Part shown: positions 1 through 64,000 of the stretch, one piece after another
Numbering within the stretch: position 1 is the first letter of the stretch
How the letters are laid out: every line of letters begins with the position of its first letter
NCBI GenBank assembly: GCA_964565645.1
Contig: CAZMFQ010000009.1
Coordinates: 47,391-111,390, forward strand
Direction of reading: 5' to 3'
Source of the DNA: an uncultured Eubacteriales bacterium
GTDB lineage: Bacteria; Actinomycetota; Coriobacteriia; Anaerosomatales; JAHIQC01
DNA length: 64,000 nt
The notes under the pieces: model-generated
The model's database searches: none
What the model was told of the DNA's origin: nothing
What the model saw: only the letters and a program-made list of their open reading frames with translations
Made by a program: the position numbers and the translations under genes

Positions 1-16
1 CGGGAGGAGAACGACC

Positions 17-901
17 TCACTCATCGCCATCACCTCCGTGGTCATAGATCGTGGGGAAGATCGAGATCGGCATGCTGAAGCGGTACCCCGTGCCGACCAG
101 GTCGTCGAGGAACATGATCGCGCCTGCCGGAAGCACCGCGGCCAGCGCGTCGACCATCTTGCCGCCCTGCTCGAACTCGGGGCGGCTCGGTCCCTGACAC
201 CCGCGGCAGGGCACGCCCGCGGCGGTGCAGCGTGCTCCGCAGCCTTCGCGGGTCATCGGACCCATGCAGATGACGCCCTGCTCCAGGAAGCAGCGGTCCG
301 GGTCGATCACATCGAGCTCCATGATGCCGTAGACGGCATCGGAGACGAACTCCGAGGAGTGTTCGAGCAGCGTGATCTTCTCTCGCCCGCACTCGTCGCA
401 CATGTTGCGGCGGGGCATCTCCCAAGCGCGCCCTTCAAGGGCCGCCGTGAGCGCGTCGAGCAGTGTGTCGGTCTCGGGCGCGCAGCCGGGGACCGAGACG
501 TCGACGGTCACGAAGTCGGAGAGCGGCTGCACGCGAGCGGTCAACTCGGGAAGCCCGGTCGGCTTGTGTGCCGTGCCGAACGCGGTGTCGAGCACCTCGG
601 CGCGGCTCGAGAGGTTGCGCAGACCGCCGATGCCGCCGAGTGCGGCACACGAACCGACAGCCACGAGTGTCTTGCTCGCCTTGCGTGCGGCGAGGAGGAC
701 CTCGATGTCATGATCGGTCGTCACCGCGCCTTCGACGAGACAGACGTCACAGTCGGTCAGATCGTCGACCGCCACGAGCGGGGATGCGACCAGGTCGACG
801 GCCTCGAGAAGCGGGATGATCGCCTCGTGTGCATCGAGAAGCGACACGTAGCAGCCTTCGCAACCGCCGAGGACCACATGTGCCAGACGTGGCTTGCTCA
901 C
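17..901 (-). CDS. mvhG: [NiFe]-hydrogenase small subunit, Mvh / F420-non-reducing (group 3c-like) type
   Basis: 294-aa ORF. N-terminal GGCEGC and GSCAALGG cluster-ligand motifs plus a C-terminal Cys-rich FeS region (CDECG, CMGPMTREGCGARC, CRGCQGP). 4-nt overlap with the upstream MvhD-domain gene. The large subunit is expected just beyond the left edge. Confidence 0.8.
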   Translation of the reverse strand: MSKPRLAHVVLGGCEGCYVSLLDAHEAIIPLLEAVDLVASPLVAVDDLTDCDVCLVEGAVTTDHDIEVLLAARKASKTLVAVGSCAALGGIGGLRNLSSRAEVLDTAFGTAHKPTGLPELTARVQPLSDFVTVDVSVPGCAPETDTLLDALTAALEGRAWEMPRRNMCDECGREKITLLEHSSEFVSDAVYGIMELDVIDPDRCFLEQGVICMGPMTREGCGARCTAAGVPCRGCQGPSRPEFEQGGKMVDALAAVLPAGAIMFLDDLVGTGYRFSMPISIFPTIYDHGGDGDE

Positions 902-2505
902 TGGGGACCCCCCTTCCCGTTGGTAAGAGAGCCCAAAGTCATATAGACCTCGTTGATCTGCTCGACGAACCGTTCGCCCTCGAACGGCGAGATGTCGACG
1001 ATCCGCAGACGCGCATCATCGAGATGGCGTGAACGCAGCACGGTGCGCAGGAGGTTGATGCGGCGGTCCATGTCCAGGTTGCCGATCAGGTTGTGGCAAT
1101 GGCCCTCGCGGCAACGGAACACCGTAACGCCGTCGAAGCCCGCCTTGAACGCCTCGAGGACGTAGAGCGTGTCGAGACGACCGCCGCATGGGATGCGCAG
1201 CGGCAGGAAGGATGCCGGGTAGGTCTCGCCCCCCTGCTCGACGTACTCGGAGGCGCTGTCTGCGGCCGGATAGCCGCAGCCGGCGCACAGGAAGCCCAGC
1301 ACGCGCTCACCCGGCACCTCGGCCTCGGCAAGCGCGCGGATGGTCTCGATCAGGTAATCATGCGGAGCGCTGATGATGTCGCGGGCGCCCACCGGGCACG
1401 AGACCACGCACTTGCCGCATGCGCGACAGCGCCGCACGTCGACATGCGACAGGCCGTCGGCGCCTAGGCTGCACGCGCCGAACGCGCAGGTTCGGACGCA
1501 GGACGCGCATCCGCCGCACAGGCTTTCGTCGACATGCGAGACGTCCATGTAGTGCGTGGTGGTCGGCTGGGAGAGCCGAAGCACCAGCGCGATGGCGGCT
1601 GAGTCCGCAGCCGCGACCTTCTCGCGGGTGCGGTCACTGCTGACGCGCACGGGAACCACCATGATCCCGGGGTCGACCGTCTCCGACGGGTGTGTGTCGG
1701 GGTCGATCGAGCGGGCGTGCCCCTCTTCGTCGATGTCGACCTTGAAGTGGCCGCGCAGTTCCTCGATCCACTGGGTGACATCGGGGCGGGCGAGCAGGAT
1801 GCCGCCGACCCGGTAGTGGGCGGTGCCGGCGTCCGAGCTCAGGACCACGTCGTAGTCGCCGAGCCAACCGGAGCCGTCGGAGATGCGTGCACCGTCGACG
1901 AACTCGGCGTTGGGATGACCGGCCACGTATGCCGCGGTGGCCTTGAGGCTCGAGGGCTGCAGCGCGTGCGCCTTGCCCTGGCCGCGATCGGCGAGCACCA
2001 CCGAGAATCCGAGCTGAAGAAGCCTCTGGGCGGCCACGACCGCCTCGGTCGTCACACCGAGGATCAGCACCGAGTGCCGAGGCTCGGTCACGATGCCCTC
2101 GGCGTCGCGGGAGAGTGCCACTCTTCGGCAGGCATCTTCTATGACCGCCTTGGCTTTCGCGGTCGCGCCGAGCGGATCGGCGCCGTGGACGACCGCCACC
2201 TGCTCGTAGATGTTGGCGGCGATGACGCGGTTCGGGTTGACGCCCGCGGCGACGATCTTCTCGAGGAGGTGCCGACCCGAGAGTGACTTGGTGTAGCGCT
2301 CCACGGAGTGACCGGCGAGCACGACGCCGTCGAGCTCGGCATCGACAACGTCACGACACATGCGTTCCTGGGTCGACGGATCGAAGAGATCGTCGAAGAC
2401 CCGAACGACCGCGGCCGCCTTGCCCGCGTCCGCGAGCGCCGCGTCCAGGTCGATCGCGTCTTCGACCTTACCTCCGCAACGGGAGACGTACAGGCCTAGT
2501 GGCAC
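898..2505 (-). CDS. HdrA-like polyferredoxin fused to an MvhD-type domain
   Basis: 535 aa, GTG start 6 nt after GGGGTGAGG. Ferredoxin motifs CGGCASCVRTC and CRACGKCVVSCP, followed by a C-terminal MvhD-like region (FLCAGCGYPAAD, IPCGGRLD, FRCREGHCH). The Rossmann-like stretch reads ILGVTTEA rather than GxGxxG. Confidence 0.65.
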   Translation of the reverse strand: MPLGLYVSRCGGKVEDAIDLDAALADAGKAAAVVRVFDDLFDPSTQERMCRDVVDAELDGVVLAGHSVERYTKSLSGRHLLEKIVAAGVNPNRVIAANIYEQVAVVHGADPLGATAKAKAVIEDACRRVALSRDAEGIVTEPRHSVLILGVTTEAVVAAQRLLQLGFSVVLADRGQGKAHALQPSSLKATAAYVAGHPNAEFVDGARISDGSGWLGDYDVVLSSDAGTAHYRVGGILLARPDVTQWIEELRGHFKVDIDEEGHARSIDPDTHPSETVDPGIMVVPVRVSSDRTREKVAAADSAAIALVLRLSQPTTTHYMDVSHVDESLCGGCASCVRTCAFGACSLGADGLSHVDVRRCRACGKCVVSCPVGARDIISAPHDYLIETIRALAEAEVPGERVLGFLCAGCGYPAADSASEYVEQGGETYPASFLPLRIPCGGRLDTLYVLEAFKAGFDGVTVFRCREGHCHNLIGNLDMDRRINLLRTVLRSRHLDDARLRIVDISPFEGERFVEQINEVYMTLGSLTNGKGGPQ

Positions 2506-2688
2506 GAAACCTCACCCCTTTGTGTGATGTCCGGAAGCTATGAATACAGATACCCGCAGTGACCGGTACCGGCCGGACCCCGCGGGCAATGTTCCACTTG
2601 GGTTCTACATCGGTGATATCGGACACAGTATTAAGCGAAACGGCGCGAACGGTCGCTCGGCGGTCGCGAGCGGTCGGATGCCGGACCC

Positions 2689-3762
2689 TCAGCCCCTGTC
2701 ACGGCCTCCGGCAGCCAGTCTCTCGATCTCCTCGGCGATGTCGTTGACCCCGAGGACCACGTCCACCGCGCCCAGATCCGCCGCCGCCTTGGGCATGCCG
2801 TACACGGTCGACGTGTCCTCGTCCTGGGCGACGGTGGCCGCACCGGCGTCGTGCATCCGCTTGAGGCCCTCGGCGCCGTCAGCGCCCATGCCGGTGAGGA
2901 TGACCCCCACGGCGCTACGCCCGAAGCTGTTCGCGGTCGAGATGAACAGCGTGTCGGCCGAGGGGATGTAAAGCTGCCCGTGCTGGGGCTCCGAGAAGCG
3001 CATGGTGTAGCCGTCCATCTCGAGGTTCGAGCCCGTTGGGGCGAGGTAGACGTAGCCCGGCTCCGCGAGCGCCCCGTCCTTGGCCTCGCGAACGGTGAGC
3101 TGACAGCCCGTGTCGAGCCACGCCACGAGCCCGGGTACGAAGCCCTCGGCGATGTGCTGTGCGATGACGATCGGGACCGGGAACTCCTTGGGCAGGCGGC
3201 CGAGCACGTTGAGCAGCGCGCTCGGACCTCCCGTCGATGACCCGATGGCGACGAGCGAGCGCGTGCCGGGCCTCACGATGGGCATGGGCGCCGGCGTCAG
3301 GGGCTCCGCGACGGGCCGCTTGCGGCCCTTGATGTGCGTGATGACACGGACCCGCGACAGGACCTTGACCTTGCGGATGACCTCTTTGCCGATCCGCTCG
3401 AGGTCCGCCCAGTCCCTCGGTTCGGGCTTCTTGATGACCTCGAGCGCTCCCATCTGAAGCGCGTCGAAGGCCCTGCCCATCCCTTCGCCGTACACCGAGG
3501 AGGAGACCACGAGGATAGGCGTGGGGTGGTACGCCATGATCTGCTCGGTGGCCACGAGCCCGTCCATCTTGGGCATGTGGATGTCCATGGTAACCAGATC
3601 CGGCCGCAGCTGAGCGACAGCGTCGACGGCTTCTTTGCCGTCACGCGCCATCCCCACGACCTCGATCGACGAGTCGGTCGCCAGGATCTGCGCGAGCATC
3701 TCCCGTGCGACCAGGGAGTCGTCGACTATGAGCACACGAATGCGGCCCCGTTGCGAGTGCAC
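2689..3762 (-). CDS. cheB: Protein-glutamate methylesterase CheB (receiver + methylesterase)
   Basis: 357 aa. Receiver (RVLIVDDS, DIHMPKMDG) followed by an esterase domain (GSSTGGPSAL, LTGMGADG). Last gene of the che operon. Confidence 0.9.
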   Translation of the reverse strand: MHSQRGRIRVLIVDDSLVAREMLAQILATDSSIEVVGMARDGKEAVDAVAQLRPDLVTMDIHMPKMDGLVATEQIMAYHPTPILVVSSSVYGEGMGRAFDALQMGALEVIKKPEPRDWADLERIGKEVIRKVKVLSRVRVITHIKGRKRPVAEPLTPAPMPIVRPGTRSLVAIGSSTGGPSALLNVLGRLPKEFPVPIVIAQHIAEGFVPGLVAWLDTGCQLTVREAKDGALAEPGYVYLAPTGSNLEMDGYTMRFSEPQHGQLYIPSADTLFISTANSFGRSAVGVILTGMGADGAEGLKRMHDAGAATVAQDEDTSTVYGMPKAAADLGAVDVVLGVNDIAEEIERLAAGGRDRG

Positions 3763-3776
3763 GCTACCTCCGAGGA

Positions 3777-6107
3777 TCAGCGGATCAGACGCTCGACGGT
3801 GTCGAGCAGTGTGTCCTGGTTGAAGACGGACTTGGTGATGTACGCGTCGGCGCCCGCGTCGATACCCTCGGCCTTCTCTTCGTCACGCTCGAGAGACGTG
3901 ACGATGATGACCGGGATCTCGCGAAGGGCCGGGTCGGCCTTGATGGCGCGCGTGAGCTCGAACCCGGTCATGTTCGGCATCTGGACGTCGGAGACGACCG
4001 CATCCACGTCCAGACCTTCCTTGAGCTTCGCATAGCCCATGGCGCCGTCCATCGCGACCTCGACATCGTAGCCGGCGGCCTCGAAGATCGAGCGCTCGAG
4101 CTCGCGGGTCGTGAACGAGTCCTCGCAGATGAGGATCTTGCGCGGGCCCGTACGCTCCTTCTCGACCACCTGTCCGCCGGTCTTCTGTCCAGCGCGGTGA
4201 CGGGCGTTGGCCATGAGGTCGGGCACGTTGAGGATCGGCACGACCTCTCCGGCACCGAGGATGGTCACCCCGGCGACGTTGTCGACCTTGAGCAGGTGCG
4301 TGCCGAGGGGCTTGATGACGATCTGCTGCTCGCCCACGAGCGCGTCGACCATGAAGCCCATGCGGTGGCCCGAGAAGCCTATGGTCGCGATGGGGATCTT
4401 GAGCCCCTCGTGCCCGGTGTGCGGGACACCGAGGATGTCGCCGAGCTGGATGAGCGGGACGGTGCGGCGCTGACGGCGGATGACCTCGCGGCCCTCCACC
4501 TTGATGATCTCGCTCGGATCGATGCGCAGCGTCTCCTCGATCGAGGCCGTCGGCATCGCGAAGACCTGGTCCCCGACCCGCAGCATGAGCGCGCGGATGA
4601 TCGCGAGCGTCAGCGGGATGGTCAGACGGAACGTCGTGCCCTCACCCATGACGCTGTGCACATCGAGCGAGCCTTTGAGCTTCTCGACGATGAACTCGCG
4701 CACGACATCCATGCCCACGCCCCGGCCGGAGATCTCGGTGATGATCGCGCTCGTTGAGAAGCCCTTCTCGAAGATGAGGTAGATGGCTTCCCGGTCCGAC
4801 ATCGCCTTGGCCTCGGACTCCGAGATGTAGCCCTTGCGGATCGCCGCGCTCTTGACCCGCTCCGGGTCGATGCCCGCACCGTCGTCCGAAACCTCGATGA
4901 CGATGTGGTCACCCTCCTGGCGCGCGGCCATACGGATGGTGCCCTTCGCCGGCTTTCCGGCCTTCACGCGCTCATCGGTCGACTCGATCCCATGGTCCAC
5001 GGCGTTGCGCATGATGTGGACGAGGGGGTCGTTTATCTCCTCGAGCACCTTCTTGTCCAGTTCGGTGTCGCCGCCCTCCATGAAGAGGTCGACGTCCTTC
5101 TTGAACGAACGGGCGAGGTCGCGCACCGCGCGGGGAAACGCCTGGAAGACGGTTGAGACGGGCAGCATGCGCATCCGCATGCCCTGCTCTTGCAGGTCGT
5201 TTATGACCACGGACGTCCGTGATACGTCGTCCCCGTACTGCTTGAGCAGGGTCGTCTCGCCACGCCGCCGGTCGAGCAGTAGGCCGTCCAGGGTGCTGAT
5301 CTCTTCCATGATCGCGGACATCGCAGCGTCATCATCGATCTGGATGGTATTGAGAAGCGACTTGAGGCGCACCCACGTCTGCCATGCCTCGGTCATCTCG
5401 CCGACGCCGGCCCGCAGTTCGAGCAAGCGCTGCTCGTCCTTGATCTGGCCGATGACGACCTCGCTGATGAGGTTCAGAAGCGAGTCGACCTGGCTCGTTC
5501 GGATGCGGATGGTCGTCTGGACCTTGGACTTGAGACCCTCGTCCGCGCCCGGCTTCGCGTTCGCGGCGGCCGCTCGTGACGAGTTGGAGTGCGCGACCTG
5601 GTCCTCGGCAAGCTCCTCTTGGTCCTCGCGCTCGAGCTCCTCGTGCGTGTCGGCCGGCTCCTCGGCAGGTGGATCGGCCGACTCCGGCTCCGAGGCGTCG
5701 GTCCCGGTCTTGGGGGCGCCGCCCTCGGCAACGGCCGTCAGCTTGAGCTGCAGGGCCGGCAGGTCGAGGGTGCCGTCGGTGTTGACGCCGCCGTTGTCGG
5801 CAAGGAAGACGATAGCGTCGAGCGCCTCGAAGAAGCTGTCACTCATCTGGGGCGTGTAGGCCATCTCGCCGTCGCGGATCTTGACCATGATGTCTTCGAG
5901 CCTGTGGGCCACATCGGAGATGTCGATGAGACCCACCATGCGCGAGGAGCCCTTGATGGTATGGGCGTCGCGCATCATCTGATCGATGAGCTCCCGGTTG
6001 CCCGGGTCGATCTCGAGTTGGATGACGCCCTCGTTGAGACGCTGCAGGAGATCCTGCGCCTCTTCCTGGAACTTCCCTATGAACGCGCTGCGGTCGAACT
6101 CGACCAT
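3777..6107 (-). CDS. cheA: Chemotaxis histidine kinase CheA with C-terminal receiver (FrzE-like hybrid)
   Basis: 776 aa. HPt (HTIKGSS), acidic linker, HATPase (DDGAGID, GRGVGMDVV), CheW-like domain, C-terminal REC (KILICEDS, DVQMPNMTG). Confidence 0.9.
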   Translation of the reverse strand: MVEFDRSAFIGKFQEEAQDLLQRLNEGVIQLEIDPGNRELIDQMMRDAHTIKGSSRMVGLIDISDVAHRLEDIMVKIRDGEMAYTPQMSDSFFEALDAIVFLADNGGVNTDGTLDLPALQLKLTAVAEGGAPKTGTDASEPESADPPAEEPADTHEELEREDQEELAEDQVAHSNSSRAAAANAKPGADEGLKSKVQTTIRIRTSQVDSLLNLISEVVIGQIKDEQRLLELRAGVGEMTEAWQTWVRLKSLLNTIQIDDDAAMSAIMEEISTLDGLLLDRRRGETTLLKQYGDDVSRTSVVINDLQEQGMRMRMLPVSTVFQAFPRAVRDLARSFKKDVDLFMEGGDTELDKKVLEEINDPLVHIMRNAVDHGIESTDERVKAGKPAKGTIRMAARQEGDHIVIEVSDDGAGIDPERVKSAAIRKGYISESEAKAMSDREAIYLIFEKGFSTSAIITEISGRGVGMDVVREFIVEKLKGSLDVHSVMGEGTTFRLTIPLTLAIIRALMLRVGDQVFAMPTASIEETLRIDPSEIIKVEGREVIRRQRRTVPLIQLGDILGVPHTGHEGLKIPIATIGFSGHRMGFMVDALVGEQQIVIKPLGTHLLKVDNVAGVTILGAGEVVPILNVPDLMANARHRAGQKTGGQVVEKERTGPRKILICEDSFTTRELERSIFEAAGYDVEVAMDGAMGYAKLKEGLDVDAVVSDVQMPNMTGFELTRAIKADPALREIPVIIVTSLERDEEKAEGIDAGADAYITKSVFNQDTLLDTVERLIR

Positions 6108-6134
6108 CGTGGCGACTCCTTTTGGAGGCTTCGG

Positions 6135-7358
6135 CTACTCGACGATCCGGAACGCGGACCCGACCTGAGCCGACTCCTTCGCGATGTTGGAGAGCTGCTC
6201 TGCACTGCCAGCGACCTGACGCCCGCCCGCCGCCGTCTGCTGGGCTACGGCGGCGACCTCGCGCATGGCCTTGACGACCTGGTCCGTCGCGCTCTTCTGC
6301 TGCTGTGTCGCGGCGGAGATCTCCTTGGCCGCCACGGTCGTCTGCTCGATCATCTCGAGGATCTGGTCGAGGGACTCGCCGGTGACGTGGGCGAGATCGA
6401 CGCCGCCCTGGACCTGCTTGAGCTCCTGCTCGGTGGCGATGACGAGTTCGTTCGCGGCGCTCTGGATCTCGGTCATGATCGTACCGATCTCGCCGGTCGA
6501 GTCCACGACGGACTCGGCGAGCTTGCGGATCTCGACCGCGACGACGGAGAAGCCCTTGCCGGCCTCTCCCGCCCGCGCCGCCTCGATGGCCGCGTTGAGC
6601 GCGAGGATCTTGGTCTGGTCCGCGATCGAGTTGATGATCTCGAGGACCTGGCCGATCTGCTGGCTGCGCTCGCCGAGCGAGAGGATCTTGTTCGCGGATG
6701 CCTGGGACCTGGTCTTGATGTCCTCCATGGCCGACAGGGTGTTCATGACGGCCTGCTGGCCGGACTCCGCACTCCCGAGCGAGGCCTCGGCCATGTTCAC
6801 CACCTGGTTCGCGTTGTCGGCGATCTGGCGGTACGTGGCGGCAAGCTCCTCCATCGTCGCGGTGGTCTCGCTGATGGACGCGGCCTGCTCGGCGGCGCCC
6901 GAGGCCTGCTGTTCTGTCGCCGAGAGGATCTCGCTCGAGGACTGCGCGAGCCTGCGAGAGGATTCCTGCGTCTGTCGGATGAGGTAGACGATCAGATCGA
7001 GCATCTGGTTGTAGGAGCGTGAAAGCGTGCCGAACTCGTCGGGCGTGTCGACATCGACCTTGTGGCCGATCTCGCCCTGGCACGCCGCCTTGACGCTCTC
7101 TACGACGAGATCGAGTGGTGCGATGAACCGTTTGCCCACGTACAGGAAGATCACGAGCCAGCCGATACCGAGGACCGTCGTCCCGGCGAGCAGCAGTATG
7201 ATGTCGCCCTTGAGTTCAGGCGCTCCCGCCAGCTCATCGCCGAAGGAGAGCCACGCCACCCACCACTGGAGCCCGATGAACACCATCATGATGAGGGCGT
7301 TCACAAGCGAGTACTTGTAGAGGAACTTGCTTCTGACCGCGTTGATGATCCTGTTCAT
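6135..7358 (-). CDS. Methyl-accepting chemotaxis protein, two TM helices + HAMP, no periplasmic sensor domain
   Basis: 407 aa. Two hydrophobic helices separated by about 14 residues, a HAMP region, and the canonical signalling hairpin [30 protein letters not shown]. Confidence 0.9.
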
Positions 7359-7379
7359 GCGTGCGCCTCCAGGGTCTTT

Positions 7380-7898
7380 CTACTTGGCTCCCGCGCCGAT
7401 CGGTTCGAGCACCCTATCCTTGTTGACGAGGCCGATGAGTCGACCGTCGATGTAGATGGAACCGGCGATGAACTCCGCCTGCGATTTGTCGATGGTGGTG
7501 AGCGGAGGCTCGATGCCCTCGCGGGGGACGTCGACGATGTCGCCGATCTCGTCGACCACGATGGCGGAGGTGCTGTTCGCGCCATGCACCACGATCGCGG
7601 GGGCCTGTCCGGCGTCGGTCGTGAGCGCCCCGAGGCGCATCATCCGGGCCACGTCGGTAACCGAGATGATCTCGCCTCGGATGTTGACCACGCCGAGGAT
7701 GAAATCCGGCACGCACGGGATCGGCGTGATGAGGTACTCCTGGTATATCTCGCGGACGTCGTCCACGTTCACCGCGTACCACTCGTCCCCGAGCCTGAAG
7801 AGCAACACGGAGATGAGGTCCGCGGCGATCTCCTCGGCGGACTCCTGAGCGAGCGATTCGGCACGCTTGCGCAAGACCTCGTCGGCCTGCTCGGCCAT
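7380..7898 (-). CDS. cheW: Chemotaxis coupling protein CheW
   Basis: CheW-like domain (LLFRLGDEWYAVNVDDVREI, VNIRGEIISV). Start placed at ATG 7898, preceded by AGGAGA. The longer ORF to 7982 would overlap the upstream gene by 53 nt. Confidence 0.85.
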   Translation of the reverse strand: MAEQADEVLRKRAESLAQESAEEIAADLISVLLFRLGDEWYAVNVDDVREIYQEYLITPIPCVPDFILGVVNIRGEIISVTDVARMMRLGALTTDAGQAPAIVVHGANSTSAIVVDEIGDIVDVPREGIEPPLTTIDKSQAEFIAGSIYIDGRLIGLVNKDRVLEPIGAGAK

Positions 7899-7929
7899 GG
7901 ATCTCCTGCCGTTCGGCTCCGTCACGCGA

Positions 7930-8475
7930 TCACCACCCCTCGCCGTCGGTGAGCCCGAGTGGAGCCACGAGCTTCTCGACACTGAGCATGAACACGAGGT
8001 CCGTGTCGAGATGGCAGACGCCGATCATTCGGTCGGCGAGGGCGTGCAGCTTGGGAGGGGCCGAGACGCACCCCTCGGGGACGTCGATGACGTCCTCGAC
8101 ATCGTCGACCACCAGGGCCACGAAGCCCTGGCCGACGCGGCAGATGATCATGGGGGTGTCGAGACGGTACTCCTCGGCGGGCAGCGAGAGCAGGGCGCGC
8201 ATATCGATCGCCGGGATGACGCTCCCGCGCAGGTTGACCATACCGATGACGGCGTGCGAGCCGCCGTGGGCCTCGGAGAGCGCGACGATCTGCTGGATCT
8301 CCTGGACGCTGTGGATCGGAAGGGCGTAGCGCTGACCGCCGAGGTGGAACGCGACCATCTGGCTGATGACCGCGACTTCGGGCTCAGGCTCCGCCGGCGC
8401 GACGACCTCGACGGCAGGCGTCTCCTGCTCCACGGGGGCCGGCTCGGGGGCGGGTGTCTTCTTGCGAGGGGTCAT
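7930..8475 (-). CDS. cheW: CheW-like coupling protein with Pro/Glu-rich N-terminal extension
   Basis: Start at ATG 8475 (MTPRKKTPAPEP...). CheW domain (FHLGGQRYALPIHSVQEI, VNLRGSVIPAIDM). The upstream part of the 282-aa ORF is Arg/Pro/Ser-rich and looks non-coding. Confidence 0.8.
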   Translation of the reverse strand: MTPRKKTPAPEPAPVEQETPAVEVVAPAEPEPEVAVISQMVAFHLGGQRYALPIHSVQEIQQIVALSEAHGGSHAVIGMVNLRGSVIPAIDMRALLSLPAEEYRLDTPMIICRVGQGFVALVVDDVEDVIDVPEGCVSAPPKLHALADRMIGVCHLDTDLVFMLSVEKLVAPLGLTDGEGW

Positions 8476-8491
8476 CGTCTGTACCGCCCGC

Positions 8492-10363
8492 TCATTCCGC
8501 GAACCGCAGCACGCGGTTGAGTTCCTCGGGACTGACAAGCCCCTCTTTGACCTTGGCGAGCCCGGAAGCGACCATCGGCCGCATCCCGGCGGCGCGCACG
8601 ACCGCCGCGATCTCCTCGGCGGACGCGCCATGAGCGATCGGCGCCCGGACCTGCTCGGTGAAGGGCAGGACCTCGAAGATGCCGGTGGCGCCCTGGAAGC
8701 CCGTGTTCGCACAGGCGGGACAACCCGAGCCGCGCTTGGACGGCGTGCCGGGCTCCGCACCGGGGATCCGGTCCGCAAGCGGGCTCTTCTGCGGCGCCGA
8801 GCAGTGCGGGCAGTTCATGCGCACGAGGCGCTGGCCCACACCGAGCGTGAGCGCCGAAGCGAGCGAGACCGGCTCGACGCCGACGTCGAGCATGCGGCGC
8901 ACGCCCGAGACGATGTCGCCGCCGGAGAAGGTGGCGATGACGAGCTTGCCGACGCCGGCCGCCTCGACCGCGAGATGGACGTCCTCGACGGACTGCATCG
9001 CATCGATGGCGATGACGTCGGTGTCCTGGCGGATGCCCGCCGCGAAGTAGCCCTCGGCGCCGACCGGTGAGCCGGGGCTCACGAGCACCTGCGCGACGGC
9101 GGGGATCTCGTAGTCGATGGAGCGCTCGACCGAGTACACGGTCTTGCCGTATTGCGCGGCGTGCTGCAGCAGTGCGTAATAGGTGGACGAGCGGCCGCCC
9201 GCGACCGGCGCGCACACGAGCAGGATGCCCTTGCCGCGCTCGACCATCGCGTGCAGCGCGCGTACCTCGGCCTCGTTCATACCGAGCTCGGCAAGACCTC
9301 GCGGCGCTGCCTTGTCCGCAGCGACCGAGATGACCACGCGCTGTCCGGCGATCGTCGGTACGGCCGAGACCGTCACGACGAGGTCGCGGTCCCCTATGTG
9401 CGACTTGACGCGACCGAGCGCCGGACGCGAGGACTGCACCGAGGACAGGCGCGCGAAGTTCTTGAAGCCGTCCACGAGTGCGCCCTGGAGCGAGAGCGGG
9501 GCACTCGCGATCTTCTCGAGGCGGCCGTGCACCCGATAGACCAGGAAGAAGTCGTCCTTGTAGGGCAACAGCTGGATGCGGTTCGCGCCGCGCACGACGG
9601 CATGCTCGAGGATGTCCGAGACGAGCACGGCGACCTTGCGCGCGTCCGCGACGGCGAGCACGTCGAGGTCGATGGCCGCCGAACCCTCGGAGACCGCGGT
9701 CTCGACGACCTCCTCGATCCCGCGCACCTCCTCGACGGGCGCATCGGCGGGGACCTCGACGGCAGGCGCGTCGGCGACCACAGGCATGTCGTCGACCACC
9801 GGAGCCTCGAAGAAGTCCGCGACGTCGACCTCCGGCTCCTCGGCAAGGATCGATTCGGGCGTGGGCTCGAGCAGGCGTTCGGCGAGTTCGGCGGGCGTCT
9901 CGACCGCCGCGACGGGCTCCTCGGCGACATCGCCGTAGTACTGCACGATCGCGCCGCGCACCGATGCGGCGTCGGAGAGCACCGCTTCGATCTCGAGTCC
10001 GAGTTCGGCGGCGAGCGAGTCGAGCTTGAAGACGTCCATGGCATCCGCGATCGCGATCGTGAGCATGCCCTCGATCTCAAAGAGCGGGAGCACGTTGCGC
10101 GCACGCGCGACCCCGACGGGAACGAGCAGCAGCGCGTCGTCGTCGGGAGCGTAGCTCGAGAGGTCAACGCGCGGGATGCCGAGCTCGTCCTCCATGACCG
10201 ACTCGACGTCGGCCGGCGTCACGAGCCCCCGCTGCGCAAGGACGTCGCCGGGCGTGGTGCCCGCCGACTCGGCAGCGTCGGTGACCGTGCTGATCTGCTC
10301 GATGGTGAGCAGCCCGGCGTTCGCGAGCGCATCCAGAACGCGTGAAGTGATCGAATCAGGCAT
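8492..10363 (-). CDS. PilB/GspE-family secretion-ATPase homologue with degenerate catalytic motifs (predicted pseudo-ATPase)
   Basis: 623 aa. T2SSE_N-type N-terminal domain, acidic P/E/V linker, C-terminal ATPase fold with the tetracysteine CPHC...CPAC retained. Walker A reads APVAGGRSST, Asp box VERSIDY, Walker B DTDVIAIDAMQS, His box VGKLVIATFSGG. Confidence 0.75.
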   Translation of the reverse strand: MPDSITSRVLDALANAGLLTIEQISTVTDAAESAGTTPGDVLAQRGLVTPADVESVMEDELGIPRVDLSSYAPDDDALLLVPVGVARARNVLPLFEIEGMLTIAIADAMDVFKLDSLAAELGLEIEAVLSDAASVRGAIVQYYGDVAEEPVAAVETPAELAERLLEPTPESILAEEPEVDVADFFEAPVVDDMPVVADAPAVEVPADAPVEEVRGIEEVVETAVSEGSAAIDLDVLAVADARKVAVLVSDILEHAVVRGANRIQLLPYKDDFFLVYRVHGRLEKIASAPLSLQGALVDGFKNFARLSSVQSSRPALGRVKSHIGDRDLVVTVSAVPTIAGQRVVISVAADKAAPRGLAELGMNEAEVRALHAMVERGKGILLVCAPVAGGRSSTYYALLQHAAQYGKTVYSVERSIDYEIPAVAQVLVSPGSPVGAEGYFAAGIRQDTDVIAIDAMQSVEDVHLAVEAAGVGKLVIATFSGGDIVSGVRRMLDVGVEPVSLASALTLGVGQRLVRMNCPHCSAPQKSPLADRIPGAEPGTPSKRGSGCPACANTGFQGATGIFEVLPFTEQVRAPIAHGASAEEIAAVVRAAGMRPMVASGLAKVKEGLVSPEELNRVLRFAE

Positions 10364-10372
10364 CGGGCGTAC

Positions 10373-10753
10373 CTACCCCTGCGCCTTGGAGAGCTCCTCG
10401 GCCACCGCAGCCAGGAGGGTTTCGGGCTCGATAGGCTTCGTGAGGTATTGGTTCGCGCCGGTCCGAATGCCGGTCGCCATCGCCTGCTCCTCGGTCTTGG
10501 CCGTGAGCATGATGATCGGGATGGCCTTGTACTTCTGGTCGAACTTGAGCAGCCGGCAGACCCGGTACCCGTCCAACTTGGGAAGCATGACGTCGAGAAG
10601 GATCAGATCGGGCATCTCCGCACGAGCGGTCTCGAGCGCTTCCGCCCCGTCTGACGCCGTGATGACCTCATAGCCGCCCGACAGGAGGATCGCCTTGATC
10701 ATCTCCAGGATGGTCGGACTGTCATCGACCGCCAGAATACGAGCACTCGCCAT
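10373..10753 (-). CDS. cheY: Single-domain response regulator CheY
   Basis: 126 aa. ILAVDDSPT, LILLDVMLPKLDG, IIMLTAK receiver signature. Confidence 0.85.
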   Translation of the reverse strand: MASARILAVDDSPTILEMIKAILLSGGYEVITASDGAEALETARAEMPDLILLDVMLPKLDGYRVCRLLKFDQKYKAIPIIMLTAKTEEQAMATGIRTGANQYLTKPIEPETLLAAVAEELSKAQG

Positions 10754-10823
10754 TCCTACTCCCCTCCGGGTCAGATGCCGCTTCCTCGTGTATATCGCCG
10801 CTTGCGACCTACACCTTTAGGCA

Positions 10824-12356
10824 TCAACTCGCGCCCTTACGACACTCTACCAGACTACGCTCGACGGTCTTGGCCAACAGATCGGGTTTGAAACCGCCGA
10901 GGAACCACGTCCACGCGCCCTCCGGATCCTCATACAGGGTCCGCAGGGTGTTCTCATATTCTCTGCACGCGTCGCCCGTCGCCCCCTGAGCGCGGTAGAG
11001 GTTCGCGAGGTTGAGATGCGCGAGCGCGAAGCCCTGATCTATGTAGATGGTGCGCTTGAACTCCGAGAGCGCCTCCATCTGCTCGCCGCGGCCCAGGTGG
11101 ATGATCCCGAGGACGTAGCGGGCCGCCGCCATGAGCGGATCGATGCTGAGCGCCTTGTGGCACTCCGCGAACGCCTCGTCCATCTGGCCCTGGTCGGCAT
11201 GCACGTACGCAGCGAGCAGGTATGCCTCGGCGTTGGTCGGCTCGATACTCCAGACTTCGTCGATGGCTTCGAGGACCGCGTCGTTGCGGCCGTCCTGCGA
11301 GGCGAGACGCGCGGCTTCGAGCAACTGGGCCACACGGGCGTCGCCCTCGGCCGCGGGCTTCGCAGGCTCGGCCGGAGCAAGCTCGGGCCTCGTTCGCCGG
11401 GGCTGCTCCACGCCGGCGCGCGACTCGCGGACGAGACGTGCGGTGCTCGGACGCTCGGACGGAGCACGCTTGGGCTCGGATCCGGGGAAGTTCAGTCCCC
11501 GGCGCAGCCGAGGCTTGCGGTACAGGAACACGCCGCCCACCTCGACCGGCTCGAACTTGTCCGAGATGCTCGTGAGCGTCTCGGAGTGGCCGATGAAGAG
11601 GTAGCCGCCCGGGTTCAGGGACTCGTAGAAGTTGTCGACGACCCGGCGCGTGGATTCCAACCGGAAGTAGATGGTGACGTTGCGGCAGAAGATGACGTCC
11701 CAGTTCCCCATGAGCGCCAGCGGGTAGGGCTCCTTGATCAGGTTGTGGTACTGGAACGTGATCAGCTTGCGCACGCGATCGGTGACGCGGTGGCCGTGCG
11801 CGGTCGGCTCGAAGAAGCGACTCGAGACCGAACTCGGGACCGAGAGCAGCGCGCGTGCGGGGTACACGCCCTGCTTGGCGCGTAGCAGGGCGTTGGTCGA
11901 CACGTCGGTGCCCATGACCTCGAGGTTGTAGCCGAGGCCCTCGAGGCCGGAGTCCATGAGCGTCATGGCGATGGTGTACGGCTCCTCCCCGGTGGAGCAG
12001 CCTGCCGACCACACCCGGAACTGCCGGTTGGTGGGGAGTTTGCCCTCGATGATCTCCGGGATGATGAACTTGCGCAGCGCCTCGAACTGCTGAGGGAAGC
12101 GGAAGAAGCTCGTCTCGTTGATCGTGACGAGGTTCATGAGTTCCTTGAACTCGTCCTCGTCGGCCACGAGCATCTCGTAGTACTCGCCGAGCGAGTCGAA
12201 GCAGAAGCGCGTCGCGCGCGTGATGAGCGAGATGCGGAGCGAGTCCGCCTTCTGCTCCTCGAGGTAGATGCCTGAGTGCTTGTGGATGTAGTCGCGGAAC
12301 CGCCCGAACTCCTCGGGGGTCAGGTCCTTTGACAGGCTCTCGCCGTTGCCGGCCAT
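10824..12356 (-). CDS. cheR: Chemotaxis methyltransferase CheR with C-terminal TPR repeats (FrzF-like)
   Basis: 510 aa. CheR SAM-binding region (VWSAGCSTGEEPYTIAM, IFCRNVTIYF), a Pro/Arg-rich linker, and TPR-like repeats at the C-terminus. Confidence 0.9.
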   Translation of the reverse strand: MAGNGESLSKDLTPEEFGRFRDYIHKHSGIYLEEQKADSLRISLITRATRFCFDSLGEYYEMLVADEDEFKELMNLVTINETSFFRFPQQFEALRKFIIPEIIEGKLPTNRQFRVWSAGCSTGEEPYTIAMTLMDSGLEGLGYNLEVMGTDVSTNALLRAKQGVYPARALLSVPSSVSSRFFEPTAHGHRVTDRVRKLITFQYHNLIKEPYPLALMGNWDVIFCRNVTIYFRLESTRRVVDNFYESLNPGGYLFIGHSETLTSISDKFEPVEVGGVFLYRKPRLRRGLNFPGSEPKRAPSERPSTARLVRESRAGVEQPRRTRPELAPAEPAKPAAEGDARVAQLLEAARLASQDGRNDAVLEAIDEVWSIEPTNAEAYLLAAYVHADQGQMDEAFAECHKALSIDPLMAAARYVLGIIHLGRGEQMEALSEFKRTIYIDQGFALAHLNLANLYRAQGATGDACREYENTLRTLYEDPEGAWTWFLGGFKPDLLAKTVERSLVECRKGAS

Positions 12357-12360
12357 GGCG

Positions 12361-13128
12361 TTACTCCGCGACCGGGACTTCGTCAGGCGCCCCCAGGCGT
12401 TCGATCAGCCCCGCCGAGTACATCCCATAGAGGATCTTTGCGGTATCGAAATCGTTGTATCCCGTGACCTCGACGAGCTCGCGCACGGTACGTCCCCCGT
12501 GCAGGAAACACAGGAGCATCCACTCCTTGGGCTTCAGATGGATCTCCATGGACTTGTCACCGGGCGCCGAAGCCATGATGAACCGGGTGTCCATGCTCGG
12601 GATCTTGAGCCGGATACGGTTCCAAAGCTCGAGACGACGCGCGGACTCCATGATGATGTTCTCGACCGAGACGGAGATGCCGATGTCCTCGTCCTCGCAG
12701 GTCTCGCCCGACTCGAACCGAAGCTCACCCTCCTCCCAGCGGAAGAGGTCGAACAGGGTGTCGTTGATCTGGTCCTGGATGAAACTCTCGAGCACCTTGG
12801 AGTCCAGATAGCCCTCATCGACGAGGATCTGCCCGAGGCGGCGGTTGGCCTTCTCCTTCTTCTGGATCTTCTGGAGGCCGAGGGCCTGCCGCAGCTGTTT
12901 CTCCGAGATGACGCCCGTCTTGACGAGACGCCGGCCCAAAGACTCGCGGTTGTAGTTGCTCGATGCGAAGAACACGCGCCCCTTCTTGAAGCAGACGCGC
13001 CCCTCGGACTCGCCGCGCTCCATATGCAGGGTGCCGCTCTTCGAGCCTGAGGCGAGAAGGCGGAACATGTCCTCGAGCGAGAAGTCTCTGAGGTTTCCCT
13101 CGAGCGCCACGGAGATCCTCCCAGGCAT
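12361..13128 (-). CDS. DUF4388-domain protein carrying tandem MshEN/T2SSE_N-type motifs
   Basis: DUF4388 signature (LEGNLRDFSLEDMFRLLASGSKSGTLHMERGESEGRVCFKKGRVFFA), then two 24-residue RLGxxLVxxG..L...L..Q-type motifs. Start at ATG 13128 is preferred; the ORF extends to 13221. First gene of the che operon. Confidence 0.7.
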   Translation of the reverse strand: MPGRISVALEGNLRDFSLEDMFRLLASGSKSGTLHMERGESEGRVCFKKGRVFFASSNYNRESLGRRLVKTGVISEKQLRQALGLQKIQKKEKANRRLGQILVDEGYLDSKVLESFIQDQINDTLFDLFRWEEGELRFESGETCEDEDIGISVSVENIIMESARRLELWNRIRLKIPSMDTRFIMASAPGDKSMEIHLKPKEWMLLCFLHGGRTVRELVEVTGYNDFDTAKILYGMYSAGLIERLGAPDEVPVAE

Positions 13129-13283
13129 CCTATGCCGGCCGAGGATTCGGCAGGCGGAGAAGTCGTTGAAACGGACCGCCGAGGAGTCTACCCGGAGTCC
13201 GTCCCAATCGTAGCACGCCACCTGCCGAGGTCAAAGGACGCAGACAGCGTGTCGACCCCCTCGGACCTCGCCTTACGGCACAA

Positions 13284-13305
13284 GGTGTAATCGCTCGATA
13301 ACACC
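13284..13305. promoter_or_regulatory. Imperfect 22-nt palindrome about 30 nt upstream of the nifA-like start
   Basis: GGTGTAATCGCTCGATAACACC, 9 of 11 symmetric pairs. AT-richer than its surroundings. Lies in the divergent che / nifA-like intergenic region. Confidence 0.3.
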
Positions 13306-13335
13306 ACCGAAACAACCCGCTGGTTCACTGGGTCC

Positions 13336-14880
<1,545 letters not shown>

Positions 14881-14904
14881 ACCGCACGCGCGCTCCTCGG
14901 CAGT

Positions 14905-15576
14905 ATGGGTACGTACGACCCGGGAGGCAGGATGCGCAAGGCGTTAGTACTCATCATCATCTCGGCGGCTGTCGTGGGCGCGGCGTTCGCGATCGCGCGG
15001 GGGCGCACCTCGCTTGCCGGCCCGACGCACGAAGCGGACGACGCACCGGCGCCGGACTCCGAGGGCGTCAGCCGACCCCTGCCCACAGACCCCCTGCCGC
15101 TGCCCGACCCGCTCGTGGATCCGCGCGTCGAGATCGTCAAGAGCGAGCGGAGGCTTCGCGTGTTCTCCGACGGCGCGCCCGTCAAGGGCTACCGCGTGGC
15201 TCTGGGGCGCGAACCGCACGGCGACAAGGAACGCGAGGGCGACGGCCGCACGCCGGAGGGCGCGTTCTACGTCTGCACGCGCAACGGAGAGTCGCAGTAC
15301 CACCGCTCCATCGGGCTCTCCTACCCCGACACCGAAGACGCGGAGCGCGGGCTCGCCGCGGGGCTCATCAACAAACGCGAGCACCGGACGATCGTCGAGG
15401 CCACACGGCACCTCAGGCAGCCTCCGTGGAACACGGCGCTCGGCGGCGAGATCATGATCCACGGCGGAGGCACGCGCGCGGACTGGACTGCGGGTTGCAT
15501 CGCCCTGTCGGACGAGGACGCCGAGGAGCTGTTCAACGCGTTGCCGCTCGGCACGCCGGTCTCGATACTGCCGTAG
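14905..15576 (+). CDS. L,D-transpeptidase (YkuD-fold) with N-terminal membrane anchor
   Basis: Catalytic motif IMIHGGGTRADWTAGCIALS. Hydrophobic N-terminus. An alternative start at 14932 is possible. Confidence 0.75.
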   Translation: MGTYDPGGRMRKALVLIIISAAVVGAAFAIARGRTSLAGPTHEADDAPAPDSEGVSRPLPTDPLPLPDPLVDPRVEIVKSERRLRVFSDGAPVKGYRVALGREPHGDKEREGDGRTPEGAFYVCTRNGESQYHRSIGLSYPDTEDAERGLAAGLINKREHRTIVEATRHLRQPPWNTALGGEIMIHGGGTRADWTAGCIALSDEDAEELFNALPLGTPVSILP

Positions 15577-15580
15577 GCCG

Positions 15581-15599
15581 CGGCGCGTCGGGCGCGCCG
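15581..15599. terminator. GC-rich hairpin between convergent genes
   Basis: CGGCGCG-tcggg-CGCGCCG, a 7-bp stem, 5 nt after the transpeptidase stop. No U-tract. Confidence 0.35.
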
Positions 15600-15612
15600 T
15601 GAGGCCTCGGCG

Positions 15613-16101
15613 TCACTTGCCGCGCTTGGCCGAGAGCGACTCGATCTCGAACACGAGGGCCGAAAACCCGGCCAGACGCTCCTCGATTCGCCACGGGCGC
15701 GAGGCCCAGTAGCCCTCCGGATCGGGTTCAAGATGCTCGACGAGCGTCTCGATCGCGCGGCGCTTCTCGTCCTCGGCGGTCGCGACGCGCAACGTCCCAT
15801 GCATGACGACGGACTCGAAGGGATGCTCGCACTCGCCCACCGTGTAGCCGTGGTCGATGATCACGGTGCCGCACGCGCGCGGTTCGCGCGTGATCGCATC
15901 GATCTTGCGGCCGGTGTGCGCGGCATGGAAGTAGAGCCGCATCGCCGAAGGATCGAACCCGTAACTCAGCGTGACCGCATAGGGCGCTCCGTCGTCGACG
16001 AGCGCGAAGGTCACGAAACGCCCGGCCCGCAGCAGCGCGAGGATCTCGTCGCGGTCGGTGATCTCACGGTCTGTGCGCCGCATGTGATAGGGCTCGGTCA
16101 T
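15613..16101 (-). CDS. Pyridoxamine 5'-phosphate oxidase-like FMN-binding protein
   Basis: 162 aa. The N-terminal MRRTDREITDRDEILALLRAGRFVTFAL pattern is typical of the PNPOx/NimA-like family. Confidence 0.65.
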   Translation of the reverse strand: MTEPYHMRRTDREITDRDEILALLRAGRFVTFALVDDGAPYAVTLSYGFDPSAMRLYFHAAHTGRKIDAITREPRACGTVIIDHGYTVGECEHPFESVVMHGTLRVATAEDEKRRAIETLVEHLEPDPEGYWASRPWRIEERLAGFSALVFEIESLSAKRGK

Positions 16102-16183
16102 CCCGCCTCCTCGGTCGTCAGGTGGGTAGCGTACCGCAACAGCCGATGCGCCGGAACGGGCGATCCGTGACCACGGGGCGGGC

Positions 16184-16393
16184 CTACTCCACGCCGATCA
16201 TCACGGCCGTCGCCTTGAAGATGGCCGTGGCCGGGCTGCCCTCCATCAGTCCAAGCTGGTCGGCGGCTTCGCTTGTCAGTGTCGCACTCACGTACTGGCC
16301 GCCGCCGATGTCGAGCTTGACCACCGCGCTCACCGGGCCGCGCGCGATCGAGACGACGGTGCCCTGCAGTTGGTTGCGTGCCGAAAGCCTCAT
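16184..16393 (-). CDS. mop: Molybdate-binding Mop / TOBE-domain protein
   Basis: 69 aa. The MRLSARNQLQGTVVSI...ATLTSEAADQLGL..G..ATAIFKAT pattern is typical of the Mop family. Confidence 0.8.
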   Translation of the reverse strand: MRLSARNQLQGTVVSIARGPVSAVVKLDIGGGQYVSATLTSEAADQLGLMEGSPATAIFKATAVMIGVE

Positions 16394-16405
16394 TCTCGTT
16401 CCTCT

Positions 16406-17149
16406 CTAGTTCCGGGCCCTGAGCGCCGCGGGCAGTTCCACGGCATGCAGGAGCCTGCGTATCTCCGGCGTGGCCGGATCGTCCAGAAGCTCGGCCGGCC
16501 TGCCCACCTGCACGACGCCGGTGCCGGAGTAGACCACAAGCGAATCCGCGAGCGCGAAGGCCTCGTAGAGGTCGTGCGTGACCATCACGACCGGGATGCC
16601 TCGCTCGCGCTGCACCTCGCGCAGGAGGCGCCGCATCTCCACGCGCACGGGAAGGTCGAGTGCGGACAGCGGCTCGTCGAGCAGCAGGATCCGCGGGTCG
16701 GGCGCGAGAGCGCGCGCAAGCGCGGCACGCTGCCGCTGGCCGCCGGAGATCTCGCGGGGCATCTTGTCCGCGAGCTCGGGGATGTGCATCGTCTCGAGCA
16801 GCTCCTCGGCACGGAGTCTCTGCTCGCGGCGTCGCATGCCGCGCAGCGCGAACTCGACGTTGCCGCGCACGCTCATGTGCGGGAAGAGCTCAGAGGCCTG
16901 CGAGACGTAGCCGACGCCGCGATGTTCGGGCGGCACCCAGACCCCGGCGGCCGTGTCCACGAACACGCGGTCGCCCACGACTATGCGGCCGTCGTCGGGA
17001 CGGCGGGAGCCCGTGAGCATCGAGAGTGTGAGGGACTTGCCCGCGCCGGAGTACCCGAACAGCACCGTGAACCCGGCCGGCACGCGCCAGCCCACATCGA
17101 GTTCGAACCCGGGCAGACTCGAGCGGACGCGCACCGAGACGGCGCTCAT
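16406..17149 (-). CDS. modC: Molybdate ABC transporter ATP-binding protein (no fused TOBE domain)
   Basis: Start at ATG 17149 (MSAVSV...). Walker A GYSGAGKS, signature ISGGQRQR, Walker B ILLLDEP. 4-nt overlap with modB. Confidence 0.8.
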   Translation of the reverse strand: MSAVSVRVRSSLPGFELDVGWRVPAGFTVLFGYSGAGKSLTLSMLTGSRRPDDGRIVVGDRVFVDTAAGVWVPPEHRGVGYVSQASELFPHMSVRGNVEFALRGMRRREQRLRAEELLETMHIPELADKMPREISGGQRQRAALARALAPDPRILLLDEPLSALDLPVRVEMRRLLREVQRERGIPVVMVTHDLYEAFALADSLVVYSGTGVVQVGRPAELLDDPATPEIRRLLHAVELPAALRARN

Positions 17150-17808
17150 CGCGCCACCGCCGAGGAGAGCCGGTTGGCGAGCAGCAGGAACGCCGCTGAG
17201 GCCACGGTGAACACGCCGACGAGCATGGTCGCGGTCCGCCAATCGCCGTAGACGACCGCGTTGTAGATCTCGAGCGCCATCGTGTTGGTCCGCCCGGGCA
17301 TGTTGCCCGCGACCATGATGGTGGCTCCGAACTCGCCGAGAGCGCGCGCAAACGAGAGAGCGAGCCCGGCGATGATGCCGCGTGCCGCCAGGGGCAGTGT
17401 GACCGCGAACGCGGCCTGCAGCTCGGTCCGTCCGAGCGTGCGGGCCGTCTCGATGAGCGCCGGGTCGACCGCCTCTATCGCCGAACGCGCCGTCTTGACC
17501 GTGAACGGCAAGGCGATGGCGAAAGACGCGACGACCGCCGCCTGCCAGGTGAACGTGAGGCCGACCGGGGTGCCCGTAAGAGATGCGGACAGCCTGCCGA
17601 GGAGCCCGTTGCGCCCGATGAGCAGCAGGAGATAGTAGCCCGTCACCACGGGGGGCAGCACGAGCGGCAACGTCACGAACACGTCGAGCACGGCCTTGCC
17701 GCGGAACGAGCGGCTCGCGAGCACCCATGCGAGCGGCACGCCCACGAGCGCGACGGCGACGGTGGCCGCAAGCGCGACCTGGAAGCTCAGTCTGAGCGGG
17801 AACGCCAT
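17146..17808 (-). CDS. modB: Molybdate ABC transporter permease
   Basis: Start at ATG 17808 (MAFPLRL...). EAA-type loop IETARTLG, multiple TM segments. Confidence 0.85.
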   Translation of the reverse strand: MAFPLRLSFQVALAATVAVALVGVPLAWVLASRSFRGKAVLDVFVTLPLVLPPVVTGYYLLLLIGRNGLLGRLSASLTGTPVGLTFTWQAAVVASFAIALPFTVKTARSAIEAVDPALIETARTLGRTELQAAFAVTLPLAARGIIAGLALSFARALGEFGATIMVAGNMPGRTNTMALEIYNAVVYGDWRTATMLVGVFTVASAAFLLLANRLSSAVAR

Positions 17809-17830
17809 CTGGACGAGCGCCTCCACGCGA

Positions 17831-18706
17831 TCACTCCCCCAGCGTCTTGAAGCCGTGTGCAGCAAGCACGGACTGCGCCTCAGGCGTGAGCAGATAGTCC
17901 ACGAACGCCCGCGCCGCGGCCGGGGAGGCGGCGTCCGCGAGGGGTGCTGCGACGTAGCGGGCGGGAGCGACCTCATCGGCGGGAGCGGTGTACACGATCT
18001 CCACATCGTCGCGACCGAGCGCCTCGCTGGCGAAGCCCAGCCCCGCGTCCACCTCGCCCCGCGCCACGAAATCGAGGGTCTGGGCCGCGTTCTCCCCGTA
18101 GACGAACCGGGCCTCGAGCGCGGGCCACAGGCCGATCGTGGTCAGCCACTCCCTGCTCTTGGTCCCATGCGGCGCGGTCTCGGGGTCTCCGGTCGCAAGA
18201 CGTGCGGCGCGCATGAGGTCGGCGGGCCCCTCGATGCGCGCCGGGTTTCCGGCGGGAACGAAGATCACGACCTCGTTGCCGCAGAAGGTGGCGGTCTCCT
18301 CGGCGGATATGAGGCCCGAGGCCACCAGCGCGTCGACCTGTTTGGGACCGGCGCTCGCGAACACGTCGACCGGCGCACCGCCCTCGATCTGCTTCTGGAG
18401 CTGCCCCGAGGACCCGAAGTTGTACACGAGCCGGACGCCCGTGCGCTCCTCGAAACCCGGGGCGAGTTCCTCGAACGCGCGCTTGAGGGTGGTCGCCGCG
18501 CTCACCCGAATCTCAGTCGGCGGCTCCGAGGAGGGCGAACCGCCCGGCGCCGAGTCCGCGGAACCGGACGGCGCAGAGCCCGGAACGCACCCTGAGAGAA
18601 GCGACGCGGCCACAAGCGCGCCGGCCAGCACGAACGCGACCGCGACCGGGCGCACGAAGCGCGCGAGACCGTGCGGCGCGGCGGATGTCAGGACCTTCGC
18701 GTCCAT
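17831..18706 (-). CDS. modA: Molybdate ABC transporter substrate-binding lipoprotein
   Basis: Start at ATG 18706 (MDAKVL...). Lipobox LLSGC. ModA-like VYNFGSSGQLQKQIEGGAPVDVFASA. Confidence 0.85.
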   Translation of the reverse strand: MDAKVLTSAAPHGLARFVRPVAVAFVLAGALVAASLLSGCVPGSAPSGSADSAPGGSPSSEPPTEIRVSAATTLKRAFEELAPGFEERTGVRLVYNFGSSGQLQKQIEGGAPVDVFASAGPKQVDALVASGLISAEETATFCGNEVVIFVPAGNPARIEGPADLMRAARLATGDPETAPHGTKSREWLTTIGLWPALEARFVYGENAAQTLDFVARGEVDAGLGFASEALGRDDVEIVYTAPADEVAPARYVAAPLADAASPAAARAFVDYLLTPEAQSVLAAHGFKTLGE

Positions 18707-18708
18707 GA

Positions 18709-19650
18709 CTACACCACCATGTCCAGGTACTCCTCGGCGAGGTGCGCCATGAGGGTCTCGGACTCCATGTCCTGGTCCTTGCCGATGAGGCCGCACGCGT
18801 CCGCCCTGCACTGCTGGCAGTGGCTCATCTGGCTGATGAACTCCTCGCACGAGCCGCGCATCGCGTGGATCTCTGCAGGACTCGGAGGGGTGACGCCCGC
18901 GAACCGCGCCTGCGGGATGAGCGGCAGCACGTTGCTCATGTGCGCCCCCTCCGCTCCGGCCACCTGGGCGATGGCGGGCAGCTCGAACTCGTTGACGTGC
19001 GGGATGTAGACCGAGTTGACCTTGACCACGAGACCCGCGGCCACGGCGCGCCGCAGACCGGTCCACTGCCGCGAGAGCAGGTGCTCGGCGGCCTCCATCC
19101 CGCGCAGCCGCTCGCCGTCGGGCCCGGTGACCCAGGCGTAGACCTCGGCGGCGGTCTCCGGCATCACGGCGTTGATCGTCACCGTGAGCGAGCGGACGCC
19201 CACCTCGACCAGGTCCGCCACCCGCGCCGGCAGCTCGAGGCCGTTGGTCGAGACGCACCCGATGATCTCAGGGTACTCCGCGCGCAGCATCGCGAGCGTC
19301 TCGAACGTTGCGTCGTTGGCGAGCGGGTCACCGGGACCGGCGATCCCTACCGCGCCTATGTTGCCGTTGCGCTCGACGACCGCGCGCACGCGCTCCATGG
19401 CCTCCGACGGGCTCAGGATCACACTGGCGACTCCGGGCCGCGACTCGTTGACACAATCGAACTTGCGCACGCAGTACCCGCACTGGATGTTGCACTCGGG
19501 CGCGACCGGAAGGTGGATGCGTCCGGTCCGGCCGTGCGCCGCCTTCGAGAAGCACGGATGCTCGTTGAGCACGAGCCGTTCGTTGGCGGTGGACGGCGGG
19601 CATGCATGCAAGGCGGGTGTCGTGCTGGCTTTGGTCGGCTCGAGACTCAT
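18709..19650 (-). CDS. nifB: Nitrogenase cofactor radical-SAM protein NifB (stand-alone SAM domain, no NifX-like tail)
   Basis: CNIQCGYCVRKFDC radical-SAM motif. Start at ATG 19650, 5 nt after AGGAGG; the ORF extends to 19677. Confidence 0.85.
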   Translation of the reverse strand: MSLEPTKASTTPALHACPPSTANERLVLNEHPCFSKAAHGRTGRIHLPVAPECNIQCGYCVRKFDCVNESRPGVASVILSPSEAMERVRAVVERNGNIGAVGIAGPGDPLANDATFETLAMLRAEYPEIIGCVSTNGLELPARVADLVEVGVRSLTVTINAVMPETAAEVYAWVTGPDGERLRGMEAAEHLLSRQWTGLRRAVAAGLVVKVNSVYIPHVNEFELPAIAQVAGAEGAHMSNVLPLIPQARFAGVTPPSPAEIHAMRGSCEEFISQMSHCQQCRADACGLIGKDQDMESETLMAHLAEEYLDMVV

Positions 19651-19698
19651 GGCGCCTCCTGCTGGCGGGTTTGGCACGGTTTCGCTGCCTGCGTAAGA

Positions 19699-19713
19699 AC
19701 AAGCATCGTGCCA
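19699..19713 (-). promoter_or_regulatory. Candidate sigma-54 (-24/-12) promoter of nifB-mod operon
   Basis: The minus strand reads TGGCACGATGCTTGT (TGGCAC-N5-TTGT; consensus TGGCAC-N5-TTGC), 49 nt upstream of the nifB ATG. Confidence 0.45.
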
Positions 19714-19775
19714 TTCCGATACCCCCTTCTACCTGCTGTTTTTCACCCCGCCGAGGAATGGCGCACGACAGTTTC

Positions 19776-19809
19776 GTGCCCCGTGCGACATTTGTGTCGC
19801 ACGGGGCAC
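19776..19809. promoter_or_regulatory. Perfect palindrome (15-bp arms, 4-nt spacer) containing the 19-mer shared with the nifH upstream region
   Basis: GTGCCCCGTGCGACA-TTTG-TGTCGCACGGGGCAC. Its centre is about 80.5 bp from the GG of the nifB -24 element. It also lies 10 nt after the fdxB stop. Confidence 0.5.
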
Positions 19810-19818
19810 CGGGGGGCG

Positions 19819-20094
19819 TCAGACGGTGACGTAGGTCTGGGCCTTCTTCGCGCAGACCTTGCCGCAGGACTGGCAGCCGATGCAGGCGCCGGGATCGGCG
19901 ACCGACATGACGGTGGTCACCATCTCCTCGCCGTCGTCGTCCTCATCGTCGTCATACGGCTTCTCGATCGGGGCGAGCACTCCCCGGCCGCAGACCTTGT
20001 AGCAGCGGCCGCAGCCGATGCAGGCCTCGAAGTCCACGGCGTCCAGATAGCTTGGTGTCCACGGCGAACCTCCGCGGGTGAGAGCCTCGGCCAT
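19819..20094 (-). CDS. fdxB: Ferredoxin III, nif-associated 2x[4Fe-4S]
   Basis: 91 aa. TRGGSPWTPSYL, CIGCGRCYKVC and CIGCQSCGKVC separated by an acidic insert (DDDEDDDGEE). Confidence 0.8.
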   Translation of the reverse strand: MAEALTRGGSPWTPSYLDAVDFEACIGCGRCYKVCGRGVLAPIEKPYDDDEDDDGEEMVTTVMSVADPGACIGCQSCGKVCAKKAQTYVTV

Positions 20095-20095
20095 G

Positions 20096-20521
20096 CTAGG
20101 CCACCGCCTCGGTGCCTACGGCACCGGTACGGATGGTCCGGGCGTCCTCGATCGAGGAGACGAAGACCTTGCCGTCACCGGGCTGGCCTGTCTTGTTCAC
20201 ATCGATGATCGCCTTGATGACCGAGGGGGCGTCGGCGTCGGTGACGATCATCGTGAGCATGCGCTTGGGGACATAGAGCGCGACCTTCGGCAGCGTGTGC
20301 TCGAGCGCGTAGGTCGAGGGGGTCGGCTTGATCTTGACGTGCGTCGCGTTGCAGACCTGTCCGTCGAGATCCATGTCCTGCAGCGTGCACGCCACGTCGC
20401 CGCGCTGCTTGCCCCGGCCTTCGACAGTCTGGATGGAGACCGACGGCAGCCCGATGGCCGCAAGCGCCGCCTTGGTCTCGGGGAGCTTGTCCCTGCGGAT
20501 GATGGCGGTGATCTCCTTCAT
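20096..20521 (-). CDS. nifI2: PII-family nitrogenase regulator NifI2 (long T-loop)
   Basis: 141 aa. PII fold (MKEITAIIRRDKL...EGRGKQRGD) with an extended loop. Immediately follows nifI1. Confidence 0.8.
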   Translation of the reverse strand: MKEITAIIRRDKLPETKAALAAIGLPSVSIQTVEGRGKQRGDVACTLQDMDLDGQVCNATHVKIKPTPSTYALEHTLPKVALYVPKRMLTMIVTDADAPSVIKAIIDVNKTGQPGDGKVFVSSIEDARTIRTGAVGTEAVA

Positions 20522-20523
20522 GT

Positions 20524-20841
20524 CTACAGCCCCGCCTCTCCGGTGCGGATCGTGTAGGCCTCCTCGACCGGAGAGAGGAATATCTTGCCGTCACCGATGA
20601 ACCCGGTGCGCGCCTTGTCCTCGATGAGGTCCACGACGGGACCGGCCTCGTCGTCCTCGACGACCATCATGAGGAGCGTCTTGGGCAGCTCGTCGTAGTA
20701 GATCGGGCCGACCTGCAGGCCCTTCTGCTTGCCGCGCCCGAACACGGGCATCTTGGTGAGCGAGCCGAAACCGGCTCCCTCGAGGGCCAGGACGACCTCC
20801 TGCTCCTTCTCGGGCCTGATGAACGCTCGAACCATCTTCAT
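20524..20841 (-). CDS. nifI1: PII-family nitrogenase regulator NifI1
   Basis: 105 aa. MKMVRAFIRPEK...GRGKQKG...GDGKIF. RBS GAAGGAAGGAAG upstream. Confidence 0.85.
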   Translation of the reverse strand: MKMVRAFIRPEKEQEVVLALEGAGFGSLTKMPVFGRGKQKGLQVGPIYYDELPKTLLMMVVEDDEAGPVVDLIEDKARTGFIGDGKIFLSPVEEAYTIRTGEAGL

Positions 20842-20930
20842 CGTGTCGCTTCCTTCCTTCTCGCCTGATCGTCGTATGGGTGGTCGCCCGCGCGAGCGGG
20901 CCGGTGCGGCCGGAGCCGCGGGTATGCCGT

Positions 20931-21401
20931 TCAGCAGCCGCAGCCGCCTGATGCCTCACAGGAACAGGTGCCGATGTCGTCGGCGTCTCCCGGCCCCGCG
21001 CACTGCTCGTTCGCGAGCGCCTTGCGCATCCAGGGCGCCGGATTGGTCGCCATGGTGGTGGCGAGCGCCTCGACCGTCGCCTCGATCGAGGTCCCCTGCT
21101 CGGCCTTGAGGGGCATGATGCCGCCCCGTACGAGCTTGGCCGCGCTCGGCCCGCCGATCTCGGTGAAGTACACGATCCTCACGTCGGCGAGCTTGGCGAT
21201 CTTGCTGCTCACGGCCTGATCGTGCTCGACGCCCATGCCGCGGGTGCCCACGACCTCCAGGTCGAGGTCGCCGTCGGCCACGCTGCGCAGCTCCACGAAG
21301 GTGCCGCCCTCAGGTGTGACGTCCCAGACGGCGAACGCGCCCGCCCGCCCGAAGTGCTCGTCGATCGTCGTGCCTCGTGTGGAGGCGAACGCCACCTTCA
21401 T
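20931..21401 (-). CDS. nifX: NifX/NafY-type FeMo-cofactor-binding domain protein with Cys-rich tail
   Basis: 156 aa. MKVAFAS..G..IDEHFGRA..F.VWDV pattern. 4-nt overlap with nifEN. The C-terminus ends TCSCEASGGCGC. Confidence 0.7.
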   Translation of the reverse strand: MKVAFASTRGTTIDEHFGRAGAFAVWDVTPEGGTFVELRSVADGDLDLEVVGTRGMGVEHDQAVSSKIAKLADVRIVYFTEIGGPSAAKLVRGGIMPLKAEQGTSIEATVEALATTMATNPAPWMRKALANEQCAGPGDADDIGTCSCEASGGCGC

Positions 21402-24031
21402 CGGTGCGCTCCTTCCGTCGTGCCCGCCTCACGAGAGGCGAGCAGGTTTGCGATGTCGTCCACGAGCGCCGTGGCGCCGCGGTATCCGAGGTGCGTGGTC
21501 CGTGATGCCCCGTACCGGCCGAACACGGGAAACCCGGTCTCGAGCAGGGCAGCGCCGAGGAGCCGCGCCCGCCGCCGCGCGTGGCTGTTGGAGATCACGA
21601 GGTCGATCCCGCTCTCGGGAAGCGAAGCGAGGTCGCCGACCACGACGCGCTTGGCCGGCGTGCGGCGCACAGCTGCGGTCTCGGTCGGCACGACCGCGAC
21701 CGCAGCGTCGATGGCGAGCTCGCGCAGCGCGCACGCCATCGACAGCACGTGGTCGGGCTCGAGCGCGAGCGCGATCCGTGCCCCAGCGAGGTCACCGTGC
21801 ACGTCGCGCATCGCGTCTACCAGCGCGGCGCGCTCGCGCTCGATGCGCGGCGGCACCGGCTCGCCCGACAGCAGGGAGAGCGTGGCCACCAGCCGGTCCG
21901 TCGCTTCGAGTCCGACCGACGCGTCCAGCACGGTATAGGGCGTGCCGTGCCGCCGCGCGAGCTCTCGAGCCGCAGGCTCGAGGCTCGGCCCGACCACGAG
22001 CGTGTGCGCCGAACGGGCCAGCGCGTGCAGCTCGCCCACGAGCGTGCCGCCGCTTGCGAGCGGTGAGAACTCCGTGCGGCTGCCGTCGAGGGCCGCCATG
22101 TCGGGCACGAGCACGGGGAACAGCCCGAACGCCTCGACGAGGCTCCTGAGTTCGAGGGCGTCTCCGGGGCTCAGGTGCGCACCGGCGAGCACCGTGACCT
22201 GATGGGGGTCGACGGCGCCGCTCGACTCCTCGGCAAGCCCCACGAGCGCCTCGACGGCGCGCGCGAACCCGTCCTCGAAGCCGCCCTTGTAGTCCGGCGC
22301 GCGGACCGCCAGCACGTCGCAGTCCAGCTCCGCGTCAAGCGCCCTCACGCTGCTGTCGATATCGTCGCCCTTGACCTCGGCAAGACCGCCGGAGACAACC
22401 GCGACGAGGTCGGGACGGGCCGAGGCGACCTGCGAGCGCACCGTGCGCTCGGCGGCCTCGGCGCTGCCCATGACGACGTCTTCGGTGAACAGCTTGCTCG
22501 TGGCAAGCGCGATCGGTTCGTTGTAGTGCCGTATGGCCAGGACCTTGCCCAGGAAGGCGCAGCCCTGCGCGGAGTGGAGCACCGGCAACGCCCGGTGCAC
22601 TCCCTGCAAGGCGACGCACGCGCCGAGCGACGGAGCGTTCTTGAGCGGGTCGATCACGCTGCGACGGCCTTCGTGCTCCACTTCGGTGTGCACCGGCGGC
22701 TCCCCGCAGGCGTTGATCGCCGCCTGGCGCTCGTAGAAGCGCACGCTGTGAGCGAGGTCGCGGGCGATCGTGACGAGCCCGTCGTAGCCCGCATACGCGT
22801 GCTCGCGCTCCTGGTTCACGTCGATGAACGGCCAGCCCTCCTTGGCGGCGAGGTACCGGTTGCGGCCGCCCGCCACGAGCAGGTCCGCCTGCCCTTCGGC
22901 AAAGAACCGCCGTACGACCCCAGCCGAGACGTCCTCGATGAGCGGGACGTCCGCGCCCAGGATCTCGCGGGTCTTGGCCTCGTCCTCGTGGCTGGACTTC
23001 TTGGTGCCTACGCCGACGACCTCGATGCCAAGATCGCGCAGGGCGCTCGCCATCGACCAGCTCTTGACGCCGCCGGAGTACAGGAACGCGCGCCTGCCTT
23101 CAAGCACGGTCCGGTACGGGAGCAGCTCCTCGGCCATGCGCGCCTCGTGGCGTGCGATGACGGCCTCGACGCGTTCGACGACGCCGGCGGCCTCGGGCGA
23201 GACCTCCGTGAGCAACGCCGCGATCGCGCGGAGCGAGCGGGCGGTCTCGGTGGCCCCGAAGAACGAGACCTCGACGTGCGGGATGCCCCAGCGGCGCTGC
23301 AGGCCGACCGCGACGTTGATGAGCGCGCGGCTGCACACGACCGCGGCGGCCTTGGCGTGGTGCGCCCAGCGGATCTCGGCGAAGCGCGCGTTGCCGGTGA
23401 TGTGCGAGAGCACGCGGATCCCCGCCTCGGCGAGCAGCGGTTCGACGAGGTCGAGGTCGCCCGCGACGTTGTACTCGCCGATGAGCACGATGTCGGTGGG
23501 TGTGACGCAGACCGGCTCACCGGTGCCGATGACGTGCTCGAGCAGCGCGTCACCGGCGATCCGGTTGCCGAGGTTCTTGGGGCCGACGAACCCCGGGCTG
23601 TGGACCGGGATGACCGGGAGCCACAACTCGGCGGCCAGACGCGCGCACACGGCGTCGATGTCCTCGCCCGTAAGCCCCGTGACGCAGGTGGAGTACACGA
23701 ACACGGCCGCCGGCGCCTCGATCGCCACGATCTCGCGCACCGCGGCTTCGAGCCTGTCCTCGCCGCCGTAGACGATGTCGAGTTCACTCACGTCGGTCGT
23801 GAACCCGCGCAGGTGCATATCCCCTGCCGAGGAACGCACCCCCCTGCCCTCCCACGCGTTGCCGGCGCAGGAGATCGGACCGTGCACGACATGCGCCGCA
23901 TCGGCGATCGGCGCAAGCACGATGGCCGCGCCGTCGAACGCGCACGACTCACCGCCGCGCGACCTGCACAACTTGTGCTTGACGTCGGTCTCGCAGCCCG
24001 CTTCGAGCAGCTTGTCGAGTCTGGCCGGCAT
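21398..24031 (-). CDS. nifEN: Fused NifE-NifN FeMo-cofactor scaffold (single polypeptide)
   Basis: 877 aa in one frame with no internal stop. NifE-like N half (ESCAFDGAAIVLAPIADAAHVVHGPISCAGN). NifN-like C half (DPLKNAPSLGACVALQGVHRALPVLHSAQGC). Confidence 0.85.
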   Translation of the reverse strand: MPARLDKLLEAGCETDVKHKLCRSRGGESCAFDGAAIVLAPIADAAHVVHGPISCAGNAWEGRGVRSSAGDMHLRGFTTDVSELDIVYGGEDRLEAAVREIVAIEAPAAVFVYSTCVTGLTGEDIDAVCARLAAELWLPVIPVHSPGFVGPKNLGNRIAGDALLEHVIGTGEPVCVTPTDIVLIGEYNVAGDLDLVEPLLAEAGIRVLSHITGNARFAEIRWAHHAKAAAVVCSRALINVAVGLQRRWGIPHVEVSFFGATETARSLRAIAALLTEVSPEAAGVVERVEAVIARHEARMAEELLPYRTVLEGRRAFLYSGGVKSWSMASALRDLGIEVVGVGTKKSSHEDEAKTREILGADVPLIEDVSAGVVRRFFAEGQADLLVAGGRNRYLAAKEGWPFIDVNQEREHAYAGYDGLVTIARDLAHSVRFYERQAAINACGEPPVHTEVEHEGRRSVIDPLKNAPSLGACVALQGVHRALPVLHSAQGCAFLGKVLAIRHYNEPIALATSKLFTEDVVMGSAEAAERTVRSQVASARPDLVAVVSGGLAEVKGDDIDSSVRALDAELDCDVLAVRAPDYKGGFEDGFARAVEALVGLAEESSGAVDPHQVTVLAGAHLSPGDALELRSLVEAFGLFPVLVPDMAALDGSRTEFSPLASGGTLVGELHALARSAHTLVVGPSLEPAARELARRHGTPYTVLDASVGLEATDRLVATLSLLSGEPVPPRIERERAALVDAMRDVHGDLAGARIALALEPDHVLSMACALRELAIDAAVAVVPTETAAVRRTPAKRVVVGDLASLPESGIDLVISNSHARRRARLLGAALLETGFPVFGRYGASRTTHLGYRGATALVDDIANLLASREAGTTEGAHR

Positions 24032-24040
24032 GGGTGGTCC

Positions 24041-25552
24041 CTACCGCACCAGGTCGAAGGACGGGGTCTGGAACGAAGCGCGGTCCATCTCGTCGAGCAC
24101 CGTGTTGACGATGTCGGTCAGCAGGTTCACCGCGCCGTTGTAGCCGATGATCGGCCGCTTGTGCAGGTGATGACGGTCGAACAGCGGGAAGCCCACGCGT
24201 ACGAACGTCGTGCCCGTGTCGCGCCACAGGAACTTCGCGTTGCTCGGGCCCATGAGCAGGTCGACCGGCTCGGTGAACATGAGTGAGCGCAGGTGCCACA
24301 TGTCCTTCTTGATCCAGACCGTCGCGTCGCTGCCGTAGGGCGAGCTCGCGAGCAGCTCCTCGGCGGCCTTCCTGAACTTCTTGTCGCCGTTGGTGACGAC
24401 GACGTGCACCGGCCTCATGCCGAGCTCGAGCATGAAGGAGAGCAGGCCCAGGACCACGTCCGGGTCACCGACGACTGCCACGCGCTTGCCGTGCACGTAG
24501 GGGTGCGAGTCGATCATGGCGTCGACGGCGCGCCCGCGCTCGAGCTCGAGTTCGGGGCTCGCCGGCATGCCGGACAGTGCGGTGATCCGCTCGATGAGCG
24601 CATCGGTCGCGGTGACGCCGATCGGGAACGGTCCGGCCGCGAACTCCTGCCCCCACTCCTTGGCGATGTACTCTCCGGTCTTGACGCTCGACCAGCGCTG
24701 GAGCGCGAGCGTGCCCTTGGCGTCGACCGCCTTGCGGACGTCGTCGAGCTTGGAACCGCCGGCGGGATACATGTCGTACTCGCCGGTCGCCGGCGCGTCC
24801 ACCACGTCGGAGTAGTCGCCGAGCATCCGGTAGGACACGCCCATCGAGCCGAGGATGTGCTTGATCTCGCGCAGGTTGCCCGAGTAGCCGTCGAAGCCGG
24901 GGATCACGTTGATGGTCCCGTCGTCCGTGGCGGACTTCTCGCCCGCGAGATCCTCGAGGATGCCCTTCATCATCGCGTCGTAGCCGTTGAGGTGGCTGCC
25001 CGAGAAGCTCGGGGTGTGCGCGAACGGCACCGGCATCCCGGCGGGCACTGCCCCCTTGTCCTTGGACTGCTTGATGTACGCACGCAGGTCGTCGCCGATG
25101 ACCTCGGCCATGCAGGTCGTGGAGACGGCGATCATGTCGGGGTGATAGAGCGCATCGGCGTTCTCAAGGCCCTCGATCATGTTGGACAGCCCGCCGAAGA
25201 CCGCCGCGTCCTCGGTCATCGAGCTCGAGACCGTGGCGATCGGCTCCTTGAAGTGCCGCGAGAGGTGGCTGCGGAAGTACGCGGTGCAGCCCTGCGAGCC
25301 CTGCACGAACGGAAGCGTCTTCTCGAACCCGAGCGCGGCCATCACAGCGCCGAGGGGCTGGCAGGCCTTGCAGGGGTTGATCGAGATGGCCTCGCGGGCG
25401 AAGTTGAGCTCCCGGTACTCGTCGGTCTTGGTCCACTCGCTCACCCGGGCGATCTCCTCGGCGTTCGAACCGTTCTCGAACTCCTTCTTGCGCTCGAACT
25501 GCTCCTGGTAGGCGGGCTGGCTGAACAGGGTGTTGTGATCGTGTGTCGGCAT
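24041..25552 (-). CDS. nifK: Nitrogenase MoFe protein beta chain
   Basis: 503 aa. INPCKACQPLGAV..ALGFE.TLPFVQGSQGCTAYFRSHL, typical of NifK. Confidence 0.9.
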   Translation of the reverse strand: MPTHDHNTLFSQPAYQEQFERKKEFENGSNAEEIARVSEWTKTDEYRELNFAREAISINPCKACQPLGAVMAALGFEKTLPFVQGSQGCTAYFRSHLSRHFKEPIATVSSSMTEDAAVFGGLSNMIEGLENADALYHPDMIAVSTTCMAEVIGDDLRAYIKQSKDKGAVPAGMPVPFAHTPSFSGSHLNGYDAMMKGILEDLAGEKSATDDGTINVIPGFDGYSGNLREIKHILGSMGVSYRMLGDYSDVVDAPATGEYDMYPAGGSKLDDVRKAVDAKGTLALQRWSSVKTGEYIAKEWGQEFAAGPFPIGVTATDALIERITALSGMPASPELELERGRAVDAMIDSHPYVHGKRVAVVGDPDVVLGLLSFMLELGMRPVHVVVTNGDKKFRKAAEELLASSPYGSDATVWIKKDMWHLRSLMFTEPVDLLMGPSNAKFLWRDTGTTFVRVGFPLFDRHHLHKRPIIGYNGAVNLLTDIVNTVLDEMDRASFQTPSFDLVR

Positions 25553-25562
25553 CGCGGGCCTC

Positions 25563-27035
25563 CTAGCTCGCCGCGCGCTCGGTGGCGGCGGCTGCCGCTC
25601 CCGGCTTGCGGATGAGCCCCCAGACGGGGCTGTTGACGGTCATGTCCATGTCGCGGGCGAAGACCTTGAACCCGTCGAATCCGTGATACGGGCCCGAGTA
25701 GTCCCACGAGTGCATCTGGCGGAACGGGACGCCCATCTTGTGATACGCGTACTTCTCCTTGACGCCGGAACCGACCAGATCGGGCTTGAGCGCCTTGGTG
25801 AACTCCTCGAGTTCGTAGGGCGTAGCGTCGTCCATGATCACCGCGCCCTCGGGGAGCAGCGGGTAGGTGCGCTTGTACTCGTCGTTGTGGCCGAACTCGT
25901 AGCCCGCGGCGATGATCTCCATGCCGAGGTCCTCGTAGGCGCCCACGACGTGCCGGGGACGCAGGCCACCGACGTAGAGCATCACCGTCTTGCCCTCGAG
26001 GCGCGGCTTGTACTGCGCGATGATCTCGTCCATCTCGGGCTTCATGCGCGCGATGAGCTCCTCTGCGTTGGCCTGGATCGTCTCGTCGAAGTGCGCGGCG
26101 ATCGCTCGGATGGACTGATAGATCTTGGTCGGGCCGAAGAAGTTGTACTCCTCCCACGGGATGCCCCAGGTGTCCTCCATGTACCGGCAGATGTAGTTCA
26201 TCGAGCGGTAGCAGTGGATGAGGTTGAGCTTGGCCTTGGGTGCGTTCGCGAGCTCGGCGAGGGTGGCGTCGCCCGTCCACTGCGCGATGACGCGCAGCCC
26301 CATGTCCTCGAGGATGCGCCTGGAGGCCCAGGCGTCCCCGCCGATGTTGTAGTCGCCGATGATCGTGATGTCGTAGGGCGTGGTCTCGATCTCGGTGGCC
26401 TGCTTCTCGAACACGTGATCGCGGATCGCGTCGTTGGCGATGTGGTGGCCGAGGGACTGCGAGACTCCTCGGAAGCCTTCGCAACGGACCGGCACGACAG
26501 GCTTGCCGTGCTCGGCGGTCTTGGCCTTGGCGACCGACTCGATGTCGTCGCCGATCAGGCCGACCGGGCACTCGGACTGGACGCTGACGCCCTTGGCGAG
26601 CGGGAACAGACCGTCGAGCTCGTCGATGATGGTGGCGAGCTTCTTGTCGCCGCCGTAGACGATGTCACGCTCCTGGTAGTCGCTCGTGAAGTGCATCGTG
26701 CCGAAGGAGTCGACGCCGGTCTCGCCGTTGTAGTAGTTGCGGCGCGACCAGTTGGAGTAGGCACCGCAGCCGACGGGCCCGTGGCTGATGTGGATCATGT
26801 CCTTGACGGGGCCCCACACGACGCCTTTGGAACCGGCGTAGGCGCAGCCGCGGACGGTCATGACGCCAGGACGGGACTTCACGTTGGACTTCACCGCGCA
26901 GCTCGAGCAGTCCGAGGTCGGGTCGTTGGGCTTGACGTGCTTCGCGCGGTCCTTGCGGGTCTTCTCGGGATAGACCTCGAGGACCTCGTCGATGAGCTTC
27001 TGCGTCTGGTTGATCTTGGAGCTCGGTGTCGTCAT
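25563..27035 (-). CDS. nifD: Nitrogenase MoFe protein alpha chain
   Basis: 490 aa. [38 protein letters not shown], typical of NifD. Abuts the nifH stop. Confidence 0.9.
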
Positions 27036-28025
<990 letters not shown>

Positions 28026-28036
28026 TTAGGTAGGGT

Positions 28037-28055
28037 CGTGCGACATTTGTGTCGC
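28037..28055. promoter_or_regulatory. Candidate upstream activator/operator dyad shared by nifH and nifB promoters
   Basis: CGTGCGACATTTGTGTCGC is identical to 19782-19800. Core dyad GCGACA-N4-TGTCGC. Its centre is about 81.5 bp from the GG of the -24 element. Confidence 0.5.
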
Positions 28056-28103
28056 GAGATTGCCGGGGTGTTTCGCTCGTGTCCGCGCGGAGACGGAAGA
28101 GCG

Positions 28104-28517
28104 CTACCCGCGCGTCGAGCGGGTCTGCACGCCGGACAGACGCGCCGGCAGGCCCGTGGCCGGATCGAAGGCCGGTCGCACGCCGAACACCGTGGGCCAG
28201 AACGCGAGGGAGGCTCCCACCGCCCAGGAGACCGCGGCCCCAAGGCGCGGTCGAGGATCCGGACCGAGATCGAGAAGATACATACCCGGCGTCCTGCCGA
28301 GGAACATGAGCGTGAGGGCCAGGTAGAGTTCGTGGACGACCACGATGCTCACAACGATGCTCACCACGAACACCGGCAGTGGGAGCGCGGCCCGGGCGAA
28401 CGGGAACGGGAACGCGATGACCGCGGCTACGAGGCCCGCACCGAAATCGATCAGTGCCGCGATCCTGGCCCTGGCCGGGTCCGCGAGCGGTCCTGTCTCG
28501 AAGCGGCTGAGACTCAC
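28104..28517 (-). CDS. RDD-family membrane protein
   Basis: 137 aa. ARIAALIDFGAGLV and GRTPGMYLLDL resemble RDD-family motifs. Hydrophobic helices. Confidence 0.55.
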   Translation of the reverse strand: MSLSRFETGPLADPARARIAALIDFGAGLVAAVIAFPFPFARAALPLPVFVVSIVVSIVVVHELYLALTLMFLGRTPGMYLLDLGPDPRPRLGAAVSWAVGASLAFWPTVFGVRPAFDPATGLPARLSGVQTRSTRG

Positions 28518-29389
28518 GTCTGCGCATCCTCTCCCGCGACGTCGCGCCGGGCGGCCGCGAGCGCCTCGACGAGGGCGGTCAGTTCCGCGGGCGTCGATAT
28601 GCCCCCGTCGTCTGTGACGATCATACCGCCGCCCTGCGCCAGGACCGCCGCACGGGTCCCCGCGGCCACCGCCGCGAGCGCCCCCGCCCGCAGGGCCTCG
28701 CCGGGGATGCCCCCAAGCACCACGAGCCCGGCCCGCCGCGCCGCCTCGAACAGCGTGGCGAACTGGGGATCGGACAGACCTCCGGGGTGCAATGCGGCGA
28801 AGCCGGCCTTGCGGATGCCTGCGAGAAGCGGACGGGTGTCCCCGTCGGAGTGCAACATCGCCGGAACGGCGGAGTGCAACGCCTCCTCGGCCAGCCTGCC
28901 GCAGCGCGGCAGCACCTCCTCGAGCGAGAAGTCCGGACTCACGAGCGGGCCTTCAGTGGAGTAGAGGTCCTCGGCGACCACGATGGCGGCGACCCCGAGC
29001 CGGACTCCTCGGCGGACCTGTTCGAGCGCCGCTTCCATGTGCGCGTCCATGCGGCGACACAGCGCCATCGGGTCCGAGGCGGACAGTCGCAGCGTCGGCC
29101 CCCAACCGTCCTCGCGCGCGACCCGCCCGAGCGGCCCGTCGACGGCCCAGAACGCGAGGGTCCCGCACTCTGCGATGCGGTCGACCGCCTCGGCCGCCCA
29201 GACCTCGGCCGCGTTGACGAAAGCGATATCGGCGCGGATGTTCGAGCACGCCGCGGCGAGCCGTAGCGGCGCGTGCCTGGAGCCCCACTGAAGGCCCTCG
29301 ATGGCGTCAAGCGGCAGGAAGGTGGTACCGGTGACCAGGCCGGGATGCCCGGCGAGCGCGTCGCAAACCCTGTCCTCGACGGTGGCCAT
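28514..29389 (-). CDS. Uroporphyrinogen decarboxylase (URO-D)-fold family protein, function unknown
   Basis: 291 aa. The segment EDLYSTEGPLVSPDFSLEEVLPRCGRLAEEALHSAVPAMLHSDGDTRPLL..I...GF.ALHPG fits the URO-D/MtaA-like D..G.L.SP..F.E...P....H......LHS.G pattern. Confidence 0.45.
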   Translation of the reverse strand: MATVEDRVCDALAGHPGLVTGTTFLPLDAIEGLQWGSRHAPLRLAAACSNIRADIAFVNAAEVWAAEAVDRIAECGTLAFWAVDGPLGRVAREDGWGPTLRLSASDPMALCRRMDAHMEAALEQVRRGVRLGVAAIVVAEDLYSTEGPLVSPDFSLEEVLPRCGRLAEEALHSAVPAMLHSDGDTRPLLAGIRKAGFAALHPGGLSDPQFATLFEAARRAGLVVLGGIPGEALRAGALAAVAAGTRAAVLAQGGGMIVTDDGGISTPAELTALVEALAAARRDVAGEDAQT

Positions 29390-29393
29390 GGCG

Positions 29394-29858
29394 TCAGAAG
29401 AGACTGAACCCGGCGGAGACGGCCTCGGACAGCCCCCACACGATCAGGAACGCGCCCCCGACACCGAGCGCGACCGACAGGAACGCTTTGTGCCACTCCA
29501 TGTCGAGGAGCCAGGCGGCACAGGAGCCGGAGTAGGCGCCGGTGCCCGGCAGCGGGATGGCCACGAACACCGCGAGCCCGATCACGCCGTACTTCTCCAC
29601 GAGGGGGTGGGCCTTCGTGCGCACGCTCTCGAGCTTGCGGTGCAGCCAGGAGCCCTCGGGGATGAACTCGTAGACCCACGCCAGGATGAAGTAGGTCGGG
29701 AAGAACACGAGCACGTTGGTGAGCAGGATCAGTGGCAGAAAGACCTGCTCGCCCTGTTGCACCGCGAGCGGGATAGCGCCGCGCAACTCGACCCACGGCA
29801 CCGCGGTGAGCACCACGTACTTCAGGAACGCGGGCAACCCTGACGCCCACTCGATCAT
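29394..29858 (-). CDS. Small integral membrane protein (putative small multidrug-export-like family)
   Basis: Start at ATG 29858 (ATGA overlap with the upstream stop). PWVELRGAIPLAV motif. Four hydrophobic helices. Confidence 0.45.
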   Translation of the reverse strand: MIEWASGLPAFLKYVVLTAVPWVELRGAIPLAVQQGEQVFLPLILLTNVLVFFPTYFILAWVYEFIPEGSWLHRKLESVRTKAHPLVEKYGVIGLAVFVAIPLPGTGAYSGSCAAWLLDMEWHKAFLSVALGVGGAFLIVWGLSEAVSAGFSLF

Positions 29859-30238
29859 CCTGCCTCGCCCTCTCGGTCGTAGCCCAGCGCATCCCACACG
29901 CGCCCGGCCTCAGCGAGCCACATCGCCCGCGGATCGGTCATATCCCTGCCGCTGTCCGCGGCCCACGCGAAGTACCCGTCGCCCGGCATCCCGGTGTCGG
30001 CACGCACGAGTAGCGACGCGCACACGATGTCGTGCTCCGCATCGAGCGGCTCCGCCGCCTCGCCCACGAGCCTCAGCAATCGCGGCGAGCGCGCCACGAG
30101 CCGACCGTGGCCGGCGAACGCCGCGAACTCACCGTAGGTGACCGTGCGCCGCTGGCGCGCCGTTTCCAGCAGCAGCTCGCGCCCGTCGAGGACCATCGCG
30201 TGCCACTCCTCGGCGGATATGGGTGTGCGACCCGCCAT
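29855..30238 (-). CDS. Hypothetical protein
   Basis: 127 aa with GC3-rich codon usage. GAGGAGAGG RBS upstream. First gene of a four-gene, overlap-coupled set. I recognise no motif. Confidence 0.45.
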   Translation of the reverse strand: MAGRTPISAEEWHAMVLDGRELLLETARQRRTVTYGEFAAFAGHGRLVARSPRLLRLVGEAAEPLDAEHDIVCASLLVRADTGMPGDGYFAWAADSGRDMTDPRAMWLAEAGRVWDALGYDREGEAG

Positions 30239-30351
30239 GTGACGCCTCTCCTCGACGGACTACATCGGATTCTATCGGAACGCGCGACCCGCGCGTCCGG
30301 GCGTCACAAGACGACACCCAGCCGTTGAATGAAGGGCCGGATGTGCGACGA

Positions 30352-30368
30352 CCCGCCACGAAGGCGGG
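30352..30368 (-). terminator. Hairpin downstream of ssrA
   Basis: The minus strand reads CCCGCC-TTCGT-GGCGGG, 34 nt after the tmRNA CCA end. No U-tract. Confidence 0.35.
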
Positions 30369-30401
30369 CCGAAACGGACACAGGTGTGCCCGGAAGGATT
30401 C

Positions 30402-30754
30402 TGGTGGAGGTGGCGAGAGTCGAACTCGCGTCCACGATACATACTCGGGAAGCATCTCCAGGCTCAGTCACCGGTGGAGTCTCGGAGCGTACGTTACCCG
30501 GTGACCCGCGGCGTACGATCCATAGCGGTTCGATCTTGAGTGACGTCATACCGCCCACGTCCGTCACAGCACTCCCCTTTAATGGCGCCTAGCCGGTGGC
30601 GGGGAGGTCCACCGGGTCGGCGTCGCTGCTCTATTTAGGCAGCGAGGGCGAAATCATTGTCGACGTCTATGCGTCGGTACCCCTGTTTAACGAGGCGAGG
30701 AGACCTCGGCCTGCTTCTTCCGTCGAACGTATCATGTCGAAACCGGTCACCCCC
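30402..30754 (-). ncRNA. ssrA: tmRNA (SsrA)
   Basis: Minus-strand 5'-GGGGGTGACCGGTTTCGACATG... and 3'-...GGACGCGAGTTCGACTCTCGCCACCTCCACCA. Acceptor stem GGGGGTG/CACCTCC with a G3:U pair. The internal tag reading frame ends ...DNDFALAA-TAA (30635-30661). Confidence 0.92.
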
Positions 30755-30836
30755 ACTGGATGACACCGTTCGTGTCAACGTGCATGCGCGGGCTATCGAT
30801 GCCCGTCGCGAAGGACAGTATACCCGCCTGCCCTCG

Positions 30837-31313
30837 CTATCTGTGCAAGAGATATGCCGAGGACGGCTCTCGGATGATTCCGGCGAGGTCCGCATCCCCG
30901 AACGGATCCACGTATATGATGCCCTCGAGCTCTGACAGCGGAGCGTCCTCGGAGATGATCACCTCGCAGCCGCCCACGCGAGCGGTCGCCCAGATCTGCG
31001 CATCCCAGTACTGCAGCCCATAGCGGTTCGCGACACGGAGTGCCTCACGCGTTACGGCATCCGTGATCGGAAGCACCGTGAATGCGGCCAGGTACTCGGT
31101 TGCCAGCACGATGGCCGAGGTCTTGTCGAGGCGGGCAGGCAACTTGCGCGTCGTGGCCCAGACAAACTCACCCACCACCTGGCCGCTGATTGCCCCCGTG
31201 CCCGACGCGGAAATGCCGTCGATCAGGGAGTCCGCTCGCTGACTCTTCTTGATGTCACTGCGATCGACCCCATAGACGAAGACGTTGGTATCAACGAACA
31301 GAGTCGCGCTCAT
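30837..31313 (-). CDS. vapC: PIN-domain toxin VapC
   Basis: Start at ATG 31313 (MSATLFVDTNVFVY...). Conserved acidic residues (D..N, E, D..I) and a C-terminal ISED motif. The start lies inside the end of the antitoxin gene. Confidence 0.8.
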   Translation of the reverse strand: MSATLFVDTNVFVYGVDRSDIKKSQRADSLIDGISASGTGAISGQVVGEFVWATTRKLPARLDKTSAIVLATEYLAAFTVLPITDAVTREALRVANRYGLQYWDAQIWATARVGGCEVIISEDAPLSELEGIIYVDPFGDADLAGIIREPSSAYLLHR

Positions 31314-31560
31314 GCAGTTCTCCCCGCTCCCACCGGTGGGCCAGAGGTTCGACCGGTCCCTTCGCCCTGATCTCCGCCATGATCTTCTGTGCACGCTTCC
31401 ATGCGGCACGGCGCGACTCAGGAGAAGCGTCGCTCAGCCACGCGTCGATGGCGCGGCGCACGATCTCGGCTTGAGTGACACCGAGGCGCTCCGCCTCCGC
31501 AGCCAGCGCCTGGTCCTGTGTGTCGTCGATGTAGAGTTGTTTGCGCACCATGCGTGCCAT
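31291..31560 (-). CDS. vapB: Ribbon-helix-helix (CopG/VapB-type) antitoxin
   Basis: 89 aa from ATG 31560. MVRKQLYIDDTQDQALAAEAERLGVTQAEIVRRAID is an RHH pattern. 23-nt overlap with vapC. Confidence 0.7.
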   Translation of the reverse strand: MARMVRKQLYIDDTQDQALAAEAERLGVTQAEIVRRAIDAWLSDASPESRRAAWKRAQKIMAEIRAKGPVEPLAHRWERGELHERDSVR

Positions 31561-31685
31561 GGTGACGCACCCGCCTTTCCAATCGCCTGCTCGGGTCCTA
31601 CCGAGATGATGTATATAGTATACATCACGTGATGGGCACACGAACTTCGCGGGTGGTGCAGGGAATCGGTGTGCGCGGCTCGCCG

Positions 31686-32153
31686 CTACTCGCGGTTGCG
31701 GTCGCGCAGCGCTCGCTCCATGTCGCGCTTCTGGTCGCGTTCGGCGATCGTCGCTCGCTTGTCGTAGAGCTTCTTGCCGCGAGCGAGCCCGATCTCGACC
31801 TTGGCGCGGTTGTTCGCGTCGAAGTACATCCTGAGCGGCACGAGGGTGAAGCCGCGCTCGGCCGTCTTCTCGGCGAGGTGACGGATCTCCTTCTTGTGCA
31901 GCAACAACCGACGCTGGCGGTCGGGGTCGACGTTGGCGCGATTGCCGTGGGAGTACGGCGAGACGTGCACGCCGGTGAGAAACACCTCTCCTCGGCGGAT
32001 CGAGGCGTAGGAGTCGCGGAGCTGGGCGCCGCGCTCGCGCAGGGACTTGACCTCCGTGCCCGTGAGCTCGATGCCGGCCTCGTAGACCTCCTCGATGAAG
32101 AAGTCGTGGTAGGCCTTCTTGTTGGTGGCTATGTTCTTGGGTTCGCGCGTCAT
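31686..32153 (-). CDS. smpB: SsrA-binding protein SmpB
   Basis: 155 aa. NKKAYHDFFIEE..EAGIELTGTEVKSLR, LLLHKKEI, GLARGKKLYDKR. Confidence 0.95.
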   Translation of the reverse strand: MTREPKNIATNKKAYHDFFIEEVYEAGIELTGTEVKSLRERGAQLRDSYASIRRGEVFLTGVHVSPYSHGNRANVDPDRQRRLLLHKKEIRHLAEKTAERGFTLVPLRMYFDANNRAKVEIGLARGKKLYDKRATIAERDQKRDMERALRDRNRE

Positions 32154-32179
32154 GTGCGTTGCTCCGTGGCGCCGAAGGA

Positions 32180-33256
32180 CTACGGCGTGAAATCGGTCTC
32201 CGGGTCGAGGGCGATGACGTACTCGGCGAGCAGCTTCACGGCGTCTTCGACGTCCGAGATCGCGAGCGTCTCGTTTGGGGTGTGCATGTAGCGAAGCGGG
32301 ATGCTCACGAGACCCGCCGCCTTGCCGCCGCGCGAGAGCTGGATGCCGTTCGCGTCGGTGCCGGTGCCGCGCGGCTCGCCGTCGAACTGGATCTCGACCT
32401 TGGCGGCTCTGGCGGCCGCGGTCAGGCCCGCAAACACCGTCGGGTTGATGTTAGCTCCGCGCGTGATGATCGGGCCCTTGCCGCATGCGGCCTCGCCGTG
32501 CTTGCGCTTGTCGACGTCCGGATAGTCGGTCGCGTGCCCGACCTCGACCGCGATACCCACGACAGGGTCGACGCCGTACGCGCTCGTGATGCCGCCGCGC
32601 ATGCCGATCTCCTCCTGCACGGTGCCGGCTACCACGAGGTCGACCCTGGCGCCGCCGCGCTCCTTGACCTCACGCAGGACCTCGGCGCAGATGAACGCGC
32701 CCATCTTGTCGTCCATCGCGCGCGAGACGGCCATGCCGTCGCCGAACTCCTCGAAGCCCACGCCGAACGTGATCGGGTCGCCGATGCGGACCTTCTTCTT
32801 CACGTCCTCGGCGGACATCCCGAGGTCGATGAAGAGCTTATGCATCTTGGTGACGGACTTGCGCTCGTCGTCCTCGAGCAGATGGATCGGCAGCCTGCCG
32901 AGGATCCCGCGCAGCACGCCCTCGTCGGTGTGGACGTCCACGCGCATGCCTGGCAGGATCGCCTCGTCCACGCCGCCGATGGCGCGGAACGCGAGGAACC
33001 CGTCAGACATGATGTAGGAGACCATGAGACCGATCTCGTCGATGTGGCCCGCGAGCATCACGCTCACCCGGCGGCCGTCGCGCTCGGCGTCGGAACCGCG
33101 CAGCAGCGCGTGGACCGAACCCATCACGTTGGTCTCGACGTCGTCGGCAAGCGGCGCGAGGTACTCGCGCAGGGCGGCAGCGGCCGGCTGCTCGTAGCCC
33201 GAAGGCGAAGGGGTCTCGACGAGCGACTTGAAGAACTTCATGGACTCGGGGCGCAT
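32180..33256 (-). CDS. M42-family aminopeptidase / endoglucanase-like (FrvX type)
   Basis: Start at ATG 33256 after GGAGG. LVETPSPSGYEQ, AGHIDEIGLMV, GTVQEEIGMRG. Confidence 0.8.
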   Translation of the reverse strand: MRPESMKFFKSLVETPSPSGYEQPAAAALREYLAPLADDVETNVMGSVHALLRGSDAERDGRRVSVMLAGHIDEIGLMVSYIMSDGFLAFRAIGGVDEAILPGMRVDVHTDEGVLRGILGRLPIHLLEDDERKSVTKMHKLFIDLGMSAEDVKKKVRIGDPITFGVGFEEFGDGMAVSRAMDDKMGAFICAEVLREVKERGGARVDLVVAGTVQEEIGMRGGITSAYGVDPVVGIAVEVGHATDYPDVDKRKHGEAACGKGPIITRGANINPTVFAGLTAAARAAKVEIQFDGEPRGTGTDANGIQLSRGGKAAGLVSIPLRYMHTPNETLAISDVEDAVKLLAEYVIALDPETDFTP

Positions 33257-33350
33257 GGAACAACCTCCGGGGTCGTGGTCTTGGGCTTCGGAATGCATGG
33301 AACGCAACGGACAGTGTATCCCCGAGATGCGGGTTTGGCGAAGCGCGCGC

Positions 33351-33857
33351 TCAGCCCATCGCGGCGGCCAGGGCCTCGCCCCACGCCCGCGCCCGCTCGA
33401 GCTCGCCTTCGAGCAGCGGCCCGTAGGTCCCCGTGACCAGGAACCGCTCGCGCTCGGCAAGCCGCGAATAGCCCGCAGCCGAAAGCCCCTTCTCGATCGC
33501 CTTGGTCGCCGCGCCCGGCGAACGGCGGAACCGCGTCTCGAACGTCGCGAAGCGCCCCGTGCCTGTGGGCAACCCGGCCAGCCACCGGCGCATCGAGGGA
33601 TGGTCGACATCGGCGTGCGAGGGCGCGTCGGGCTTGTCCGGAAGCGTCTTGCGCATCATCTCGGTCGGAAGCGTGAAGCCCAGCAGCGGCGCTCCGACCA
33701 CCACGAGATCGGTCACCGCGAGGACGTCCGGGGTCGCCACGTCGGTGGTGAGCGCCTGGATGCCGACGCCGAGCCCCTCGGCGATGGCGTGCGCGATCGC
33801 GGCGGTGTTGCCCCAGTAGGACTCATAGACGACGATCGCGTTCACGACGCACCCCAT
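33351..33857 (-). CDS. Flavodoxin-like protein
   Basis: The IVVYESYWGNTAAIAHAIAEGL N-terminus is typical of the flavodoxin fold. The start is uncertain (33857 or 33926). Confidence 0.6.
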   Translation of the reverse strand: MGCVVNAIVVYESYWGNTAAIAHAIAEGLGVGIQALTTDVATPDVLAVTDLVVVGAPLLGFTLPTEMMRKTLPDKPDAPSHADVDHPSMRRWLAGLPTGTGRFATFETRFRRSPGAATKAIEKGLSAAGYSRLAERERFLVTGTYGPLLEGELERARAWGEALAAAMG

Positions 33858-33910
33858 CTCCTCGGCATGGACCGAGTCGATGATACGCCAGCGATGTCGC
33901 GAGCGGAGCC

Positions 33911-33939
33911 TTGACCCTCGGCTCAATCCTGACTATATT
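33911..33939 (+). promoter_or_regulatory. Sigma-70-type promoter upstream of sufC
   Basis: TTGACC-N17-TATATT, about 60 nt upstream of the sufC ATG. AT-rich patch in a GC-rich context. Confidence 0.45.
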
Positions 33940-34000
33940 GCTCAGGTATCCGCTCGGGTATACATACCGGGACCGACCCACCACCCACGCGAGGTGACGC

Positions 34001-34759
34001 ATGACCTCCGAAAGCACCGCCCTTCTCGAGATCCGCGATCTGCACGTCAGTGTGGGCGAGCGCGAGATCCTCAAGGGCATCGACCTGACGATCGGCGCCG
34101 GGGAGACCCACGTGCTCCTGGGCCCCAACGGCGGGGGCAAGACCACGCTGCTCAACACGATCCTGGGGATCCCGGGATACCGCGTGACGCAGGGATCGAT
34201 CACGTTCAAGGGCCAGGACCTGCTCGCGCTCGAGATCGACGAGCGCGCCCGCCTCGGCATCGGCGTGGCGTTCCAGCGTCCGCCCGCGGTTCGCGGCGTG
34301 AAACTGCGCCAGATGATCGAGGTCGCTTCGGCAGGCACGATACTCTCCGACGACCTTTCCGACCTGGCCGAGGAGCTGAACCTCGGATACATGCTCGACC
34401 GCGACGTGAACATGGGCTTCTCAGGCGGTGAGGCCAAGCGCGCCGAGATGGGCCAGCTGCTCGCGCAAGCACCCGACCTCGCGCTGTTCGACGAGCCGGA
34501 GTCAGGCGTCGACCTCGACAACATCGCGGTGGTGGGTGGCGCCATCAACGACCTGCTCAAGGGCGAGCGCGTGAGTGAGAACCGCGCGGCGGGCCTCATC
34601 ATCACGCACACGGGCCACATCCTCGAGTACGTGAACGCCGACGTGGGCCATGTGCTCTACAACGGGCAACTCGCCTGCAAGGGCAACGCGCTCGACCTGA
34701 TCGACGAGATATCCCGTCAGGGATACGAGAAATGTGTGGAGTGTGCGCTATGCCGGTAG
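34001..34759 (+). CDS. sufC: Fe-S cluster assembly ATPase SufC
   Basis: 252 aa. Walker A GPNGGGKTT, FSGGEAKR signature, ALFDEPESGVD Walker B, ITH. Confidence 0.85.
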   Translation: MTSESTALLEIRDLHVSVGEREILKGIDLTIGAGETHVLLGPNGGGKTTLLNTILGIPGYRVTQGSITFKGQDLLALEIDERARLGIGVAFQRPPAVRGVKLRQMIEVASAGTILSDDLSDLAEELNLGYMLDRDVNMGFSGGEAKRAEMGQLLAQAPDLALFDEPESGVDLDNIAVVGGAINDLLKGERVSENRAAGLIITHTGHILEYVNADVGHVLYNGQLACKGNALDLIDEISRQGYEKCVECALCR

Positions 34760-36033
34760 ATGAGATCACCCCCACCCTCTCGGCCGCGGCCGCTGAGCGC
34801 CTCGCTGAGATCCGCACGGCCGCGGAGGCTGCGGTCGACAAGCCCGCGACGTTCGGGCCTGATATCGACGTGACGCGGTTCGCCACCGTGAGCGAGGCCG
34901 ACCGCATCGAGTCGCTCGAGTCGCTCGAGCGCCAGGTCAAGGAGACCGTTCTGCTCTCGGGCTTCACGGCGGATGAGACCGAGCGGTCCGCGAGCTACTT
35001 CCAGATGGACCGCTCGCCGATCTACGAGCGCGTCCAGAAGGCGTTCGACGACGCGATCGAGATCATGAGCACCGAAGACGCCCTGCGCCTGTGGCCCGAC
35101 GAGATGCTCGAGAAGTACTGGTGGCGCGCGGTCATGCCCGACAAGGACAAGTACACCGCCCTCGTGGCCCTGCACCAGACCGAGGGCTACTTCATCCGCG
35201 TAAAGGCCGGCCGCAAGGTCGAGAAGCCGATCCAGGCCTGCCTGTTCGTGAGCGAGAGCAACGTCAGCCAGAACGTGCACAACATCATCATCGTCGAGGA
35301 CGGCGCCGAGGCGAACGTCATCACCGGCTGCAACGTGCACACCACCGTCAAGGAGGGCCTGCACGCCGGCATCAGCGAGTTCTACGTCGGCAAGGGTGCG
35401 AAGCTCACGTTCACGATGGTGCACAACTGGGCCGAGGAGTTCTCCGTCCGCCCGCGCACCGGCATCGTCGTCGAGGAGGACGGCACCTACATCAACAACT
35501 ACGTGCTCCTCAAACCGGTCAAGTCGATCCAGGCCTTCCCCGTCGCCAAGCTTGTGGGTGACCGCTCGCGCGCGGTGTTCAACTCGATCGTCTACGGCCT
35601 GAAGGACAGCTACATCGACCTCGGCAGCGAGACGCAGCTCATCGGCGCCGGAACGGCGAGCGAGGCTGTCGCCCGCACCGTCTCCAAGGACCGCAGCACC
35701 GTCTACTCGCGTGGCCGGCTCATCGGCAGGAACAACGAGTGCAAGGCGCATCTGGACTGCCGCGGGATCCTCGAGTCGCCCGAGTCGACACAGTGGGCGA
35801 TCCCGGACCTCGCCAGCGAAGGCGCGCCGGGCGCCGAGCTTTCTCACGAGGCCGCGATCTCCCCTATCGCCGCCGAGGAGATCTACTACCTGCAGACGCG
35901 CGGGATGACCAAGGACGAGGCCGTCGGCATGATCACACGCGGGTTCGTCAACATCGACATCCCGGGCCTGCCCGACGTGCTGCGCCGCCAGATCGACAAG
36001 GCGATCGAGGAGACGAGCAAAGAGGCCATGTAG
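34750..36033 (+). CDS. sufB: Fe-S cluster assembly protein SufB/SufD family
   Basis: About 427 aa. Beta-helix core region (VHNIIIVEDGAEANVITGC, GKGAKLTFTMV) and a C-terminal EAISPIAAEEIYYLQTRGM motif. The start overlaps the sufC end. Confidence 0.8.
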   Translation: MPVDEITPTLSAAAAERLAEIRTAAEAAVDKPATFGPDIDVTRFATVSEADRIESLESLERQVKETVLLSGFTADETERSASYFQMDRSPIYERVQKAFDDAIEIMSTEDALRLWPDEMLEKYWWRAVMPDKDKYTALVALHQTEGYFIRVKAGRKVEKPIQACLFVSESNVSQNVHNIIIVEDGAEANVITGCNVHTTVKEGLHAGISEFYVGKGAKLTFTMVHNWAEEFSVRPRTGIVVEEDGTYINNYVLLKPVKSIQAFPVAKLVGDRSRAVFNSIVYGLKDSYIDLGSETQLIGAGTASEAVARTVSKDRSTVYSRGRLIGRNNECKAHLDCRGILESPESTQWAIPDLASEGAPGAELSHEAAISPIAAEEIYYLQTRGMTKDEAVGMITRGFVNIDIPGLPDVLRRQIDKAIEETSKEAM

Positions 36034-36059
36034 CGGGCCGTGCGTGACGCGGGCGACGA

Positions 36060-37790
36060 TCAGTGCGCCCGGCGCCGCTGCCACTCCGCGTGGACGTCGT
36101 CCATCGCCATCACGTCGGTGATCGAGACGATGCCCACCAGACGCGTGCGGTCCTCGGCATCCACGACCGGCACCCTGTCGACGTCGCGGTCGGTCATGCG
36201 AGCGACGAGCTCACCCACGAGCGTCGAGCGGCTCACCGTGACGAGGTTCCGGCTCATCACGTCGGCGATGCGCAGGTGCGCCCATTCCTCCTGCGGCACG
36301 GGGTCGATGTCGGCGAGACTCACCATGCCCACGAGCGCGCCCTCGCCGTCGACCACCGGCATGCTCTTGTGCCTCAGGTGAACCATGCGCTCGGTCACGA
36401 ATTCGAGCACCGATTCCTCGGAATCGAGGGTTATGACCTCGGGTGTCATGATCGACGCCACGCGCGCACTCATCATGCGGTCGAGTCGCGTCTCGCGCCG
36501 CCACCGCTGCTTGTCCGAGACCGAGGTCTTGCCGGCGACCGCGAACGCGACGGCCGCGGCGACCAGACCGGGGATGATGTAGCCCGCACCACCGGTGGTC
36601 TCCGCGATGAACACCGCCGCGGCGATGGGCGTGTTGTAGCCGGCTGCGAGGAACGCAGCCATGCCCACGATCGGGAACATCGGGCCGACAGCGCCGGGCA
36701 GCACGCCCTTGACCAGCGTGCCCGCCGCCGCGCCGAGCACGATCATCGGCACGAAGATGCCGCCGGCCGCGCCTGACGCAAGCGTCGCCACAACGGCGCC
36801 GGCCTTGAGCACGAGCAGCTCGGCGGCCTGCAGCGGTGTGTACGAGCCGACAACGAGTTCCTGGACCGTCGAGTAGCCGGTGCCGAGCACCGCCGCCTCG
36901 CCGAACAGCTTGTAGCCGATCAGGCCCAGAAGCCCCGCTGTGAGCCCGCCGATACCGGTGCGCACCCACAGCGGCACGGGCAGTGCGCGCGCGAAGGAGC
37001 CGATACCGTGGAACGACGCCACGAATATGCGGGCTATCACGCCCACCAGCAGCCCGATCAGCAATGCGTAAAGCATGTCGCGCGAGCTGAGCGCGTTGAT
37101 CTCACCGACATCGAAGAGCGGATCGACGCCGAGGAACTGCACGAGCACCAGATACGACGAGACCGCTGCGATGAGCGAGGGGATGAGCGCCTCGCGCGTC
37201 AGGTCGTCGCGATACGGGACCTCGAGGGCGAACACGATGCCGGTGAGCGGCGCCTTGAAGATCGCGCTCACCCCTGCGGCAGCGCCCGCGATCATGAGGG
37301 TACGCACGTCCTCGTCGGTGAATCCGAACCTGCGCATCTTGCGCAGCGCGAACGAGCCGAGCGCCGCGCCCGCGTAGATGCTCGGGCCCTCGAGTCCTGC
37401 GCTGCCGCCGAAGCCGACGGTCGCGATGGAGGCGAGGATCTTGCCGGGGAACGAGCGGTAGCGGAACACCCCGCCTCGCTCGTGGAATGCCTCGATGACC
37501 TCCTCGGTACCGTGGATCTCGGGATTCACGGTGAGGTACTGGAGTATCAGGCCCGAGAGGATGAGGCCCACGGTCGGGAACAGCACGATGGTGACCGGGT
37601 CGATGCGGGGCAGGATCCACGTCCAGATCGCGAGGACCGACTGATCGAGAACCGTGACGAAGCCACCGACGATGACCCCCACGCCCGCAGCGACGAGGAA
37701 CCACTTCTTGAGGCGGACCCAGAAGACCTCGGAGCCCTTGCGGGTCGCGTCGAGGTACTCGCCGAGTCGTTCGGTGCCGCCGATATCCAC
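36060..37790 (-). CDS. ClC-family chloride channel/antiporter with C-terminal CBS pair
   Basis: 576 aa, GTG start after GAAGGAGG. GSAGLEGP and GGIFVPM selectivity motifs. Two CBS repeats at the C-terminus. Confidence 0.85.
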   Translation of the reverse strand: MDIGGTERLGEYLDATRKGSEVFWVRLKKWFLVAAGVGVIVGGFVTVLDQSVLAIWTWILPRIDPVTIVLFPTVGLILSGLILQYLTVNPEIHGTEEVIEAFHERGGVFRYRSFPGKILASIATVGFGGSAGLEGPSIYAGAALGSFALRKMRRFGFTDEDVRTLMIAGAAAGVSAIFKAPLTGIVFALEVPYRDDLTREALIPSLIAAVSSYLVLVQFLGVDPLFDVGEINALSSRDMLYALLIGLLVGVIARIFVASFHGIGSFARALPVPLWVRTGIGGLTAGLLGLIGYKLFGEAAVLGTGYSTVQELVVGSYTPLQAAELLVLKAGAVVATLASGAAGGIFVPMIVLGAAAGTLVKGVLPGAVGPMFPIVGMAAFLAAGYNTPIAAAVFIAETTGGAGYIIPGLVAAAVAFAVAGKTSVSDKQRWRRETRLDRMMSARVASIMTPEVITLDSEESVLEFVTERMVHLRHKSMPVVDGEGALVGMVSLADIDPVPQEEWAHLRIADVMSRNLVTVSRSTLVGELVARMTDRDVDRVPVVDAEDRTRLVGIVSITDVMAMDDVHAEWQRRRAH

Positions 37791-37912
37791 GGTCGGAAAA
37801 GCGCCTCCTTCAGGCGTCGTGCGGGGGACGCGTTCGAGGATACCACGAGCCGCGCGCCGACCCGGCCGCGGTCCGTGAGCCGCGCGCGAAGCCGGCCGCC
37901 GGTCGCGGCGCG

Positions 37913-39934
37913 TCAGGCGAGCTCGAAGTCGATACGGCCCTCGGGGATGCTCACGTTGACGACGCGCACGCGCACTCGACTCCCGAGCCGGTAGGAGCGG
38001 CCCCGCTCCTCGCCGACCAGCATGAAGCGCTCGGCGTCGTACTCGTAGAAGTCGTCGGTCATCGACCGCACGTGCACGAGCCCTTCGGCCGTGTTGTCGA
38101 GCTGGATGAACAGTCCGTAGGAGTGTGCGCCGGTGATGATCCCCTCGAAGACCTCGTCGAGATGCTCGGACATGAGCTCCGCGAGCTTGATGCGCACCGT
38201 CTCGTCCTCGGCGGACTCGGCCTCACGCTCCATCACCGAGCAGTGGTCCGCAAGCCATTCGAGCTCGGCGACCATCGCGGCGACCGGCGCGGCCTCCAGC
38301 GTACCGGTCAACTGCGCGGCGAGGAGCCGGTGCACGATGAGGTCGGGATAGCGGCGGATGGGACTCGTGAAATGGCAGTACGCCTCACTCGCGAGCCCGA
38401 AGTGCGGGGCGAGGTAGTCCGTGTAGCGCGCCCGCTGGAGCGCGCGCAGCATGAGCGAGTTGATGAGCAGCCGCTCCGGCCGGTTGTGCGCGAACGCGAT
38501 GATCTTCTGGAAGGTCTGCGGACTGGCGCCGTGGACGTCTTTGATCGGGTAATCGAACTCCTTGAGGATCACCGCCACCTGGCTGAGAGCGTCAGCGTCC
38601 GGGTCCTCATGGATGCGGTAGACCATGGGCGCCTCGGCAGCGGTCATGTGCCCGGCGACGATCTCGTTGGCGAGTATCATCGCCTCTTCGATCATGTTGG
38701 TGGCCTGGGTCCGCTCGCGAACCAGCACCTCGAGAGGCTTGCCGTTCTCGTCGAGCCTGAGCTTGGCTTCCACGCTCTCGAAGTCGAGCCCGCCGCGCGC
38801 GACGCGCCGCTTGCCGATGAGCCCGGCCACGCGCGCGAACTCGCGCAACGTACGCTCGGACCGATCGTCCGGGAAGGGCTCCTCGGCGTCGAGGAATCTC
38901 TGGACCTGCCCGTAGTCGAAGCGCCGATCCGAGCGCATCACCGAGCGGAACAGGCGATACGAACGCACGACCGCATCGTGGTCGAGGTCCATCACGACGC
39001 TGAAGGAGAGCCGGTCCTCGCCCGGATTGAGCGAGCAGATGTTGTTCGAGAGGTGCTCGGGGAGCATCGGCAGGACACGATCGACGAGGTAGACGCTCGT
39101 GGCGCGCAGCCGCGCCTCGGCGTCGATCACGCCGTCCCACGGGACGTAGTGGCTGACGTCGGCGATGTGCACGCCGAGACGGTAGCCGCCGTCCTCGGTG
39201 CGCTCGCAGGTGATCGCGTCGTCGAAATCGCGCGCGTCGACGGGATCGATGGTGATGGTGAACCAGTCGCGGATGTCCTCGCGCGCCGGATCGAGGAGCG
39301 CCTCGGCCGCGTCGAGCCTGATCGCCTCGGCCGCCTCGGTCACCTCCGGCGGGAACTCGGTCCGAAGGCCGTGCTCACGGATGACGATCTCGATCTCGAT
39401 GCCGGGATCGCCCTCGCGGCCCAAGACCTCCTCCACCACGCCCTGCGCGGCGTTGTGGCGCGACGGATACGCCGTGAGCCTGACGACCACGATGTCGCCG
39501 GTACGGGCCTCGGCGGTCGAGCCATGGGGCACGAAGACGTCGTGACGGATCCGCGCGTCGCTCGGCACGACCACGCCGAGACGCCCGCTGCGCTCGAAGC
39601 GGCCCACGAGCGTCGTGTTGGCGCGCTCGAGCACCTTGACCACCGTGCCGCTGCGACCCTGCTTGCCCGTCTTGGAGCCGAGCTTCACTCCCACGGTGTC
39701 GCCGTGCATCGCGCCATTGGTCTCGCGCGCGCCGACGTAGATGTCGCCTTCGGCGGCGGAGACGAAGCCGTATCCTTTGCGGTTCATGCTGATGCGACCG
39801 ACGATCAGCCCGCTTCGACCGGCCTTGGCCATACGCTTGGGACGGGGCACGCGAACCTCCCGGGGTTCATCGACAGGCATCGGCGCCACGGAGGACTCGG
39901 CGGCCGCGGAATGCTTGGTTCGAGGGTAACGCAA
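37913..39934 (-). CDS. rnr: Ribonuclease R
   Basis: 673 aa. Cold-shock-like N-terminal domain (GYGFV), RNB catalytic domain (DARDFDDAI, VYLVDRVLPMLP), C-terminal S1 domain. The exact start is uncertain. Confidence 0.9.
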   Translation of the reverse strand: MRYPRTKHSAAAESSVAPMPVDEPREVRVPRPKRMAKAGRSGLIVGRISMNRKGYGFVSAAEGDIYVGARETNGAMHGDTVGVKLGSKTGKQGRSGTVVKVLERANTTLVGRFERSGRLGVVVPSDARIRHDVFVPHGSTAEARTGDIVVVRLTAYPSRHNAAQGVVEEVLGREGDPGIEIEIVIREHGLRTEFPPEVTEAAEAIRLDAAEALLDPAREDIRDWFTITIDPVDARDFDDAITCERTEDGGYRLGVHIADVSHYVPWDGVIDAEARLRATSVYLVDRVLPMLPEHLSNNICSLNPGEDRLSFSVVMDLDHDAVVRSYRLFRSVMRSDRRFDYGQVQRFLDAEEPFPDDRSERTLREFARVAGLIGKRRVARGGLDFESVEAKLRLDENGKPLEVLVRERTQATNMIEEAMILANEIVAGHMTAAEAPMVYRIHEDPDADALSQVAVILKEFDYPIKDVHGASPQTFQKIIAFAHNRPERLLINSLMLRALQRARYTDYLAPHFGLASEAYCHFTSPIRRYPDLIVHRLLAAQLTGTLEAAPVAAMVAELEWLADHCSVMEREAESAEDETVRIKLAELMSEHLDEVFEGIITGAHSYGLFIQLDNTAEGLVHVRSMTDDFYEYDAERFMLVGEERGRSYRLGSRVRVRVVNVSIPEGRIDFELA

Positions 39935-40074
39935 CCGAAACCCCCGCGTCAGAACAGGATGCTAGAATGAGACACGAGGCGACGCCGCCTCGATCGAAAA
40001 CGGAGTGTGCATTGGACCGGAACAACCTCGCCCCCTGCTTCATCGGCAGCGGGACTCTCACGAACCCTCGCGAC

Positions 40075-40434
40075 ATGATCCGCGCCCTCGAGACCCTCGA
40101 GGCGGTCGAGTACCGCTACGAGCTCGACGGCGACACGATCTCCGAGGGCTCCGCGACGCTTGTGAAACTCATGTACGACACCGATTCCGCGACGCTGGTG
40201 CTCAACGGGTGCCTGTTCCTCAACGCCGCGAGTTTCACCTACCTCGACTTCGCGACCACCGAGGCGAACCGCTGCGTGGTCACCCTCCACGGAGACGGCA
40301 CGCTGCTCACGCTCACGGCCGACGCGGAGCGCGACGTGGTGGAGGTCCCGCGGGGGCAGCTCAGGCTGCTCGAGGACGCGGCGTTCGACGCGTCGTTCGT
40401 GCTCGGCGACGACGAGGACGACGAACTCGACTAG
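40075..40434 (+). CDS. Hypothetical acidic protein
   Basis: ORF 39967-40434. An internal ATG at 40075 is preferred because TGCTAGAAT (an extended -10-like element, 39960-39968) overlaps the first ATG. I recognise no motif. Confidence 0.35.
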   Translation: MIRALETLEAVEYRYELDGDTISEGSATLVKLMYDTDSATLVLNGCLFLNAASFTYLDFATTEANRCVVTLHGDGTLLTLTADAERDVVEVPRGQLRLLEDAAFDASFVLGDDEDDELD

Positions 40435-40461
40435 CGGCGCCCGCTCACGCGGTACGGTGAG

Positions 40462-41655
40462 CTAGAGCTTCTTCTCCGCCTCGGCGATCGCGCGCTGCAG
40501 CTGCGTGTCGGTCTTGGGGTCGGCGATCAGCTCGAGCTTCATCTCGACGATGACATCGGGCGTCAGTCCCACCCCGTTGATCACGCGACTCTTGGGCGTC
40601 AGATAGTGCGCCGTGGTGAACTTCACCGCTCCGCCGAACGTGAGCTCCTCGATGGTCTGCACGCTGCCCTTGCCGAAGGTCTTGGTGCCCACGAGAGTCG
40701 CGCGATCGTAGTCCTGCAGCGCTCCGCCCAAGACCTCGCTCGCCGACGCCGAGTTCTCGTTGACGAGCAGCACGAGCGGCACGTCGGTGGTGGCCACAAG
40801 GCGGTTGGCGCGCATCTCCTTCTCCGGCTTGTCGCGCTCGTCGACCCGTACGATCACGCCGTCCTCGATGAACAGCGACGCGACGTCCACGGCCTCCTGG
40901 AGCAGTCCGCCCGGATCGTTGCGCACATCGAGGACGAAGGTCCTGGCGCCCTGCTTCTGCAGGTCGAGGATCGCGGCCTGGACGTCCTCCTGGCTCTTGG
41001 CGTTGAAGCTGCCGAGCGCGATGTACCCGACGTTCTTGTCAGCGCCCATGAGCTGCTTGTGGACGTTGGGGATGTCGATGCGTGCGCGCTCGATCTCAAA
41101 GGTGTAGAGCTTGTCGGCCTCCGAGGGGCGCGAGACCACGAGCTTGACCTTGGTGCCCTCCGGGCCGCGGACGGACTTGACCACCGCGTCGCTCGTCCAG
41201 GTGCTCGGCTTCTTGCCGTCGACCTGTACCACGACGTCGTCGGCCTTCAGGCCCGCCTTCTCGGCCGGTGTGCCCTCGATGACCGAGACGATGTAGACCT
41301 TGCCGTCCTTCTCCGAGATCGTCACACCGATGCCAAAGAACTCACCGTCGTTCTGCTCGCTGAACAGCTTGTACTGCTCCGGGTCGAAGTAGACCGCGTA
41401 CTTGTCGCCATTGGATCCCAGCAGGCCGTTGATCGCGCCTGCCGTCGCCGAGGTGTCCCCCGCCGGCTCAAGCGCCTCCGAGTCGAGCAGACGACGCACC
41501 TGGTCGACCTTCTCGCCCACCGAGGAATCGCTCGTGGTCACGCTCGGCAGAGGGACGTCGGCCAGCCGGCCGACGGCGAACCCTCCCACGAACGTCGCGC
41601 CGAGCAACAGCAGAGCTATCGCGCTCGCGAGAAACACGGTCATGAAGCGGTTCAT
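40462..41655 (-). CDS. ctpA: C-terminal processing peptidase (S41) with PDZ domain
   Basis: 397 aa. N-terminal TM helix, PDZ (GIGVTI...GTPAEKAGLKADD), catalytic region (NENSASASE, GTKTFGKGSVQ). Confidence 0.85.
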   Translation of the reverse strand: MNRFMTVFLASAIALLLLGATFVGGFAVGRLADVPLPSVTTSDSSVGEKVDQVRRLLDSEALEPAGDTSATAGAINGLLGSNGDKYAVYFDPEQYKLFSEQNDGEFFGIGVTISEKDGKVYIVSVIEGTPAEKAGLKADDVVVQVDGKKPSTWTSDAVVKSVRGPEGTKVKLVVSRPSEADKLYTFEIERARIDIPNVHKQLMGADKNVGYIALGSFNAKSQEDVQAAILDLQKQGARTFVLDVRNDPGGLLQEAVDVASLFIEDGVIVRVDERDKPEKEMRANRLVATTDVPLVLLVNENSASASEVLGGALQDYDRATLVGTKTFGKGSVQTIEELTFGGAVKFTTAHYLTPKSRVINGVGLTPDVIVEMKLELIADPKTDTQLQRAIAEAEKKL

Positions 41656-41689
41656 GTGATCCTGTCCGATCCCGACGCCGGCTGGGGCG

Positions 41690-42604
41690 TCAGACTTTGA
41701 GATAGCGGCGAAGTGCGAGACCCGATCCGAGCAGGCCGATGAGCATGCCGGCGAACACGAGGATCAGCGCAAGCTGGAACATCGTGCCGCCCGCCAGATC
41801 GACCGGCAGGAACGGGACCGCCTCCCGCAGCTTGGGAAGCACAGCCGCCTGTATGGCGACCACCGAGAGGATTGCAAGAAGTGCGCCGATGAGCGACTGG
41901 ATGACACCCTCCATGAGGAACGGGGTGCGGATGAACCAGTTGCTGGCGCCGACCAGACGCATGATGCCGATCTCCTTGCGCCTGGCATAGATCGCGAGAC
42001 GGATCGTGTTGTTGATGAAGATGAGGCTCACGACCGCGAGCATCGCGATGAAGACGATGAGCACGATGCGGATGATGCGCGTGAAGGCGAAGAGCTTGTC
42101 GACGACCTGCTGACCGTACTTGAGCGAGTCCGACGGGCTGTCGGGCCGGTCGGCGACCTTCAGGAACAGCTCGTTGCCCATGATCTTGTCCACGAGCGTC
42201 TCGACCTCGCGGGGGTCTTTGAGGGTCACGTCGAGCGAAGCGGGCAACGGGTTGGTCTCGATCTGGTCGATGATCTCGGGGCTCGAGGCCATGTCCTTCT
42301 TGAACTTCTCGAGCGCGTCGTCCTTCGAGGTGTACTCGACGGTCGCGACCAGCGCGTCGGACTTGACCCAGGCCTGGAGCGCCTGGACGTCCTCGGTCTT
42401 GGCGCCGTCAGCCAGGAAGATCTGGACGGTGACCTTGTCCTCGACGGACTGCACGATCTCGGTGGCGATGACGCCCACCGCGATCGAGACGCCCACGAGC
42501 AGAAGCGAGAGGTAGATCGTGATGACCGCACCGAGGCTCATGACCCAGTTGCGGCGGAAGTTCTGCACGGACTCGCGTGCGAAGTAGCCGAAGTTAATCG
42601 CCAT
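41690..42604 (-). CDS. ftsX: Cell-division ABC transporter permease-like FtsX
   Basis: Start at ATG 42604 ([19 protein letters not shown]...). Four TM segments. Overlaps the ftsE end. Confidence 0.85.
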
Positions 42605-43280
42605 AGCCGTAGACACCCCGGTTCTGGTCGCGGATGATGCGGCCGCCCTCCAGCGCGATGACTCGCTTGCGCATGGAGTCGACCATCTCACGGTCGTGAG
42701 TGGCCACAAGCACCGTGGTGCCCGTCTTGTTGATGCGGTTGAGCAGACTCATGATCCCGAGCGACGTGGCCGGGTCCAGGTTTCCGGTCGGCTCGTCGGC
42801 CAGAAGGAGCGGCGGGCGGTTCACGAACGCGCGCGCGATGGACACGCGCTGCTGCTCGCCGCCGGAGAGCTCGTCGGGGTAGGACTCGATCTTGTCCTCG
42901 AGGCCCACGAGGCGGAGCACCTCGGGCACCTGCGTGCGGATCACGTGGCGCGAACGGCCGATGACCTCGAGCGCGAACGCGACGTTCTCATAGGTGGTCT
43001 TGTTCGGCAGCAGCTTGAAGTCCTGGAAGACGCACCCGATGTTCCTGCGCAGGAACGGCACCTTCCAGTTCTTGAGCTTGACGAGGTCCTGCCCTGCGAC
43101 CACGATCTGGCCGCGCGTCGGGAGGATCTCCCTGAGCAGCAGCTTGATGAACGTGGACTTGCCGGAGCCCGAGTGTCCCACCAGGAACACGAACTCGCCC
43201 TGCGCGATCTCGACATCGACATCGGTCAGGGCGGGCTTCTCGGGCACGTAGAACTTCTCAACGCCGCGCATGCTGATCAT
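42594..43280 (-). CDS. ftsE: Cell-division ATP-binding protein FtsE
   Basis: 228 aa. [30 protein letters not shown]. Confidence 0.9.
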
Positions 43281-43453
43281 GTGGCGTGTCTCTTCCTGTC
43301 ATGAGCTTTCAAGGGCCGCTGATTCGGCCCCGACAATGGTAGCAAATACGAGCCGACAACGGGGCATCCGGAAAGAGCCTGCACCGATTCTCCACAGGCC
43401 CGTACTCAGCGCCCGGGCGCGCAGGGACCTGCCCGCGCCGGGCGTGTCCACCC

Positions 43454-44386
43454 CTACTTGCCGAGGAGCCCCTTGGCGGCAGCGGCGATATCGGCGGCCG
43501 TCAGACCGAAGTGCGCCATGAGCTCGGCCGGGTCGCCGCTCGTGCCGAAGACATCGCGCACACCCACGAGCGCCATGGGCGTCGGGGCCTTCTGCGAGAG
43601 CAGTTCGGCTACGGCGGAACCCATGCCGGCGATCACCGAGTGCTCCTCGCACGTCACGACGGCGCCGGTCTTGCGGGCGCTCGCGACAAGCGTGGCCTCG
43701 TCGAGCGGCTTGATGCTCGCCACATCGATGACCTCGGCGGAGACGCCCTCCTGTGCGAGCAGGTCCGCGGCGGCGAGCGCCTCGGCGACCATCACGCCGC
43801 ACGCAGCGAGCGTCACGTCGGAGCCCTCACGCAGCACGTAGGCACGGCCGAGCTCGAACTCGAAGTCATCGGGGTGCACCTGCGGGACAGCGGCGCGGCC
43901 GAGCCGCACGTAGAACGGCCCCGGGGTCTTTGCGGCCAGGCGCAGTGCGGCCTTGGCGGCGTTGAAGTCCGCGGGCACGAGCACCCGCATCCCGGGGAGC
44001 ACGCGCATCAACGCGAGGTCCTCGATCATCTGGTGGCTACCGCCGTCGGGGCCTACGGTGATACCCGAGTGCGTCGGCGCGAGCTTCACGTCGAGGTCGG
44101 AGTAGCACACGGTGTTGCGCACCTGGTCGTACGCGCGACCGGTGGCGAACACGGCGAAGCTGCCGGTGAAGGCGACCTTGCCCGCGACAGCGAGCCCGGC
44201 CGCGGTGTCGATCATGTTCTGCTCGGCGATACCCACGTTCACGAAACGGTCGGGGTAGGCCTTGGCGAACGATGCGGTGGTCGTGGACTTGGAGAGGTCG
44301 GCCTCGACCGCGACGACATCGACGCCGTCAGCGGCGAGTTCGATGAGCGTCTCGCCGAACGCCTCGCGGGTTGCACGCTTGCTCAT
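43454..44386 (-). CDS. tkt: Transketolase, C-terminal (pyrimidine-binding) subunit
   Basis: 310 aa. Split-type transketolase with FVNVGIAEQNM and GPDGGSHQMIEDLALMR. Confidence 0.9.
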   Translation of the reverse strand: MSKRATREAFGETLIELAADGVDVVAVEADLSKSTTTASFAKAYPDRFVNVGIAEQNMIDTAAGLAVAGKVAFTGSFAVFATGRAYDQVRNTVCYSDLDVKLAPTHSGITVGPDGGSHQMIEDLALMRVLPGMRVLVPADFNAAKAALRLAAKTPGPFYVRLGRAAVPQVHPDDFEFELGRAYVLREGSDVTLAACGVMVAEALAAADLLAQEGVSAEVIDVASIKPLDEATLVASARKTGAVVTCEEHSVIAGMGSAVAELLSQKAPTPMALVGVRDVFGTSGDPAELMAHFGLTAADIAAAAKGLLGK

Positions 44387-44389
44387 CGA

Positions 44390-45235
44390 CTAGTTCCCTT
44401 CCTCGATGGTACAGGCCAGTTCACCCGCGGCGATCTCGCACTGCTCGGCCGAAGGCGCCGCGCCGTGCCACTCCGCTTTGTCCTCCATGAACGAGACGCC
44501 CTTGCCCTTGACGGTGCTCGCGACGATGACCGTCGGCGCACCCTCGGCGGTGTCCGCCTGGGCAAACGCTGCCAACAGCTGCTCGACGTCATGTCCGTCG
44601 GCGCCGATGACGTTCCAGCCGAACGCGCGGAACTTCTCGCCGACCTCGCCGAGGTCCATGACATCGGCGCACGAGCCGTCGATCTGCAGGTTGTTGTTGT
44701 CCACGATCGCGACCACGCGGTCGAGTTTGTTGTGGGCCGCGAACATCGCGGCTTCCCAGACCTGACCCTCCTGGAGCTCTCCATCGCCGAGGAGACAGAA
44801 GACCCGGGAGGTCACGTTGCCGTCGGCACGAAGCCCCAGAGCGATGCCGTTGGCGATCGAGAGTCCCTGGCCGAGCGAGCCGGTCGAGACCTCGACGCCT
44901 GGGGTCTTCTTGCAGTCCGGGTGGCCCTGGAGCATCGAACCGAGCTTGCGCAGGGTCGACAGGTGCTCGCGGCCGAAGTAGCCCGCCTCGGCGAGCGCCG
45001 CATACAGCACCGGCGCGGCGTGGCCCTTGGAGAGCACGAAACGGTCGCGTCCGGGCATCTTGGGATCGGCCGGGTCGTGGTTCATCACACCGAAGTAGAG
45101 TGTAGCGACGATGTCCGCGGCCGAGAGCGAGCCGCCGGGGTGGCCCGAACCGGCCAGGCCGATCATCTCCACGATGTCAGCGCGCATCCGCTGCGCCGTA
45201 CGCTCGATGGTGGGGATATCCGAACGTGGTTCCAT
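44390..45235 (-). CDS. tkt: Transketolase, N-terminal (TPP-binding) subunit
   Basis: 281 aa. GSGHPGGSLS, SKGHAAP, GSLGQGLS, GDGELQEG. Confidence 0.9.
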   Translation of the reverse strand: MEPRSDIPTIERTAQRMRADIVEMIGLAGSGHPGGSLSAADIVATLYFGVMNHDPADPKMPGRDRFVLSKGHAAPVLYAALAEAGYFGREHLSTLRKLGSMLQGHPDCKKTPGVEVSTGSLGQGLSIANGIALGLRADGNVTSRVFCLLGDGELQEGQVWEAAMFAAHNKLDRVVAIVDNNNLQIDGSCADVMDLGEVGEKFRAFGWNVIGADGHDVEQLLAAFAQADTAEGAPTVIVASTVKGKGVSFMEDKAEWHGAAPSAEQCEIAAGELACTIEEGN

Positions 45236-45270
45236 GCTGCGCTCCGGTTCGATCGGCGTCGGATGGGTGA

Positions 45271-47010
<1,740 letters not shown>

Positions 47011-47025
47011 ATGAAGGGAGCCATC

Positions 47026-47457
47026 ATGCGCATCACACAAGGCGCGTTCTCGTTCCTCCCCGATCTGACCGACGAGGAGATCACGGCACAGATCGAGTAC
47101 TGCCTGCGCAACGAGTGGGCGGTCTCGGTCGAGTACACCGACGACCCGCATCCCCGCAACGTGTACTGGGAGATGTGGGGGCTGCCGATGTTCGACCTCA
47201 AGGATGCCGCCGGCATCATGGTCGAGGTCCGCGCGTGCCGCGAGGCCTTCCCGAACCACTATGTGCGCGTCACCGCGTTCGACGCGACCCACGGGGTCGA
47301 GTCCGTCGCGCTCTCGTTCATCGTGAACCGACCTGCCGAGGAGCCGGGCTTCCGCCTCTCCCGTTCCGAGGGCACCGGCCGCATGCAGCACTACACCACC
47401 GAGTCCTACGCCGTGACCCGCGCCCCGTCCGGGATGCGCTATCCGGCCGGGAAGTAG
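47026..47457 (+). CDS. cbbS: RuBisCO small subunit (red-type, extended C-terminus)
   Basis: [47 protein letters not shown]. Start at 47026 after AAGGGAG; an ATG at 47011 is also open. Confidence 0.9.
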
Positions 47458-47464
47458 GCTTGCC

Positions 47465-48418
47465 GTGAGCGACACACGCGACAGCGAGCAGCGCGCGGAC
47501 GCCGCGACCGACGTCGCGGCCGACGCCGACGAGCGCATCGATCTGGCGGCCGAATACGAGGCAGCCGGCATCGGCGAGGTGCTCGACGCGCTCGACCGCG
47601 ACCTCGTGGGCCTCGTGCCGGTGAAACGCCGCGTGCGCGAGATCGCCTCGTTGCTGCTCGTGGAGCGCGTCCGTCAGCGCGTCGGGCTCGCCGCCGAGCC
47701 GCCGTCGCTGCACATGAGCTTCACCGGCAACCCGGGCACCGGCAAGACGACGGTCGCCATGCGGATGGCCGAGATGCTCCACCGCCTGGGATATGTGCGC
47801 AAAGGCCATGTGGTGGCCGTGACCCGCGACGACCTCGTGGGCCAGTACATCGGGCACACGGCACCCAAGACCAAAGAGGTGCTCAAGCGGGCCATGGGCG
47901 GCGTGCTGTTCATAGACGAGGCGTACTTCCTGTACCGGCCCGAAAACGAGAAGGACTACGGACAGGAAGCAATCGAGATCCTGCTGCAGGTCATGGAGAA
48001 CCAGCGCGACGACATCGTCGTGATACTGGCCGGCTACCAGGACCGCATGGAGAAGTTCTTCGAGAGCAATCCCGGGATGTCCTCGCGCATCGCACACCAT
48101 GTCGAGTTCCCCGACTACACCGACGCCGAGCTGCTCGAGATCGCGACCCGCATGCTTCAGACCTGGAACTACCGCTTCGACGAGGGCGCGCAGGCGGCGT
48201 TCGCCGAGTACCTGGCGATCCGACGCGACCGGCCGCACTTTGCCAATGCGCGTTCGGTGCGCAACGCGCTCGACCGCATCCGGCTCCGTCAGGCACTGCG
48301 GCTGTTCGACGAGCGCGACGCACCCATGACCGCCGACGACCTCGCGATCATCCGCGAGCCCGAGGTACGCGGTAGCCGGCTGTTCGACGAGCCCGACGGA
48401 AACCCCGAGGAGGCGTAA
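47465..48418 (+). CDS. cbbX: AAA+ RuBisCO activase CbbX
   Basis: 317 aa, GTG start. Walker [12 protein letters not shown], Walker B VLFIDEAY. Directly follows cbbLS. Confidence 0.9.
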
Positions 48419-48421
48419 GCG

Positions 48422-49495
48422 ATGCTGCTCACCAACCGCGCGACCCTGACCCAGTACCTCATCGAGCGCCGTCGCCACCGTCCCGAGGCGACCGGTGACT
48501 TCAACGAGCTCGTCCTCCAGGTCGCGCTCGTGTGCAAGAGCATCGCGAGCAAGGTCGCCCACGGATCGCTGCACCAGCTCCTGGGCGGGTCACAGGGCGA
48601 GAACGTGCAGGGCGAGGACCAGAAGATGCTCGACGTGCTCGCCAACGAGCTGTTCATCCGCACCACCGAGTGGGCGGGCGTGGTCGCGGGCATGGCTTCC
48701 GAGGAGATGGAAGCGCCCTACACGCTTCCCGATGGCATGCCGCGCGGCAAGTACCTGCTGTTGTTCGACCCGCTCGACGGCTCGAGCAACATCGACGTCA
48801 ACGTCGCCGTCGGCTCGATCTTCTCGATCCTGTGCGCGCCGCACGCCGGGCAGGACCCCGCGCTCGAGGACTTCCTGCAGCCCGGCGTGACCCAGGTCGC
48901 CGCCGGCTACGCGATCTACGGGCCCGCGACGATGCTCGTGCTCTCGGTGGGCCAGGGCACCGTCGGGTTCACACTCGACCCCGAGACCGGCGAGTTCTTT
49001 CTCACGCACCCCGAGCTGCGCGTGCCCGACTCCACCCATGAGTTCGCGATCAACGCCTCCAACAGCCGTTTCTGGGAGCCGCCGATCAAGCGCTACGTCG
49101 ACGAGTGCCTCGCGGGCAAGACCGGTCCGCGCGGCAAGGACTTCAACACGCGCTGGATCGCCTCCCTCGTGGCCGAGACCCACCGCATCCTGATGCGCGG
49201 CGGCGTGTTCCTCTACCCGCGCGACACGAAAGACCCCACGCGTGCCGGCCGCCTGCGCCTGCTCTACGAGTGCAACCCGATCGGCATGATCATTGAGCAA
49301 GCCGGGGGCCGCGCGAGCACCGGCGAGGGCCCCGTGCTCGAAGTGGCGCCGGACTCGTTGCACCAGCGCATCGGGTTCGTGTTCGGCTCCGCCGAAGAAG
49401 TCGAGCTCATCGAGCGCTACCACGCCGAGCCCGCCGACGAGGACACGTCCGAGTTCAGCGAGTCGCTCTTCAACAGCCGAGGACTGTTCCGCTAG
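48422..49495 (+). CDS. cbbF: Fructose-1,6-/sedoheptulose-1,7-bisphosphatase, class 1
   Basis: 357 aa. The TLTQYLIE N-terminus and FDPLDGSSNID metal-binding motif. Confidence 0.9.
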   Translation: MLLTNRATLTQYLIERRRHRPEATGDFNELVLQVALVCKSIASKVAHGSLHQLLGGSQGENVQGEDQKMLDVLANELFIRTTEWAGVVAGMASEEMEAPYTLPDGMPRGKYLLLFDPLDGSSNIDVNVAVGSIFSILCAPHAGQDPALEDFLQPGVTQVAAGYAIYGPATMLVLSVGQGTVGFTLDPETGEFFLTHPELRVPDSTHEFAINASNSRFWEPPIKRYVDECLAGKTGPRGKDFNTRWIASLVAETHRILMRGGVFLYPRDTKDPTRAGRLRLLYECNPIGMIIEQAGGRASTGEGPVLEVAPDSLHQRIGFVFGSAEEVELIERYHAEPADEDTSEFSESLFNSRGLFR

Positions 49496-49540
49496 ACGAC
49501 CTGACCGCGGCGTACGCGCCCGTTCGAAAGGACGCCCACG

Positions 49541-50422
49541 ATGTCCGAGAAGCATCCCATCATCGCGATCACCGGCTCGTCAGGCGCCGGCACCACGACC
49601 GTCCAGCGGACCTTCGAGCAGATCTTCCGGCGCGAGGACATCACCCCGGCCATCGTCGAGGGCGACAGCTTCCACCGCTACGACCGCGCCGAGATGAAGG
49701 CCCTACTGGCCGAGGACCAGAAGCAGGGAGGCCACCTGAGCCACTTCGGCCCGGAGGCGAACCGCTTCGAGGACCTCGAGGCGCTGTTCAAGACCTACAG
49801 CGAGTCCGGCTCCGGCTCGGCGCGCAAGTACCTCCACGACGCCGAGGAGGCGGAGCCCTTTGCGCAGGAGCCGGGGACCTTCACGCCCTGGACTCCCCTG
49901 CCGCCCGGCTCGGACCTGCTGTTCTACGAGGGACTGCACGGCGCGGTCGTCACCGACAGCGTGAACGTCGCGCAGTACCCGGACCTGCTGATCGGCGTGG
50001 TGCCGGTCATCAACCTCGAGTGGATCCAGAAGATCAACCGCGACTGCCGCTACCGGGGCTACTCGACCGAGGCGGTCACCGACGTGATCCTGCGGCGGAT
50101 GCCCGACTACGTGCACTACATCTGCCCGCAGTTCACCAAGACGCACGTGAACTTCCAGCGCGTGCCCATCGTGGACACCTCCAACCCGTTCACCTCGCGC
50201 TCGATCCCGGCGCCCGACGAAAGCATGCTCGTGATCCGGTTCGCCGATCCCAAGGGAATCGACTTTCCCTACCTGCTCTCGATGTTGCACGATTCGTTCA
50301 TGTCGCGCGCCAACACCATCGTGGCGCCCGGCGGCAAGATGGACCTCGCGATGCAACTCATCTTCACCCCGTTCATCCTGCGCATGAACGAACGGCGCAA
50401 GAAGGCACTCGCACGCGGCTGA
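49541..50422 (+). CDS. cbbP: Phosphoribulokinase
   Basis: 293 aa. HPIIAITGSSGAGTTT P-loop, EGDSFHRYDR. Confidence 0.9.
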   Translation: MSEKHPIIAITGSSGAGTTTVQRTFEQIFRREDITPAIVEGDSFHRYDRAEMKALLAEDQKQGGHLSHFGPEANRFEDLEALFKTYSESGSGSARKYLHDAEEAEPFAQEPGTFTPWTPLPPGSDLLFYEGLHGAVVTDSVNVAQYPDLLIGVVPVINLEWIQKINRDCRYRGYSTEAVTDVILRRMPDYVHYICPQFTKTHVNFQRVPIVDTSNPFTSRSIPAPDESMLVIRFADPKGIDFPYLLSMLHDSFMSRANTIVAPGGKMDLAMQLIFTPFILRMNERRKKALARG

Positions 50423-50434
50423 GAGGACACAGAC

Positions 50435-51478
50435 ATGGCGCTCGTCTCCGTACGGCAACTGCTCGACCACGCGGCCGAGAACGGCTACGGCCTTCCCGCA
50501 TTCAACGTCAACGACATGGAGCAGATACAGGCGATCATGCAGGCCGCCGAGGAGACGGACAGCCCCGTCATACTCCAGAGCTCGGCCGGCGCGCGCACGT
50601 ACGCGGGCGAGCCGTTCCTGCGCAAGCTGCTGGAGGCCGCTGTCGAGACCTGGCCCAAGGTCCCGGTCGCGATGCACCTCGACCACGGGGCGAGCCCCGC
50701 GATCTGCCAGCGCGCGATCCGCTCGGGGTTCCAGAGCGTGATGATGGACGGTTCGCTGCTCACCGACGCCAAGACGCCAGCTTCCTTCGAGTACAACGTC
50801 GAAGTCACCCGCAAGGTCGTGGAGATGGCGCACGCCGTGGGCGTGACGGTCGAAGGTGAGCTCGGAGTCCTCGGCTCACTGGAGACCGGCGAGGCCGGCA
50901 AGGAAGACGGTGTGGGCGCCGAGGGCGAGCTCTCGCGCGAGATGCTGCTCACCGACCCCGAGCAGGCGGCGCAGTTCGTGGCAGCCACCGGCTGCGACGC
51001 GCTCGCGATCGCGATCGGCACGAGCCACGGCGCGTACAAGTTCACGCGCAAGCCCACCGGCGACATCCTCGCGATCGACCGCGTGAAGGAGATTCACGCC
51101 CGCATCCCCGAGACGCATCTCGTGATGCACGGCTCATCGAGCGTGCCCCAAGAGTGGCTCGAGATCATCCGCGAGTACGGCGGGCAGATGCGTGAGACCT
51201 ACGGCGTACCGGTCGAGGAGATCGTCGAGGGCATCAAGCACGGTGTGCGCAAAGTGAACATCGACACCGACATCCGGCTCGCGATGACCGGAGCCATGCG
51301 CCGTGCGATGCATGAGGACCCGAGCCAGTTCGACCCGCGCGCGTTTCTCAAGGCCGCCCGCAACGCGGCCAAGGACCTGTGCGCCGAGCGCTACGAGGCC
51401 TTCGGGGCTGCGGGCATGGGCAGCCGCATCGTGCCCGTGCCGCTCGGGGAGATGGCGGCGCGGTACGAGCGGGGGTAG
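50435..51478 (+). CDS. cbbA: Fructose-bisphosphate aldolase, class II
   Basis: 347 aa. [35 protein letters not shown]. Confidence 0.9.
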
Positions 51479-51509
51479 CGAAGGGACTCACCGCGATCGC
51501 AGTAGATTC

Positions 51510-51926
51510 TCATTCGCTAACCAGGAGATACCAATGCTCTGCGAGTCGCTCAACGCTTGTGCCAGTAGGCGCTGCTGCGTCGTCTGCGGTGTAGTAGATC
51601 TCCCGCGCAGAGCCAAGAATCCCCCTGAATGTGTAGAAACCTACAGCGTCAGCGTTGCCGCCATTCTCAGACACGAACACTTCGCCATCCGCCGATAGCG
51701 TGGCGAACTCCTTGGGCAGTCGCATGTGGTCGAAGCTGAGCACGGATGTCCCGTGGTCACTCAGTTCATCGTCTACCCACTGAACGGCTGCTTCGTACTC
51801 GTCGCGGTTGTCAAAGAACTGCTGCTTGTCCCGATCATCCTGAAGGCCGGCGCAACCCGCACAGAACGCTAGAAGTAAGACCGCCAGCGCCAGCTTGGAG
51901 GCTGCGGCTGCGGAATGCCGTTGCAT
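51510..51926 (-). CDS. Predicted lipoprotein, candidate immunity/partner of the Rhs toxin tip
   Basis: Signal peptide with lipobox (LAVLLLAFCAGC). Start at ATG 51926, or 51956 overlapping the Rhs stop. Lies in an AT-richer region (a hand-counted line at 52201-52260, in the adjacent toxin-tip CDS, gave 50% G+C). Confidence 0.55.
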   Translation of the reverse strand: MQRHSAAAASKLALAVLLLAFCAGCAGLQDDRDKQQFFDNRDEYEAAVQWVDDELSDHGTSVLSFDHMRLPKEFATLSADGEVFVSENGGNADAVGFYTFRGILGSAREIYYTADDAAAPTGTSVERLAEHWYLLVSE

Positions 51927-51948
51927 CCGCCGGGCCTCACCCAAGCTC

Positions 51949-54549
51949 TCACGCATACAGCCACCATCCGTAAGATTTCCCGTTGCCCGCACGCACGTAC
52001 ATGTTGGGCAGTCCCCCGCGCGCCGCTCGATATACGACCCTAGCTCGGGGCGAGTACGCGTATGTGTCGTACCCATAGTCAATCCAGAAGTTGTTGTCTA
52101 TTTCGTGGCGAACCTGCTCCCAGGTCCGACTACCATTCACCCCGACCAGGGATGCGATGCCCTTTGCCCCTCCGCGGGGGAACATGACTGATGAGAGCAC
52201 GTAGCCATAGTGTATGTTGCCCCAATCATCGAGGCTGATGTTCTGTCGGCCGAACTTGAACACATGATCTGTGCGATGTCCCGAATACTTATTCGCGACG
52301 TCGGCCTTGAAGTCCCAAGGCCCACCTGTCTGTACCAGGCCCTTGAACCACAGGAGCCAGCCCCCGAACGCCTGTGCGATGTTGTAGTGAAGGAGATTGT
52401 ACATCAGCTTCTCGCTGGCATACCCCGCATTGACCTGCATCATCTCCCACATCTTCTCCCATTCATCGACTCTGGGACGCAGTGTGACGGCCTTTGCCCA
52501 CATCCCGCTCGGATCCACGGCGCCTACCGGATCCCCACCACAGTACTGATATGCGCTCTCCTCACCGTCCGCCTTCGCAGGGTCCTTCGACAGGAGCTGT
52601 CTCGTGGCCGGATCGTAGGTCCTTGCTGACAAGTAGTGCAGCCCCGAGTGTCCATCAAAGCAGTAGCCCGCGTAGCGCAGCGGCTGCCTCTCGAGGATCC
52701 TAGCTGCTGTCACGGCATCGATCGAACCAGCAGCGACCGACGTGCATGCTTCTGACCGGTGCGTCCCCCACGCGTCGTAGCCGTAGGCGGCGAAGGGACT
52801 CCCGCTCGTATTCCGTAGCTCGACCACATCGCCTCGGTCGGTCGTCACCATCACGAATGGAACGGCAGCATCCTGTTCGCTTCGGTACACACCAGCGTAC
52901 GGACGTCCCTGACCGTCATACAGGTATGAGATCTTCCACACGTCGACGGCGCTCGTCCCTTCGATCGTGCGGGTCGCCGCAAGCGATAGAAGCGACAGGC
53001 CCTCGTAGACGTAGCAGGTGTCGGTGGTGGTGGTGCCGTTGGCGGAAGGCTCGATCACCACTGAGGAGATTCGCTTCCCGGCGGCATCATACCCGTACGT
53101 CGCTGAGACTCCCTGCGACGTCGCGTAGCTCGCGAGACGTCCCGTCCCGGTGTAGCCAAACACCCGCTCTGTCGGGTTGGAAACAGGTCCCTGCGCCGTC
53201 CTCCAGCCGTTAGCCGAGTCGAACGCGAACGTGGTCTCGACGCTCCCGCCGACCTTGATGTTCTCCAGCCTGTTGCCTGCTCCATAGTGATAGGTCCTCG
53301 TGAGGACCCCGACCGTCTCGGTGGCGATGTTGCCCGCTGCATCGAACACGTAGGTCGCAGACCCCGACGTAGTATCGGATGCCAGTCGCCCAGTCGCGGT
53401 GTACGTGTACGCAGCCGCAACGGAGTTCGCGAGCGGGAGTGTGCCTGTGTCGGCAATCTTGCGCCCGCTTGAGTCGTCGTACTCGTATCCGATGGTAGAA
53501 GTCTCGATCGACGTCGAGAGCAGCTTGCCGTCTTCATCCGCAAACGTACGAACGAAATCGGTATCCCCCACCATCCAACCGGTCTCGCGTCTCACTGTAT
53601 CGGTCCCTGTCACCGAGCGCGTGAGTGTGGAAGTACCGTCAAGTGCGGTCACGCGCGAGATCTCGACCCCGCTCGCATCGACGGTCGCGGTGGTCGTCAC
53701 TCCGCCGTAGCGCGTCACCAGTGTCGTTGATTGCCCCGGAGCCGACGGGTAGATGAACTCCCGGTGGACTCCCGTGAGCCCGTCGTCGGTCGCGGCGGTG
53801 CGGCCAAGTGAATCGTATGTCGTATCCGTGTGGCGCACGTCGCCCGCAGCAGTGGTATGCACTTCTTCGCACGTCTGTCCGAACTCATCGAAACGGCTGC
53901 GCACGGCAGCGCCATCAGGATCGGTTGTCGACAGCACGTGGCCCGCTGGGTCGAAGGCGGTTCGCGTCGTCTTGCCCGCCACCGTGCTCGCGGTGACGCG
54001 ACCGGCGGCATCGCAGGTGCTTGAAGACTCGATCCCGTCCGCATCGACAGTGGACAGCACCTGTCCGAGCACGTTGTAGCTCGTGGTCGAGGCGGTGGGG
54101 TTGCCCGCACCAGTGACAGAGATCTGGCGCGAAAGCAGGTCGAAGGTGAAAGTGGTGCTCACGCCGTCGGCCGTCGTGCTCGAAACCGTGCGACCCCCCA
54201 GGTCGTTTCGGGTAGTGGTGGTACCGTCCTGCGTGGTCGTCGAGACTTGATTGCCGGCATCGTCGTAGACGTAAGTCGCATACGTGCCATCGGGGTTGTC
54301 GACTCTCGCTGTCGTGCCATCAGCATTGTAGGTATAGCGCGTCGGGGTGGTCGTGCCTGGAGCGGTAGAACTCAAGAGCTGCCCGTATGCGTCATAGCTC
54401 GAGATGCTCGCATTTGCCGCGATGTGGGAATCGAGCCCCTCGCCCCACTGCGCCACGACGTTACCGCGTGCATCGTATCTGCTCTCTGAGGGCAGACCGC
54501 CGGTGAGCGCGTCGTCGGAGCTCAGCTCACGTCCGAGCCCGTCGAACAC
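51949..54549 (-). CDS. Rhs/YD-repeat polymorphic toxin, N-terminally truncated (orphan or pseudogene)
   Basis: Numerous YD-type repeats (YDAYGQL, YNADGT, YDDAGN, YDSLGR, YDAAGK, YLYDGQGRP). Core-end motif GGDPVGAVDPSGMW at 52498-52539. A 182-aa variable C-terminal domain follows. Rhs-like sequence starts at VFDGLGRELS (GTG 54549) with no N-terminal secretion or targeting domain. Confidence 0.8.
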   Translation of the reverse strand: MFDGLGRELSSDDALTGGLPSESRYDARGNVVAQWGEGLDSHIAANASISSYDAYGQLLSSTAPGTTTPTRYTYNADGTTARVDNPDGTYATYVYDDAGNQVSTTTQDGTTTTRNDLGGRTVSSTTADGVSTTFTFDLLSRQISVTGAGNPTASTTSYNVLGQVLSTVDADGIESSSTCDAAGRVTASTVAGKTTRTAFDPAGHVLSTTDPDGAAVRSRFDEFGQTCEEVHTTAAGDVRHTDTTYDSLGRTAATDDGLTGVHREFIYPSAPGQSTTLVTRYGGVTTTATVDASGVEISRVTALDGTSTLTRSVTGTDTVRRETGWMVGDTDFVRTFADEDGKLLSTSIETSTIGYEYDDSSGRKIADTGTLPLANSVAAAYTYTATGRLASDTTSGSATYVFDAAGNIATETVGVLTRTYHYGAGNRLENIKVGGSVETTFAFDSANGWRTAQGPVSNPTERVFGYTGTGRLASYATSQGVSATYGYDAAGKRISSVVIEPSANGTTTTDTCYVYEGLSLLSLAATRTIEGTSAVDVWKISYLYDGQGRPYAGVYRSEQDAAVPFVMVTTDRGDVVELRNTSGSPFAAYGYDAWGTHRSEACTSVAAGSIDAVTAARILERQPLRYAGYCFDGHSGLHYLSARTYDPATRQLLSKDPAKADGEESAYQYCGGDPVGAVDPSGMWAKAVTLRPRVDEWEKMWEMMQVNAGYASEKLMYNLLHYNIAQAFGGWLLWFKGLVQTGGPWDFKADVANKYSGHRTDHVFKFGRQNISLDDWGNIHYGYVLSSVMFPRGGAKGIASLVGVNGSRTWEQVRHEIDNNFWIDYGYDTYAYSPRARVVYRAARGGLPNMYVRAGNGKSYGWWLYA

Positions 54550-54554
54550 ATGCG

Positions 54555-54806
54555 TCAGTTGTCGATGTTGCCAAGGAAGTCGATGTCGCGGGTGGGTCGG
54601 CCAAGTGGAGTGCCCCACGCGCGAAGCATGATCGCGCCCTTCACGATGAGGCGATCTGCCCACTCCGTTTGTGCGAGCCGGTAGAGGAACCGTTCGATCG
54701 CGAAGTACTGGAGCACCTGGTCGTATGAGTCCCCGCTCGCCTTCGCTTCGTTCAGTAGGCGCGCACGAACGGACGCGGGTACGTTCTTCAGTTCCCGCTG
54801 ACTCAT
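54555..54806 (-). pseudogene. abiEii: 3'-truncated abiEii (DUF1814 nucleotidyltransferase toxin) fragment
   Basis: 83 aa (NVPASVRARLLNEAKASG..YDQVLQYFAIERFLYRL....ADRLIVKGAIML..WG....RPTRDIDFLG) matches only the N-terminus of a family I remember as about 280-300 aa. ATGA overlap with abiEi. Confidence 0.7.
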
Positions 54807-55420
54807 TCCATCGCCTCAAAGTACGGACGCACGACCTTGGAGACACGGTCAATCTCAGCGTAGTCCATGATTGCATCGCGTGTGGCTTTGCGGCTGCGCA
54901 CCGTCTCTCGGAGTGCCTCGAGAGCGACATCGAGCCCGATCTTGTTCCTGAACTTGAAGCAGTCGGCAACCGTCTTGGCAGGGTTGAACACCCTCACCGT
55001 GGTGCCGCCGATGGAGTGCTCTTCAATCCCCGCCGTGAGTGCATCGCCGGACATTCGATACACGCGAACGGGCGGGTAGTCGAGCTTGGGCCGCCTATCC
55101 TTTGGCCCGATGGCGATGCTCACTCCGGAGGGAATCTGAGTTCCGATCTCATGGAAATCCAGCGCGCTCACGAGGCAGAGCACTGCGCCTGGCGCGCGCT
55201 CCGCGACCGCAACAACGTCGTACTTGCTCGGCCCTTGGAGTTCAGTGAGTCGGTACACACCTCGAGTAAGCTGCTCGAGAAGCTCCGCATCCCGCATTCC
55301 ATACAGCGTCGAGTAGTGCACACCTCGCTCCGCGGCCTCGCGCGTCCTGAGCGTGCCGCCGGCTTGCCTGAACACATCCGCGGCGTGCCTGATCGCATTC
55401 TCTGATGGAAGTCGCTTCAT
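54803..55420 (-). CDS. abiEi: AbiEi-family (type IV TA) antitoxin / transcriptional regulator
   Basis: GTLRTREAAERGVHYSTLYGMRDAELLEQLTRGVYRL winged-helix N-terminus and a C-terminal ADCFKFRNKIGLDVALEAL motif. Start at 55420; the ORF extends to 55477. Confidence 0.75.
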   Translation of the reverse strand: MKRLPSENAIRHAADVFRQAGGTLRTREAAERGVHYSTLYGMRDAELLEQLTRGVYRLTELQGPSKYDVVAVAERAPGAVLCLVSALDFHEIGTQIPSGVSIAIGPKDRRPKLDYPPVRVYRMSGDALTAGIEEHSIGGTTVRVFNPAKTVADCFKFRNKIGLDVALEALRETVRSRKATRDAIMDYAEIDRVSKVVRPYFEAME

Positions 55421-55532
55421 GAGGTCATTGTGATAGATATGTCGGACATTGTGAACATCTTCCGACGTTTTCATCACACGTATGGCGCGTCGTGATGGAC
55501 ATGCTCGTAGGCGAACGGCTGCCGCGGATCCG

Positions 55533-55967
55533 CTAGGGCAGCAGTTCGATCGCCGCAGCGAAGGTCGGGCGGTAGCTCGCGAGTCGGCTGTCGAAGCTCA
55601 GGATGCGCGCGCAGCGCTGTCGCTCACATGCGGCAAGCAACGTGCAGTCCGCGAACCCGAATCCCGTGTCCGCATAGCGCAGATCGATCTCGCGGGCGAT
55701 CTCGAGCAGTTCGGCGTCGGCCTGGACGATCTCGATTCCCGAACGCATGAACGCATCCCAGAACGAACGCTGGGCGTCGATTCCCACGCGCGCACCAAGA
55801 AAGCCCATGGTCTCGCCGAGGATAGTCGCAGGAACGCCTATGCCGCCGGGTGCATGCGACTGCAGTGCGTCGGCCGCAGTGGCGTGCAGTGACTCACGCG
55901 GACGAGCGGCGGCGATGAGCACGCTGGAATCCGCGAGCGCCCTCACGGGCGGTTCTCCCGCTCCCAC
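55533..55967 (-). CDS. vapC: PIN-domain toxin VapC (second copy)
   Basis: 144 aa. LADSSVLIAA at the N-terminus, GFADCTLLA and ILSFD acidic motifs. Overlaps the upstream antitoxin gene by 25 nt. Confidence 0.7.
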   Translation of the reverse strand: MGAGEPPVRALADSSVLIAAARPRESLHATAADALQSHAPGGIGVPATILGETMGFLGARVGIDAQRSFWDAFMRSGIEIVQADAELLEIAREIDLRYADTGFGFADCTLLAACERQRCARILSFDSRLASYRPTFAAAIELLP

Positions 55968-56215
55968 TCGCCGTCGGGCTCGAAGTACTCGGCCAGGCCG
56001 TCATCGACATGCAGGGCGAGGTCAGATTCGGGCCGGGCATCTTCGATGCAGCCGACGAGTGCCGAGATACTCACGGCACGTTCCTCGGCATGCGTGGTTC
56101 GATACTCGGCGATCGCCTCACGGGCGATCTCGGCCATCGAGGTGCCGCGCGACTCCGCCTCGCGGGCGAGGTAGCGGTGCAGCTCCTCCGGCAGATACAT
56201 CATGGTCTTCTTCAT
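55943..56215 (-). CDS. vapB: Ribbon-helix-helix antitoxin (VapB-type)
   Basis: Start at ATG 56215 (MKKTMMYLPEELHRYLAREAESRGTSMAEIAREAI), an RHH pattern. Confidence 0.65.
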   Translation of the reverse strand: MKKTMMYLPEELHRYLAREAESRGTSMAEIAREAIAEYRTTHAEERAVSISALVGCIEDARPESDLALHVDDGLAEYFEPDGEWERENRP

Positions 56216-56224
56216 GGTGACACG

Positions 56225-56272
56225 AGCATAGCACCAGCGTATGACATATGTCACTCATATATGTCATACGCT
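56225..56272 (-). promoter_or_regulatory. Promoter/operator of the second vapBC: TGACAT-N17-TATGCT overlapped by a perfect 14-bp inverted repeat
   Basis: IR AGCGTATGACATAT (56236-56249) / ATATGTCATACGCT (56259-56272) with a 9-nt spacer. On the minus strand the -35 is TGACAT (56253-56248) and the -10 is TATGCT (56230-56225), preceded by TGC. Confidence 0.5.
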
Positions 56273-56288
56273 CGACGGGGTCTCGCCG

Positions 56289-57191
56289 CTACCCGCGCGA
56301 CTCCTTGAAGCCCTCGCCGATCGCCTCGTGCACATCGGAGATGATGAGCAGTGCCCGCGGATCGAGCGTGTTGATGATCGACTTGAGCGCATCGATCTCG
56401 GTCCGCGACACGACCACGAACAGCATCTCGCGGTCTTCGCCCGAGTACACGCCGCGCGCGCTGATGGCGGTACACCCCCGACCCAGGTCGTTGATGATCG
56501 CACTGGAGATGCGCTGCGATTCCTCGGAGATGATGAACGCGGCCTTCTCGACGGACAGGCCCTCGAGCACCAGGTCGATGGTCGCGCCGGAGACGAAGAT
56601 CGCGACCGCGCCATAGAGCGCGAGCTCGGGGCCGAACTTGAGGGCCGCGATGATGGTGACCACCGCGTCGGTGATGAGCATGAGTTGGCCCACGCCGAGC
56701 GGCACGCGCTTGGAGAGCAGCTGCGCGATGATGTCGGTGCCGCCGGTGTTGCCGCCCGCCTTGAACACGAGGCCGAGTCCGAGTCCGCACACCGCACCGC
56801 CGTAGAGCGCCGCGAGCAGGAAGTCATGCTCGGCGAGGTGCGGCGTGATCGGGGCGAACAGGTCGATCGCCAACGAGAGCCCGACGATGCCGTAGATCGT
56901 GCGCGCCGCGTAGCGCCAGCCGCGCGCCCGAAGCGCGAGCAGCAGCAGCGCGACGTTCATCACGAGCATCTGGATACCGATGGGCAGCGTGAGCCCGACG
57001 TCCTTGGCGGTGTAGTAGATGACGGTCGCGAGGCCGGAGACACCGCCGGCAGCGATCTTGTTCGGGATCAGGAACGCATCGAGGCCCCAACCCGTGAGCA
57101 CGATGCCCACGGTGATGAGCGTGTAGTCGCGCAGCCAGCGGTTGCGCAGGATGGCGTCGGGGCGCAGCTTGCGCGCGGCACTCGCGATCAT
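56289..57191 (-). CDS. YitT-family membrane protein (DUF2179 C-terminal domain)
   Basis: 300 aa. FLIPNKIAAGGVSGLA motif, five to six TM helices, C-terminal soluble domain. Confidence 0.8.
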   Translation of the reverse strand: MIASAARKLRPDAILRNRWLRDYTLITVGIVLTGWGLDAFLIPNKIAAGGVSGLATVIYYTAKDVGLTLPIGIQMLVMNVALLLLALRARGWRYAARTIYGIVGLSLAIDLFAPITPHLAEHDFLLAALYGGAVCGLGLGLVFKAGGNTGGTDIIAQLLSKRVPLGVGQLMLITDAVVTIIAALKFGPELALYGAVAIFVSGATIDLVLEGLSVEKAAFIISEESQRISSAIINDLGRGCTAISARGVYSGEDREMLFVVVSRTEIDALKSIINTLDPRALLIISDVHEAIGEGFKESRG

Positions 57192-57985
57192 GCGCGCTCA
57201 CCCCTCGACGGCGGCTCCCACGTAGGGTCGATCCACTCCCCGCCCATGTTCAGCCGAGGACGTGCACGCCGAGCGAGCAGGTACTCGAGCACACTGCTCG
57301 CGTGGCGGTTCACGATATCGGCCTCGGTGAAGCCGGCCTCCTCGGCCACCGCGATTGCGTGGTCGAAGCGACCGACGTGCAGGTGATAGTGCGCGTCGGA
57401 GTTGATGGCGACGTAGCAGCCCGCCTCGCGGGAAAGCCCCACGAGCTCGCGCTCCTTGTGAGAATGCTCGGCACGGCTCGACGAGGCGTGGAAGGAGTGG
57501 TCGTTGATCTCGAGGATGACGCCGTGCGCCAGTGCGGCGGCCACCACGCGTTCCAAGTGCACCGGGAACTCGGCGCTGCCGGGATGCGTCACCATGTCCA
57601 CGAGCGGGTTGGCCAGGACGCGCTCGATGGCCTCGGTGTTGCGCTCGATGTCGCCGTCGTCAAAGCCGGTGAGCGGGTGGAAGCCGACGCCCACGAAGTC
57701 GAGCTTCTCGAGGACGACATCGGGCAGGTCGAGGCCGTTCTCCTCGGTAGGCGAAAGGTTCGCCTCGCAGCCTTTGAGAATGCGCACCCCGTCCATGACC
57801 GCGGGCAGCGCCTTGGAGTTCCAGAAGTACCACGGGTGCGACCCTTGCGGGACCGCGGGGCCGTGGTCGGTGATGGCGATCAGTTCGAGGCCGCCCACGA
57901 CCGCCCCCCGAACCATCTCGGTGAGCGTCGAATAGGCATGCCCTGAGGCGATCGTGTGGGTGTGCAGATCGGCGAGCAGTCTCAT
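57188..57985 (-). CDS. PHP-domain phosphoesterase (YcdX-like)
   Basis: 265 aa. DLHTHTIASGHAYS, ITDHGP, and a HP...DMVTHPG metal-ligand pattern. Confidence 0.8.
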   Translation of the reverse strand: MRLLADLHTHTIASGHAYSTLTEMVRGAVVGGLELIAITDHGPAVPQGSHPWYFWNSKALPAVMDGVRILKGCEANLSPTEENGLDLPDVVLEKLDFVGVGFHPLTGFDDGDIERNTEAIERVLANPLVDMVTHPGSAEFPVHLERVVAAALAHGVILEINDHSFHASSSRAEHSHKERELVGLSREAGCYVAINSDAHYHLHVGRFDHAIAVAEEAGFTEADIVNRHASSVLEYLLARRARPRLNMGGEWIDPTWEPPSRGERA

Positions 57986-58073
57986 GGGTACCTCACAGGC
58001 GGATCGGTGCGGCCGGGCGCCGCCGATAGCACTCTAGCAGACACCCGGCATGGCCTGCGGTCGGCACGCGAAC

Positions 58074-58103
58074 GAAGGGCCCGGCGTGTCGGCCGGGCCC
58101 TTC
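58074..58103 (-). terminator. Strong hairpin after the giant surface-protein gene
   Basis: GAAGGGCCCGGC-6 nt-GCCGGGCCCTTC, a perfect 12-bp stem, 25 nt downstream of the stop at 58129-58131. Confidence 0.6.
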
Positions 58104-58128
58104 GAAAGCAACTGCTCGCTGTGCGCGA

Positions 58129-61100
58129 CTAGTGCAATACGCTCGCCGCATCGTCGCGGACGCCTTGCGACAGGGCCGCCAATCCGCCCAGGTAGCGTAT
58201 CTCGGAGATGAAGTCGGCCTGCGCCGCAAGCTCCGACTTGACGCCAGGGTCGAGCGAGGTGGCCGGGGTGAGCAGCAATACCGAGCCCGAGTGGCCCTGC
58301 ATCACGCCACCGCACAGGGCGTCGGCGAACCCGGTCCCGTTCGAGAGCGCGAGGTGGTCCCAGACAAGCCCGTCATCCACGCCCGTGCGTGCGACCGCGA
58401 GTGCCGTCGCATAGCGCGTCGCCCCCTGCACGCGGGAGTTGGCGATACCGGCAGCCGCAAGCTGCCCTTCGGCCGCGGCCGGGACAGCGCCGGTGCCGCC
58501 CAGAACGACCACGTCCGTCACGCCGACCTTCTTCATCGCTGCGATGGTCGCAGACGAAAGCCCGGTCGGGCCGCTCAGGTACAGCGGACGCCCGAACGCG
58601 GTCGAGAGCGGTGCGGCGGCGAGCGCGTCGGCGAACGACGCCCCGGTGGCCACGTAGGCCGTGCCGTCGAAGCCGCCGTGCTGCTCGGCGACCGCACGGG
58701 TCGCGATGGCAACGGCGGTGCTGTAGCGATCGGCGCCCCACAGGCGCTCGACCGAGGTGCCGGGACCGAGCGCTGAGCGGACAGCGCCCTCGACGCCGAC
58801 GGACAGGGCGCTCGTGCCACCCAAGATCAGCACCTTGGTAGGCGCGAGGCGGATGAGCTCGGCGCGCGTCACCGCGGGCAGGGCATCCGTCGCAGACAAC
58901 AGGATCGGTGCGTCGGTCGCGCCGGCGAGCGCCGCACCGCCCATCGCGTCAGGCCAGTTGATCCCCGACGCAAGGAGCACGGTCTGCGCTCCGTCAGGGT
59001 GAGAGGCCTTGGCGACCTGGACGGCCGTCTCATAACGATCGGCGCCGGAGAAGGTGGTCTTCTTGGTCGCCGAGACGCGGACCGTGAACGCATGCGTGCC
59101 CACCGCGGTCTCGTTGCCGGCCACATCGACCGCGCGGTACCTGAGCGTGTGAGCGTCCGTACGCGCGAAGCTCACAGCTGTGCCCTGCGTCTCGGGCCCG
59201 CCGTCGATCGACCAGTACACGCGCGCAACACCCGAGTGGGCGTCGGTGGCGACCAGCGTGAAGTGCGCCGCATCGACCATCTCTGCGGAGTCGGGAGAGA
59301 CGACCACCGCCGGTGCCGTCTTGTCGATGCGCACGGTAGCGGTCTCCGTCGCACAGCGATTGCCCGCCACGTCGAGCGCGGCGTACTCGATGGTCGTGGT
59401 TCCCTCGACAGCGACCGGGATCGACGCGTTCGCCTCGGCAACCGAACCGGCGCTTGCGGCACCGTCGGGAGCGGTCACGACCCACTCGATGCCCGCGACG
59501 CCCGAGAGCGTGTCGGTCGCCGAGAGCGTGACCGTCGCATCCGTGGTCCGCCACGCGTCCGACGCATCATCGGTCGCGATCGGAGCGGACTCGTCCACGT
59601 ACACGTTCGTGGTCTTGGGCGTCTCCGTGTTGCCGAGGAGATCCACCGCACGGTAGGTCACCGTGGTGGTTCCCGGCGCACTCACCTCGAACGGGCCCTC
59701 GTAGAGCATCCATCCGCCCGAAGGAGCGGTGCGGTACTGGATGCTCGCGACGCCCGAATGGGTGTCTGTCGCACCCAGCGTCACCGTGACCGGCGTGCTC
59801 GACCAGCCCGTCACATGGGAGGCGTCCGACACCGGCGCGCTCTTGTCGATGCGCACCGTGGCGGTCTCGGTCGCACACCTGTTGCCGACCGTATCGATCG
59901 CCGAGTACTCGATGACCGTCACACCCTCGGCGGTCACGGGTACCGTCGCCGTCCCCGCCGCGACCGATCCGGAGCCGACCGTGGCGCCCGAGACGGCCCA
60001 GCGAAGCGACTCGACGGTCGAATCGACGTCGGTGGCCGTCAGGGTGACCGTCACATCCGTCGTCACCCAACCCGCGGGAGCGTCATCGCTCACCGCCGGC
60101 GGCGCCGAATCGAGCCAGACCGCCATCGTGTCCGGCTCCTCGGCATTGCCTACCGCATCGACGGACCAGAAGGTGACGAGCGTCTCACCGGAGGTCGAAA
60201 GCGGGAACGGACCGTTGTACAGGGTCGCACTGCCGGACCCGAGGCGGTACCAGGTGCTCGCCACACCCGAGTGCGCATCGGACGGCGTGAGCGTCACGGT
60301 CGCCGGAGTGCTGGCCGAGCCGGGGGTGTAGGTGGCCGTCGTGGAGGGTGCGGTCTTGTCGAGCCGAACGGTCACCGTCTCGGTGGCGCAGCGATTGCCC
60401 ACCGCGTCGGTGGCCGAGTATTCAACCGTTGTGGTGCCGTCGAGCGTCACGCTGAGCGGCGCGGTCGACGCGGCGAGCGCGGCGTTCGTGACGCCACCGT
60501 CCGGATCGATGCGGCGATACGACAGCGTCGCGACACCCGAATCGGGGTCGTTCGCCGAGAGCGCGAAGTCCACATCAGCGTTGCGCCAGCCGGTCGGGGC
60601 GTCGTCGGACACACTCGGGGCGACATCGTCCACGAGAACCATTGTTGTCTTGGGCGCCTCGGTGTTGCCCGCGACGTCGGCGGCCCAGTAGGTGACGGTC
60701 GTGGTCCCGGTCGTCGAGACCTGGAACGCTCCCGCATAGCGGATCCACGCGCCCACGGGCGCCGTGCGATACCAGATCGAATCGACTCCCGAGAAGGGGT
60801 CGCCGGACTGAAGCGTCACGCTTACCGGCCCGGTCGTCCAGCCCGAGGTGTGCGTCGCGGTCGAGGCCGGTGTGCTCTTGTCGATGCGGACCGTCGCGGT
60901 CTCGGTCGCACAACGGTTGCCCGCGGTATCGACCGCCGAGTACTCGATGGTGGTGGTGCCCTCGGCGGTCACGGGGACCGCAGCGGGACTCGATGCCGAG
61001 GAGCCTGCACCGCTGCTCGCGCCTGCGAGCACCCAGTCGATGGAGGCGATACTCGAGTGCACGTCATACGCGGTGATCGTGACGGTGCTATCTGCTGTGC

Positions 61101-64000
61101 GCCAGGTCGTCGGTGCGTTGTCGGAGACGACCGGCGCCTCGGTGTCGACGGTGACCTCGCTCGCTGTCGCCGCGACATTGCCCGCGACATCGCGGGTCCA
61201 CGCCGTGACGGTGTGCTTGCCCGACGGACCCGGCGAGAACGGGGCGCCCGTGTAGAGCTGGGGGGCTCCCCCGTCAACGCGATACCACACGCTCATGAGC
61301 CCCGACACGCTGTCGGACGCCACGAGCGAGACCTGCGACGGTGAAGCGATGATGCCCAGGCCCGGCGCGGTCTTGTCGATGCGCACCGTCGCCGTCTCGG
61401 TCGCGCAACGATTGCCCGCGTCGTCGATCGCCGAGTACTCGATGGTCGTGGTGCCCTCGGCGCTGACGGCTACGGTCGCCGTATCGGTGGCCACGACGGC
61501 CACGGGAGCGCCCGGACCGTTGACCACGACATCCAGCCCGACGACGCCCGACATCGCATCGGTCGCCGTGATGGTGACGGTGGTGTCACTCGTGAGCCAG
61601 CCGCCGAGCGCGTCGTCGGTGACGGTCGGCGGGGTCGTGTCGTCGCGATCATAGGTGACCGAGACGCCCTGCAGCTCGACACCGGCGCCCGCCTCGATGC
61701 GTACGACGATATCGATGAAGCGAGACTTCGGAAGTGCGGACAGGTCACTGCGCTCGGAGGCACCGAACACGCGACCGAAGTAGTTGCCGCTGCCGGTCGT
61801 CCAGTCGATCGGGAGCCCATCCATGCCCAAAGCCTCTGACCAACTCAGGCCATCCCCCGACAGTCGCACGCCGAACTTGACCGCGCTCCCGGGCGAGATC
61901 GTCGCGCACTCGGAAACCAGGCGGCTCCACCCAAAGAAGCCCGCGGAATCCCCGACCGCGCGAAGCCCGACCGAAGTCCCGCTGCCTCCCAGAGTGCCGG
62001 TCTGCCGCAAGCCGGAGGTGTTGCACTGGCCCCAGTAGTCGTCGCCGGTCGCGACCACCGCGCCATCCGACCTCAGGGCGACGGTGTGCCACATGCCCGC
62101 GGACACCGCAGTGCCGTCCCTCCAGGCCGAGGTGTTGCATTGGCCATCGGCGTTGCCGCCGACCGCAAGCACGGTACCGTCCGTCTTGAGGGCGACGGTA
62201 TGGTACAGACCCGCGGACACCGCCGCAACGCCCGTCCATGACGAAGTGTTGCACTGGCCATCGCTGTTGCTGCCGGTCGCGACCACCGTGCCGTTCGTCT
62301 TGAGGGCGACGGTGTGGCACTGGCCCGCAGACACCGCCATGACGTCCGTCCAGGCCGAGGTGTCGCACTGGCCATTGAGGCCATCGCCGATCGCGACCAC
62401 CGTGCCGTCCGATTTGAGGGCGACGGTGTGGTACGCACCCGCCGACACCGCGATGACGTCAGTCCAGGCCGAGGTGTTGCACTGGCCTTGGCTGTTGCTA
62501 CCGGTCGCGACCACCGTGCCGTCCGTCTTGAGGGCGACGGTGTGGTACCTGCCCGCCGACACCGCCGTGACGTCCGTCCATGCCGAGGTGTTGCACTGGC
62601 CCAGGGTGTTGCTGCCGGTCGCGACCACCGTGCCGTCCGACCTCAGGGCGACGGTGTGCAACACGCCCGCCGACACCGCCGTGACATCCGTCCAGGCCGA
62701 GGTGTTGCACTGGCCATCGGCGTTGCCACCGACGGCGACCACCGTACCGTCCGACTTTCGGGCGACCGTGTGGTACCCGCCCGCAGACACCGCCGTGACG
62801 TCCGGAACGGTGACACTGCCTGGCAGACGCGTGGTATTCGCCGCACCACCTACGGTCACGGCCTCACCGGTGGTGCTGGCGTTGTGCTCGAAGTCCTCCT
62901 GAAGGTCCCACGTGAACTGCCGGTACGACCACACAGGTCTCGGCTGAAGGACCGTGATCGTCATGTCGTGAGAGGCAGCCGGAGCCACGCCGTTGGCGGC
63001 ATGAATGGTCACCGGGTAGACGCCGCCGGTCTTCTTGCCGAGAGTGCCGGACAACACGCCGGTCCCGTCGCCATTGTCAGTGAGGGAGAGTCCAGACGGC
63101 AGTGCACCGGTCACCGACAGCGCAGGCGCGGGATACCCGCTCGCCACTATCGACAGCGACGCGGGCTGCCCCGCCGTCACCGTGGCCTCGCTCGTCGCCA
63201 CGATCGACGGCGCCTGCAAAACGGTCAATGTGAAGGCGTCGTTCAAGTCCCCGCCGACACCGTTGCCGGCAGAGAGCTCAAGCGGGTAGATGCCACCGGT
63301 GCCTGTGGCGGGAGTCCCCGAAAGGGTGAGCGCCGAGGTCGTCGCGCTCATGGAACCCGCGTAGGCAGTCGCAAGCCCGCTCGGAAGAACACCCGAGAGG
63401 CCGAGCGTCGGCAGCGGGTAGCCGTTCGCCGTGAAGGTCTCCGTCTGCGCGGCGCCGACCGTGAACGTCACGTCACGCGAAGTGAGCTTCTCCGGGGCAT
63501 GCCGGACGTGGATCGTGAGCGTTTGGTCTGTGGGGCCGCCGATGCCGTTGTCCGCGCGTAGCACCACGGTGAAGGTGCCGCCCGGCCCGTCCGGCACACC
63601 GGCGATCGCGCCCGTGCCGTCGCCGTGGTCGACAAGCGTCAAGCCCGAAGGCGGCGCGTTCAAGTGGCCGAGCTGAGCGACCGGGAAGCCGGCGGCGGAG
63701 ACTTCGAAGGAGCCGTACGCACCGGCGGTCACCGTCATCTCGGCTGCCGAGACGAAACGCGGCTTCTCGAGCACCGTCACGTTCACGGCGACAGAGGCAT
63801 CGGTACCTACACCGTTCGCCGCGACAAGCGTCACCGGATAGCGACCGCCGTCACCCACGACAGGAGTGCCAGCGAGCGTACCGGCAGCGGTCGTCTCGGC
63901 GACGGATCCTCGGTAGGTGAACGCAAGGCTTGCGGGGACGGTGCCCGACATCGACAGCGTGGGCAGCGGCCACCCGTCCGCGGTGAAGGTCTCCGTTCGA
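58129..64000 (-). CDS. Giant cell-wall-anchored surface protein (5' end outside window)
   Basis: More than 1956 codons are open to the window edge. The upstream frame reads ETFTADGWPLPTLS before the first Met, continuing the repeat pattern. Domains: four or more putative Ig domains (G.P.P.L...G.LPSGL), 7 RCC1-like repeats, a beta-sandwich-like region, 10 Ig-like/OmpL47-type modules, and 3 CWB2 cell-wall-binding repeats (GADRYETA, GADRYSTA, GATRYATA). Confidence 0.85.
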   Translation of the reverse strand, partial: RTETFTADGWPLPTLSMSGTVPASLAFTYRGSVAETTAAGTLAGTPVVGDGGRYPVTLVAANGVGTDASVAVNVTVLEKPRFVSAAEMTVTAGAYGSFEVSAAGFPVAQLGHLNAPPSGLTLVDHGDGTGAIAGVPDGPGGTFTVVLRADNGIGGPTDQTLTIHVRHAPEKLTSRDVTFTVGAAQTETFTANGYPLPTLGLSGVLPSGLATAYAGSMSATTSALTLSGTPATGTGGIYPLELSAGNGVGGDLNDAFTLTVLQAPSIVATSEATVTAGQPASLSIVASGYPAPALSVTGALPSGLSLTDNGDGTGVLSGTLGKKTGGVYPVTIHAANGVAPAASHDMTITVLQPRPVWSYRQFTWDLQEDFEHNASTTGEAVTVGGAANTTRLPGSVTVPDVTAVSAGGYHTVARKSDGTVVAVGGNADGQCNTSAWTDVTAVSAGVLHTVALRSDGTVVATGSNTLGQCNTSAWTDVTAVSAGRYHTVALKTDGTVVATGSNSQGQCNTSAWTDVIAVSAGAYHTVALKSDGTVVAIGDGLNGQCDTSAWTDVMAVSAGQCHTVALKTNGTVVATGSNSDGQCNTSSWTGVAAVSAGLYHTVALKTDGTVLAVGGNADGQCNTSAWRDGTAVSAGMWHTVALRSDGAVVATGDDYWGQCNTSGLRQTGTLGGSGTSVGLRAVGDSAGFFGWSRLVSECATISPGSAVKFGVRLSGDGLSWSEALGMDGLPIDWTTGSGNYFGRVFGASERSDLSALPKSRFIDIVVRIEAGAGVELQGVSVTYDRDDTTPPTVTDDALGGWLTSDTTVTITATDAMSGVVGLDVVVNGPGAPVAVVATDTATVAVSAEGTTTIEYSAIDDAGNRCATETATVRIDKTAPGLGIIASPSQVSLVASDSVSGLMSVWYRVDGGAPQLYTGAPFSPGPSGKHTVTAWTRDVAGNVAATASEVTVDTEAPVVSDNAPTTWRTADSTVTITAYDVHSSIASIDWVLAGASSGAGSSASSPAAVPVTAEGTTTIEYSAVDTAGNRCATETATVRIDKSTPASTATHTSGWTTGPVSVTLQSGDPFSGVDSIWYRTAPVGAWIRYAGAFQVSTTGTTTVTYWAADVAGNTEAPKTTMVLVDDVAPSVSDDAPTGWRNADVDFALSANDPDSGVATLSYRRIDPDGGVTNAALAASTAPLSVTLDGTTTVEYSATDAVGNRCATETVTVRLDKTAPSTTATYTPGSASTPATVTLTPSDAHSGVASTWYRLGSGSATLYNGPFPLSTSGETLVTFWSVDAVGNAEEPDTMAVWLDSAPPAVSDDAPAGWVTTDVTVTLTATDVDSTVESLRWAVSGATVGSGSVAAGTATVPVTAEGVTVIEYSAIDTVGNRCATETATVRIDKSAPVSDASHVTGWSSTPVTVTLGATDTHSGVASIQYRTAPSGGWMLYEGPFEVSAPGTTTVTYRAVDLLGNTETPKTTNVYVDESAPIATDDASDAWRTTDATVTLSATDTLSGVAGIEWVVTAPDGAASAGSVAEANASIPVAVEGTTTIEYAALDVAGNRCATETATVRIDKTAPAVVVSPDSAEMVDAAHFTLVATDAHSGVARVYWSIDGGPETQGTAVSFARTDAHTLRYRAVDVAGNETAVGTHAFTVRVSATKKTTFSGADRYETAVQVAKASHPDGAQTVLLASGINWPDAMGGAALAGATDAPILLSATDALPAVTRAELIRLAPTKVLILGGTSALSVGVEGAVRSALGPGTSVERLWGADRYSTAVAIATRAVAEQHGGFDGTAYVATGASFADALAAAPLSTAFGRPLYLSGPTGLSSATIAAMKKVGVTDVVVLGGTGAVPAAAEGQLAAAGIANSRVQGATRYATALAVARTGVDDGLVWDHLALSNGTGFADALCGGVMQGHSGSVLLLTPATSLDPGVKSELAAQADFISEIRYLGGLAALSQGVRDDAASVLH
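59074..61629 (-). repeat. Five tandem pairs of alternating Ig-like modules (A-B)x5
   Basis: A modules end in ..EGTTTIEYSA.D.AGNRCATETATVRIDK.AP (GNRCATET invariant, 5 copies). B modules carry ..D..SGV.S.WYR......Y.G.F.....G..TVTY.A.D..GN.E. Confidence 0.75.
62002..62799 (-). repeat. Seven tandem 114-nt coding repeats (38-aa RCC1-like blades)
   Basis: Seven repeats with unit consensus V.AVSAG..HTVAL..DGTVVA.G.N..GQCNTS.W.. The DNA string GCCGAGGTGTTGCACTGGCC recurs six times on the plus strand. Confidence 0.85.

What the first reader, a model, noticed from the sequence alone, without database searches (positions are those of the whole stretch)
8492..10363. PilB/GspE-family protein with every catalytic motif degenerate, sitting as a core gene of a Frz-like che operon
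Seen in sequence: the 623-aa product has a T2SSE_N-type N-terminal domain, an acidic Pro/Glu/Val linker and a C-terminal secretion-ATPase fold that keeps the tetracysteine knuckle (CPHC...CPAC). Where I align the catalytic motifs, all are broken. Walker A reads APVAGGRSST (canonical GPTGSGKT; Lys lost). The Asp box reads VERSIDY (canonical IEDPVEY). Walker B reads DTDVIAIDAMQS (canonical DPDIIMVGEIRD; Glu lost). The His box reads VGKLVIATFSGG (canonical TGHLV.STLHTN; both His lost). The gene is packed between cheY (9-nt gap) and cheW (16-nt gap) in a nine-gene same-strand cluster with a FrzE-like CheA-REC, FrzF-like CheR-TPR, two CheW, CheB and an MCP. Established knowledge: Frz and Pil-Chp-type pathways regulate type IV pilus machines powered by PilB/PilT ATPases. 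Inference: this paralogue cannot hydrolyse ATP. It may act as a scaffold, decoy or nucleotide sensor linking chemosensory output to a pilus or secretion apparatus encoded elsewhere. I am not aware of a characterised dead-PilB component of a che operon.
Basis: partly seen in the sequence, partly recalled or inferred. Interest (0 to 1): 0.72.

Follow-up and report, generated by a model that had tools for sequence, protein, structure and literature searches.

The report
Dead PilB paralogue inside chemosensory operon
A pilus-motor ATPase look-alike that has lost every catalytic residue is a conserved core gene of a chemotaxis-like signalling operon in anaerobic Actinomycetota, so it probably works as a non-enzymatic adaptor between signalling proteins and a pilus machine, a component not described before.

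Summary
The ORF at 8492-10363 lies on the minus strand. It encodes a 623-aa protein with MshEN/GspE_N and T2SSE domains and a PilB/PilF/GspE fold. The Cys4 knuckle is intact.

The gene is not decaying. dN/dS is about 0.06, and the replacement residues are themselves invariant.

Fifty-six species-level Coriobacteriia/Anaerosomatales-type genomes carry the same nine-gene order: PATAN, CheR-TPR, CheY, this gene, CheW, CheW, MCP, CheA-REC, CheB. Low-GC relatives with only 26-37% identity keep the arrangement. The degenerate proteins form one clade apart from canonical PilB (NJ bootstrap 100/100).

Best reading, by inference: a catalytically inert PilB-derived adaptor on the output side of a Frz-like pathway. 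It would be controlled by the adjacent CheY and the operon's PATAN protein, and would act on a pilus platform encoded elsewhere. An input role, like M. xanthus PilB signalling to Dif, is a serious rival.

No pilus genes lie nearby. My literature searches found no description of such a component. I rate it a new variant of a known kind, interest about 0.68.

The parts
8492..10363 (-). Pseudo-PilB ('PilBx'), 623 aa: N1D/MshEN + disordered acidic linker + N2D + degenerate ATPase CTD with Cys4 knuckle
   Evidence: ORF. Pfam MshEN + T2SSE. PilB equivalog model scores 270 bits against a 675.65 cutoff. AF2 model pLDDT 79. Top Foldseek hits are PilF, PilB and GspE. dN/dS about 0.06.
9929..10363 (-). 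N1D (residues 1-145), MshEN/GspE_N-type docking domain. Residues 61-145 are the most conserved part across the deep family (signature VDL[ST]SY.P[DE] ... PLFEIEG.LT)
   Evidence: Pfam. pLDDT about 90. Domain-wise identity 55% across deep clades. Alignment A2. The c-di-GMP motif model NF053729 scores only 21.6 bits against a cutoff of 38.
9674..9928 (-). Acidic Pro/Glu/Val/Ala-rich linker (residues 146-230), variable in length and sequence
   Evidence: pLDDT below 50 for residues 146-155 and 166-215. Mean identity 33% within the clade and 14% across clades.
9299..9673 (-). N2D (residues 231-355). R318 is retained, but two canonical arginines are replaced (T331, S346)
   Evidence: Alignment to PilB structures. 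Column counts.
9188..9211 (-). Walker A remnant APVAGGRS (residues 385-392): Lys to Arg
   Evidence: The Lys position across 121 family sequences is R102/A15/G2/S2. P-loop residues 388-390 have pLDDT below 50.
9107..9130 (-). Asp-box remnant VERSIDYE (residues 412-419)
8990..9025 (-). Walker B remnant DTDVIAIDAMQS (residues 447-458): the catalytic Glu is lost, and the canonical Gly is an invariant Asp
   Evidence: The Glu position in the family is S45/A31/G23/P14/T5/E2.
8915..8953 (-). His-box remnant VGKLVIATFSGGD (residues 471-483): both His lost, and K473 is nearly invariant
8711..8812 (-). Tetracysteine (Zn) knuckle CPHC...CPAC (residues 518-551), retained
   Evidence: C518, C521, C548 and C551 are invariant in A1 and A2.
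10373..10753 (-). CheY (126 aa, single REC). Its stop lies 9 nt upstream of the PilBx ATG. It is the most conserved protein of the operon
   Evidence: Pfam Response_reg. Gap. 81-97% identity across 56 genomes and 66-73% in the low-GC clades.
12361..13221 (-). Stand-alone PATAN/DUF4388 (PatA_N) protein, first gene of the cluster. The true start is probably the ATG near 13128
   Evidence: Pfam DUF4388, 115 bits. Present in the same position in all loci with enough flank.
10824..12356 (-). CheR methyltransferase with C-terminal TPR repeats (FrzF-like)
   Evidence: Pfam CheR_N, CheR and TPR families.
7930..8475 (-). CheW 1. Its ATG lies 16 nt downstream of the PilBx stop
   Evidence: Pfam CheW. 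Sequence.
7380..7982 (-). CheW 2. The start codon is uncertain, and the longest ORF overlaps CheW 1
   Evidence: Pfam CheW.
6135..7358 (-). MCP (407 aa): HAMP + signalling domain. The N-terminus reads as two hydrophobic segments with a very short loop, so there is no periplasmic sensor domain (read from sequence)
   Evidence: Pfam HAMP 74-121 and MCPsignal 188-371. Translation.
3777..6107 (-). CheA with C-terminal receiver (Hpt, dimerisation, HATPase, CheW-like, REC; FrzE-like)
   Evidence: Pfam.
2689..3762 (-). CheB methylesterase (REC + CheB_methylest), last gene of the cluster
   Evidence: Pfam.

Best explanation
SHOWN. The gene encodes a paralogue of the type IV pilus extension ATPase PilB. 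It keeps the three-domain fold, the Zn knuckle and the N-terminal docking domain. It has lost every residue that the PilB/GspE family needs for ATP hydrolysis. It is under strong purifying selection. It is a fixed, ancestral component of a Frz-like chemosensory operon (PATAN, CheR-TPR, CheY, PilBx, CheW, CheW, MCP, CheA-REC, CheB) in anaerobic Actinomycetota (Coriobacteriia/Anaerosomatales-OPB41 type) and in related low-GC lineages of undetermined taxonomy.

INFERRED. It acts as a non-enzymatic output adaptor of this pathway. Phosphorylated CheY comes from the gene translationally abutting it. The stand-alone PATAN protein has a domain that binds the N-terminal half of PilB1 in cyanobacteria. 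Together these control whether PilBx docks, through its conserved N1D and ring-forming body, onto partners that normally bind the real assembly ATPase (a PilC/PilM-type platform, or the PATAN protein itself). As a motor that cannot turn over, PilBx would act as a placeholder, competitor or decoy. In that way chemosensory signalling would gate pilus assembly by a machine encoded elsewhere in the genome.

The deep clades still keep the Walker A GK[ST] and the Walker B Asp-Glu but already lack the Asp and His boxes. This suggests stepwise loss: first catalysis and subunit coupling, then, in the high-GC clade of this window, probably nucleotide binding as well.
For: Fold and family:
- Pfam MshEN + T2SSE.
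- AF2 model with pLDDT 79.
- The best Foldseek hits are PilF, PilB and GspE, E about 1e-32.

Loss of catalysis:
- Motif-by-motif alignment to PilB structures.
- The catalytic Glu and Walker A Lys positions are unconstrained in 121 family sequences. The new residues D454, K473, T331 and S392 are invariant or nearly so.
- The NCBIfam PilB equivalog scores 270 bits against a 675.65 cutoff.

Not a pseudogene:
- dN/dS is 0.06 against the closest orthologues.
- The former ATPase core is the most conserved region within the clade, at 83% identity.

Core operon gene:
- The gene order is identical in 56 species-level genomes and in a 2.5-Mb chromosome.
- The same order holds around homologues of only 26-37% identity in GC 33-40% genomes.
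- The degenerate proteins form one clade (NJ bootstrap 100/100).

Link to CheY:
- A 9-nt gap with a Shine-Dalgarno-like AGGGG inside the end of cheY.
- The CheY-PilBx adjacency is kept in every clade.
- Natural PilB-REC fusions exist elsewhere (P0367).

Link to PATAN:
- A PATAN gene is in every operon.
- PATAN binds the PilB1 N-terminal domain and the PilC N-terminal domain, and is the output domain of cyanobacterial Tax systems (bioRxiv 10.1101/2021.06.11.447907; PMC11181946).
- N1D residues 61-145 are the best-conserved part of PilBx across deep clades.

Link to polarity and pilus biology:
- A small Ras/Arf-like GTPase sits between PATAN and CheR in the low-GC operons.
- Cultured OPB41 relatives are non-flagellated, non-motile rods that make pili-like appendages (PMC9686372).
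Against: - No pilus, secretion or second PilB-like gene occurs in the 64-kb window or within 10 kb of the gene in any fetched locus.
- I could not check whether these genomes encode a type IV pilus at all.
- The direction of signal flow is not established. The gene is also tightly followed by cheW-cheW-mcp.
- The MCP has no sensor domain.
- In M. xanthus an ATPase-dead PilB signals INTO a chemosensory pathway (PMC5544727). This favours the input rival.
- PilBx and the CheWs are the fastest-evolving proteins of the operon (26-37% identity where CheY keeps 66-73%). That is not what one expects of a docking surface shared with a conserved pilus platform.
- Within the clade the dead ATPase core is the most conserved part. 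This hints at a retained ligand or partner site there, rather than at N1D.
- No interaction, ATPase or nucleotide-binding data exist.
Confidence: 0.4

Rival explanations
1. Input module. PilBx is the sensor or relay that feeds the pathway. Locked in a nucleotide-free-like or ligand-bound conformation, it reports the state of a pilus machine, or of a small-molecule ligand (ATP/ADP or c-di-GMP), to the sensor-less MCP and the CheW/CheA complex. This is analogous to M. xanthus PilB acting upstream of the Dif chemosensory proteins.
For: - In M. xanthus an ATPase-deficient PilB supports signalling upstream of Dif, and the nucleotide-free form is proposed to be the signalling state (PMC5544727).
- The MCP here has only two hydrophobic segments, a short loop and a HAMP domain, with no ligand-binding domain.
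- PilBx is followed at 16 nt by cheW-cheW-mcp.
- The former nucleotide pocket region is the most conserved part within the clade, at 83%. S392, E413, D447, D449 and R318 stay invariant.
- The deep clades keep Walker A GK[ST] and Walker B DE.
- Some family members still match the MshE c-di-GMP motif model, best E 2.9e-12.
Against: - The Walker A Lys position varies (R/A/G/S) inside the clade, so a conserved triphosphate-binding role is doubtful there.
- The c-di-GMP motif of this protein is below threshold (21.6 against 38 bits). It lacks both motif-ending Gln residues and one Arg (read from the alignment).
- The tightest and most universal adjacency is with cheY, the pathway's output protein.
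Confidence: 0.27
2. Array scaffold. PilBx forms a hexameric ring that is a structural element of the chemosensory array. It would sit with the two CheWs and the CheA-REC under a hexagonal receptor lattice, with no connection to any pilus.
For: - The PilB fold, and by family knowledge its hexamer-forming N2D/CTD architecture, is retained.
- The gene sits next to two CheW genes in all clades.
- No pilus genes lie nearby.
- PilBx and the CheWs evolve at similar fast rates.
Against: - There is no precedent for this.
- It does not explain the conserved PATAN gene, the small GTPase, or the retained N1D docking domain.
- Hexamerisation was not tested, and several inter-subunit residues (arginines, His box) are replaced.
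Confidence: 0.1
3. PilBx is still an active NTPase that uses non-canonical residues (for example Arg in the P-loop) and powers a dedicated filament or secretion device.
For: - Arg replaces Lys in 102 of 121 sequences, and Ser392 and Thr394 are kept.
- The pocket region is strongly conserved.
Against: - The catalytic Glu position is free to be S/A/G/P/T, and the Lys position is A/G/S in 19 sequences.
- The Asp box, both His residues and two arginines are lost together.
- In P. aeruginosa PilB/PilT/PilU, single substitutions in these motifs are reported to abolish function (Chiang et al. 2008, cited in PMC11656802; recalled, not re-read).
- There is no platform (PilC) gene nearby.
Confidence: 0.04
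4. A decaying pseudogene, or a fortuitous insertion of a pilB fragment into a che operon.
For: Only the loss of the catalytic motifs.
Against: - The reading frame is intact in 56 or more species.
- dN/dS is about 0.06.
- The replacement residues are invariant.
- The position is kept in lineages as divergent as 26% identity.
Confidence: 0.01

Closest known systems
PilB, the type IVa pilus extension ATPase (Geobacter metallireducens/sulfurreducens PilB, PDB 5tsh/5tsg/6olj/5zfr; Thermus PilF 5oiu)
   Same: - Same domain order: MshEN/GspE_N N1D, N2D, then a RecA-like CTD with a Cys4 knuckle.
- 28-31% identity over about 385 aligned residues.
- Foldseek E about 1e-32 and phmmer E 2e-71.
   Different: - The Walker A Lys, Asp box, Walker B Glu, both His-box His and two N2D Arg are all replaced.
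- It fails the PilB equivalog cutoff (270 against 675.65 bits).
- It is encoded inside a che operon rather than next to pilT/pilC/pilM.
- It forms a separate clade from canonical PilB.
M. xanthus PilB as a signalling protein upstream of the Dif chemosensory pathway (Black et al. 2017, PMC5544727)
   Same: A PilB protein, in a hydrolysis-deficient or nucleotide-free state, communicates with a chemosensory pathway whose MCP lacks a sensory domain.
   Different: - There it is the single active motor moonlighting, encoded in the pil cluster. Dif also lacks CheR and CheB (the latter from memory).
- Here it is a dedicated, permanently dead paralogue encoded inside a che operon that has CheR and CheB.
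Cyanobacterial Tax/Pix systems: PATAN-REC (PatA-type) regulators binding PilB1 and PilC (bioRxiv 10.1101/2021.06.11.447907; PMC11181946)
   Same: A chemotaxis-like operon that carries a PATAN-domain protein plus a single-domain CheY. PATAN is the output domain and contacts the N-terminal half of a PilB protein.
   Different: - Here PATAN is a stand-alone protein without a REC domain.
- The PilB-like partner is encoded in the operon and is catalytically dead.
- The host is a monoderm anaerobic actinobacterium.
- The interaction was not tested here.
Frz pathway of Myxococcus xanthus (FrzCD, FrzA/B, FrzE, FrzF, FrzG, FrzZ/X)
   Same: CheA-REC hybrid kinase, CheR with TPR repeats, two CheW proteins, CheB and a single-domain CheY. 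The low-GC relatives add a small Ras-like GTPase, reminiscent of MglA.
   Different: - The MCP is membrane-anchored with a HAMP domain rather than cytoplasmic.
- There is no FrzZ-type dual-REC protein.
- Frz has no PilB-like or PATAN gene in its operon (from memory).
MshE/MshEN c-di-GMP receptor domain of T2SS/T4P ATPases (PDB 5htl)
   Same: N-terminal MshEN-type domain (Pfam PF05157; phmmer hit to 5htl, E 3e-7).
   Different: - The tandem c-di-GMP-binding motif is degraded in this protein: RLG becomes RVL in motif 1 and TPG in motif 2, and both terminal Gln are lost.
- NF053729 scores 21.6 bits against a cutoff of 38.
- Some deep relatives score better.

Membership tests
PilB / GspE secretion-ATPase family (T2SSE, PF00437) | N2D + RecA-like CTD fold recognised by the family profile | tested here: met
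   PF00437 at 198 bits against a 24.9 cutoff, covering residues 240-617. Foldseek top hits are PilF, PilB and GspE with probability 1.00.
PilB / GspE secretion-ATPase family (T2SSE, PF00437) | Walker A GxxGxGK[ST] | tested here: not met
   APVAGGRS. The Lys is Arg here and R/A/G/S across the family.
PilB / GspE secretion-ATPase family (T2SSE, PF00437) | Asp box (ExDPxE) and Walker B with catalytic Glu (DPDxxxxGE) | tested here: not met
   VERSIDY and DTDVIAIDA. The Glu position is S/A/G/P/T in the family.
PilB / GspE secretion-ATPase family (T2SSE, PF00437) | His box (TGHxxxxTxH) | tested here: not met
   VGKLVIATFS. Both His are replaced, and Lys473 is nearly invariant.
PilB / GspE secretion-ATPase family (T2SSE, PF00437) | Tetracysteine Zn-binding motif of the PilB/GspE subgroup | tested here: met
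   C518, C521, C548 and C551 are invariant. Metal binding itself was not tested.
PilB / GspE secretion-ATPase family (T2SSE, PF00437) | ATP hydrolysis and hexamer formation | not testable with these tools
   Needs purified protein.
Type IV-A pilus assembly ATPase PilB (NCBIfam TIGR02538 equivalog) | Score at or above the curated equivalog cutoff | tested here: not met
   270.1 bits against a cutoff of 675.65. GspE TIGR02533 scores 258.7 against 630.25.
Type IV-A pilus assembly ATPase PilB (NCBIfam TIGR02538 equivalog) | Genomic association with pilT/pilC/pilM or other pilus genes | tested here: not met
   There is no second PilB-like gene in the window or within 10 kb in the fetched loci. Pfam scans of the window and the neighbour lists of loci show no pilus genes. 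Whole genomes were not searchable.
Frz-like (non-flagellar) chemosensory operon | CheA-REC hybrid kinase, CheR-TPR, two CheW, CheB, MCP and CheY in one cluster | tested here: met
   Pfam on all nine products. The order is conserved in 56 genomes.
Frz-like (non-flagellar) chemosensory operon | Cytoplasmic FrzCD-type receptor and FrzZ dual-REC output | tested here: not met
   The MCP has an N-terminal hydrophobic pair plus a HAMP domain. There is no dual-REC gene in the cluster.
Frz-like (non-flagellar) chemosensory operon | Phylogenetic class of CheA/CheW (ACF or Tfp class in the Wuichet-Zhulin scheme) | not tested
   No class-specific models were available in these tools.
MshEN c-di-GMP-binding domain | MshEN domain profile | tested here: met
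   PF05157 at 54 bits, residues 61-146.
MshEN c-di-GMP-binding domain | Tandem c-di-GMP motif (NF053729 cutoff of 38 bits) | tested here: not met
   21.6 bits for this protein. 9 of 12 deep family members match at E<=0.01, best E 2.9e-12. Binding may therefore persist in some relatives.
PATAN-PilB regulatory pairing (cyanobacterial PatA-type systems) | PATAN-domain protein encoded in a che-like operon together with a single-domain CheY | tested here: met
   DUF4388/PatA_N at 115 bits. Present in all operons.
PATAN-PilB regulatory pairing (cyanobacterial PatA-type systems) | PATAN fused to a REC domain | tested here: not met
   The PATAN protein has no Response_reg hit.
PATAN-PilB regulatory pairing (cyanobacterial PatA-type systems) | Physical binding of PATAN to the PilB N-terminal domain | not testable with these tools
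   Only single-chain structure prediction was available.

The most novel reading that the evidence does not exclude
A motor-ATPase pseudoenzyme is a previously unrecognised class of core chemosensory-pathway component. A permanently 'stalled' PilB ring would be read or positioned by CheY~P and a stand-alone PATAN protein. It would transmit chemosensory output to a pilus platform by occupying it, or relay pilus state back to the array. This would be a new way to couple two-component signalling to a filament machine in monoderm anaerobes, with stepwise loss first of catalysis and then of nucleotide binding visible across the family.
Probability: 0.35. Interest if true: 0.8.

Novelty: new variant of a known kind. 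Interest (0 to 1): 0.68.

Why it matters
- Chemosensory pathways that control type IV pili (Pil-Chp, Frz, Tax/Pix, Dif) are known, but how their output reaches the pilus motor is still poorly understood.
- This is a natural, conserved experiment. A whole lineage has dedicated a catalytically dead copy of the motor ATPase to its che operon, alongside the two protein types (CheY and PATAN) that are known or suspected to talk to PilB.
- If PilBx binds them, it gives a stable, non-hydrolysing handle for trapping and solving the CheY/PATAN-PilB complexes that are transient with the real motor.
- It would add secretion-ATPase pseudoenzymes to the list of signalling adaptors.
- Database annotation needs correcting. 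These proteins are currently named 'ATPase, T2SS/T4P/T4SS family', 'PilB', 'GspE' or 'TadA', which wrongly implies an active pilus or secretion motor in these genomes.
- Two cultured relatives exist (Anaerosoma tenue and Parvivirga hydrogeniphila; PMC9686372), so experiments are conceivable.

Tried and rejected
- **Alternative motif registers.** No intact GxxGxGK[ST], GE or His box exists elsewhere in the protein.
- **Pseudogene or insertion.** Rejected by synteny, dN/dS and invariant replacement residues.
- **Pilus genes near the operon.** tblastn with canonical PilB against the window and all fetched loci found only PilBx itself. Pfam scans of other window ORFs gave nif, CBB-cycle, hydrogenase and housekeeping genes.
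- **Conserved sigma-54 activator.** The divergent GAF/sigma-54 activator at 13336-14880 is not found next to the operon in any other locus, so it was dropped as part of the system.
- **PATAN-PilB natural fusions as Rosetta-stone evidence.** The precomputed PF14332 hits on 883-aa Deinococcota PilF-like proteins turned out weak (30-36 bits, with no single stretch passing). I do not rely on them. PilB-REC fusions are solid.
- **Taxonomy of the low-GC clades.** A search with their CheA returned only Actinomycetota/Coriobacteriia names at 47-59% identity. Their own taxonomy stays undetermined.
- **Literature.** Five searches for a degenerate or dead PilB in che clusters found nothing relevant. Papers on OPB41 isolates and strain EMTCatB1 contain no pilus or che gene analysis.
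- **c-di-GMP receptor idea.** The motif model is below cutoff for this protein. It is kept only as part of the input rival.


Full report
**1. What is at the coordinates**

The ORF 8492..10363 is real, but it lies on the minus strand (ATG start, 623 aa). Pfam finds an MshEN/GspE_N domain at residues 61-146 and a T2SSE domain at residues 240-617.

NCBIfam's best models are PilB (TIGR02538, 270 bits) and GspE (TIGR02533, 259 bits). Both are far below their equivalog cutoffs of 675.65 and 630.25 bits.

An AlphaFold2 model built on a 34-sequence family alignment has mean pLDDT 79. It shows:
- a well-folded N1D (residues 1-145);
- a disordered acidic linker, with pLDDT below 50 over residues 146-155 and 166-215;
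- an N2D and a CTD;
- a low-confidence P-loop (residues 388-390).

Foldseek against the PDB returns Thermus PilF, Geobacter PilB and Vibrio GspE/EpsE as best matches, with E about 1e-32.

**2. The motifs**

phmmer alignments to three solved Geobacter PilB sequences (E 2e-71) fix the registers.

| Motif | Canonical PilB | This protein |
|---|---|---|
| Walker A | GPTGSGKT | APVAGGRS |
| Asp box | AEDPVEF | VERSIDY |
| Walker B | DPDIIMIGEIRD | DTDVIAIDAMQS |
| His box | TGHLVLSTLHTND | VGKLVIATFSGGD |

Two N2D arginines are also lost (DYRVS becomes VVTVS; VVLR becomes VVIS), while R318 of the DGR element is kept. The Cys4 knuckle (C518, C521, C548, C551) is intact.

No alternative register with intact motifs appears in any multiple alignment.

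**3. Not decay**

The 120 closest database homologues are all at least 60% identical, and all carry the same degenerate motifs.

Column statistics over 121 sequences show two kinds of position:
- Positions that matter for catalysis have become free. The Walker B Glu position is S45/A31/G23/P14/T5/E2, and the Walker A Lys position is R102/A15/G2/S2.
- Several replacement residues are fixed or nearly so. D454 replaces the canonical Gly, K473 replaces the first His, T331 replaces an Arg, and S392 is also fixed.

dN/dS against the two closest orthologues is about 0.06. dS is near saturation, so this is a rough figure.

Within this clade the former ATPase core (residues 356-515) is the most conserved segment, at 83% mean identity.

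**4. A core gene of the operon**

On the minus strand the cluster reads (Pfam):

| Gene | Coordinates |
|---|---|
| PATAN/DUF4388 | 12361-13221 |
| CheR-TPR | 10824-12356 |
| CheY | 10373-10753 |
| PilBx | 8492-10363 |
| CheW | 7930-8475 |
| CheW | 7380-7982 |
| MCP with HAMP | 6135-7358 |
| CheA-REC | 3777-6107 |
| CheB | 2689-3762 |

The cheY stop lies 9 nt before the PilBx ATG, and an AGGGG sits inside the end of cheY. The PilBx stop lies 16 nt before the cheW ATG.

A scan of one genome per GTDB species returned 58 loci. Two are canonical PilB genes from Desulfurivibrio and Telluria. The other 56 are all Actinomycetota/Coriobacteriia/Anaerosomatales-type MAGs.

tblastn with the window's proteins shows the same nine genes in the same order wherever the contig is long enough. 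Identity to the window's proteins in those loci:

| Protein | Identity range |
|---|---|
| CheY | 81-97% |
| PilBx | 49-87% |
| CheA | 57-74% |
| CheW1 | 40-65% |

A 2.5-Mb chromosome (OW818687.1) shows the same cluster with unrelated flanks.

**5. A deeper family**

An exhaustive HMMER search of 1.84 billion representatives shows a score gap. Family members score at least 377 bits and canonical PilBs score about 300 bits or less.

More distant degenerate relatives (P0132, P0136, P0137, P0138, P0170 and P0271-P0276; 26-39% identity) were examined:
- They share the N1D signature VDL[ST]SY.P[DE].
- They all lack the Asp and His boxes.
- Several still keep GK[ST] in Walker A and Asp-Glu in Walker B.

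Their genomic contexts repeat the operon:

| Locus | GC | Context |
|---|---|---|
| L061 | 36% | PatA_N, a 170-aa protein, CheR-TPR, CheY, PilBx, CheW, CheW, MCP, CheA-REC, CheB |
| L062 | 33% | PatA_N, a small Ras/Arf-like GTPase, CheR-TPR, CheY, PilBx, CheW, CheW |
| L065 | 40% | PATAN, CheR-TPR, CheY, PilBx, a double CheW, MCP, CheA-REC, CheB |

The L061 170-aa protein is homologous to the L062 GTPase.

At this evolutionary distance the components have diverged unequally from the window's proteins:

| Protein | Identity |
|---|---|
| CheY | 66-73% |
| PATAN | 40-59% |
| CheA | 42-54% |
| CheWs | 25-40% |
| PilBx | 26-37% |

A neighbour-joining tree of the N2D+CTD region separates all 22 degenerate proteins from 38 canonical ones in 100 of 100 bootstraps. 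Long-branch effects could inflate this support, but the shared operon independently supports a single origin.

Across these deep clades the best-conserved part of PilBx is N1D residues 61-145, at 55%.

The taxonomy of the low-GC clades could not be established. A search with the L061 CheA returned only Actinomycetota/Coriobacteriia names, at 47-59% identity.

**6. What bears on function**

- **PATAN.** In Synechocystis the PATAN domain of PatA-type regulators is the output domain of chemotaxis-like systems. It binds the N-terminal half of PilB1 (residues 1-366) and the PilC N-terminal domain (bioRxiv 10.1101/2021.06.11.447907; PMC11181946). Here PATAN is a stand-alone protein encoded in every operon.
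- **CheY.** The CheY-PilBx adjacency is universal. Canonical PilB proteins with a C-terminal REC domain exist (P0367: T2SSE 175-558, REC 624-736). A direct REC-PilB functional link therefore has precedent.
- **GTPase.** The small Ras-like GTPase in the low-GC operons recalls MglA-type polarity switches of pilus-driven motility (family knowledge).
- **Physiology.** The cultured OPB41/Anaerosomatales species are non-motile rods with pili-like appendages, and the paper does not mention flagella. In Parvivirga the appendages appear only on ferrihydrite (PMC9686372). The window's GC of 67% is close to the 66.6% reported for Anaerosoma tenue, but identity with that organism was not tested.
- **Precedent for input.** In M. 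xanthus an ATPase-deficient PilB signals upstream of the Dif chemosensory proteins, and the nucleotide-free form is proposed to be the signalling state (PMC5544727).
- **MCP.** The MCP has no sensory domain. This is read from its sequence plus a HAMP domain at residues 74-121.
- **c-di-GMP.** The MshE-type c-di-GMP motif scores 21.6 bits against a cutoff of 38 for this protein. It scores better in some relatives, best E 2.9e-12.

**7. Most likely mechanism**

Shown:
- PilBx is a catalytically inert PilB paralogue.
- It is selected for and monophyletic.
- It is an obligate component of this Frz-like operon.

Inferred, with confidence about 0.4:
- It is the output-side adaptor.
- CheY~P and the PATAN protein regulate its docking.
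- Docking would occur through the conserved N1D and the ring body, onto partners of the true assembly ATPase.
- A motor that cannot turn over would act as placeholder, competitor or decoy, and so gate pilus assembly.

The main rival (about 0.27) reverses the arrow. PilBx would be the input relay to a sensor-less MCP, as with PilB and Dif. Lesser rivals are a pure array-scaffold role (about 0.1), a cryptic non-canonical ATPase (about 0.04) and a pseudogene (about 0.01).

The chief weakness of every pilus-linked model is that no pilus gene lies in the window or within 10 kb in any fetched locus. I also could not search whole genomes.

**8. Comparison with known systems and novelty**

By fold and descent PilBx belongs to the PilB/GspE family. 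It fails that family's defining catalytic features and the PilB and GspE equivalog thresholds, so it should not be filed as PilB.

The operon is Frz-like in composition: CheA-REC, CheR-TPR, two CheW proteins and CheB. It differs in having a membrane-anchored HAMP MCP and no FrzZ-type protein. It resembles cyanobacterial Tax systems in carrying PATAN plus CheY.

Five full-text searches and a recent PilB-regulation review (PMC11656802) gave no description of a degenerate PilB as a che-operon component. The searchable library is incomplete, so prior description cannot be excluded.

Public annotations call these proteins 'ATPase, T2SS/T4P/T4SS family', 'PilB', 'GspE' or 'TadA'.

**9. Verdict**

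Degeneracy and core-operon status are solid. The functional role is inferred only.
- Novelty: a new variant of a known kind.
- Interest: 0.68.

Noticed in passing
window 17-2505 (-); also L004, L022, L047, L049 (downstream of cheB) and L061 221-4332 (upstream of PATAN): An Mvh-type hydrogenase module directly follows cheB on the same strand. It consists of a 535-aa Fe-S protein with a C-terminal FlpD/MvhD domain and a [NiFe] small subunit (Oxidored_q6). The large subunit presumably lies beyond the window start. The same module neighbours the che operon in four Coriobacteriia loci. In the distant low-GC locus L061 it lies on the other side of the operon. This may hint at a link between H2 or redox metabolism and this signalling system.
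   Followed up: partly
L061 5526-6038 and L062 5529-6044: The low-GC versions of the operon carry a small Ras/Arf-like GTPase between PATAN and CheR. L062 has an intact P-loop (GPRGVGKT). The L061 homologue (26% identity) reads GPFDAGRI, so its P-loop is itself degenerate. The high-GC operons, including this window, lack the gene.
   Followed up: partly
L019 and L022 (both from MAG JBBIJX01, BR1S70218_bin_172): One MAG carries two copies of the whole PilBx che operon on different contigs (PilBx 61% identity to the query in both). This is either a true duplication or mixed strains in the bin.
   Followed up: no
P0367, P0371, P0378, P0319, P0363: Canonical PilB proteins (all motifs intact) fused to a C-terminal receiver domain. 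In P0367 the T2SSE domain is 175-558 and the REC domain is 624-736. This is a direct REC-PilB architecture that I have not seen discussed.
   Followed up: partly
P0284-P0310 (883-886 aa, Oceanithermus and other Deinococcota): PilF-like ATPases with three MshEN repeats carry a precomputed PatA_N/DUF4388 hit. On re-scan the hit is weak (30-36 bits, with no single stretch passing), so a PATAN-PilB fusion is not established.
   Followed up: partly
window 18709-27968 (-): A nitrogenase cluster: NifH (27036-27968), two Oxidored_nitro proteins (NifD/NifK-like, 25563-27035 and 24041-25552), an 877-aa NifE-NifN-like fusion (21398-24031), P-II proteins (20096-20841) and a radical-SAM NifB-like gene (18709-19677).
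   Followed up: partly
window 43454-51478: A Calvin-cycle gene set: split transketolase (43454-45235, -), RuBisCO large subunit, a CbbX-like AAA protein (47465-48418) and FBPase (48422-49495). The RuBisCO is 556 aa in the longest ORF, and its catalytic domains begin at residue 97, so it has either an N-terminal extension or a mis-set start (45340-47010, +). Autotrophy genes are unusual for Coriobacteriia.
   Followed up: no
window 58129-63951 (-): A 1940-aa protein with RCC1 repeats, Ig-like domains and three C-terminal CWB2 cell-wall-binding repeats. It is probably a giant surface or S-layer-associated protein.
   Followed up: no
window 51478-56289: A stretch of about 4.8 kb has no long ORF with the high GC3 (at least 0.80) typical of the rest of the window. 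It may be foreign or mobile DNA. No Rfam family reaches gathering score there.
   Followed up: no
window 30402-30754 (-): A tmRNA gene (Rfam RF00023, 158 bits). In L059 the partner gene smpB lies about 5 kb upstream of the che operon.
   Followed up: no
window 13336-14880 (+): A GAF + sigma-54 activator + HTH_8 regulator is transcribed divergently from the PATAN gene. It is not found next to the operon in any of the other loci, so it is probably not part of the system.
   Followed up: yes

Follow-up and report, generated by a model that had tools for sequence, protein, structure and literature searches.

Within the window, as we call the whole stretch of 64,000 nucleotides that was analysed, a small island carries a vapBC pair, abiEi, a truncated abiEii, a 5'-truncated rhs gene ending in a divergent Ntox44 toxin tip and, directly behind the tip, a gene for a small exported protein, here called the partner (Table 1). 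The locus is an orphan Rhs toxin-immunity cassette of a known kind in a small defence/toxin-antitoxin island. Elsewhere in the window nif genes, a cbb operon, chemotaxis genes and a gene for a sigma-54 activator are found.

Table 1. Features of the island and of the Rhs cassette; positions refer to the window.
Feature	Position	Strand	Evidence
Strain-specific island, 4,809 bp, between the convergent fba and yitT stops	51480-56288		alignment to L046
Putative immunity gene (partner), 138 aa	51510-51926	-	ORF list; public gene call identical
Predicted signal peptide, partner residues 1-24	51855-51926	-	sequence and hydropathy
Rhs C-terminal toxin tip, divergent Ntox44 (PF15607) domain, 182 aa	51952-52497	-	Pfam, phmmer
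Third motif HEIDNNFWIDYGY, tip residues 131-143, variant of DxxxD...I..G	52069-52107	-	alignment
GNIHYGY motif, tip residues 93-99, family GNxxxG signature	52201-52221	-	alignment
WDFK motif, tip residues 61-64, family DxK signature	52306-52317	-	28-relative alignment
5'-truncated Rhs shell, YD repeats and Rhs-associated core ending DPVGAVDPSGMW	52498-54549	-	Pfam, TIGR03696, alignment
Truncated abiEii (abiEii'), 83 codons	54555-54806	-	Pfam AbiEii, positions 1-43 of 238 only
abiEi antitoxin/regulator, apparently intact	54803-55477	-	Pfam AbiEi_4, E 2.1e-9
vapBC pair: PIN-domain VapC (55533-55967) and RHH antitoxin (55943-56254)	55533-56254	-	Pfam

The borders of the island were obtained by alignment to the related contig L046. 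Positions 44000-51479 and 56289-57986 of the window align to this contig at 87-88% identity, and in L046 the two flanking blocks stand only 5 nt apart, the island being absent. The G+C content of the island is 61.8% compared to 67-69% for its flanks, and GC3 amounts to 65-79% in island genes compared to 87-94%. On sequence grounds we regard horizontal acquisition of the island as established. Flanking direct repeats were not found at the island edges; all that marks the borders is an imperfect inverted repeat of 19 nt (51469-51487 / 56280-56298), which may represent a hairpin between the convergent genes fba and yitT that was split by the insertion.

The initial annotation had described the toxin tip as AT-richer than its surroundings, with about 50% G+C in the tip, about 62% in the Rhs core and about 65% in core genes. 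The gradient is real, but the value for the tip was too low: we measured 57.0% (GC3 71%), with single 60-nt lines of the tip ranging from 48% to 67%, compared to 63.3% (GC3 75%) for the Rhs core and 66-68% (GC3 90-94%) for the cbb genes flanking the island. The partner ORF has 58.5% G+C and a GC3 of 65%. No 546-nt stretch in the window is lower in G+C than the tip, with only 0.08% of sliding windows equally low, and a foreign composition of both tip and partner is supported.

In the toxin-antitoxin part of the island, the PIN domain of VapC was clearly recognized by Pfam (E 1.2e-13) and the matches of the RHH antitoxin were weak; a perfect 14-nt palindrome is located upstream of vapBC at 56236-56272. 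Only 5 nt separate the stop codon of abiEii' from the GTG at which the Rhs fragment is called to start, and Rhs homology as detected by tblastn begins at 54543. This abutment of abiEii' and rhs marks a deletion or recombination junction. A 1,006-aa ORF starting from TTG at 54969 was not accepted as the true gene, because over its first 140 codons it shows no Rhs homology and overlaps abiEii' and abiEi in other reading frames.

The Rhs product comprises 866 aa; its N-terminus falls within the YD repeats, and an export signal is missing. The repeats were detected as RHS_repeat (Pfam, E 2.6e-24), and the Rhs-associated core was matched over its entire length (TIGR03696, profile positions 1-76 of 76) by ORF residues 731-823 (about 52501-52779) with 68 bits against a threshold of 32.5. 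Both hallmarks of Rhs proteins, YD/RHS repeats and a core ending in DPxG...DPxG, are present; the core end GGDPVGAVDPSGMW, read on the minus strand, has its W codon at 52500-52498, where it had originally been placed. For the shell as a whole, the NCBIfam model RHS_core gave 78 bits compared to the cut-off of 2000 bits for a full-length shell. The 866-aa product is colinear with residues 1794-2646 of the 2,646-aa relative P0003 (50% identity), a full-length protein with an N-terminal hydrophobic signal-like sequence and the Pfam domains CBM96 and DUF6531. A CW_binding_2 protein is encoded on the contig of a relative. Neither another rhs piece nor a full-length rhs was detected by tblastn across the 64-kb window. 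Judged by its sequence, the rhs gene of the window is a 5'-truncated orphan representing the last third of a gene of roughly 2,650 aa. Lacking a signal peptide as well as some two thirds of the shell, the toxin is not deliverable as it stands.

Behind the core end follows the C-terminal domain of 182 aa proposed at the outset, which is terminated by the Rhs stop codon TGA at 51951-51949 on the minus strand. The assignment to polymorphic toxin type 44 suggested in the initial annotation proved to be correct: the tip matches PF15607 with 33.5 bits (E 5.8e-8; Pfam gathering threshold 24), and a score of 30.8 bits was obtained with the whole Rhs ORF. The alignment of the tip spans profile positions 1-58 of 104 only, whereas the closest full-length relative aligns to positions 1-100. 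A full-library phmmer search yielded 28 relatives of the tip, and PF15607 was present in all 20 of 20 matches of a search with a tip profile. A word-index homology search, NCBIfam and PHROGs, and sequence and profile searches of the PDB gave no match for the tip.

For Ntox44, Zhang et al. (2012) described the motifs DxK, GNxxxG and DxxxD and an all-alpha fold. Both tip motifs named in the initial annotation were located, and in the alignment of the 28 relatives they coincide with the first two signatures. DxK corresponds to D62-F-K64, with W61, D62 and K64 conserved in at least 90% of the relatives; GNxxxG corresponds to G93-N94-I-H-Y-G98, with G98 invariant and N94 conserved in at least 90%. 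At the third motif the tip departs from DxxxD, the aligned positions being H131/E132 ... N135, and E132 and N135 stand where the family has two Asp residues. The four closest relatives likewise have Asn at the position of N135, with Asp being found in more distant members. Given a score above the curated threshold and the presence of the two remaining motifs, we read this deviation as a subgroup variant. Replacement of the conserved Asp by Asn could mean that activity is altered or lost in the subgroup to which the tip belongs. The near-invariant residues of the Ntox44 family are all present in the tip.

Structure prediction with AlphaFold2 using 15 sequences resulted in a tip model (pLDDT 82.7, pTM 0.82) in which seven helices are accompanied by short strands only; prediction from the tip sequence alone gave a pLDDT of 33. 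The modelled fold is all-alpha and agrees with the Ntox44 description. Foldseek searches with the model returned best E-values of 0.6 against the PDB and 0.7 against viral models, both with TM-scores <0.3, and no RNase fold of the PDB was matched. As the model has no PDB match, it supports no particular activity.

The partner gene follows the tip immediately. In the public gene call the start is ATG 51926, leaving a 22-nt gap to the Rhs stop, and the alternative start ATG 51956 would add 10 aa and create an 8-nt overlap, exactly as had been proposed. Reading of the sequence together with the hydropathy profile confirmed that the product in the immunity position is exported and not cytoplasmic. 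The N-terminus MQRHSAAAASKLALAVLLLAFCAGCAG comprises an n-region with R3 and K11, the h-region LALAVLLLAF and C22-A-G in front of Cys25 (codon 51854-51852), and the hydrophobic 17-mer of residues 12-28 has a mean Kyte-Doolittle hydropathy of 2.53. That the partner is exported or membrane-anchored is a solid conclusion. The claim of a lipobox signal peptide holds for export, but lipoprotein status is probable rather than certain: Ala at -2 and Gly at -1 precede Cys25, whereas the strict pattern ([LVI][ASTVI][GAS]-C, a PROSITE-type pattern) fails because of Cys22 at -3. Cys25 aligns with a Cys in the homologues of loci L001, L002 and L003, and the L003 homologue matches the strict pattern. The partner is probably a lipoprotein with a near-canonical lipobox.

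The export of the partner bears on the possibility that the Rhs fragment forms an intracellular toxin-antitoxin-like module, with translation beginning at the GTG that follows the abiEii' stop by 5 nt. An orphan Rhs of Salmonella is reported to be a type II toxin-antitoxin module (PMC7043789), and the fragment sits among VapBC and AbiE, to which it might be translationally coupled. An exported partner, however, could not neutralise a cytoplasmic toxin, and this explanation is highly improbable.

Searches with the partner protein in Pfam, NCBIfam, PHROGs and PDB sequences gave no match, and a PDB search with the partner family returned noise only. Homologues were found directly 3' of Ntox44 tips in L001, L002, L003, L024/L035, L069 and L082; those directly after the closest Ntox44 tips (L001, L002, L003 and L024) show 30-35% identity. 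The pattern LP...G.V...F...Y is common to the homologues, although their alignment contains no conserved stretch of 7-10 columns. An HMM built from five family members recovers L069 and L082 (E about 1e-19 to 1e-20), and everything found with this HMM adjoins Ntox44. Members of the family have a hydrophobic N-terminus or, in gut Firmicutes, three TM helices before the same domain. DUF5412 (PF17428) does not match the partner of the window, which by these searches belongs to an unnamed family separate from DUF5412. Since the gene lies directly downstream of the tip and is co-inherited with the Ntox44 tip type, as is typical of the immunity position, we infer that the partner is the cognate immunity protein of the tip.

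The initial annotation had also considered that this gene is not the immunity gene. The product might then be some exported protein without relation to the toxin, such as a cell-surface or accessory factor, and indeed it matches no known immunity family and its immunity role is a predicted one. Its close spacing to the Rhs stop with either start codon argues otherwise; moreover, four other lineages have homologues behind Ntox44 tips, this position being kept in distant taxa in which the N-termini of the toxins differ, and the ORF list contains no other candidate ORF from the tip to the island edge. We consider this alternative very unlikely.

A further question is whether the block still functions. 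It might be a decaying remnant without current function, in which a deletion fused abiEii and rhs recently and left tip and partner intact. This would fit the truncation of both genes at one junction, a promoter/terminator scan in which no promoter-like or terminator-like signal stood out, and a word-index search of the public protein collection in which the partner found only itself, in one contig. The 866-codon and 138-codon frames are, however, uninterrupted, and the tip has kept the near-invariant residues of its family. Orphan immunity genes are commonly kept, protecting against neighbours, which likewise speaks against a remnant, and we judge decay to be an unlikely explanation.

Characterizing the neighbours of Ntox44 across the family revealed a downstream ORF with a strongly hydrophobic segment in 35 out of 35 GTDB loci whose downstream ORF was usable, compared to 47% of control ORFs, with TM segments called by a simple hydropathy threshold, the ORF in high-GC loci chosen partly by eye and the 35 loci not being phylogenetically independent. 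DUF5412 with an N-terminal anchor, the commonest neighbour, follows Ntox44 in 11 of these 35 loci, and about 10 of the 35 neighbours are small multi-pass membrane proteins. For a PAAR-Ntox44 protein within a T6SS cluster on an Enterobacter plasmid, the only adjacent candidate immunity protein is N-terminally anchored; when E. coli genomes were searched for this locus, the PAAR part alone was matched. The neighbours of PAAR/Ntox44 on Photobacterium pPHDD1 and of a Streptomyces Ntox44 with a long non-Rhs N-terminal region are anchored or have three TM segments, and those of T7SS examples are likewise membrane or exported proteins. Exceptions are L041, where two 107-aa proteins lacking any hydrophobic segment are encoded in tandem, and a plasmid locus of Sinorhizobium, where a non-membrane ORF lies 379 nt downstream of Ntox44. 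The domain occurs in Firmicutes, Actinobacteria, Proteobacteria, Spirochaetes and corals. Some Firmicutes Ntox44 are small Sec-secreted proteins, and corals possess horizontally acquired Ntox44 genes bearing a signal peptide; such secreted forms fit a target that is reachable from outside.

The family-wide pattern of neighbours reinforces the original inference that the toxin acts, or is neutralised, outside the cytoplasm. Pfam describes Ntox44 as an RNase, a label that rests on a generic argument, the 'preponderance of nucleases', and the catalogue of Zhang et al. (2012) lists no immunity family for Ntox44. A 2026 review describes TseR of Yersinia pseudotuberculosis, a PAAR + Ntox44 protein, as an RNase that depends on divalent cations and is toxic in HeLa cells, and the reading of an extracytoplasmic target is thus contested. 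Following this report, Ntox44 might be an RNase acting in the cytoplasm, the exported partner catching the toxin at the surface or blocking its entry. Uptake blocking was proposed by Zhang et al. for membrane-located immunity proteins, and either mode would be sufficient for Sec-exported Rhs toxins, as suggested by the signal-like sequence of P0003, because their tip never folds in the cytoplasm of the producer. The Enterobacter PAAR-Ntox44 protein, in contrast, is made and folded in the producer cytoplasm although its candidate immunity protein is anchored, so that an active RNase would kill the producer. In addition, the RNase label began as a default assumption, and the predicted structure of the tip resembles no RNase fold in the PDB. 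A cytoplasmic RNase therefore appears doubtful to us.

As immunity is placed outside across Sec/Rhs, T7SS and T6SS delivery, the target would be expected in the envelope and not to be cytoplasmic RNA. We favour, with moderate confidence, an orphan toxin-immunity module with exported immunity and a toxin directed at a target in the envelope that can be reached from outside the cytoplasm. The partner would be exported and tethered to the outer face of the cytoplasmic membrane, probably by a lipid anchor at Cys25, and there its soluble domain of roughly 110 aa would bind and block Ntox44 tips coming from neighbouring cells. The module itself most likely provides immunity-only protection and/or a spare tip for recombination. 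More tentatively, and with rather less assurance than for this locus, we suggest that Ntox44 could be an enzyme of a hitherto unseen all-alpha fold which attacks the envelope from outside whatever its delivery route, a lipid-linked wall precursor, a membrane lipid or a wall polymer being candidate targets. Exported or membrane immunity proteins of at least four unrelated kinds would have evolved to counter it, namely the unnamed partner family, DUF5412, small multi-pass membrane proteins and beta-propeller-like lipoproteins.

The localisation of immunity across the family is an interesting lead, given that Ntox44 is annotated everywhere as 'predicted RNase' and that its founding catalogue gave it no immunity partner. 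Should the localisation of the neighbours reflect the site of action, a large antibacterial effector family would carry a wrong annotation, a new activity against the envelope, with a new fold, would await discovery, and the RNase activity reported for TseR would need re-examination.

Among known systems, the tip is comparable to the Ntox44 family, which includes TseR and with which it shares a PF15607 match above the Pfam threshold, DxK and GNxxxG, a predicted all-alpha fold and the C-terminal position in a polymorphic toxin. The carriers differ, the window encoding a Sec-type Rhs and TseR being a PAAR/T6SS protein, for which RNase activity is reported. Sec-exported wall-associated Rhs/YD toxins are represented by P0003, with a signal-like sequence, carbohydrate-binding domain and DUF6531, YD shell, core and variable tip, followed by the immunity gene; the copy in the window keeps the last 866 aa and no signal peptide. 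WapA of B. subtilis is such a toxin of monoderm bacteria, and its tips, which are tRNases, have cytoplasmic immunity proteins as partners.

Envelope toxins with exported immunity include TelC-TipC (Streptococcus intermedius, lipid II phosphatase), colicin M-Cmi, Tse1-Tsi1 and Tse3-Tsi3. These resemble the proposed arrangement in that the immunity protein sits on the outer face of the cytoplasmic membrane or in the periplasm, where the toxin acts. As the tip shows no sequence, fold or profile similarity to solved structures, it is not a member of the TelC, colicin M, Tse1 or Tse3 families. The sole lipobox-anchored immunity protein in the catalogue of Zhang et al. (2012) is Imm65, the partner of Tox-JAB-1; the partner described here has no Pfam match and is paired with a different toxin. 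DUF5412 proteins share with it the position after Ntox44 and an N-terminal anchor but belong to another family. Orphan rhs modules of Salmonella, E. coli and Dickeya (PMC7043789) are likewise 5'-truncated rhs genes that keep core, tip and immunity gene. Whereas classical orphan rhs genes lie just downstream of a full-length rhs, the window contains no full-length gene, and its fragment is fused to a broken abiEii.

Reading of the minus strand confirmed the end of the Rhs core, the 182-aa C-terminal tip behind it and both possible starts of the downstream ORF, as described in the initial annotation. The second start is preceded by GGTGAGG and is the one taken in the public gene call for the contig, giving a protein of 138 aa. 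Computed G+C and GC3 values showed that the composition gradient from the tip through the Rhs core to the core genes is real, and the tip represents the lowest-GC 546-nt stretch in the whole window. Nevertheless, the former estimate of about 50% G+C for the tip was too low, as it was derived from single 60-nt lines that spread from 48% to 67%.

Features of the tip/partner pair, the island carrying it and the flanking genes (window coordinates)
Feature	Position	Strand	G+C (%)	GC3 (%)	Remarks
Rhs core		-	63.3	75	
Rhs core end ...YCGGDPVGAVDPSGMW	W codon 52500-52498	-			read on the minus strand, ORF listing
Tip, 182-aa tail after core end	stop TGA 51951-51949	-	57.0	71	read on the minus strand
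Downstream ORF	start ATG 51956 or ATG 51926; end 51510	-	58.5	65	8-nt overlap or 22-nt gap, respectively; read on the minus strand
Junction of two broken genes	54547-54560				abiEii fragment end ...GNIDN-TGA, then 5 nt, then GTG called as Rhs start
Perfect inverted repeat, 14 nt, AGCGTATGACATAT ... ATATGTCATACGCT	56236-56272				9-nt spacer; just upstream of likely vapB start
Imperfect inverted repeat, 19 nt	51469-51487 / 56280-56298				spans both island edges
Flanking cbb genes			66-68	90-94	
Calvin-cycle operon cbbL, cbbS, cbbX, fbp, prk, fba	45589-51478	+			complete
Split-type transketolase	44390-45235	-			adjoins Calvin-cycle operon
Nitrogenase component 1-type genes	21398-27035	-			three, consecutive
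tmRNA gene	30402-30754	-			Rfam RF00023, 158 bits; not adjacent to island

The tip had been tentatively assigned to the Ntox44 family, and it indeed scored above the curated Pfam threshold for PF15607 (33.5 bits versus 24, E = 5.8e-8), aligning to positions 1-58 of the 104 profile positions only. A word-index homology search with the tip gave no match; a phmmer scan of the full set of 1.8 billion representatives yielded 28 relatives, headed by P0003, a protein of 2,646 aa with 46% identity across the tip. All 20 proteins obtained in a search with the tip profile carry PF15607. The family was defined by Zhang et al. (2012) as all-alpha with the motifs DxK, GNxxxG and DxxxD. W61, D62, K64, N94, G98 and G142 vary hardly or not at all among the relatives and are all kept in the tip of the window, matching the first two of these three signatures. 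At the third, the tip and its four closest relatives show H131/E132...N135, with Asp in more distant members, which we treat as a subgroup variant. An AlphaFold2 model based on a 15-sequence alignment was confident (pLDDT 82.7, pTM 0.82) and mostly helical, in agreement with the all-alpha description.

The term "predicted RNase" has been repeated by later genome surveys, and Ma et al. (2017) assayed other Rhs tips, not Ntox44. A 2026 review, citing Wang et al. (2025; Cell Rep 44:116074), reports for TseR of Yersinia pseudotuberculosis, a PAAR plus Ntox44 effector, an RNase activity that depends on cations, and cytotoxicity towards HeLa cells. In corals, Ntox44 genes acquired by horizontal transfer and bearing secretion signals have been described. 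Comparison of the tip model with the PDB and a viral structure library revealed no likeness (best E-values 0.6 and 0.7, TM-scores below 0.3), and the tip sequence had no match among solved structures. Judged by the model, the fold supports neither the RNase assignment nor another toxin mechanism known to date.

The rhs gene is a truncated orphan. The listed ORF of 1,006 aa is misleading, since over its first 140 codons it runs across other genes that are read in different frames. The public Rhs product of 866 aa starts within the YD repeats and is colinear with residues 1794-2646 of P0003 (50% identity). P0003 itself carries a signal-like sequence at its N-terminus, contains CBM96 and DUF6531 domains and matches Ntox44 in full. 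This colinearity with the C-terminal part of P0003 indicates that the copy in the window is devoid of an export signal and of about two thirds of the protein. The adjoining abiEii gene is cut off at codon 83, corresponding to profile position 43 of 238. Roughly 200 codons of abiEii and roughly 1,790 of rhs seem to have been lost in one deletion or recombination event, and the Rhs fragment could conceivably be coupled in translation to the abiE operon. Upstream of the abiEii fragment lie abiEi, which is intact, and a vapBC pair, for which the perfect inverted repeat is probably the VapB operator; a promoter-like site (56254 to 56225) partly coincides with this repeat. No further rhs or immunity homologue was found elsewhere in the 64-kb window.

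These genes are located on a foreign island. On L046, a related metagenomic contig with flanks of 87-88% identity, fba and yitT are only 5 nt apart, so that the 4,809-bp block 51480-56288 is an insertion specific to the genome of the window. The imperfect repeat at its edges may originally have been a hairpin separating fba and yitT, two convergent genes, that was split by the insertion, since its arms would lie near each other if conserved in the island-free relative. The gene order of the Calvin-cycle region is the same in L046. Among the nitrogenase component 1-type genes, an 877-aa two-domain protein looks like a NifE-NifN-type fusion, and because of these genes the source organism is probably a diazotrophic autotroph. 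The toxin fragment of the window is probably not deliverable. The module is most reasonably regarded as immunity that has been retained and/or as a tip in reserve, although it could be nothing more than a remnant of recent date.

The claim that an exported rather than a cytoplasmic protein occupies the immunity position stood up. The N-terminus of the downstream protein, MQRHSAAAASKLALAVLLLAFCAGCAG, carries positive charges at two residues, followed by a hydrophobic core of ten residues and C-A-G-C. Taking Cys25 as +1, the residues at -1 (G) and -2 (A) agree with a lipobox, but that at -3 is Cys22; accordingly, lipobox patterns did not match the protein, whereas they matched its L003 homologue. 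Pfam, NCBIfam, PHROG families and PDB sequences yielded no match. In the genome-collection loci, the ORF directly after the most similar tips encodes a homologue with 30-35% identity, namely on the P0003 contig (L001), in Actinobacteria MAGs (L002, L003) and in gut Firmicutes (L024/L035). The L001 contig, CAYOSP010000010.1, is labelled "uncultured Eubacteriales" but has 65.7% G+C, and its label or binning may be unreliable. The aligned homologues share a soluble domain with the pattern LP...G.V...F...Y, and a five-member HMM recovered the metagenome members L069 and L082 (E ~1e-19 to 1e-20), again beside Ntox44 tips. Without exception, members carry a signal or anchor at the N-terminus together with a Cys that aligns, or else have this domain preceded by three TM helices. 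Positive-inside reasoning of the usual kind places the domain outside the cytoplasm. That the pairing with Ntox44 tips is kept in different carriers and taxa is the chief reason to regard the downstream gene, which belongs to an unnamed family, as the cognate immunity gene.

To what extent the arrangement is general was analyzed in 40 genome loci, 35 of which had a usable ORF after the toxin. At least one strongly hydrophobic 17-mer was present in all 35 downstream proteins (24 with a single N-terminal segment and 11 multi-pass by our own hydropathy threshold) compared to 47% of control ORFs from the same loci, bearing in mind that the hydropathy test is crude, that some ORFs in high-GC loci were chosen by eye and that the loci are not independent. 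DUF5412 proteins made up 11 of the 35 neighbours. The same neighbour classes were found in 61 further metagenome loci, plus 400-aa lipoproteins with a canonical LAGC lipobox. On Thermoleophilia-type contigs (L049:2317-3540, L050:768-1961 and also L004), a gene for such a protein of ~400 aa, with repeats resembling a BNR/Ycf48-type beta-propeller, follows the tip; these lipoproteins would be a further class of exported Ntox44 neighbour. P0042, a small Sec-secreted Ntox44 protein of 268 aa, occurs on 21 contigs, and in L042 (2704-2985 and 3001-3807) the gene for a 93-aa three-TM protein lies immediately upstream, not downstream, of the Ntox44 gene.

The pattern reaches beyond the Sec/Rhs toxins of monoderms. 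An anchored protein follows a PAAR-Ntox44 fusion within a T6SS cluster on an Enterobacter plasmid as well as the PAAR and Ntox44 pair of Photobacterium pPHDD1; a three-TM protein comes after a Streptomyces Ntox44 protein whose long N-terminal region is not of the Rhs type, and in the Gram-negative locus L044 a lipobox protein lies downstream. Two exceptions were observed. In L041, a stand-alone Ntox44 gene precedes two tandem 107-aa paralogues (1410-1733, 2380-2703) devoid of a hydrophobic segment, which may serve another Ntox44 subgroup as cytoplasmic immunity proteins, and in a Sinorhizobium locus a non-membrane ORF lies 379 nt downstream.

We infer that the partner neutralises Ntox44 tips at the outer face of the membrane, and the toxin itself would then also act outside the cytoplasm. 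The main rival explanation, that Ntox44 keeps RNase activity and the partner is a surface interceptor, is workable for Sec-exported Rhs toxins but fits T6SS poorly, and the T6SS cases are the strongest argument for extracytoplasmic action. There, PAAR-Ntox44 folds in the cytoplasm of the producer while the sole adjacent candidate immunity protein is exported, so that the producer would be killed by an RNase active in its cytoplasm.

The observation of an Ntox44 toxin tip with an exported protein in the immunity position thus holds, as does its hedged interpretation. Zhang et al. (2012) gave no immunity family for Ntox44; their catalogue describes immunity proteins that are exported or carry a lipobox as rare, and ties secreted ones to surface-acting toxins. 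The object belongs to known kinds, the Rhs orphan module and the Ntox44 family, and its immunity family is unnamed; its wider interest is that the annotation of Ntox44 as an RNase is challenged in a way that can be tested.

Follow-up and report, generated by a model that had tools for sequence, protein, structure and literature searches.

In the genome of an uncultured, Coriobacteriia-like member of the Actinomycetota, a shortened abiEii gene runs directly into an Rhs-type reading frame. This arrangement raises the questions of how two toxin genes came to be joined, which of them was there first, and whether the remainder can still act as an AbiE defence or an Rhs weapon. In order to answer them we examined the locus within the window, that is, the whole 64-kb stretch of DNA that was analysed.

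Both toxin genes are truncated at a sharp junction

The abiEi gene, the abiEii stub, the Rhs frame and a candidate immunity gene are all encoded on the minus strand. The features are as follows.

55943..56254, minus strand: vapB-like ribbon-helix-helix antitoxin gene (weak Pfam RHH matches)
55533..55967, minus strand: vapC, PIN-domain toxin gene (Pfam PIN, E 1.2e-13)
55479..55530, no strand: left junction filler of ~50 nt (from alignment)
55421..55478, minus strand: conserved 5' end of the abiE module (TGTGATGAAAAC...ATCACAATGA; homology to L002, L005 and L011/L012)
54803..55420, minus strand: abiEi, intact, 205 aa from ATG 55420 (Pfam AbiEi_4)
54555..54806, minus strand: abiEii stub, 83 codons plus a TGA made by the junction (Pfam AbiEii)
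54554..54558, no strand: right junction, the breakpoint (BLASTN end points 54557/54554)
52780..54549, minus strand: remaining YD-repeat shell, Rhs residues 1-590 (RHS_repeat and YD_repeat_2x matches)
52501..52779, minus strand: Rhs-associated core domain, residues 591-683, with PxxxxDPxGM at its end (52501-52530; TIGR03696)
51949..52500, minus strand: C-terminal toxin domain, residues 684-866 plus stop (Pfam Ntox44 at 52189-52350)
51510..51926, minus strand: candidate immunity gene, 138 aa, directly downstream of the toxin

The GC content is ~0.60-0.63 across 51.4-55.6 kb, compared with ~0.68 in the flanks. We looked around this island for direct or inverted repeats at its flanks, for IS ends and for tRNA genes, and obtained only repeats at chance level and a distant tmRNA at 30.4 kb.

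On the abiE side of the junction, AbiEi carries the N-terminal winged HTH of AbiEi_4 / COG5340 (the Pfam match, E 2.1e-9, exceeds the cut-off), and its residues 1-205 align end to end with homologues of 205 aa, which supports the claim of an earlier sequence-only reading that this gene is intact. An alternative start at the upstream GTG 55477 would give a protein of 224 aa. The gene ends at 54803 and abiEii starts at 54806, so that they share a 4-nt ATGA overlap; an overlapping stop and start is also found in S. agalactiae (PMC3985639). The abiEii frame does stop at a TGA after 83 residues, as had been read, with the C-terminal end ...RPTRDIDFLGNIDN and a Pfam AbiEii match limited to positions 1-43 of 238. 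Of the nucleotidyltransferase motifs it retains I and II (KGA...DID), whereas III and IV are missing, and it is therefore not a complete DUF1814 nucleotidyltransferase toxin (~290 aa, motifs I-IV). A homologue search with the 83-aa stub gave only proteins of 65-144 aa; full-length AbiEii proteins were obtained by cluster look-up, and those in the same 90% cluster as the stub have 287-303 aa. The gene is thus truncated at its 3' end, with 83 of ~300 codons left, and we found no 3' abiEii remnant in the window. No exact-product record exists for P0001 or for the 205-aa AbiEi.

The Rhs frame on the other side extends from GTG 54549 to a stop at 51949 (866 aa). It matches RHS_repeat in six stretches (E 1.9e-23) as well as YD_repeat_2x, its core matches TIGR03696 (Rhs_assc_core) and ends in PVGAVDPSGM (residues 674-683), and residues 734-787 match Ntox44 (Pfam E 2.9e-7). 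The GNIHYGY motif of the toxin domain is common to P0006, P0008 and P0010, and the shell, core and toxin together show 36-48% identity to P0003, P0004 and P0010. The frame starts within a YD repeat: residue 2 aligns to residue 650 of P0010, residue 661 of P0011 and residue 108 of P0003, and the equivalent position is residue 650/661 in the N-terminally partial homologues and ~1,430-1,610 in the full-length ones. The longer homologues P0010, P0011, P0004 and P0008 are uninterrupted across this start, and full-length relatives are contiguous across the break, so that ~1,400-1,600 N-terminal residues (the front ~60%) are absent here. The full-length architecture, CBM96 + DUF6531 + RHS in ~2,250 aa, is seen in L001. 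Residues 24-228 align to residues 612-810 of RhsA (7Q97); the retained shell corresponds roughly to the C-terminal half of a cocoon.

We searched the window for a signal peptide, CBM96 or DUF6531 that might represent an rhs 5' remnant, and for a second or full-length rhs upstream or elsewhere, and found none of these; neither GTG 54549 nor the next two in-frame starts are preceded by a Shine-Dalgarno-like sequence. The gene is thus 5'-truncated and without signal, delivery domain or ribosome-binding site, in agreement with the sequence-only reading. That reading was also right that a 1006-aa open reading frame at this place is a read-through artefact: over 54558-54806 the GC content at third codon positions is 0.43 for the Rhs frame versus 0.77 for the abiEii frame, which marks the upstream 140 codons as spurious.

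Homologue alignment, which had been proposed for mapping the breakpoints, places them within 2 nt, more sharply than first described. BLASTN homology to four related abiE loci stops at 54557 or 54554, and Rhs homology starts at 54555. The last abiEii-like bases are ...AACT and the first Rhs-like bases ACGCAT; the two meet without filler, and any microhomology would be limited to 2 nt. Intact AbiEii homologues read on past the break (...GNIDN-SPEAV...), and the similarity to Rhs homologues takes in two further codons (T-H) ahead of GTG 54549; the abiEii stop codon was therefore created by the junction. The spacing of eight nucleotides given earlier is counted between the first bases of TGA (54557) and GTG (54549), and only 5 nt (54550-54554) separate the two codons. 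A -1 frameshift fusing AbiEii(1-83) to Rhs was ruled out, as GAC AAC TGA contains no slippery heptamer.

Origin of the junction

The left side of the island is best understood from a close relative. Contig L013 aligns to window positions 62529-55531 (~7 kb) at 92.3% identity, a flank in which the vapB-like gene is syntenic (~92% identity) and vapC is the last gene; homology stops at 55531, just past the vapC stop codon. Directly after vapC, where the present genome has abiE, L013 encodes an rhs 5' end of the full-length type, with signal peptide, CBM96 and DUF6531 (L013 7115-10672). The presence of rhs at the same site argues that rhs was the resident gene and abiE the newcomer. The L013 sequence ends at Rhs residue 1186, short of the portion retained in the window, and the orthology of the two rhs genes is therefore judged by position and not by overlapping sequence. 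In a more distant relative (L094/L095), whose YitT is 78% identical, transketolase genes come immediately behind YitT; this relative is uninformative about the rhs site, except in showing that the vapBC-rhs arrangement is lineage-specific. The ~50-nt filler (55479..55530) is homologous neither to the sequence between vapC and rhs in L013 nor to other abiE loci, and the homology of the abiE module to L002, L005 and L011/L012 begins at 55478 in four different genomic contexts.

We consider it likely that the locus carries a recent scar of illegitimate recombination within a resident rhs locus, in which a piece of abiE displaced the rhs promoter and 5' part. The ancestral order on the minus strand would have been YitT, vapB, vapC, a full-length rhs and the immunity gene, followed by fba on the opposite strand, and the ancestral rhs would have encoded a Sec-type signal peptide followed by CBM96 and DUF6531, a ~1,000-aa YD shell and, at the C-terminal end, the core and the Ntox44 toxin. 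A piece of foreign abiE DNA of ~1 kb, made up of 50 nt from the donor's flank, the promoter/operator, abiEi and abiEii codons 1-83, would then have replaced the stretch between vapC and rhs together with 1,400-1,600 codons from the start of rhs. The change could have taken two steps, a complete abiE module first entering behind vapC and one deletion then reaching from codon 84 of abiEii into rhs, or it could have been a replacement in a single event. We take the event to be young, since neither remnant contains internal stops or frameshifts and both appear to have diverged from relatives under purifying selection; the dN/dS values are 0.17 for the Rhs shell, 0.08 for abiEi and 0.01-0.11 for the abiEii stub.

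The sequence-only reading had proposed the opposite direction, in which a 5'-truncated orphan rhs-CT/immunity cassette entered a resident AbiE locus by insertion or recombination and destroyed abiEii. It describes the junction and both truncations correctly, and orphan Rhs fragments are common in the clade (e.g. L001 14021-15109 and P0002). However, the close relative has rhs and not abiE directly after vapC, so that the direction is probably the reverse; abiE homology begins abruptly at 55478 beside 50 nt of foreign filler, as expected of an incoming piece; and rhs lies near none of the 80 other abiEi loci. A simple insertion into abiEii is excluded within the window, as no 3' abiEii remnant lies beyond the Rhs cassette. 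With no full-length rhs upstream in the 64 kb, the gene is better described as a decapitated main rhs than as an orphan toxin cassette. We therefore hold this proposal to be improbable. When a collection of genome contigs was searched with the 866-aa Rhs protein for an rhs partner, one distant match from Bacilli was all that was returned.

Both loci show further breaks in relatives. Independent breaks occur in abiEii of close relatives at codons 76, 79, 81 and 83, and it is possible that codons 76-84 are a recombination hot spot at which downstream modules are swapped. In L007/L008, from another relative, the same rhs shell (84.5% DNA identity) is cut by an IS3-type transposase and the toxin has also been displaced, which indicates that the rhs locus is prone to rearrangement. 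DNA homology to L001, L007 and L008 ends at 52501/52500, and the PxxxxDPxGM site is the boundary of C-terminal toxin displacement.

What the remnants may still do, and other readings of the locus

The AbiE remnant shares with the type IV AbiE system (Dy 2014, PMC3985639) the AbiEi_4 winged HTH and the 4-nt abiEi/abiEii overlap. A promoter-like site (TTCACA-17-CACAAT, 55455-55427) was found upstream of abiEi by promoter scan, and we presume that 55421-55478 is the abiE promoter/operator; the operator role is assigned by analogy with that study, and the conserved region plausibly holds an autoregulated promoter. AbiEi probably continues to be produced under its own autoregulated promoter, now as a solo regulator or antitoxin. 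AbiEii toxicity needs motifs III and IV (PMC3985639), and the 83-aa stub is predicted to be non-toxic because both are missing. With AbiEii reduced in this way, the module is to be regarded as a solo-antitoxin remnant and not as a working AbiE system. The truncated Rhs, in turn, has lost its signal peptide, CBM96, DUF6531 and ~45% of the shell and has no ribosome-binding site, and is therefore predicted neither to leave the cell nor to enclose its toxin.

The 138-aa product downstream of the toxin is an exact match to NCBI-called P0291. It has a hydrophobic, signal- or lipoprotein-like N-terminus and matched no family in a Pfam search. Its position makes the gene a candidate for the cognate immunity gene, and L008 keeps a copy, 82% identical, downstream of its displaced toxin. 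We infer that this gene, having been retained, can still shield the cell from kin armed with the same toxin, and that the rhs core, toxin and immunity gene may serve as a silent cassette for recombination.

A further reading is that the fusion functions as an operon: transcription from the AbiEi-controlled promoter would cover abiEi, the abiEii stub, a translationally coupled truncated rhs and the immunity gene, the Rhs core would cleave itself and set Ntox44 free within the cell, and toxin and immunity protein would form an internal toxin-antitoxin or abortive-infection module. All the genes lie on one strand, no terminator-like site was found in a scan from abiEi to the immunity gene, the promoter-like site precedes abiEi, the gap of 5 nt from stop to GTG would permit coupling at GTG 54549, and the frame is unbroken across 866 codons. 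Additionally, orphan Rhs toxins of Salmonella that are expressed internally function as toxin-antitoxin modules (PMC7043789). However, there is no Shine-Dalgarno sequence, a recent event explains the intact frame equally well, and the N-terminus of the immunity protein suggests a toxin that acts outside the cytoplasm, which fits poorly with an intracellular role. The architecture is also unique among 80 abiEi loci, and we therefore see no sign of selection for the fusion. We rate a working operon as less probable still than the insertion of an orphan cassette, and it seems just as doubtful that an interbacterial toxin has replaced AbiEii as the effector of an AbiEi-controlled module.

The contig might also be a chimera that joins two unrelated loci, a concern that the sequence-only reading had raised. 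The source appears to be a metagenome-assembled genome; an exact 26-mer across the junction had no match in JGI metagenomes; and a second Logan assembly (L009, run ERR3839026) is interrupted at 55457, near the left edge of the abiE module and 20 nt within it, which hints at strain heterogeneity at the site. On the other hand, Logan contig L010, from a different run (ERR3839024) and a different assembler, is 100% identical to window positions 55548-52923 (2,626 bp) and spans both junctions, and mis-assembly is therefore unlikely. Comparison of abiEii and rhs homologues revealed no repeat common to both at the junction that might mislead a k-mer assembler, and the exact 83-aa product is on record from both NCBI and Logan. 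We consider a chimera very unlikely.

Finally, we can practically dismiss a TcC-like Rhs that is short by nature, made up of half a shell, the core and a toxin and independent of any N-terminal part: several homologues of 825-930 aa do start within YD repeats (P0003, P0015, P0017), but inspection showed that P0003 comes from a split gene (1330 + 930 aa, 32-nt overlap), of which it is the downstream half, and that P0002 is cut by an IS element, P0010, P0011, P0004 and P0008 continue across the start, homology to full-length proteins extends upstream of the GTG into the abiEii stop codon, and no adjacent TcB-like partner supplies the other half-shell, the upstream genes being the abiEii stub, abiEi and vapBC.

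Relation to known Rhs systems and meaning of the scar

The locus resembles orphan and truncated rhs modules (Poole 2011, PMC3150448; Starsta 2020, PMC7043789) in having a 5'-truncated rhs with part of the shell, the core, a PxxxxDPxGL-type motif, a variable toxin and, downstream, a candidate immunity gene. As in those modules, the Rhs protein lacks delivery domains and its own start signals, and C-terminal displacement at the same motif is seen in the relatives L007/L008. Unlike them, it has no full-length main rhs upstream of it within the 64-kb window; it appears to be the main gene itself with the head removed. At the break it is joined upstream to part of a toxin-antitoxin module and not to rhs or IS sequence, and the ~590 aa of shell kept here are far more than typical orphans retain. 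The YD shell, core and C-terminal toxin are homologous to those of Sec-exported actinobacterial Rhs proteins with CBM96 and DUF6531 (L001 6040-12793, L013 7115-10672), whose signal peptide, CBM96, DUF6531 and first ~45% of the shell are absent here.

The scar is real but ordinary; its novelty is low and it opens no long-standing question. For annotation, the 1006-aa reading frame is spurious, and the 866-aa "Rhs protein" and 83-aa "AbiEii" are remnants; at this locus the genome should be credited neither with a functional AbiE defence system nor with an Rhs weapon that could be deployed. With both breakpoints located and a near-ancestral relative available, the locus is a cleanly resolved case of erosion and recombination of a toxin and defence island in uncultured Coriobacteriia-like Actinomycetota, in which the antitoxin-type and candidate immunity genes survive and both toxin genes are truncated.

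The abiEii/rhs junction

The scar lies within a run of minus-strand genes, and the GC content is approximately 0.60-0.63 over 51.4-55.6 kb versus approximately 0.68 in the flanks.

Genes around the scar, in window coordinates
58129-63951, minus: RCC1-repeat/CWB2 surface protein, 1,940 aa
57188-57985, minus: PHP-domain protein
56289-57191, minus: YitT-family membrane protein
55943-56254, minus: vapB
55533-55967, minus: vapC, PIN domain
54803-55420, minus: abiEi, antitoxin/regulator gene (Pfam AbiEi_4)
54555-54806, minus: abiEii stub, truncated toxin gene, 83 codons (AbiEii profile positions 1-43 of 238 only)
54549-51949, minus: Rhs frame, 866 aa, from GTG 54549 (start according to the gene callers) to the stop at 51949
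51510-51926, minus: 138-aa ORF, candidate immunity gene
Beyond the 138-aa ORF, strand opposite to the scar genes: class II fructose-bisphosphate aldolase and phosphoribulokinase

At its C-terminus the surface protein has three CWB2 cell-wall-binding domains; its other features are seven RCC1 repeats, several Ig-like domains and internal tandem repeats of ~520 nt, and it is 92% conserved in L013, a relative's contig from Logan (independent assemblies of public sequencing runs). A perfect 14-nt inverted repeat (AGCGTATGACATAT/ATATGTCATACGCT, 9-nt spacer) at 56236-56272 overlaps a promoter-like site just 5' of vapB and is probably the vapBC operator. The sole tRNA-like gene of the window, a tmRNA gene at 30402-30754 with the tag peptide VDNDFALAA, has no relation to the island.

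The minus-strand junction sequence is ...GAC TTC CTT GGC AAC ATC GAC AAC TGA CGC AT GTG TTC GAC GGG.... Using BLASTN, we found four abiE loci of other assemblies (L002, L003/L004, L005 and L011/L012) that match at 80-86% identity. Homology to them sets in at 55478/55445; it runs to 54557 or 54554 for L002, L003/L004 and L005, and to 54565 for L011/L012, which has a truncation of its own. In the alignments, intact abiEii genes go on AACT-C(N)CC... (Asn-Ser-Pro-Glu-Ala-Val) where the window goes on G ACG CAT GTG, and Rhs homologues match from GTG 54549 plus two codons before it: T-H precedes V-F-D-G-L-G-R-E in the window, and the Rhs proteins P0003 and P0004 have VTH-A/T-Y/F-D-A-x-G-R-E. Because abiE homology ends there and Rhs homology begins before the GTG, the break lies between 54557 and 54555, without filler, and the abiEii TGA is a product of the fusion. 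The sequence-only reading had described a truncated abiEii running directly into a truncated rhs; that observation is borne out, and the homology end points map it more sharply. Third-position GC upstream of the break is 0.77 in the abiEii frame versus 0.43 in the Rhs frame, and downstream it is 0.74 in the Rhs frame; this confirms the frame switch at the break, so the 1006-aa ORF, already called an artefact, reads through a frame that is open but non-coding. We also found no Shine-Dalgarno-like sequence before GTG 54549, in agreement with the earlier remark that the Rhs frame has no convincing ribosome-binding site.

The two remnants

Comparison with homologues shows both genes to be truncated, as first proposed, rather than naturally short. 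The 90%-identity cluster that includes the exact 83-aa AbiEii product otherwise consists of proteins 287-303 aa long, which read ...DIDFLGNIDNSPEAVERAVRECLAV.... Motif III (K173, R180) and motif IV (D192) are each required for toxicity of Streptococcus agalactiae AbiEii (PMC3985639); because the regions of both motifs are missing from the stub, it would be inactive and do the cell no harm. A promoter-like TTCACA-17-CACAAT is located at 55455-55427, upstream of abiEi, which would still be expressed from this predicted promoter of its own.

The Rhs frame (Rhs') contains six RHS-repeat matches, a Rhs-associated core at residues 591-683, ending in PVGAVDPSGM (residues 674-683, window 52530-52501), and after the core a C-terminal domain of 183 aa that matches Ntox44. 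Its residue 2 aligns deep inside longer homologues (P0010 residue 650, P0011 661, P0004 399, P0008 304, P0003 108). P0003 comes from a gene split in two (1330 + 930 aa, 32-nt overlap) and is its downstream half; the upstream half carries CBM96 and DUF6531. The break corresponds to approximately residue 1,610 of a ~2,470-aa protein when P0010 and P0011 are chained onto L013, and to approximately residue 1,430 of ~2,250 on the scale of L001, a relative's contig with several rhs genes. Rhs residues 24-228 align to 612-810 of P. protegens RhsA (7Q97), mid-cocoon, a match that is supportive only, as repeats may align out of register. We infer that Rhs' can neither be exported nor fold into a closed shell.

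The candidate Ntox44 immunity protein (51510-51926) starts MQRHSAAAASKLALAVLLLAFCAGCAG. Because this N-terminus is signal/lipoprotein-like, it hints that this Ntox44 toxin targets the cell envelope rather than the cytoplasm. Transcription from the abiE promoter and translational coupling over the 5-nt gap could produce an internally expressed toxin/immunity pair, comparable to that of Salmonella orphan Rhs (PMC7043789); however, the same N-terminus speaks against a cytoplasmic role, and we consider such a pair very unlikely. The candidate immunity gene could still be of value against kin deploying the same toxin, and core, toxin and immunity gene together may serve as a recombination cassette.

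Origin of the arrangement

The Logan contig L010 (run ERR3839024) is 100% identical to window 55548-52923, spans the vapC/abiE and abiEii/rhs junctions, and agrees with the window in its gene calls (223-aa AbiEi, 83-aa stub, ORF starting at GTG). Mis-assembly at the junction is scarcely credible, since L010, from another run and assembler, carries both junctions unchanged and a k-mer chimera requires a repeat common to both sides, of which there is none; the structure is upheld. Over 62294-55457 another Logan contig, L009 (run ERR3839026), agrees with the window at 100%; it ends there, 20 nt inside the abiE module, which may reflect strain heterogeneity (coexistence of strains that have the abiE replacement and strains that lack it) or several abiE copies in the sample.

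L013 (SRR13192684) shares 92.3% identity with window 62529-55531, from the surface protein through PHP, YitT and vapB to vapC, and its homology ends two bases past the vapC stop codon. A gene starts 102 nt further; its product has a signal peptide (MRGLMGGLFGRAVGCALSFCLVTGPVFASA...), a CBM96 domain (residues 304-440) and a DUF6531 domain (residues 1067-1137), and matches, along its whole length, the N-terminal half of an L001 rhs; L013 stops at Rhs residue 1186 and has no overlap with the Rhs part kept in the window. At the same place the window has 50 nt of unrelated sequence and then the abiE module. The ancestor would have carried a full-length rhs directly after vapC, and ~1 kb of abiE DNA would have taken the place of the rhs promoter and ~4.3-4.9 kb of rhs 5' coding sequence. 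This history of a resident rhs and an incoming abiE is the simplest, with rhs orthology to L013 being one of position only. The sequence-only reading had an Rhs fragment entering, or recombining with, an AbiE locus; truncation of both genes by recombination stands, but the direction is probably reversed, as L013 has the rhs 5' end, not abiE, after vapC.

Had an Rhs cassette simply been inserted into abiEii, the 3' part of abiEii should lie beyond it; tblastn of the 64 kb with 125-176 C-terminal residues from intact relatives found no such part, and this explanation was rejected. The 64-kb window likewise contains no rhs 5' remnant or second rhs copy. Because none of 80 abiEi loci (an unbiased set from JGI metagenomes) has RHS sequence within 6 kb, the abiE-rhs architecture is a one-off, not a family.

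The left end of the abiE module is sharply conserved over 55421-55478 (TGTGATRAAAAC...GTTCACAAAGTCCGA...ATCTATCACAATGA) in four different genomic contexts, with homology to the four loci beginning at one same base (55478, TGTGATRAAAAC), which suggests that the module may travel as a discrete cassette. Inverted TGTGAT/ATCACA elements inside this segment are a plausible, putative AbiEi operator.

Rearrangement in related loci

Independent breaks in close abiEii relatives all lie a few codons from that of the window, which falls after codon 83 (54555-54580). The comparison covers the proteins P0127, P0128 and P0283. An internal stretch is missing from P0128 past DID (~codon 76), P0127 loses similarity beyond DIDFLG (~codon 79), and the L011/L012 gene runs only to codon 81 (L012 1020-1040), with an HTH_3-Fic pair behind it. 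The break site contains an 8-bp direct repeat, ACATCGAC...ACATCGAC. The clustering at codons 76-83 could indicate a deletion hot spot or ascertainment bias from searching with an 83-aa query; across the 80 abiEi loci the breakpoints are more scattered (47-180). In L003/L004 (L003 4376-5287) and L005 (1873-2782) abiEii is split in two ORFs, and in L015 (6001-9673), whose AbiEi is 77% identical, abiEii is absent altogether and type I restriction hsdR begins ~30 nt after abiEi. Loss of the AbiEii toxin while abiEi is kept seems recurrent in the clade.

The orthologous rhs shell of L007/L008 (JGI; 84.5% DNA identity to window 53496-52501) is cut at another place, by an IS3-type transposase gene overlapping the rhs remnant by 4 nt. 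The DPxGM motif marks the exact end of identity, and beyond it lies another toxin/immunity pair (immunity gene 155 aa); further downstream, L008 retains a remnant, 82% identical, of the Ntox44 tail and immunity gene of the window (window 52016-51661). The shell, transposase and displaced toxin region occupy L007 1052-3919 and L008 20-3207. This is textbook C-terminal displacement, as known for Rhs (PMC3150448, PMC7043789), and by these comparisons the rhs locus is prone to rearrangement. L001 1-22793 (ENA sample ERZ25039602) holds an rhs array with one rhs of >2,099 aa, one full-length rhs split 1330 + 930 aa, one of 1,415 aa, and two or more small rhs-CT orphans that come with candidate immunity genes.

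We obtained dN/dS values of 0.17 in the shared Rhs shell, 0.01-0.11 in the abiEii stub and ~0.08 in abiEi. Because these values are low and both the stub and Rhs' are free of stops and frameshifts, nearly all divergence arose under constraint and the truncation is recent. An ordinary, recent recombination event within a known kind of hypervariable locus left this scar, which is of use for annotation and as a neat example of evolution.
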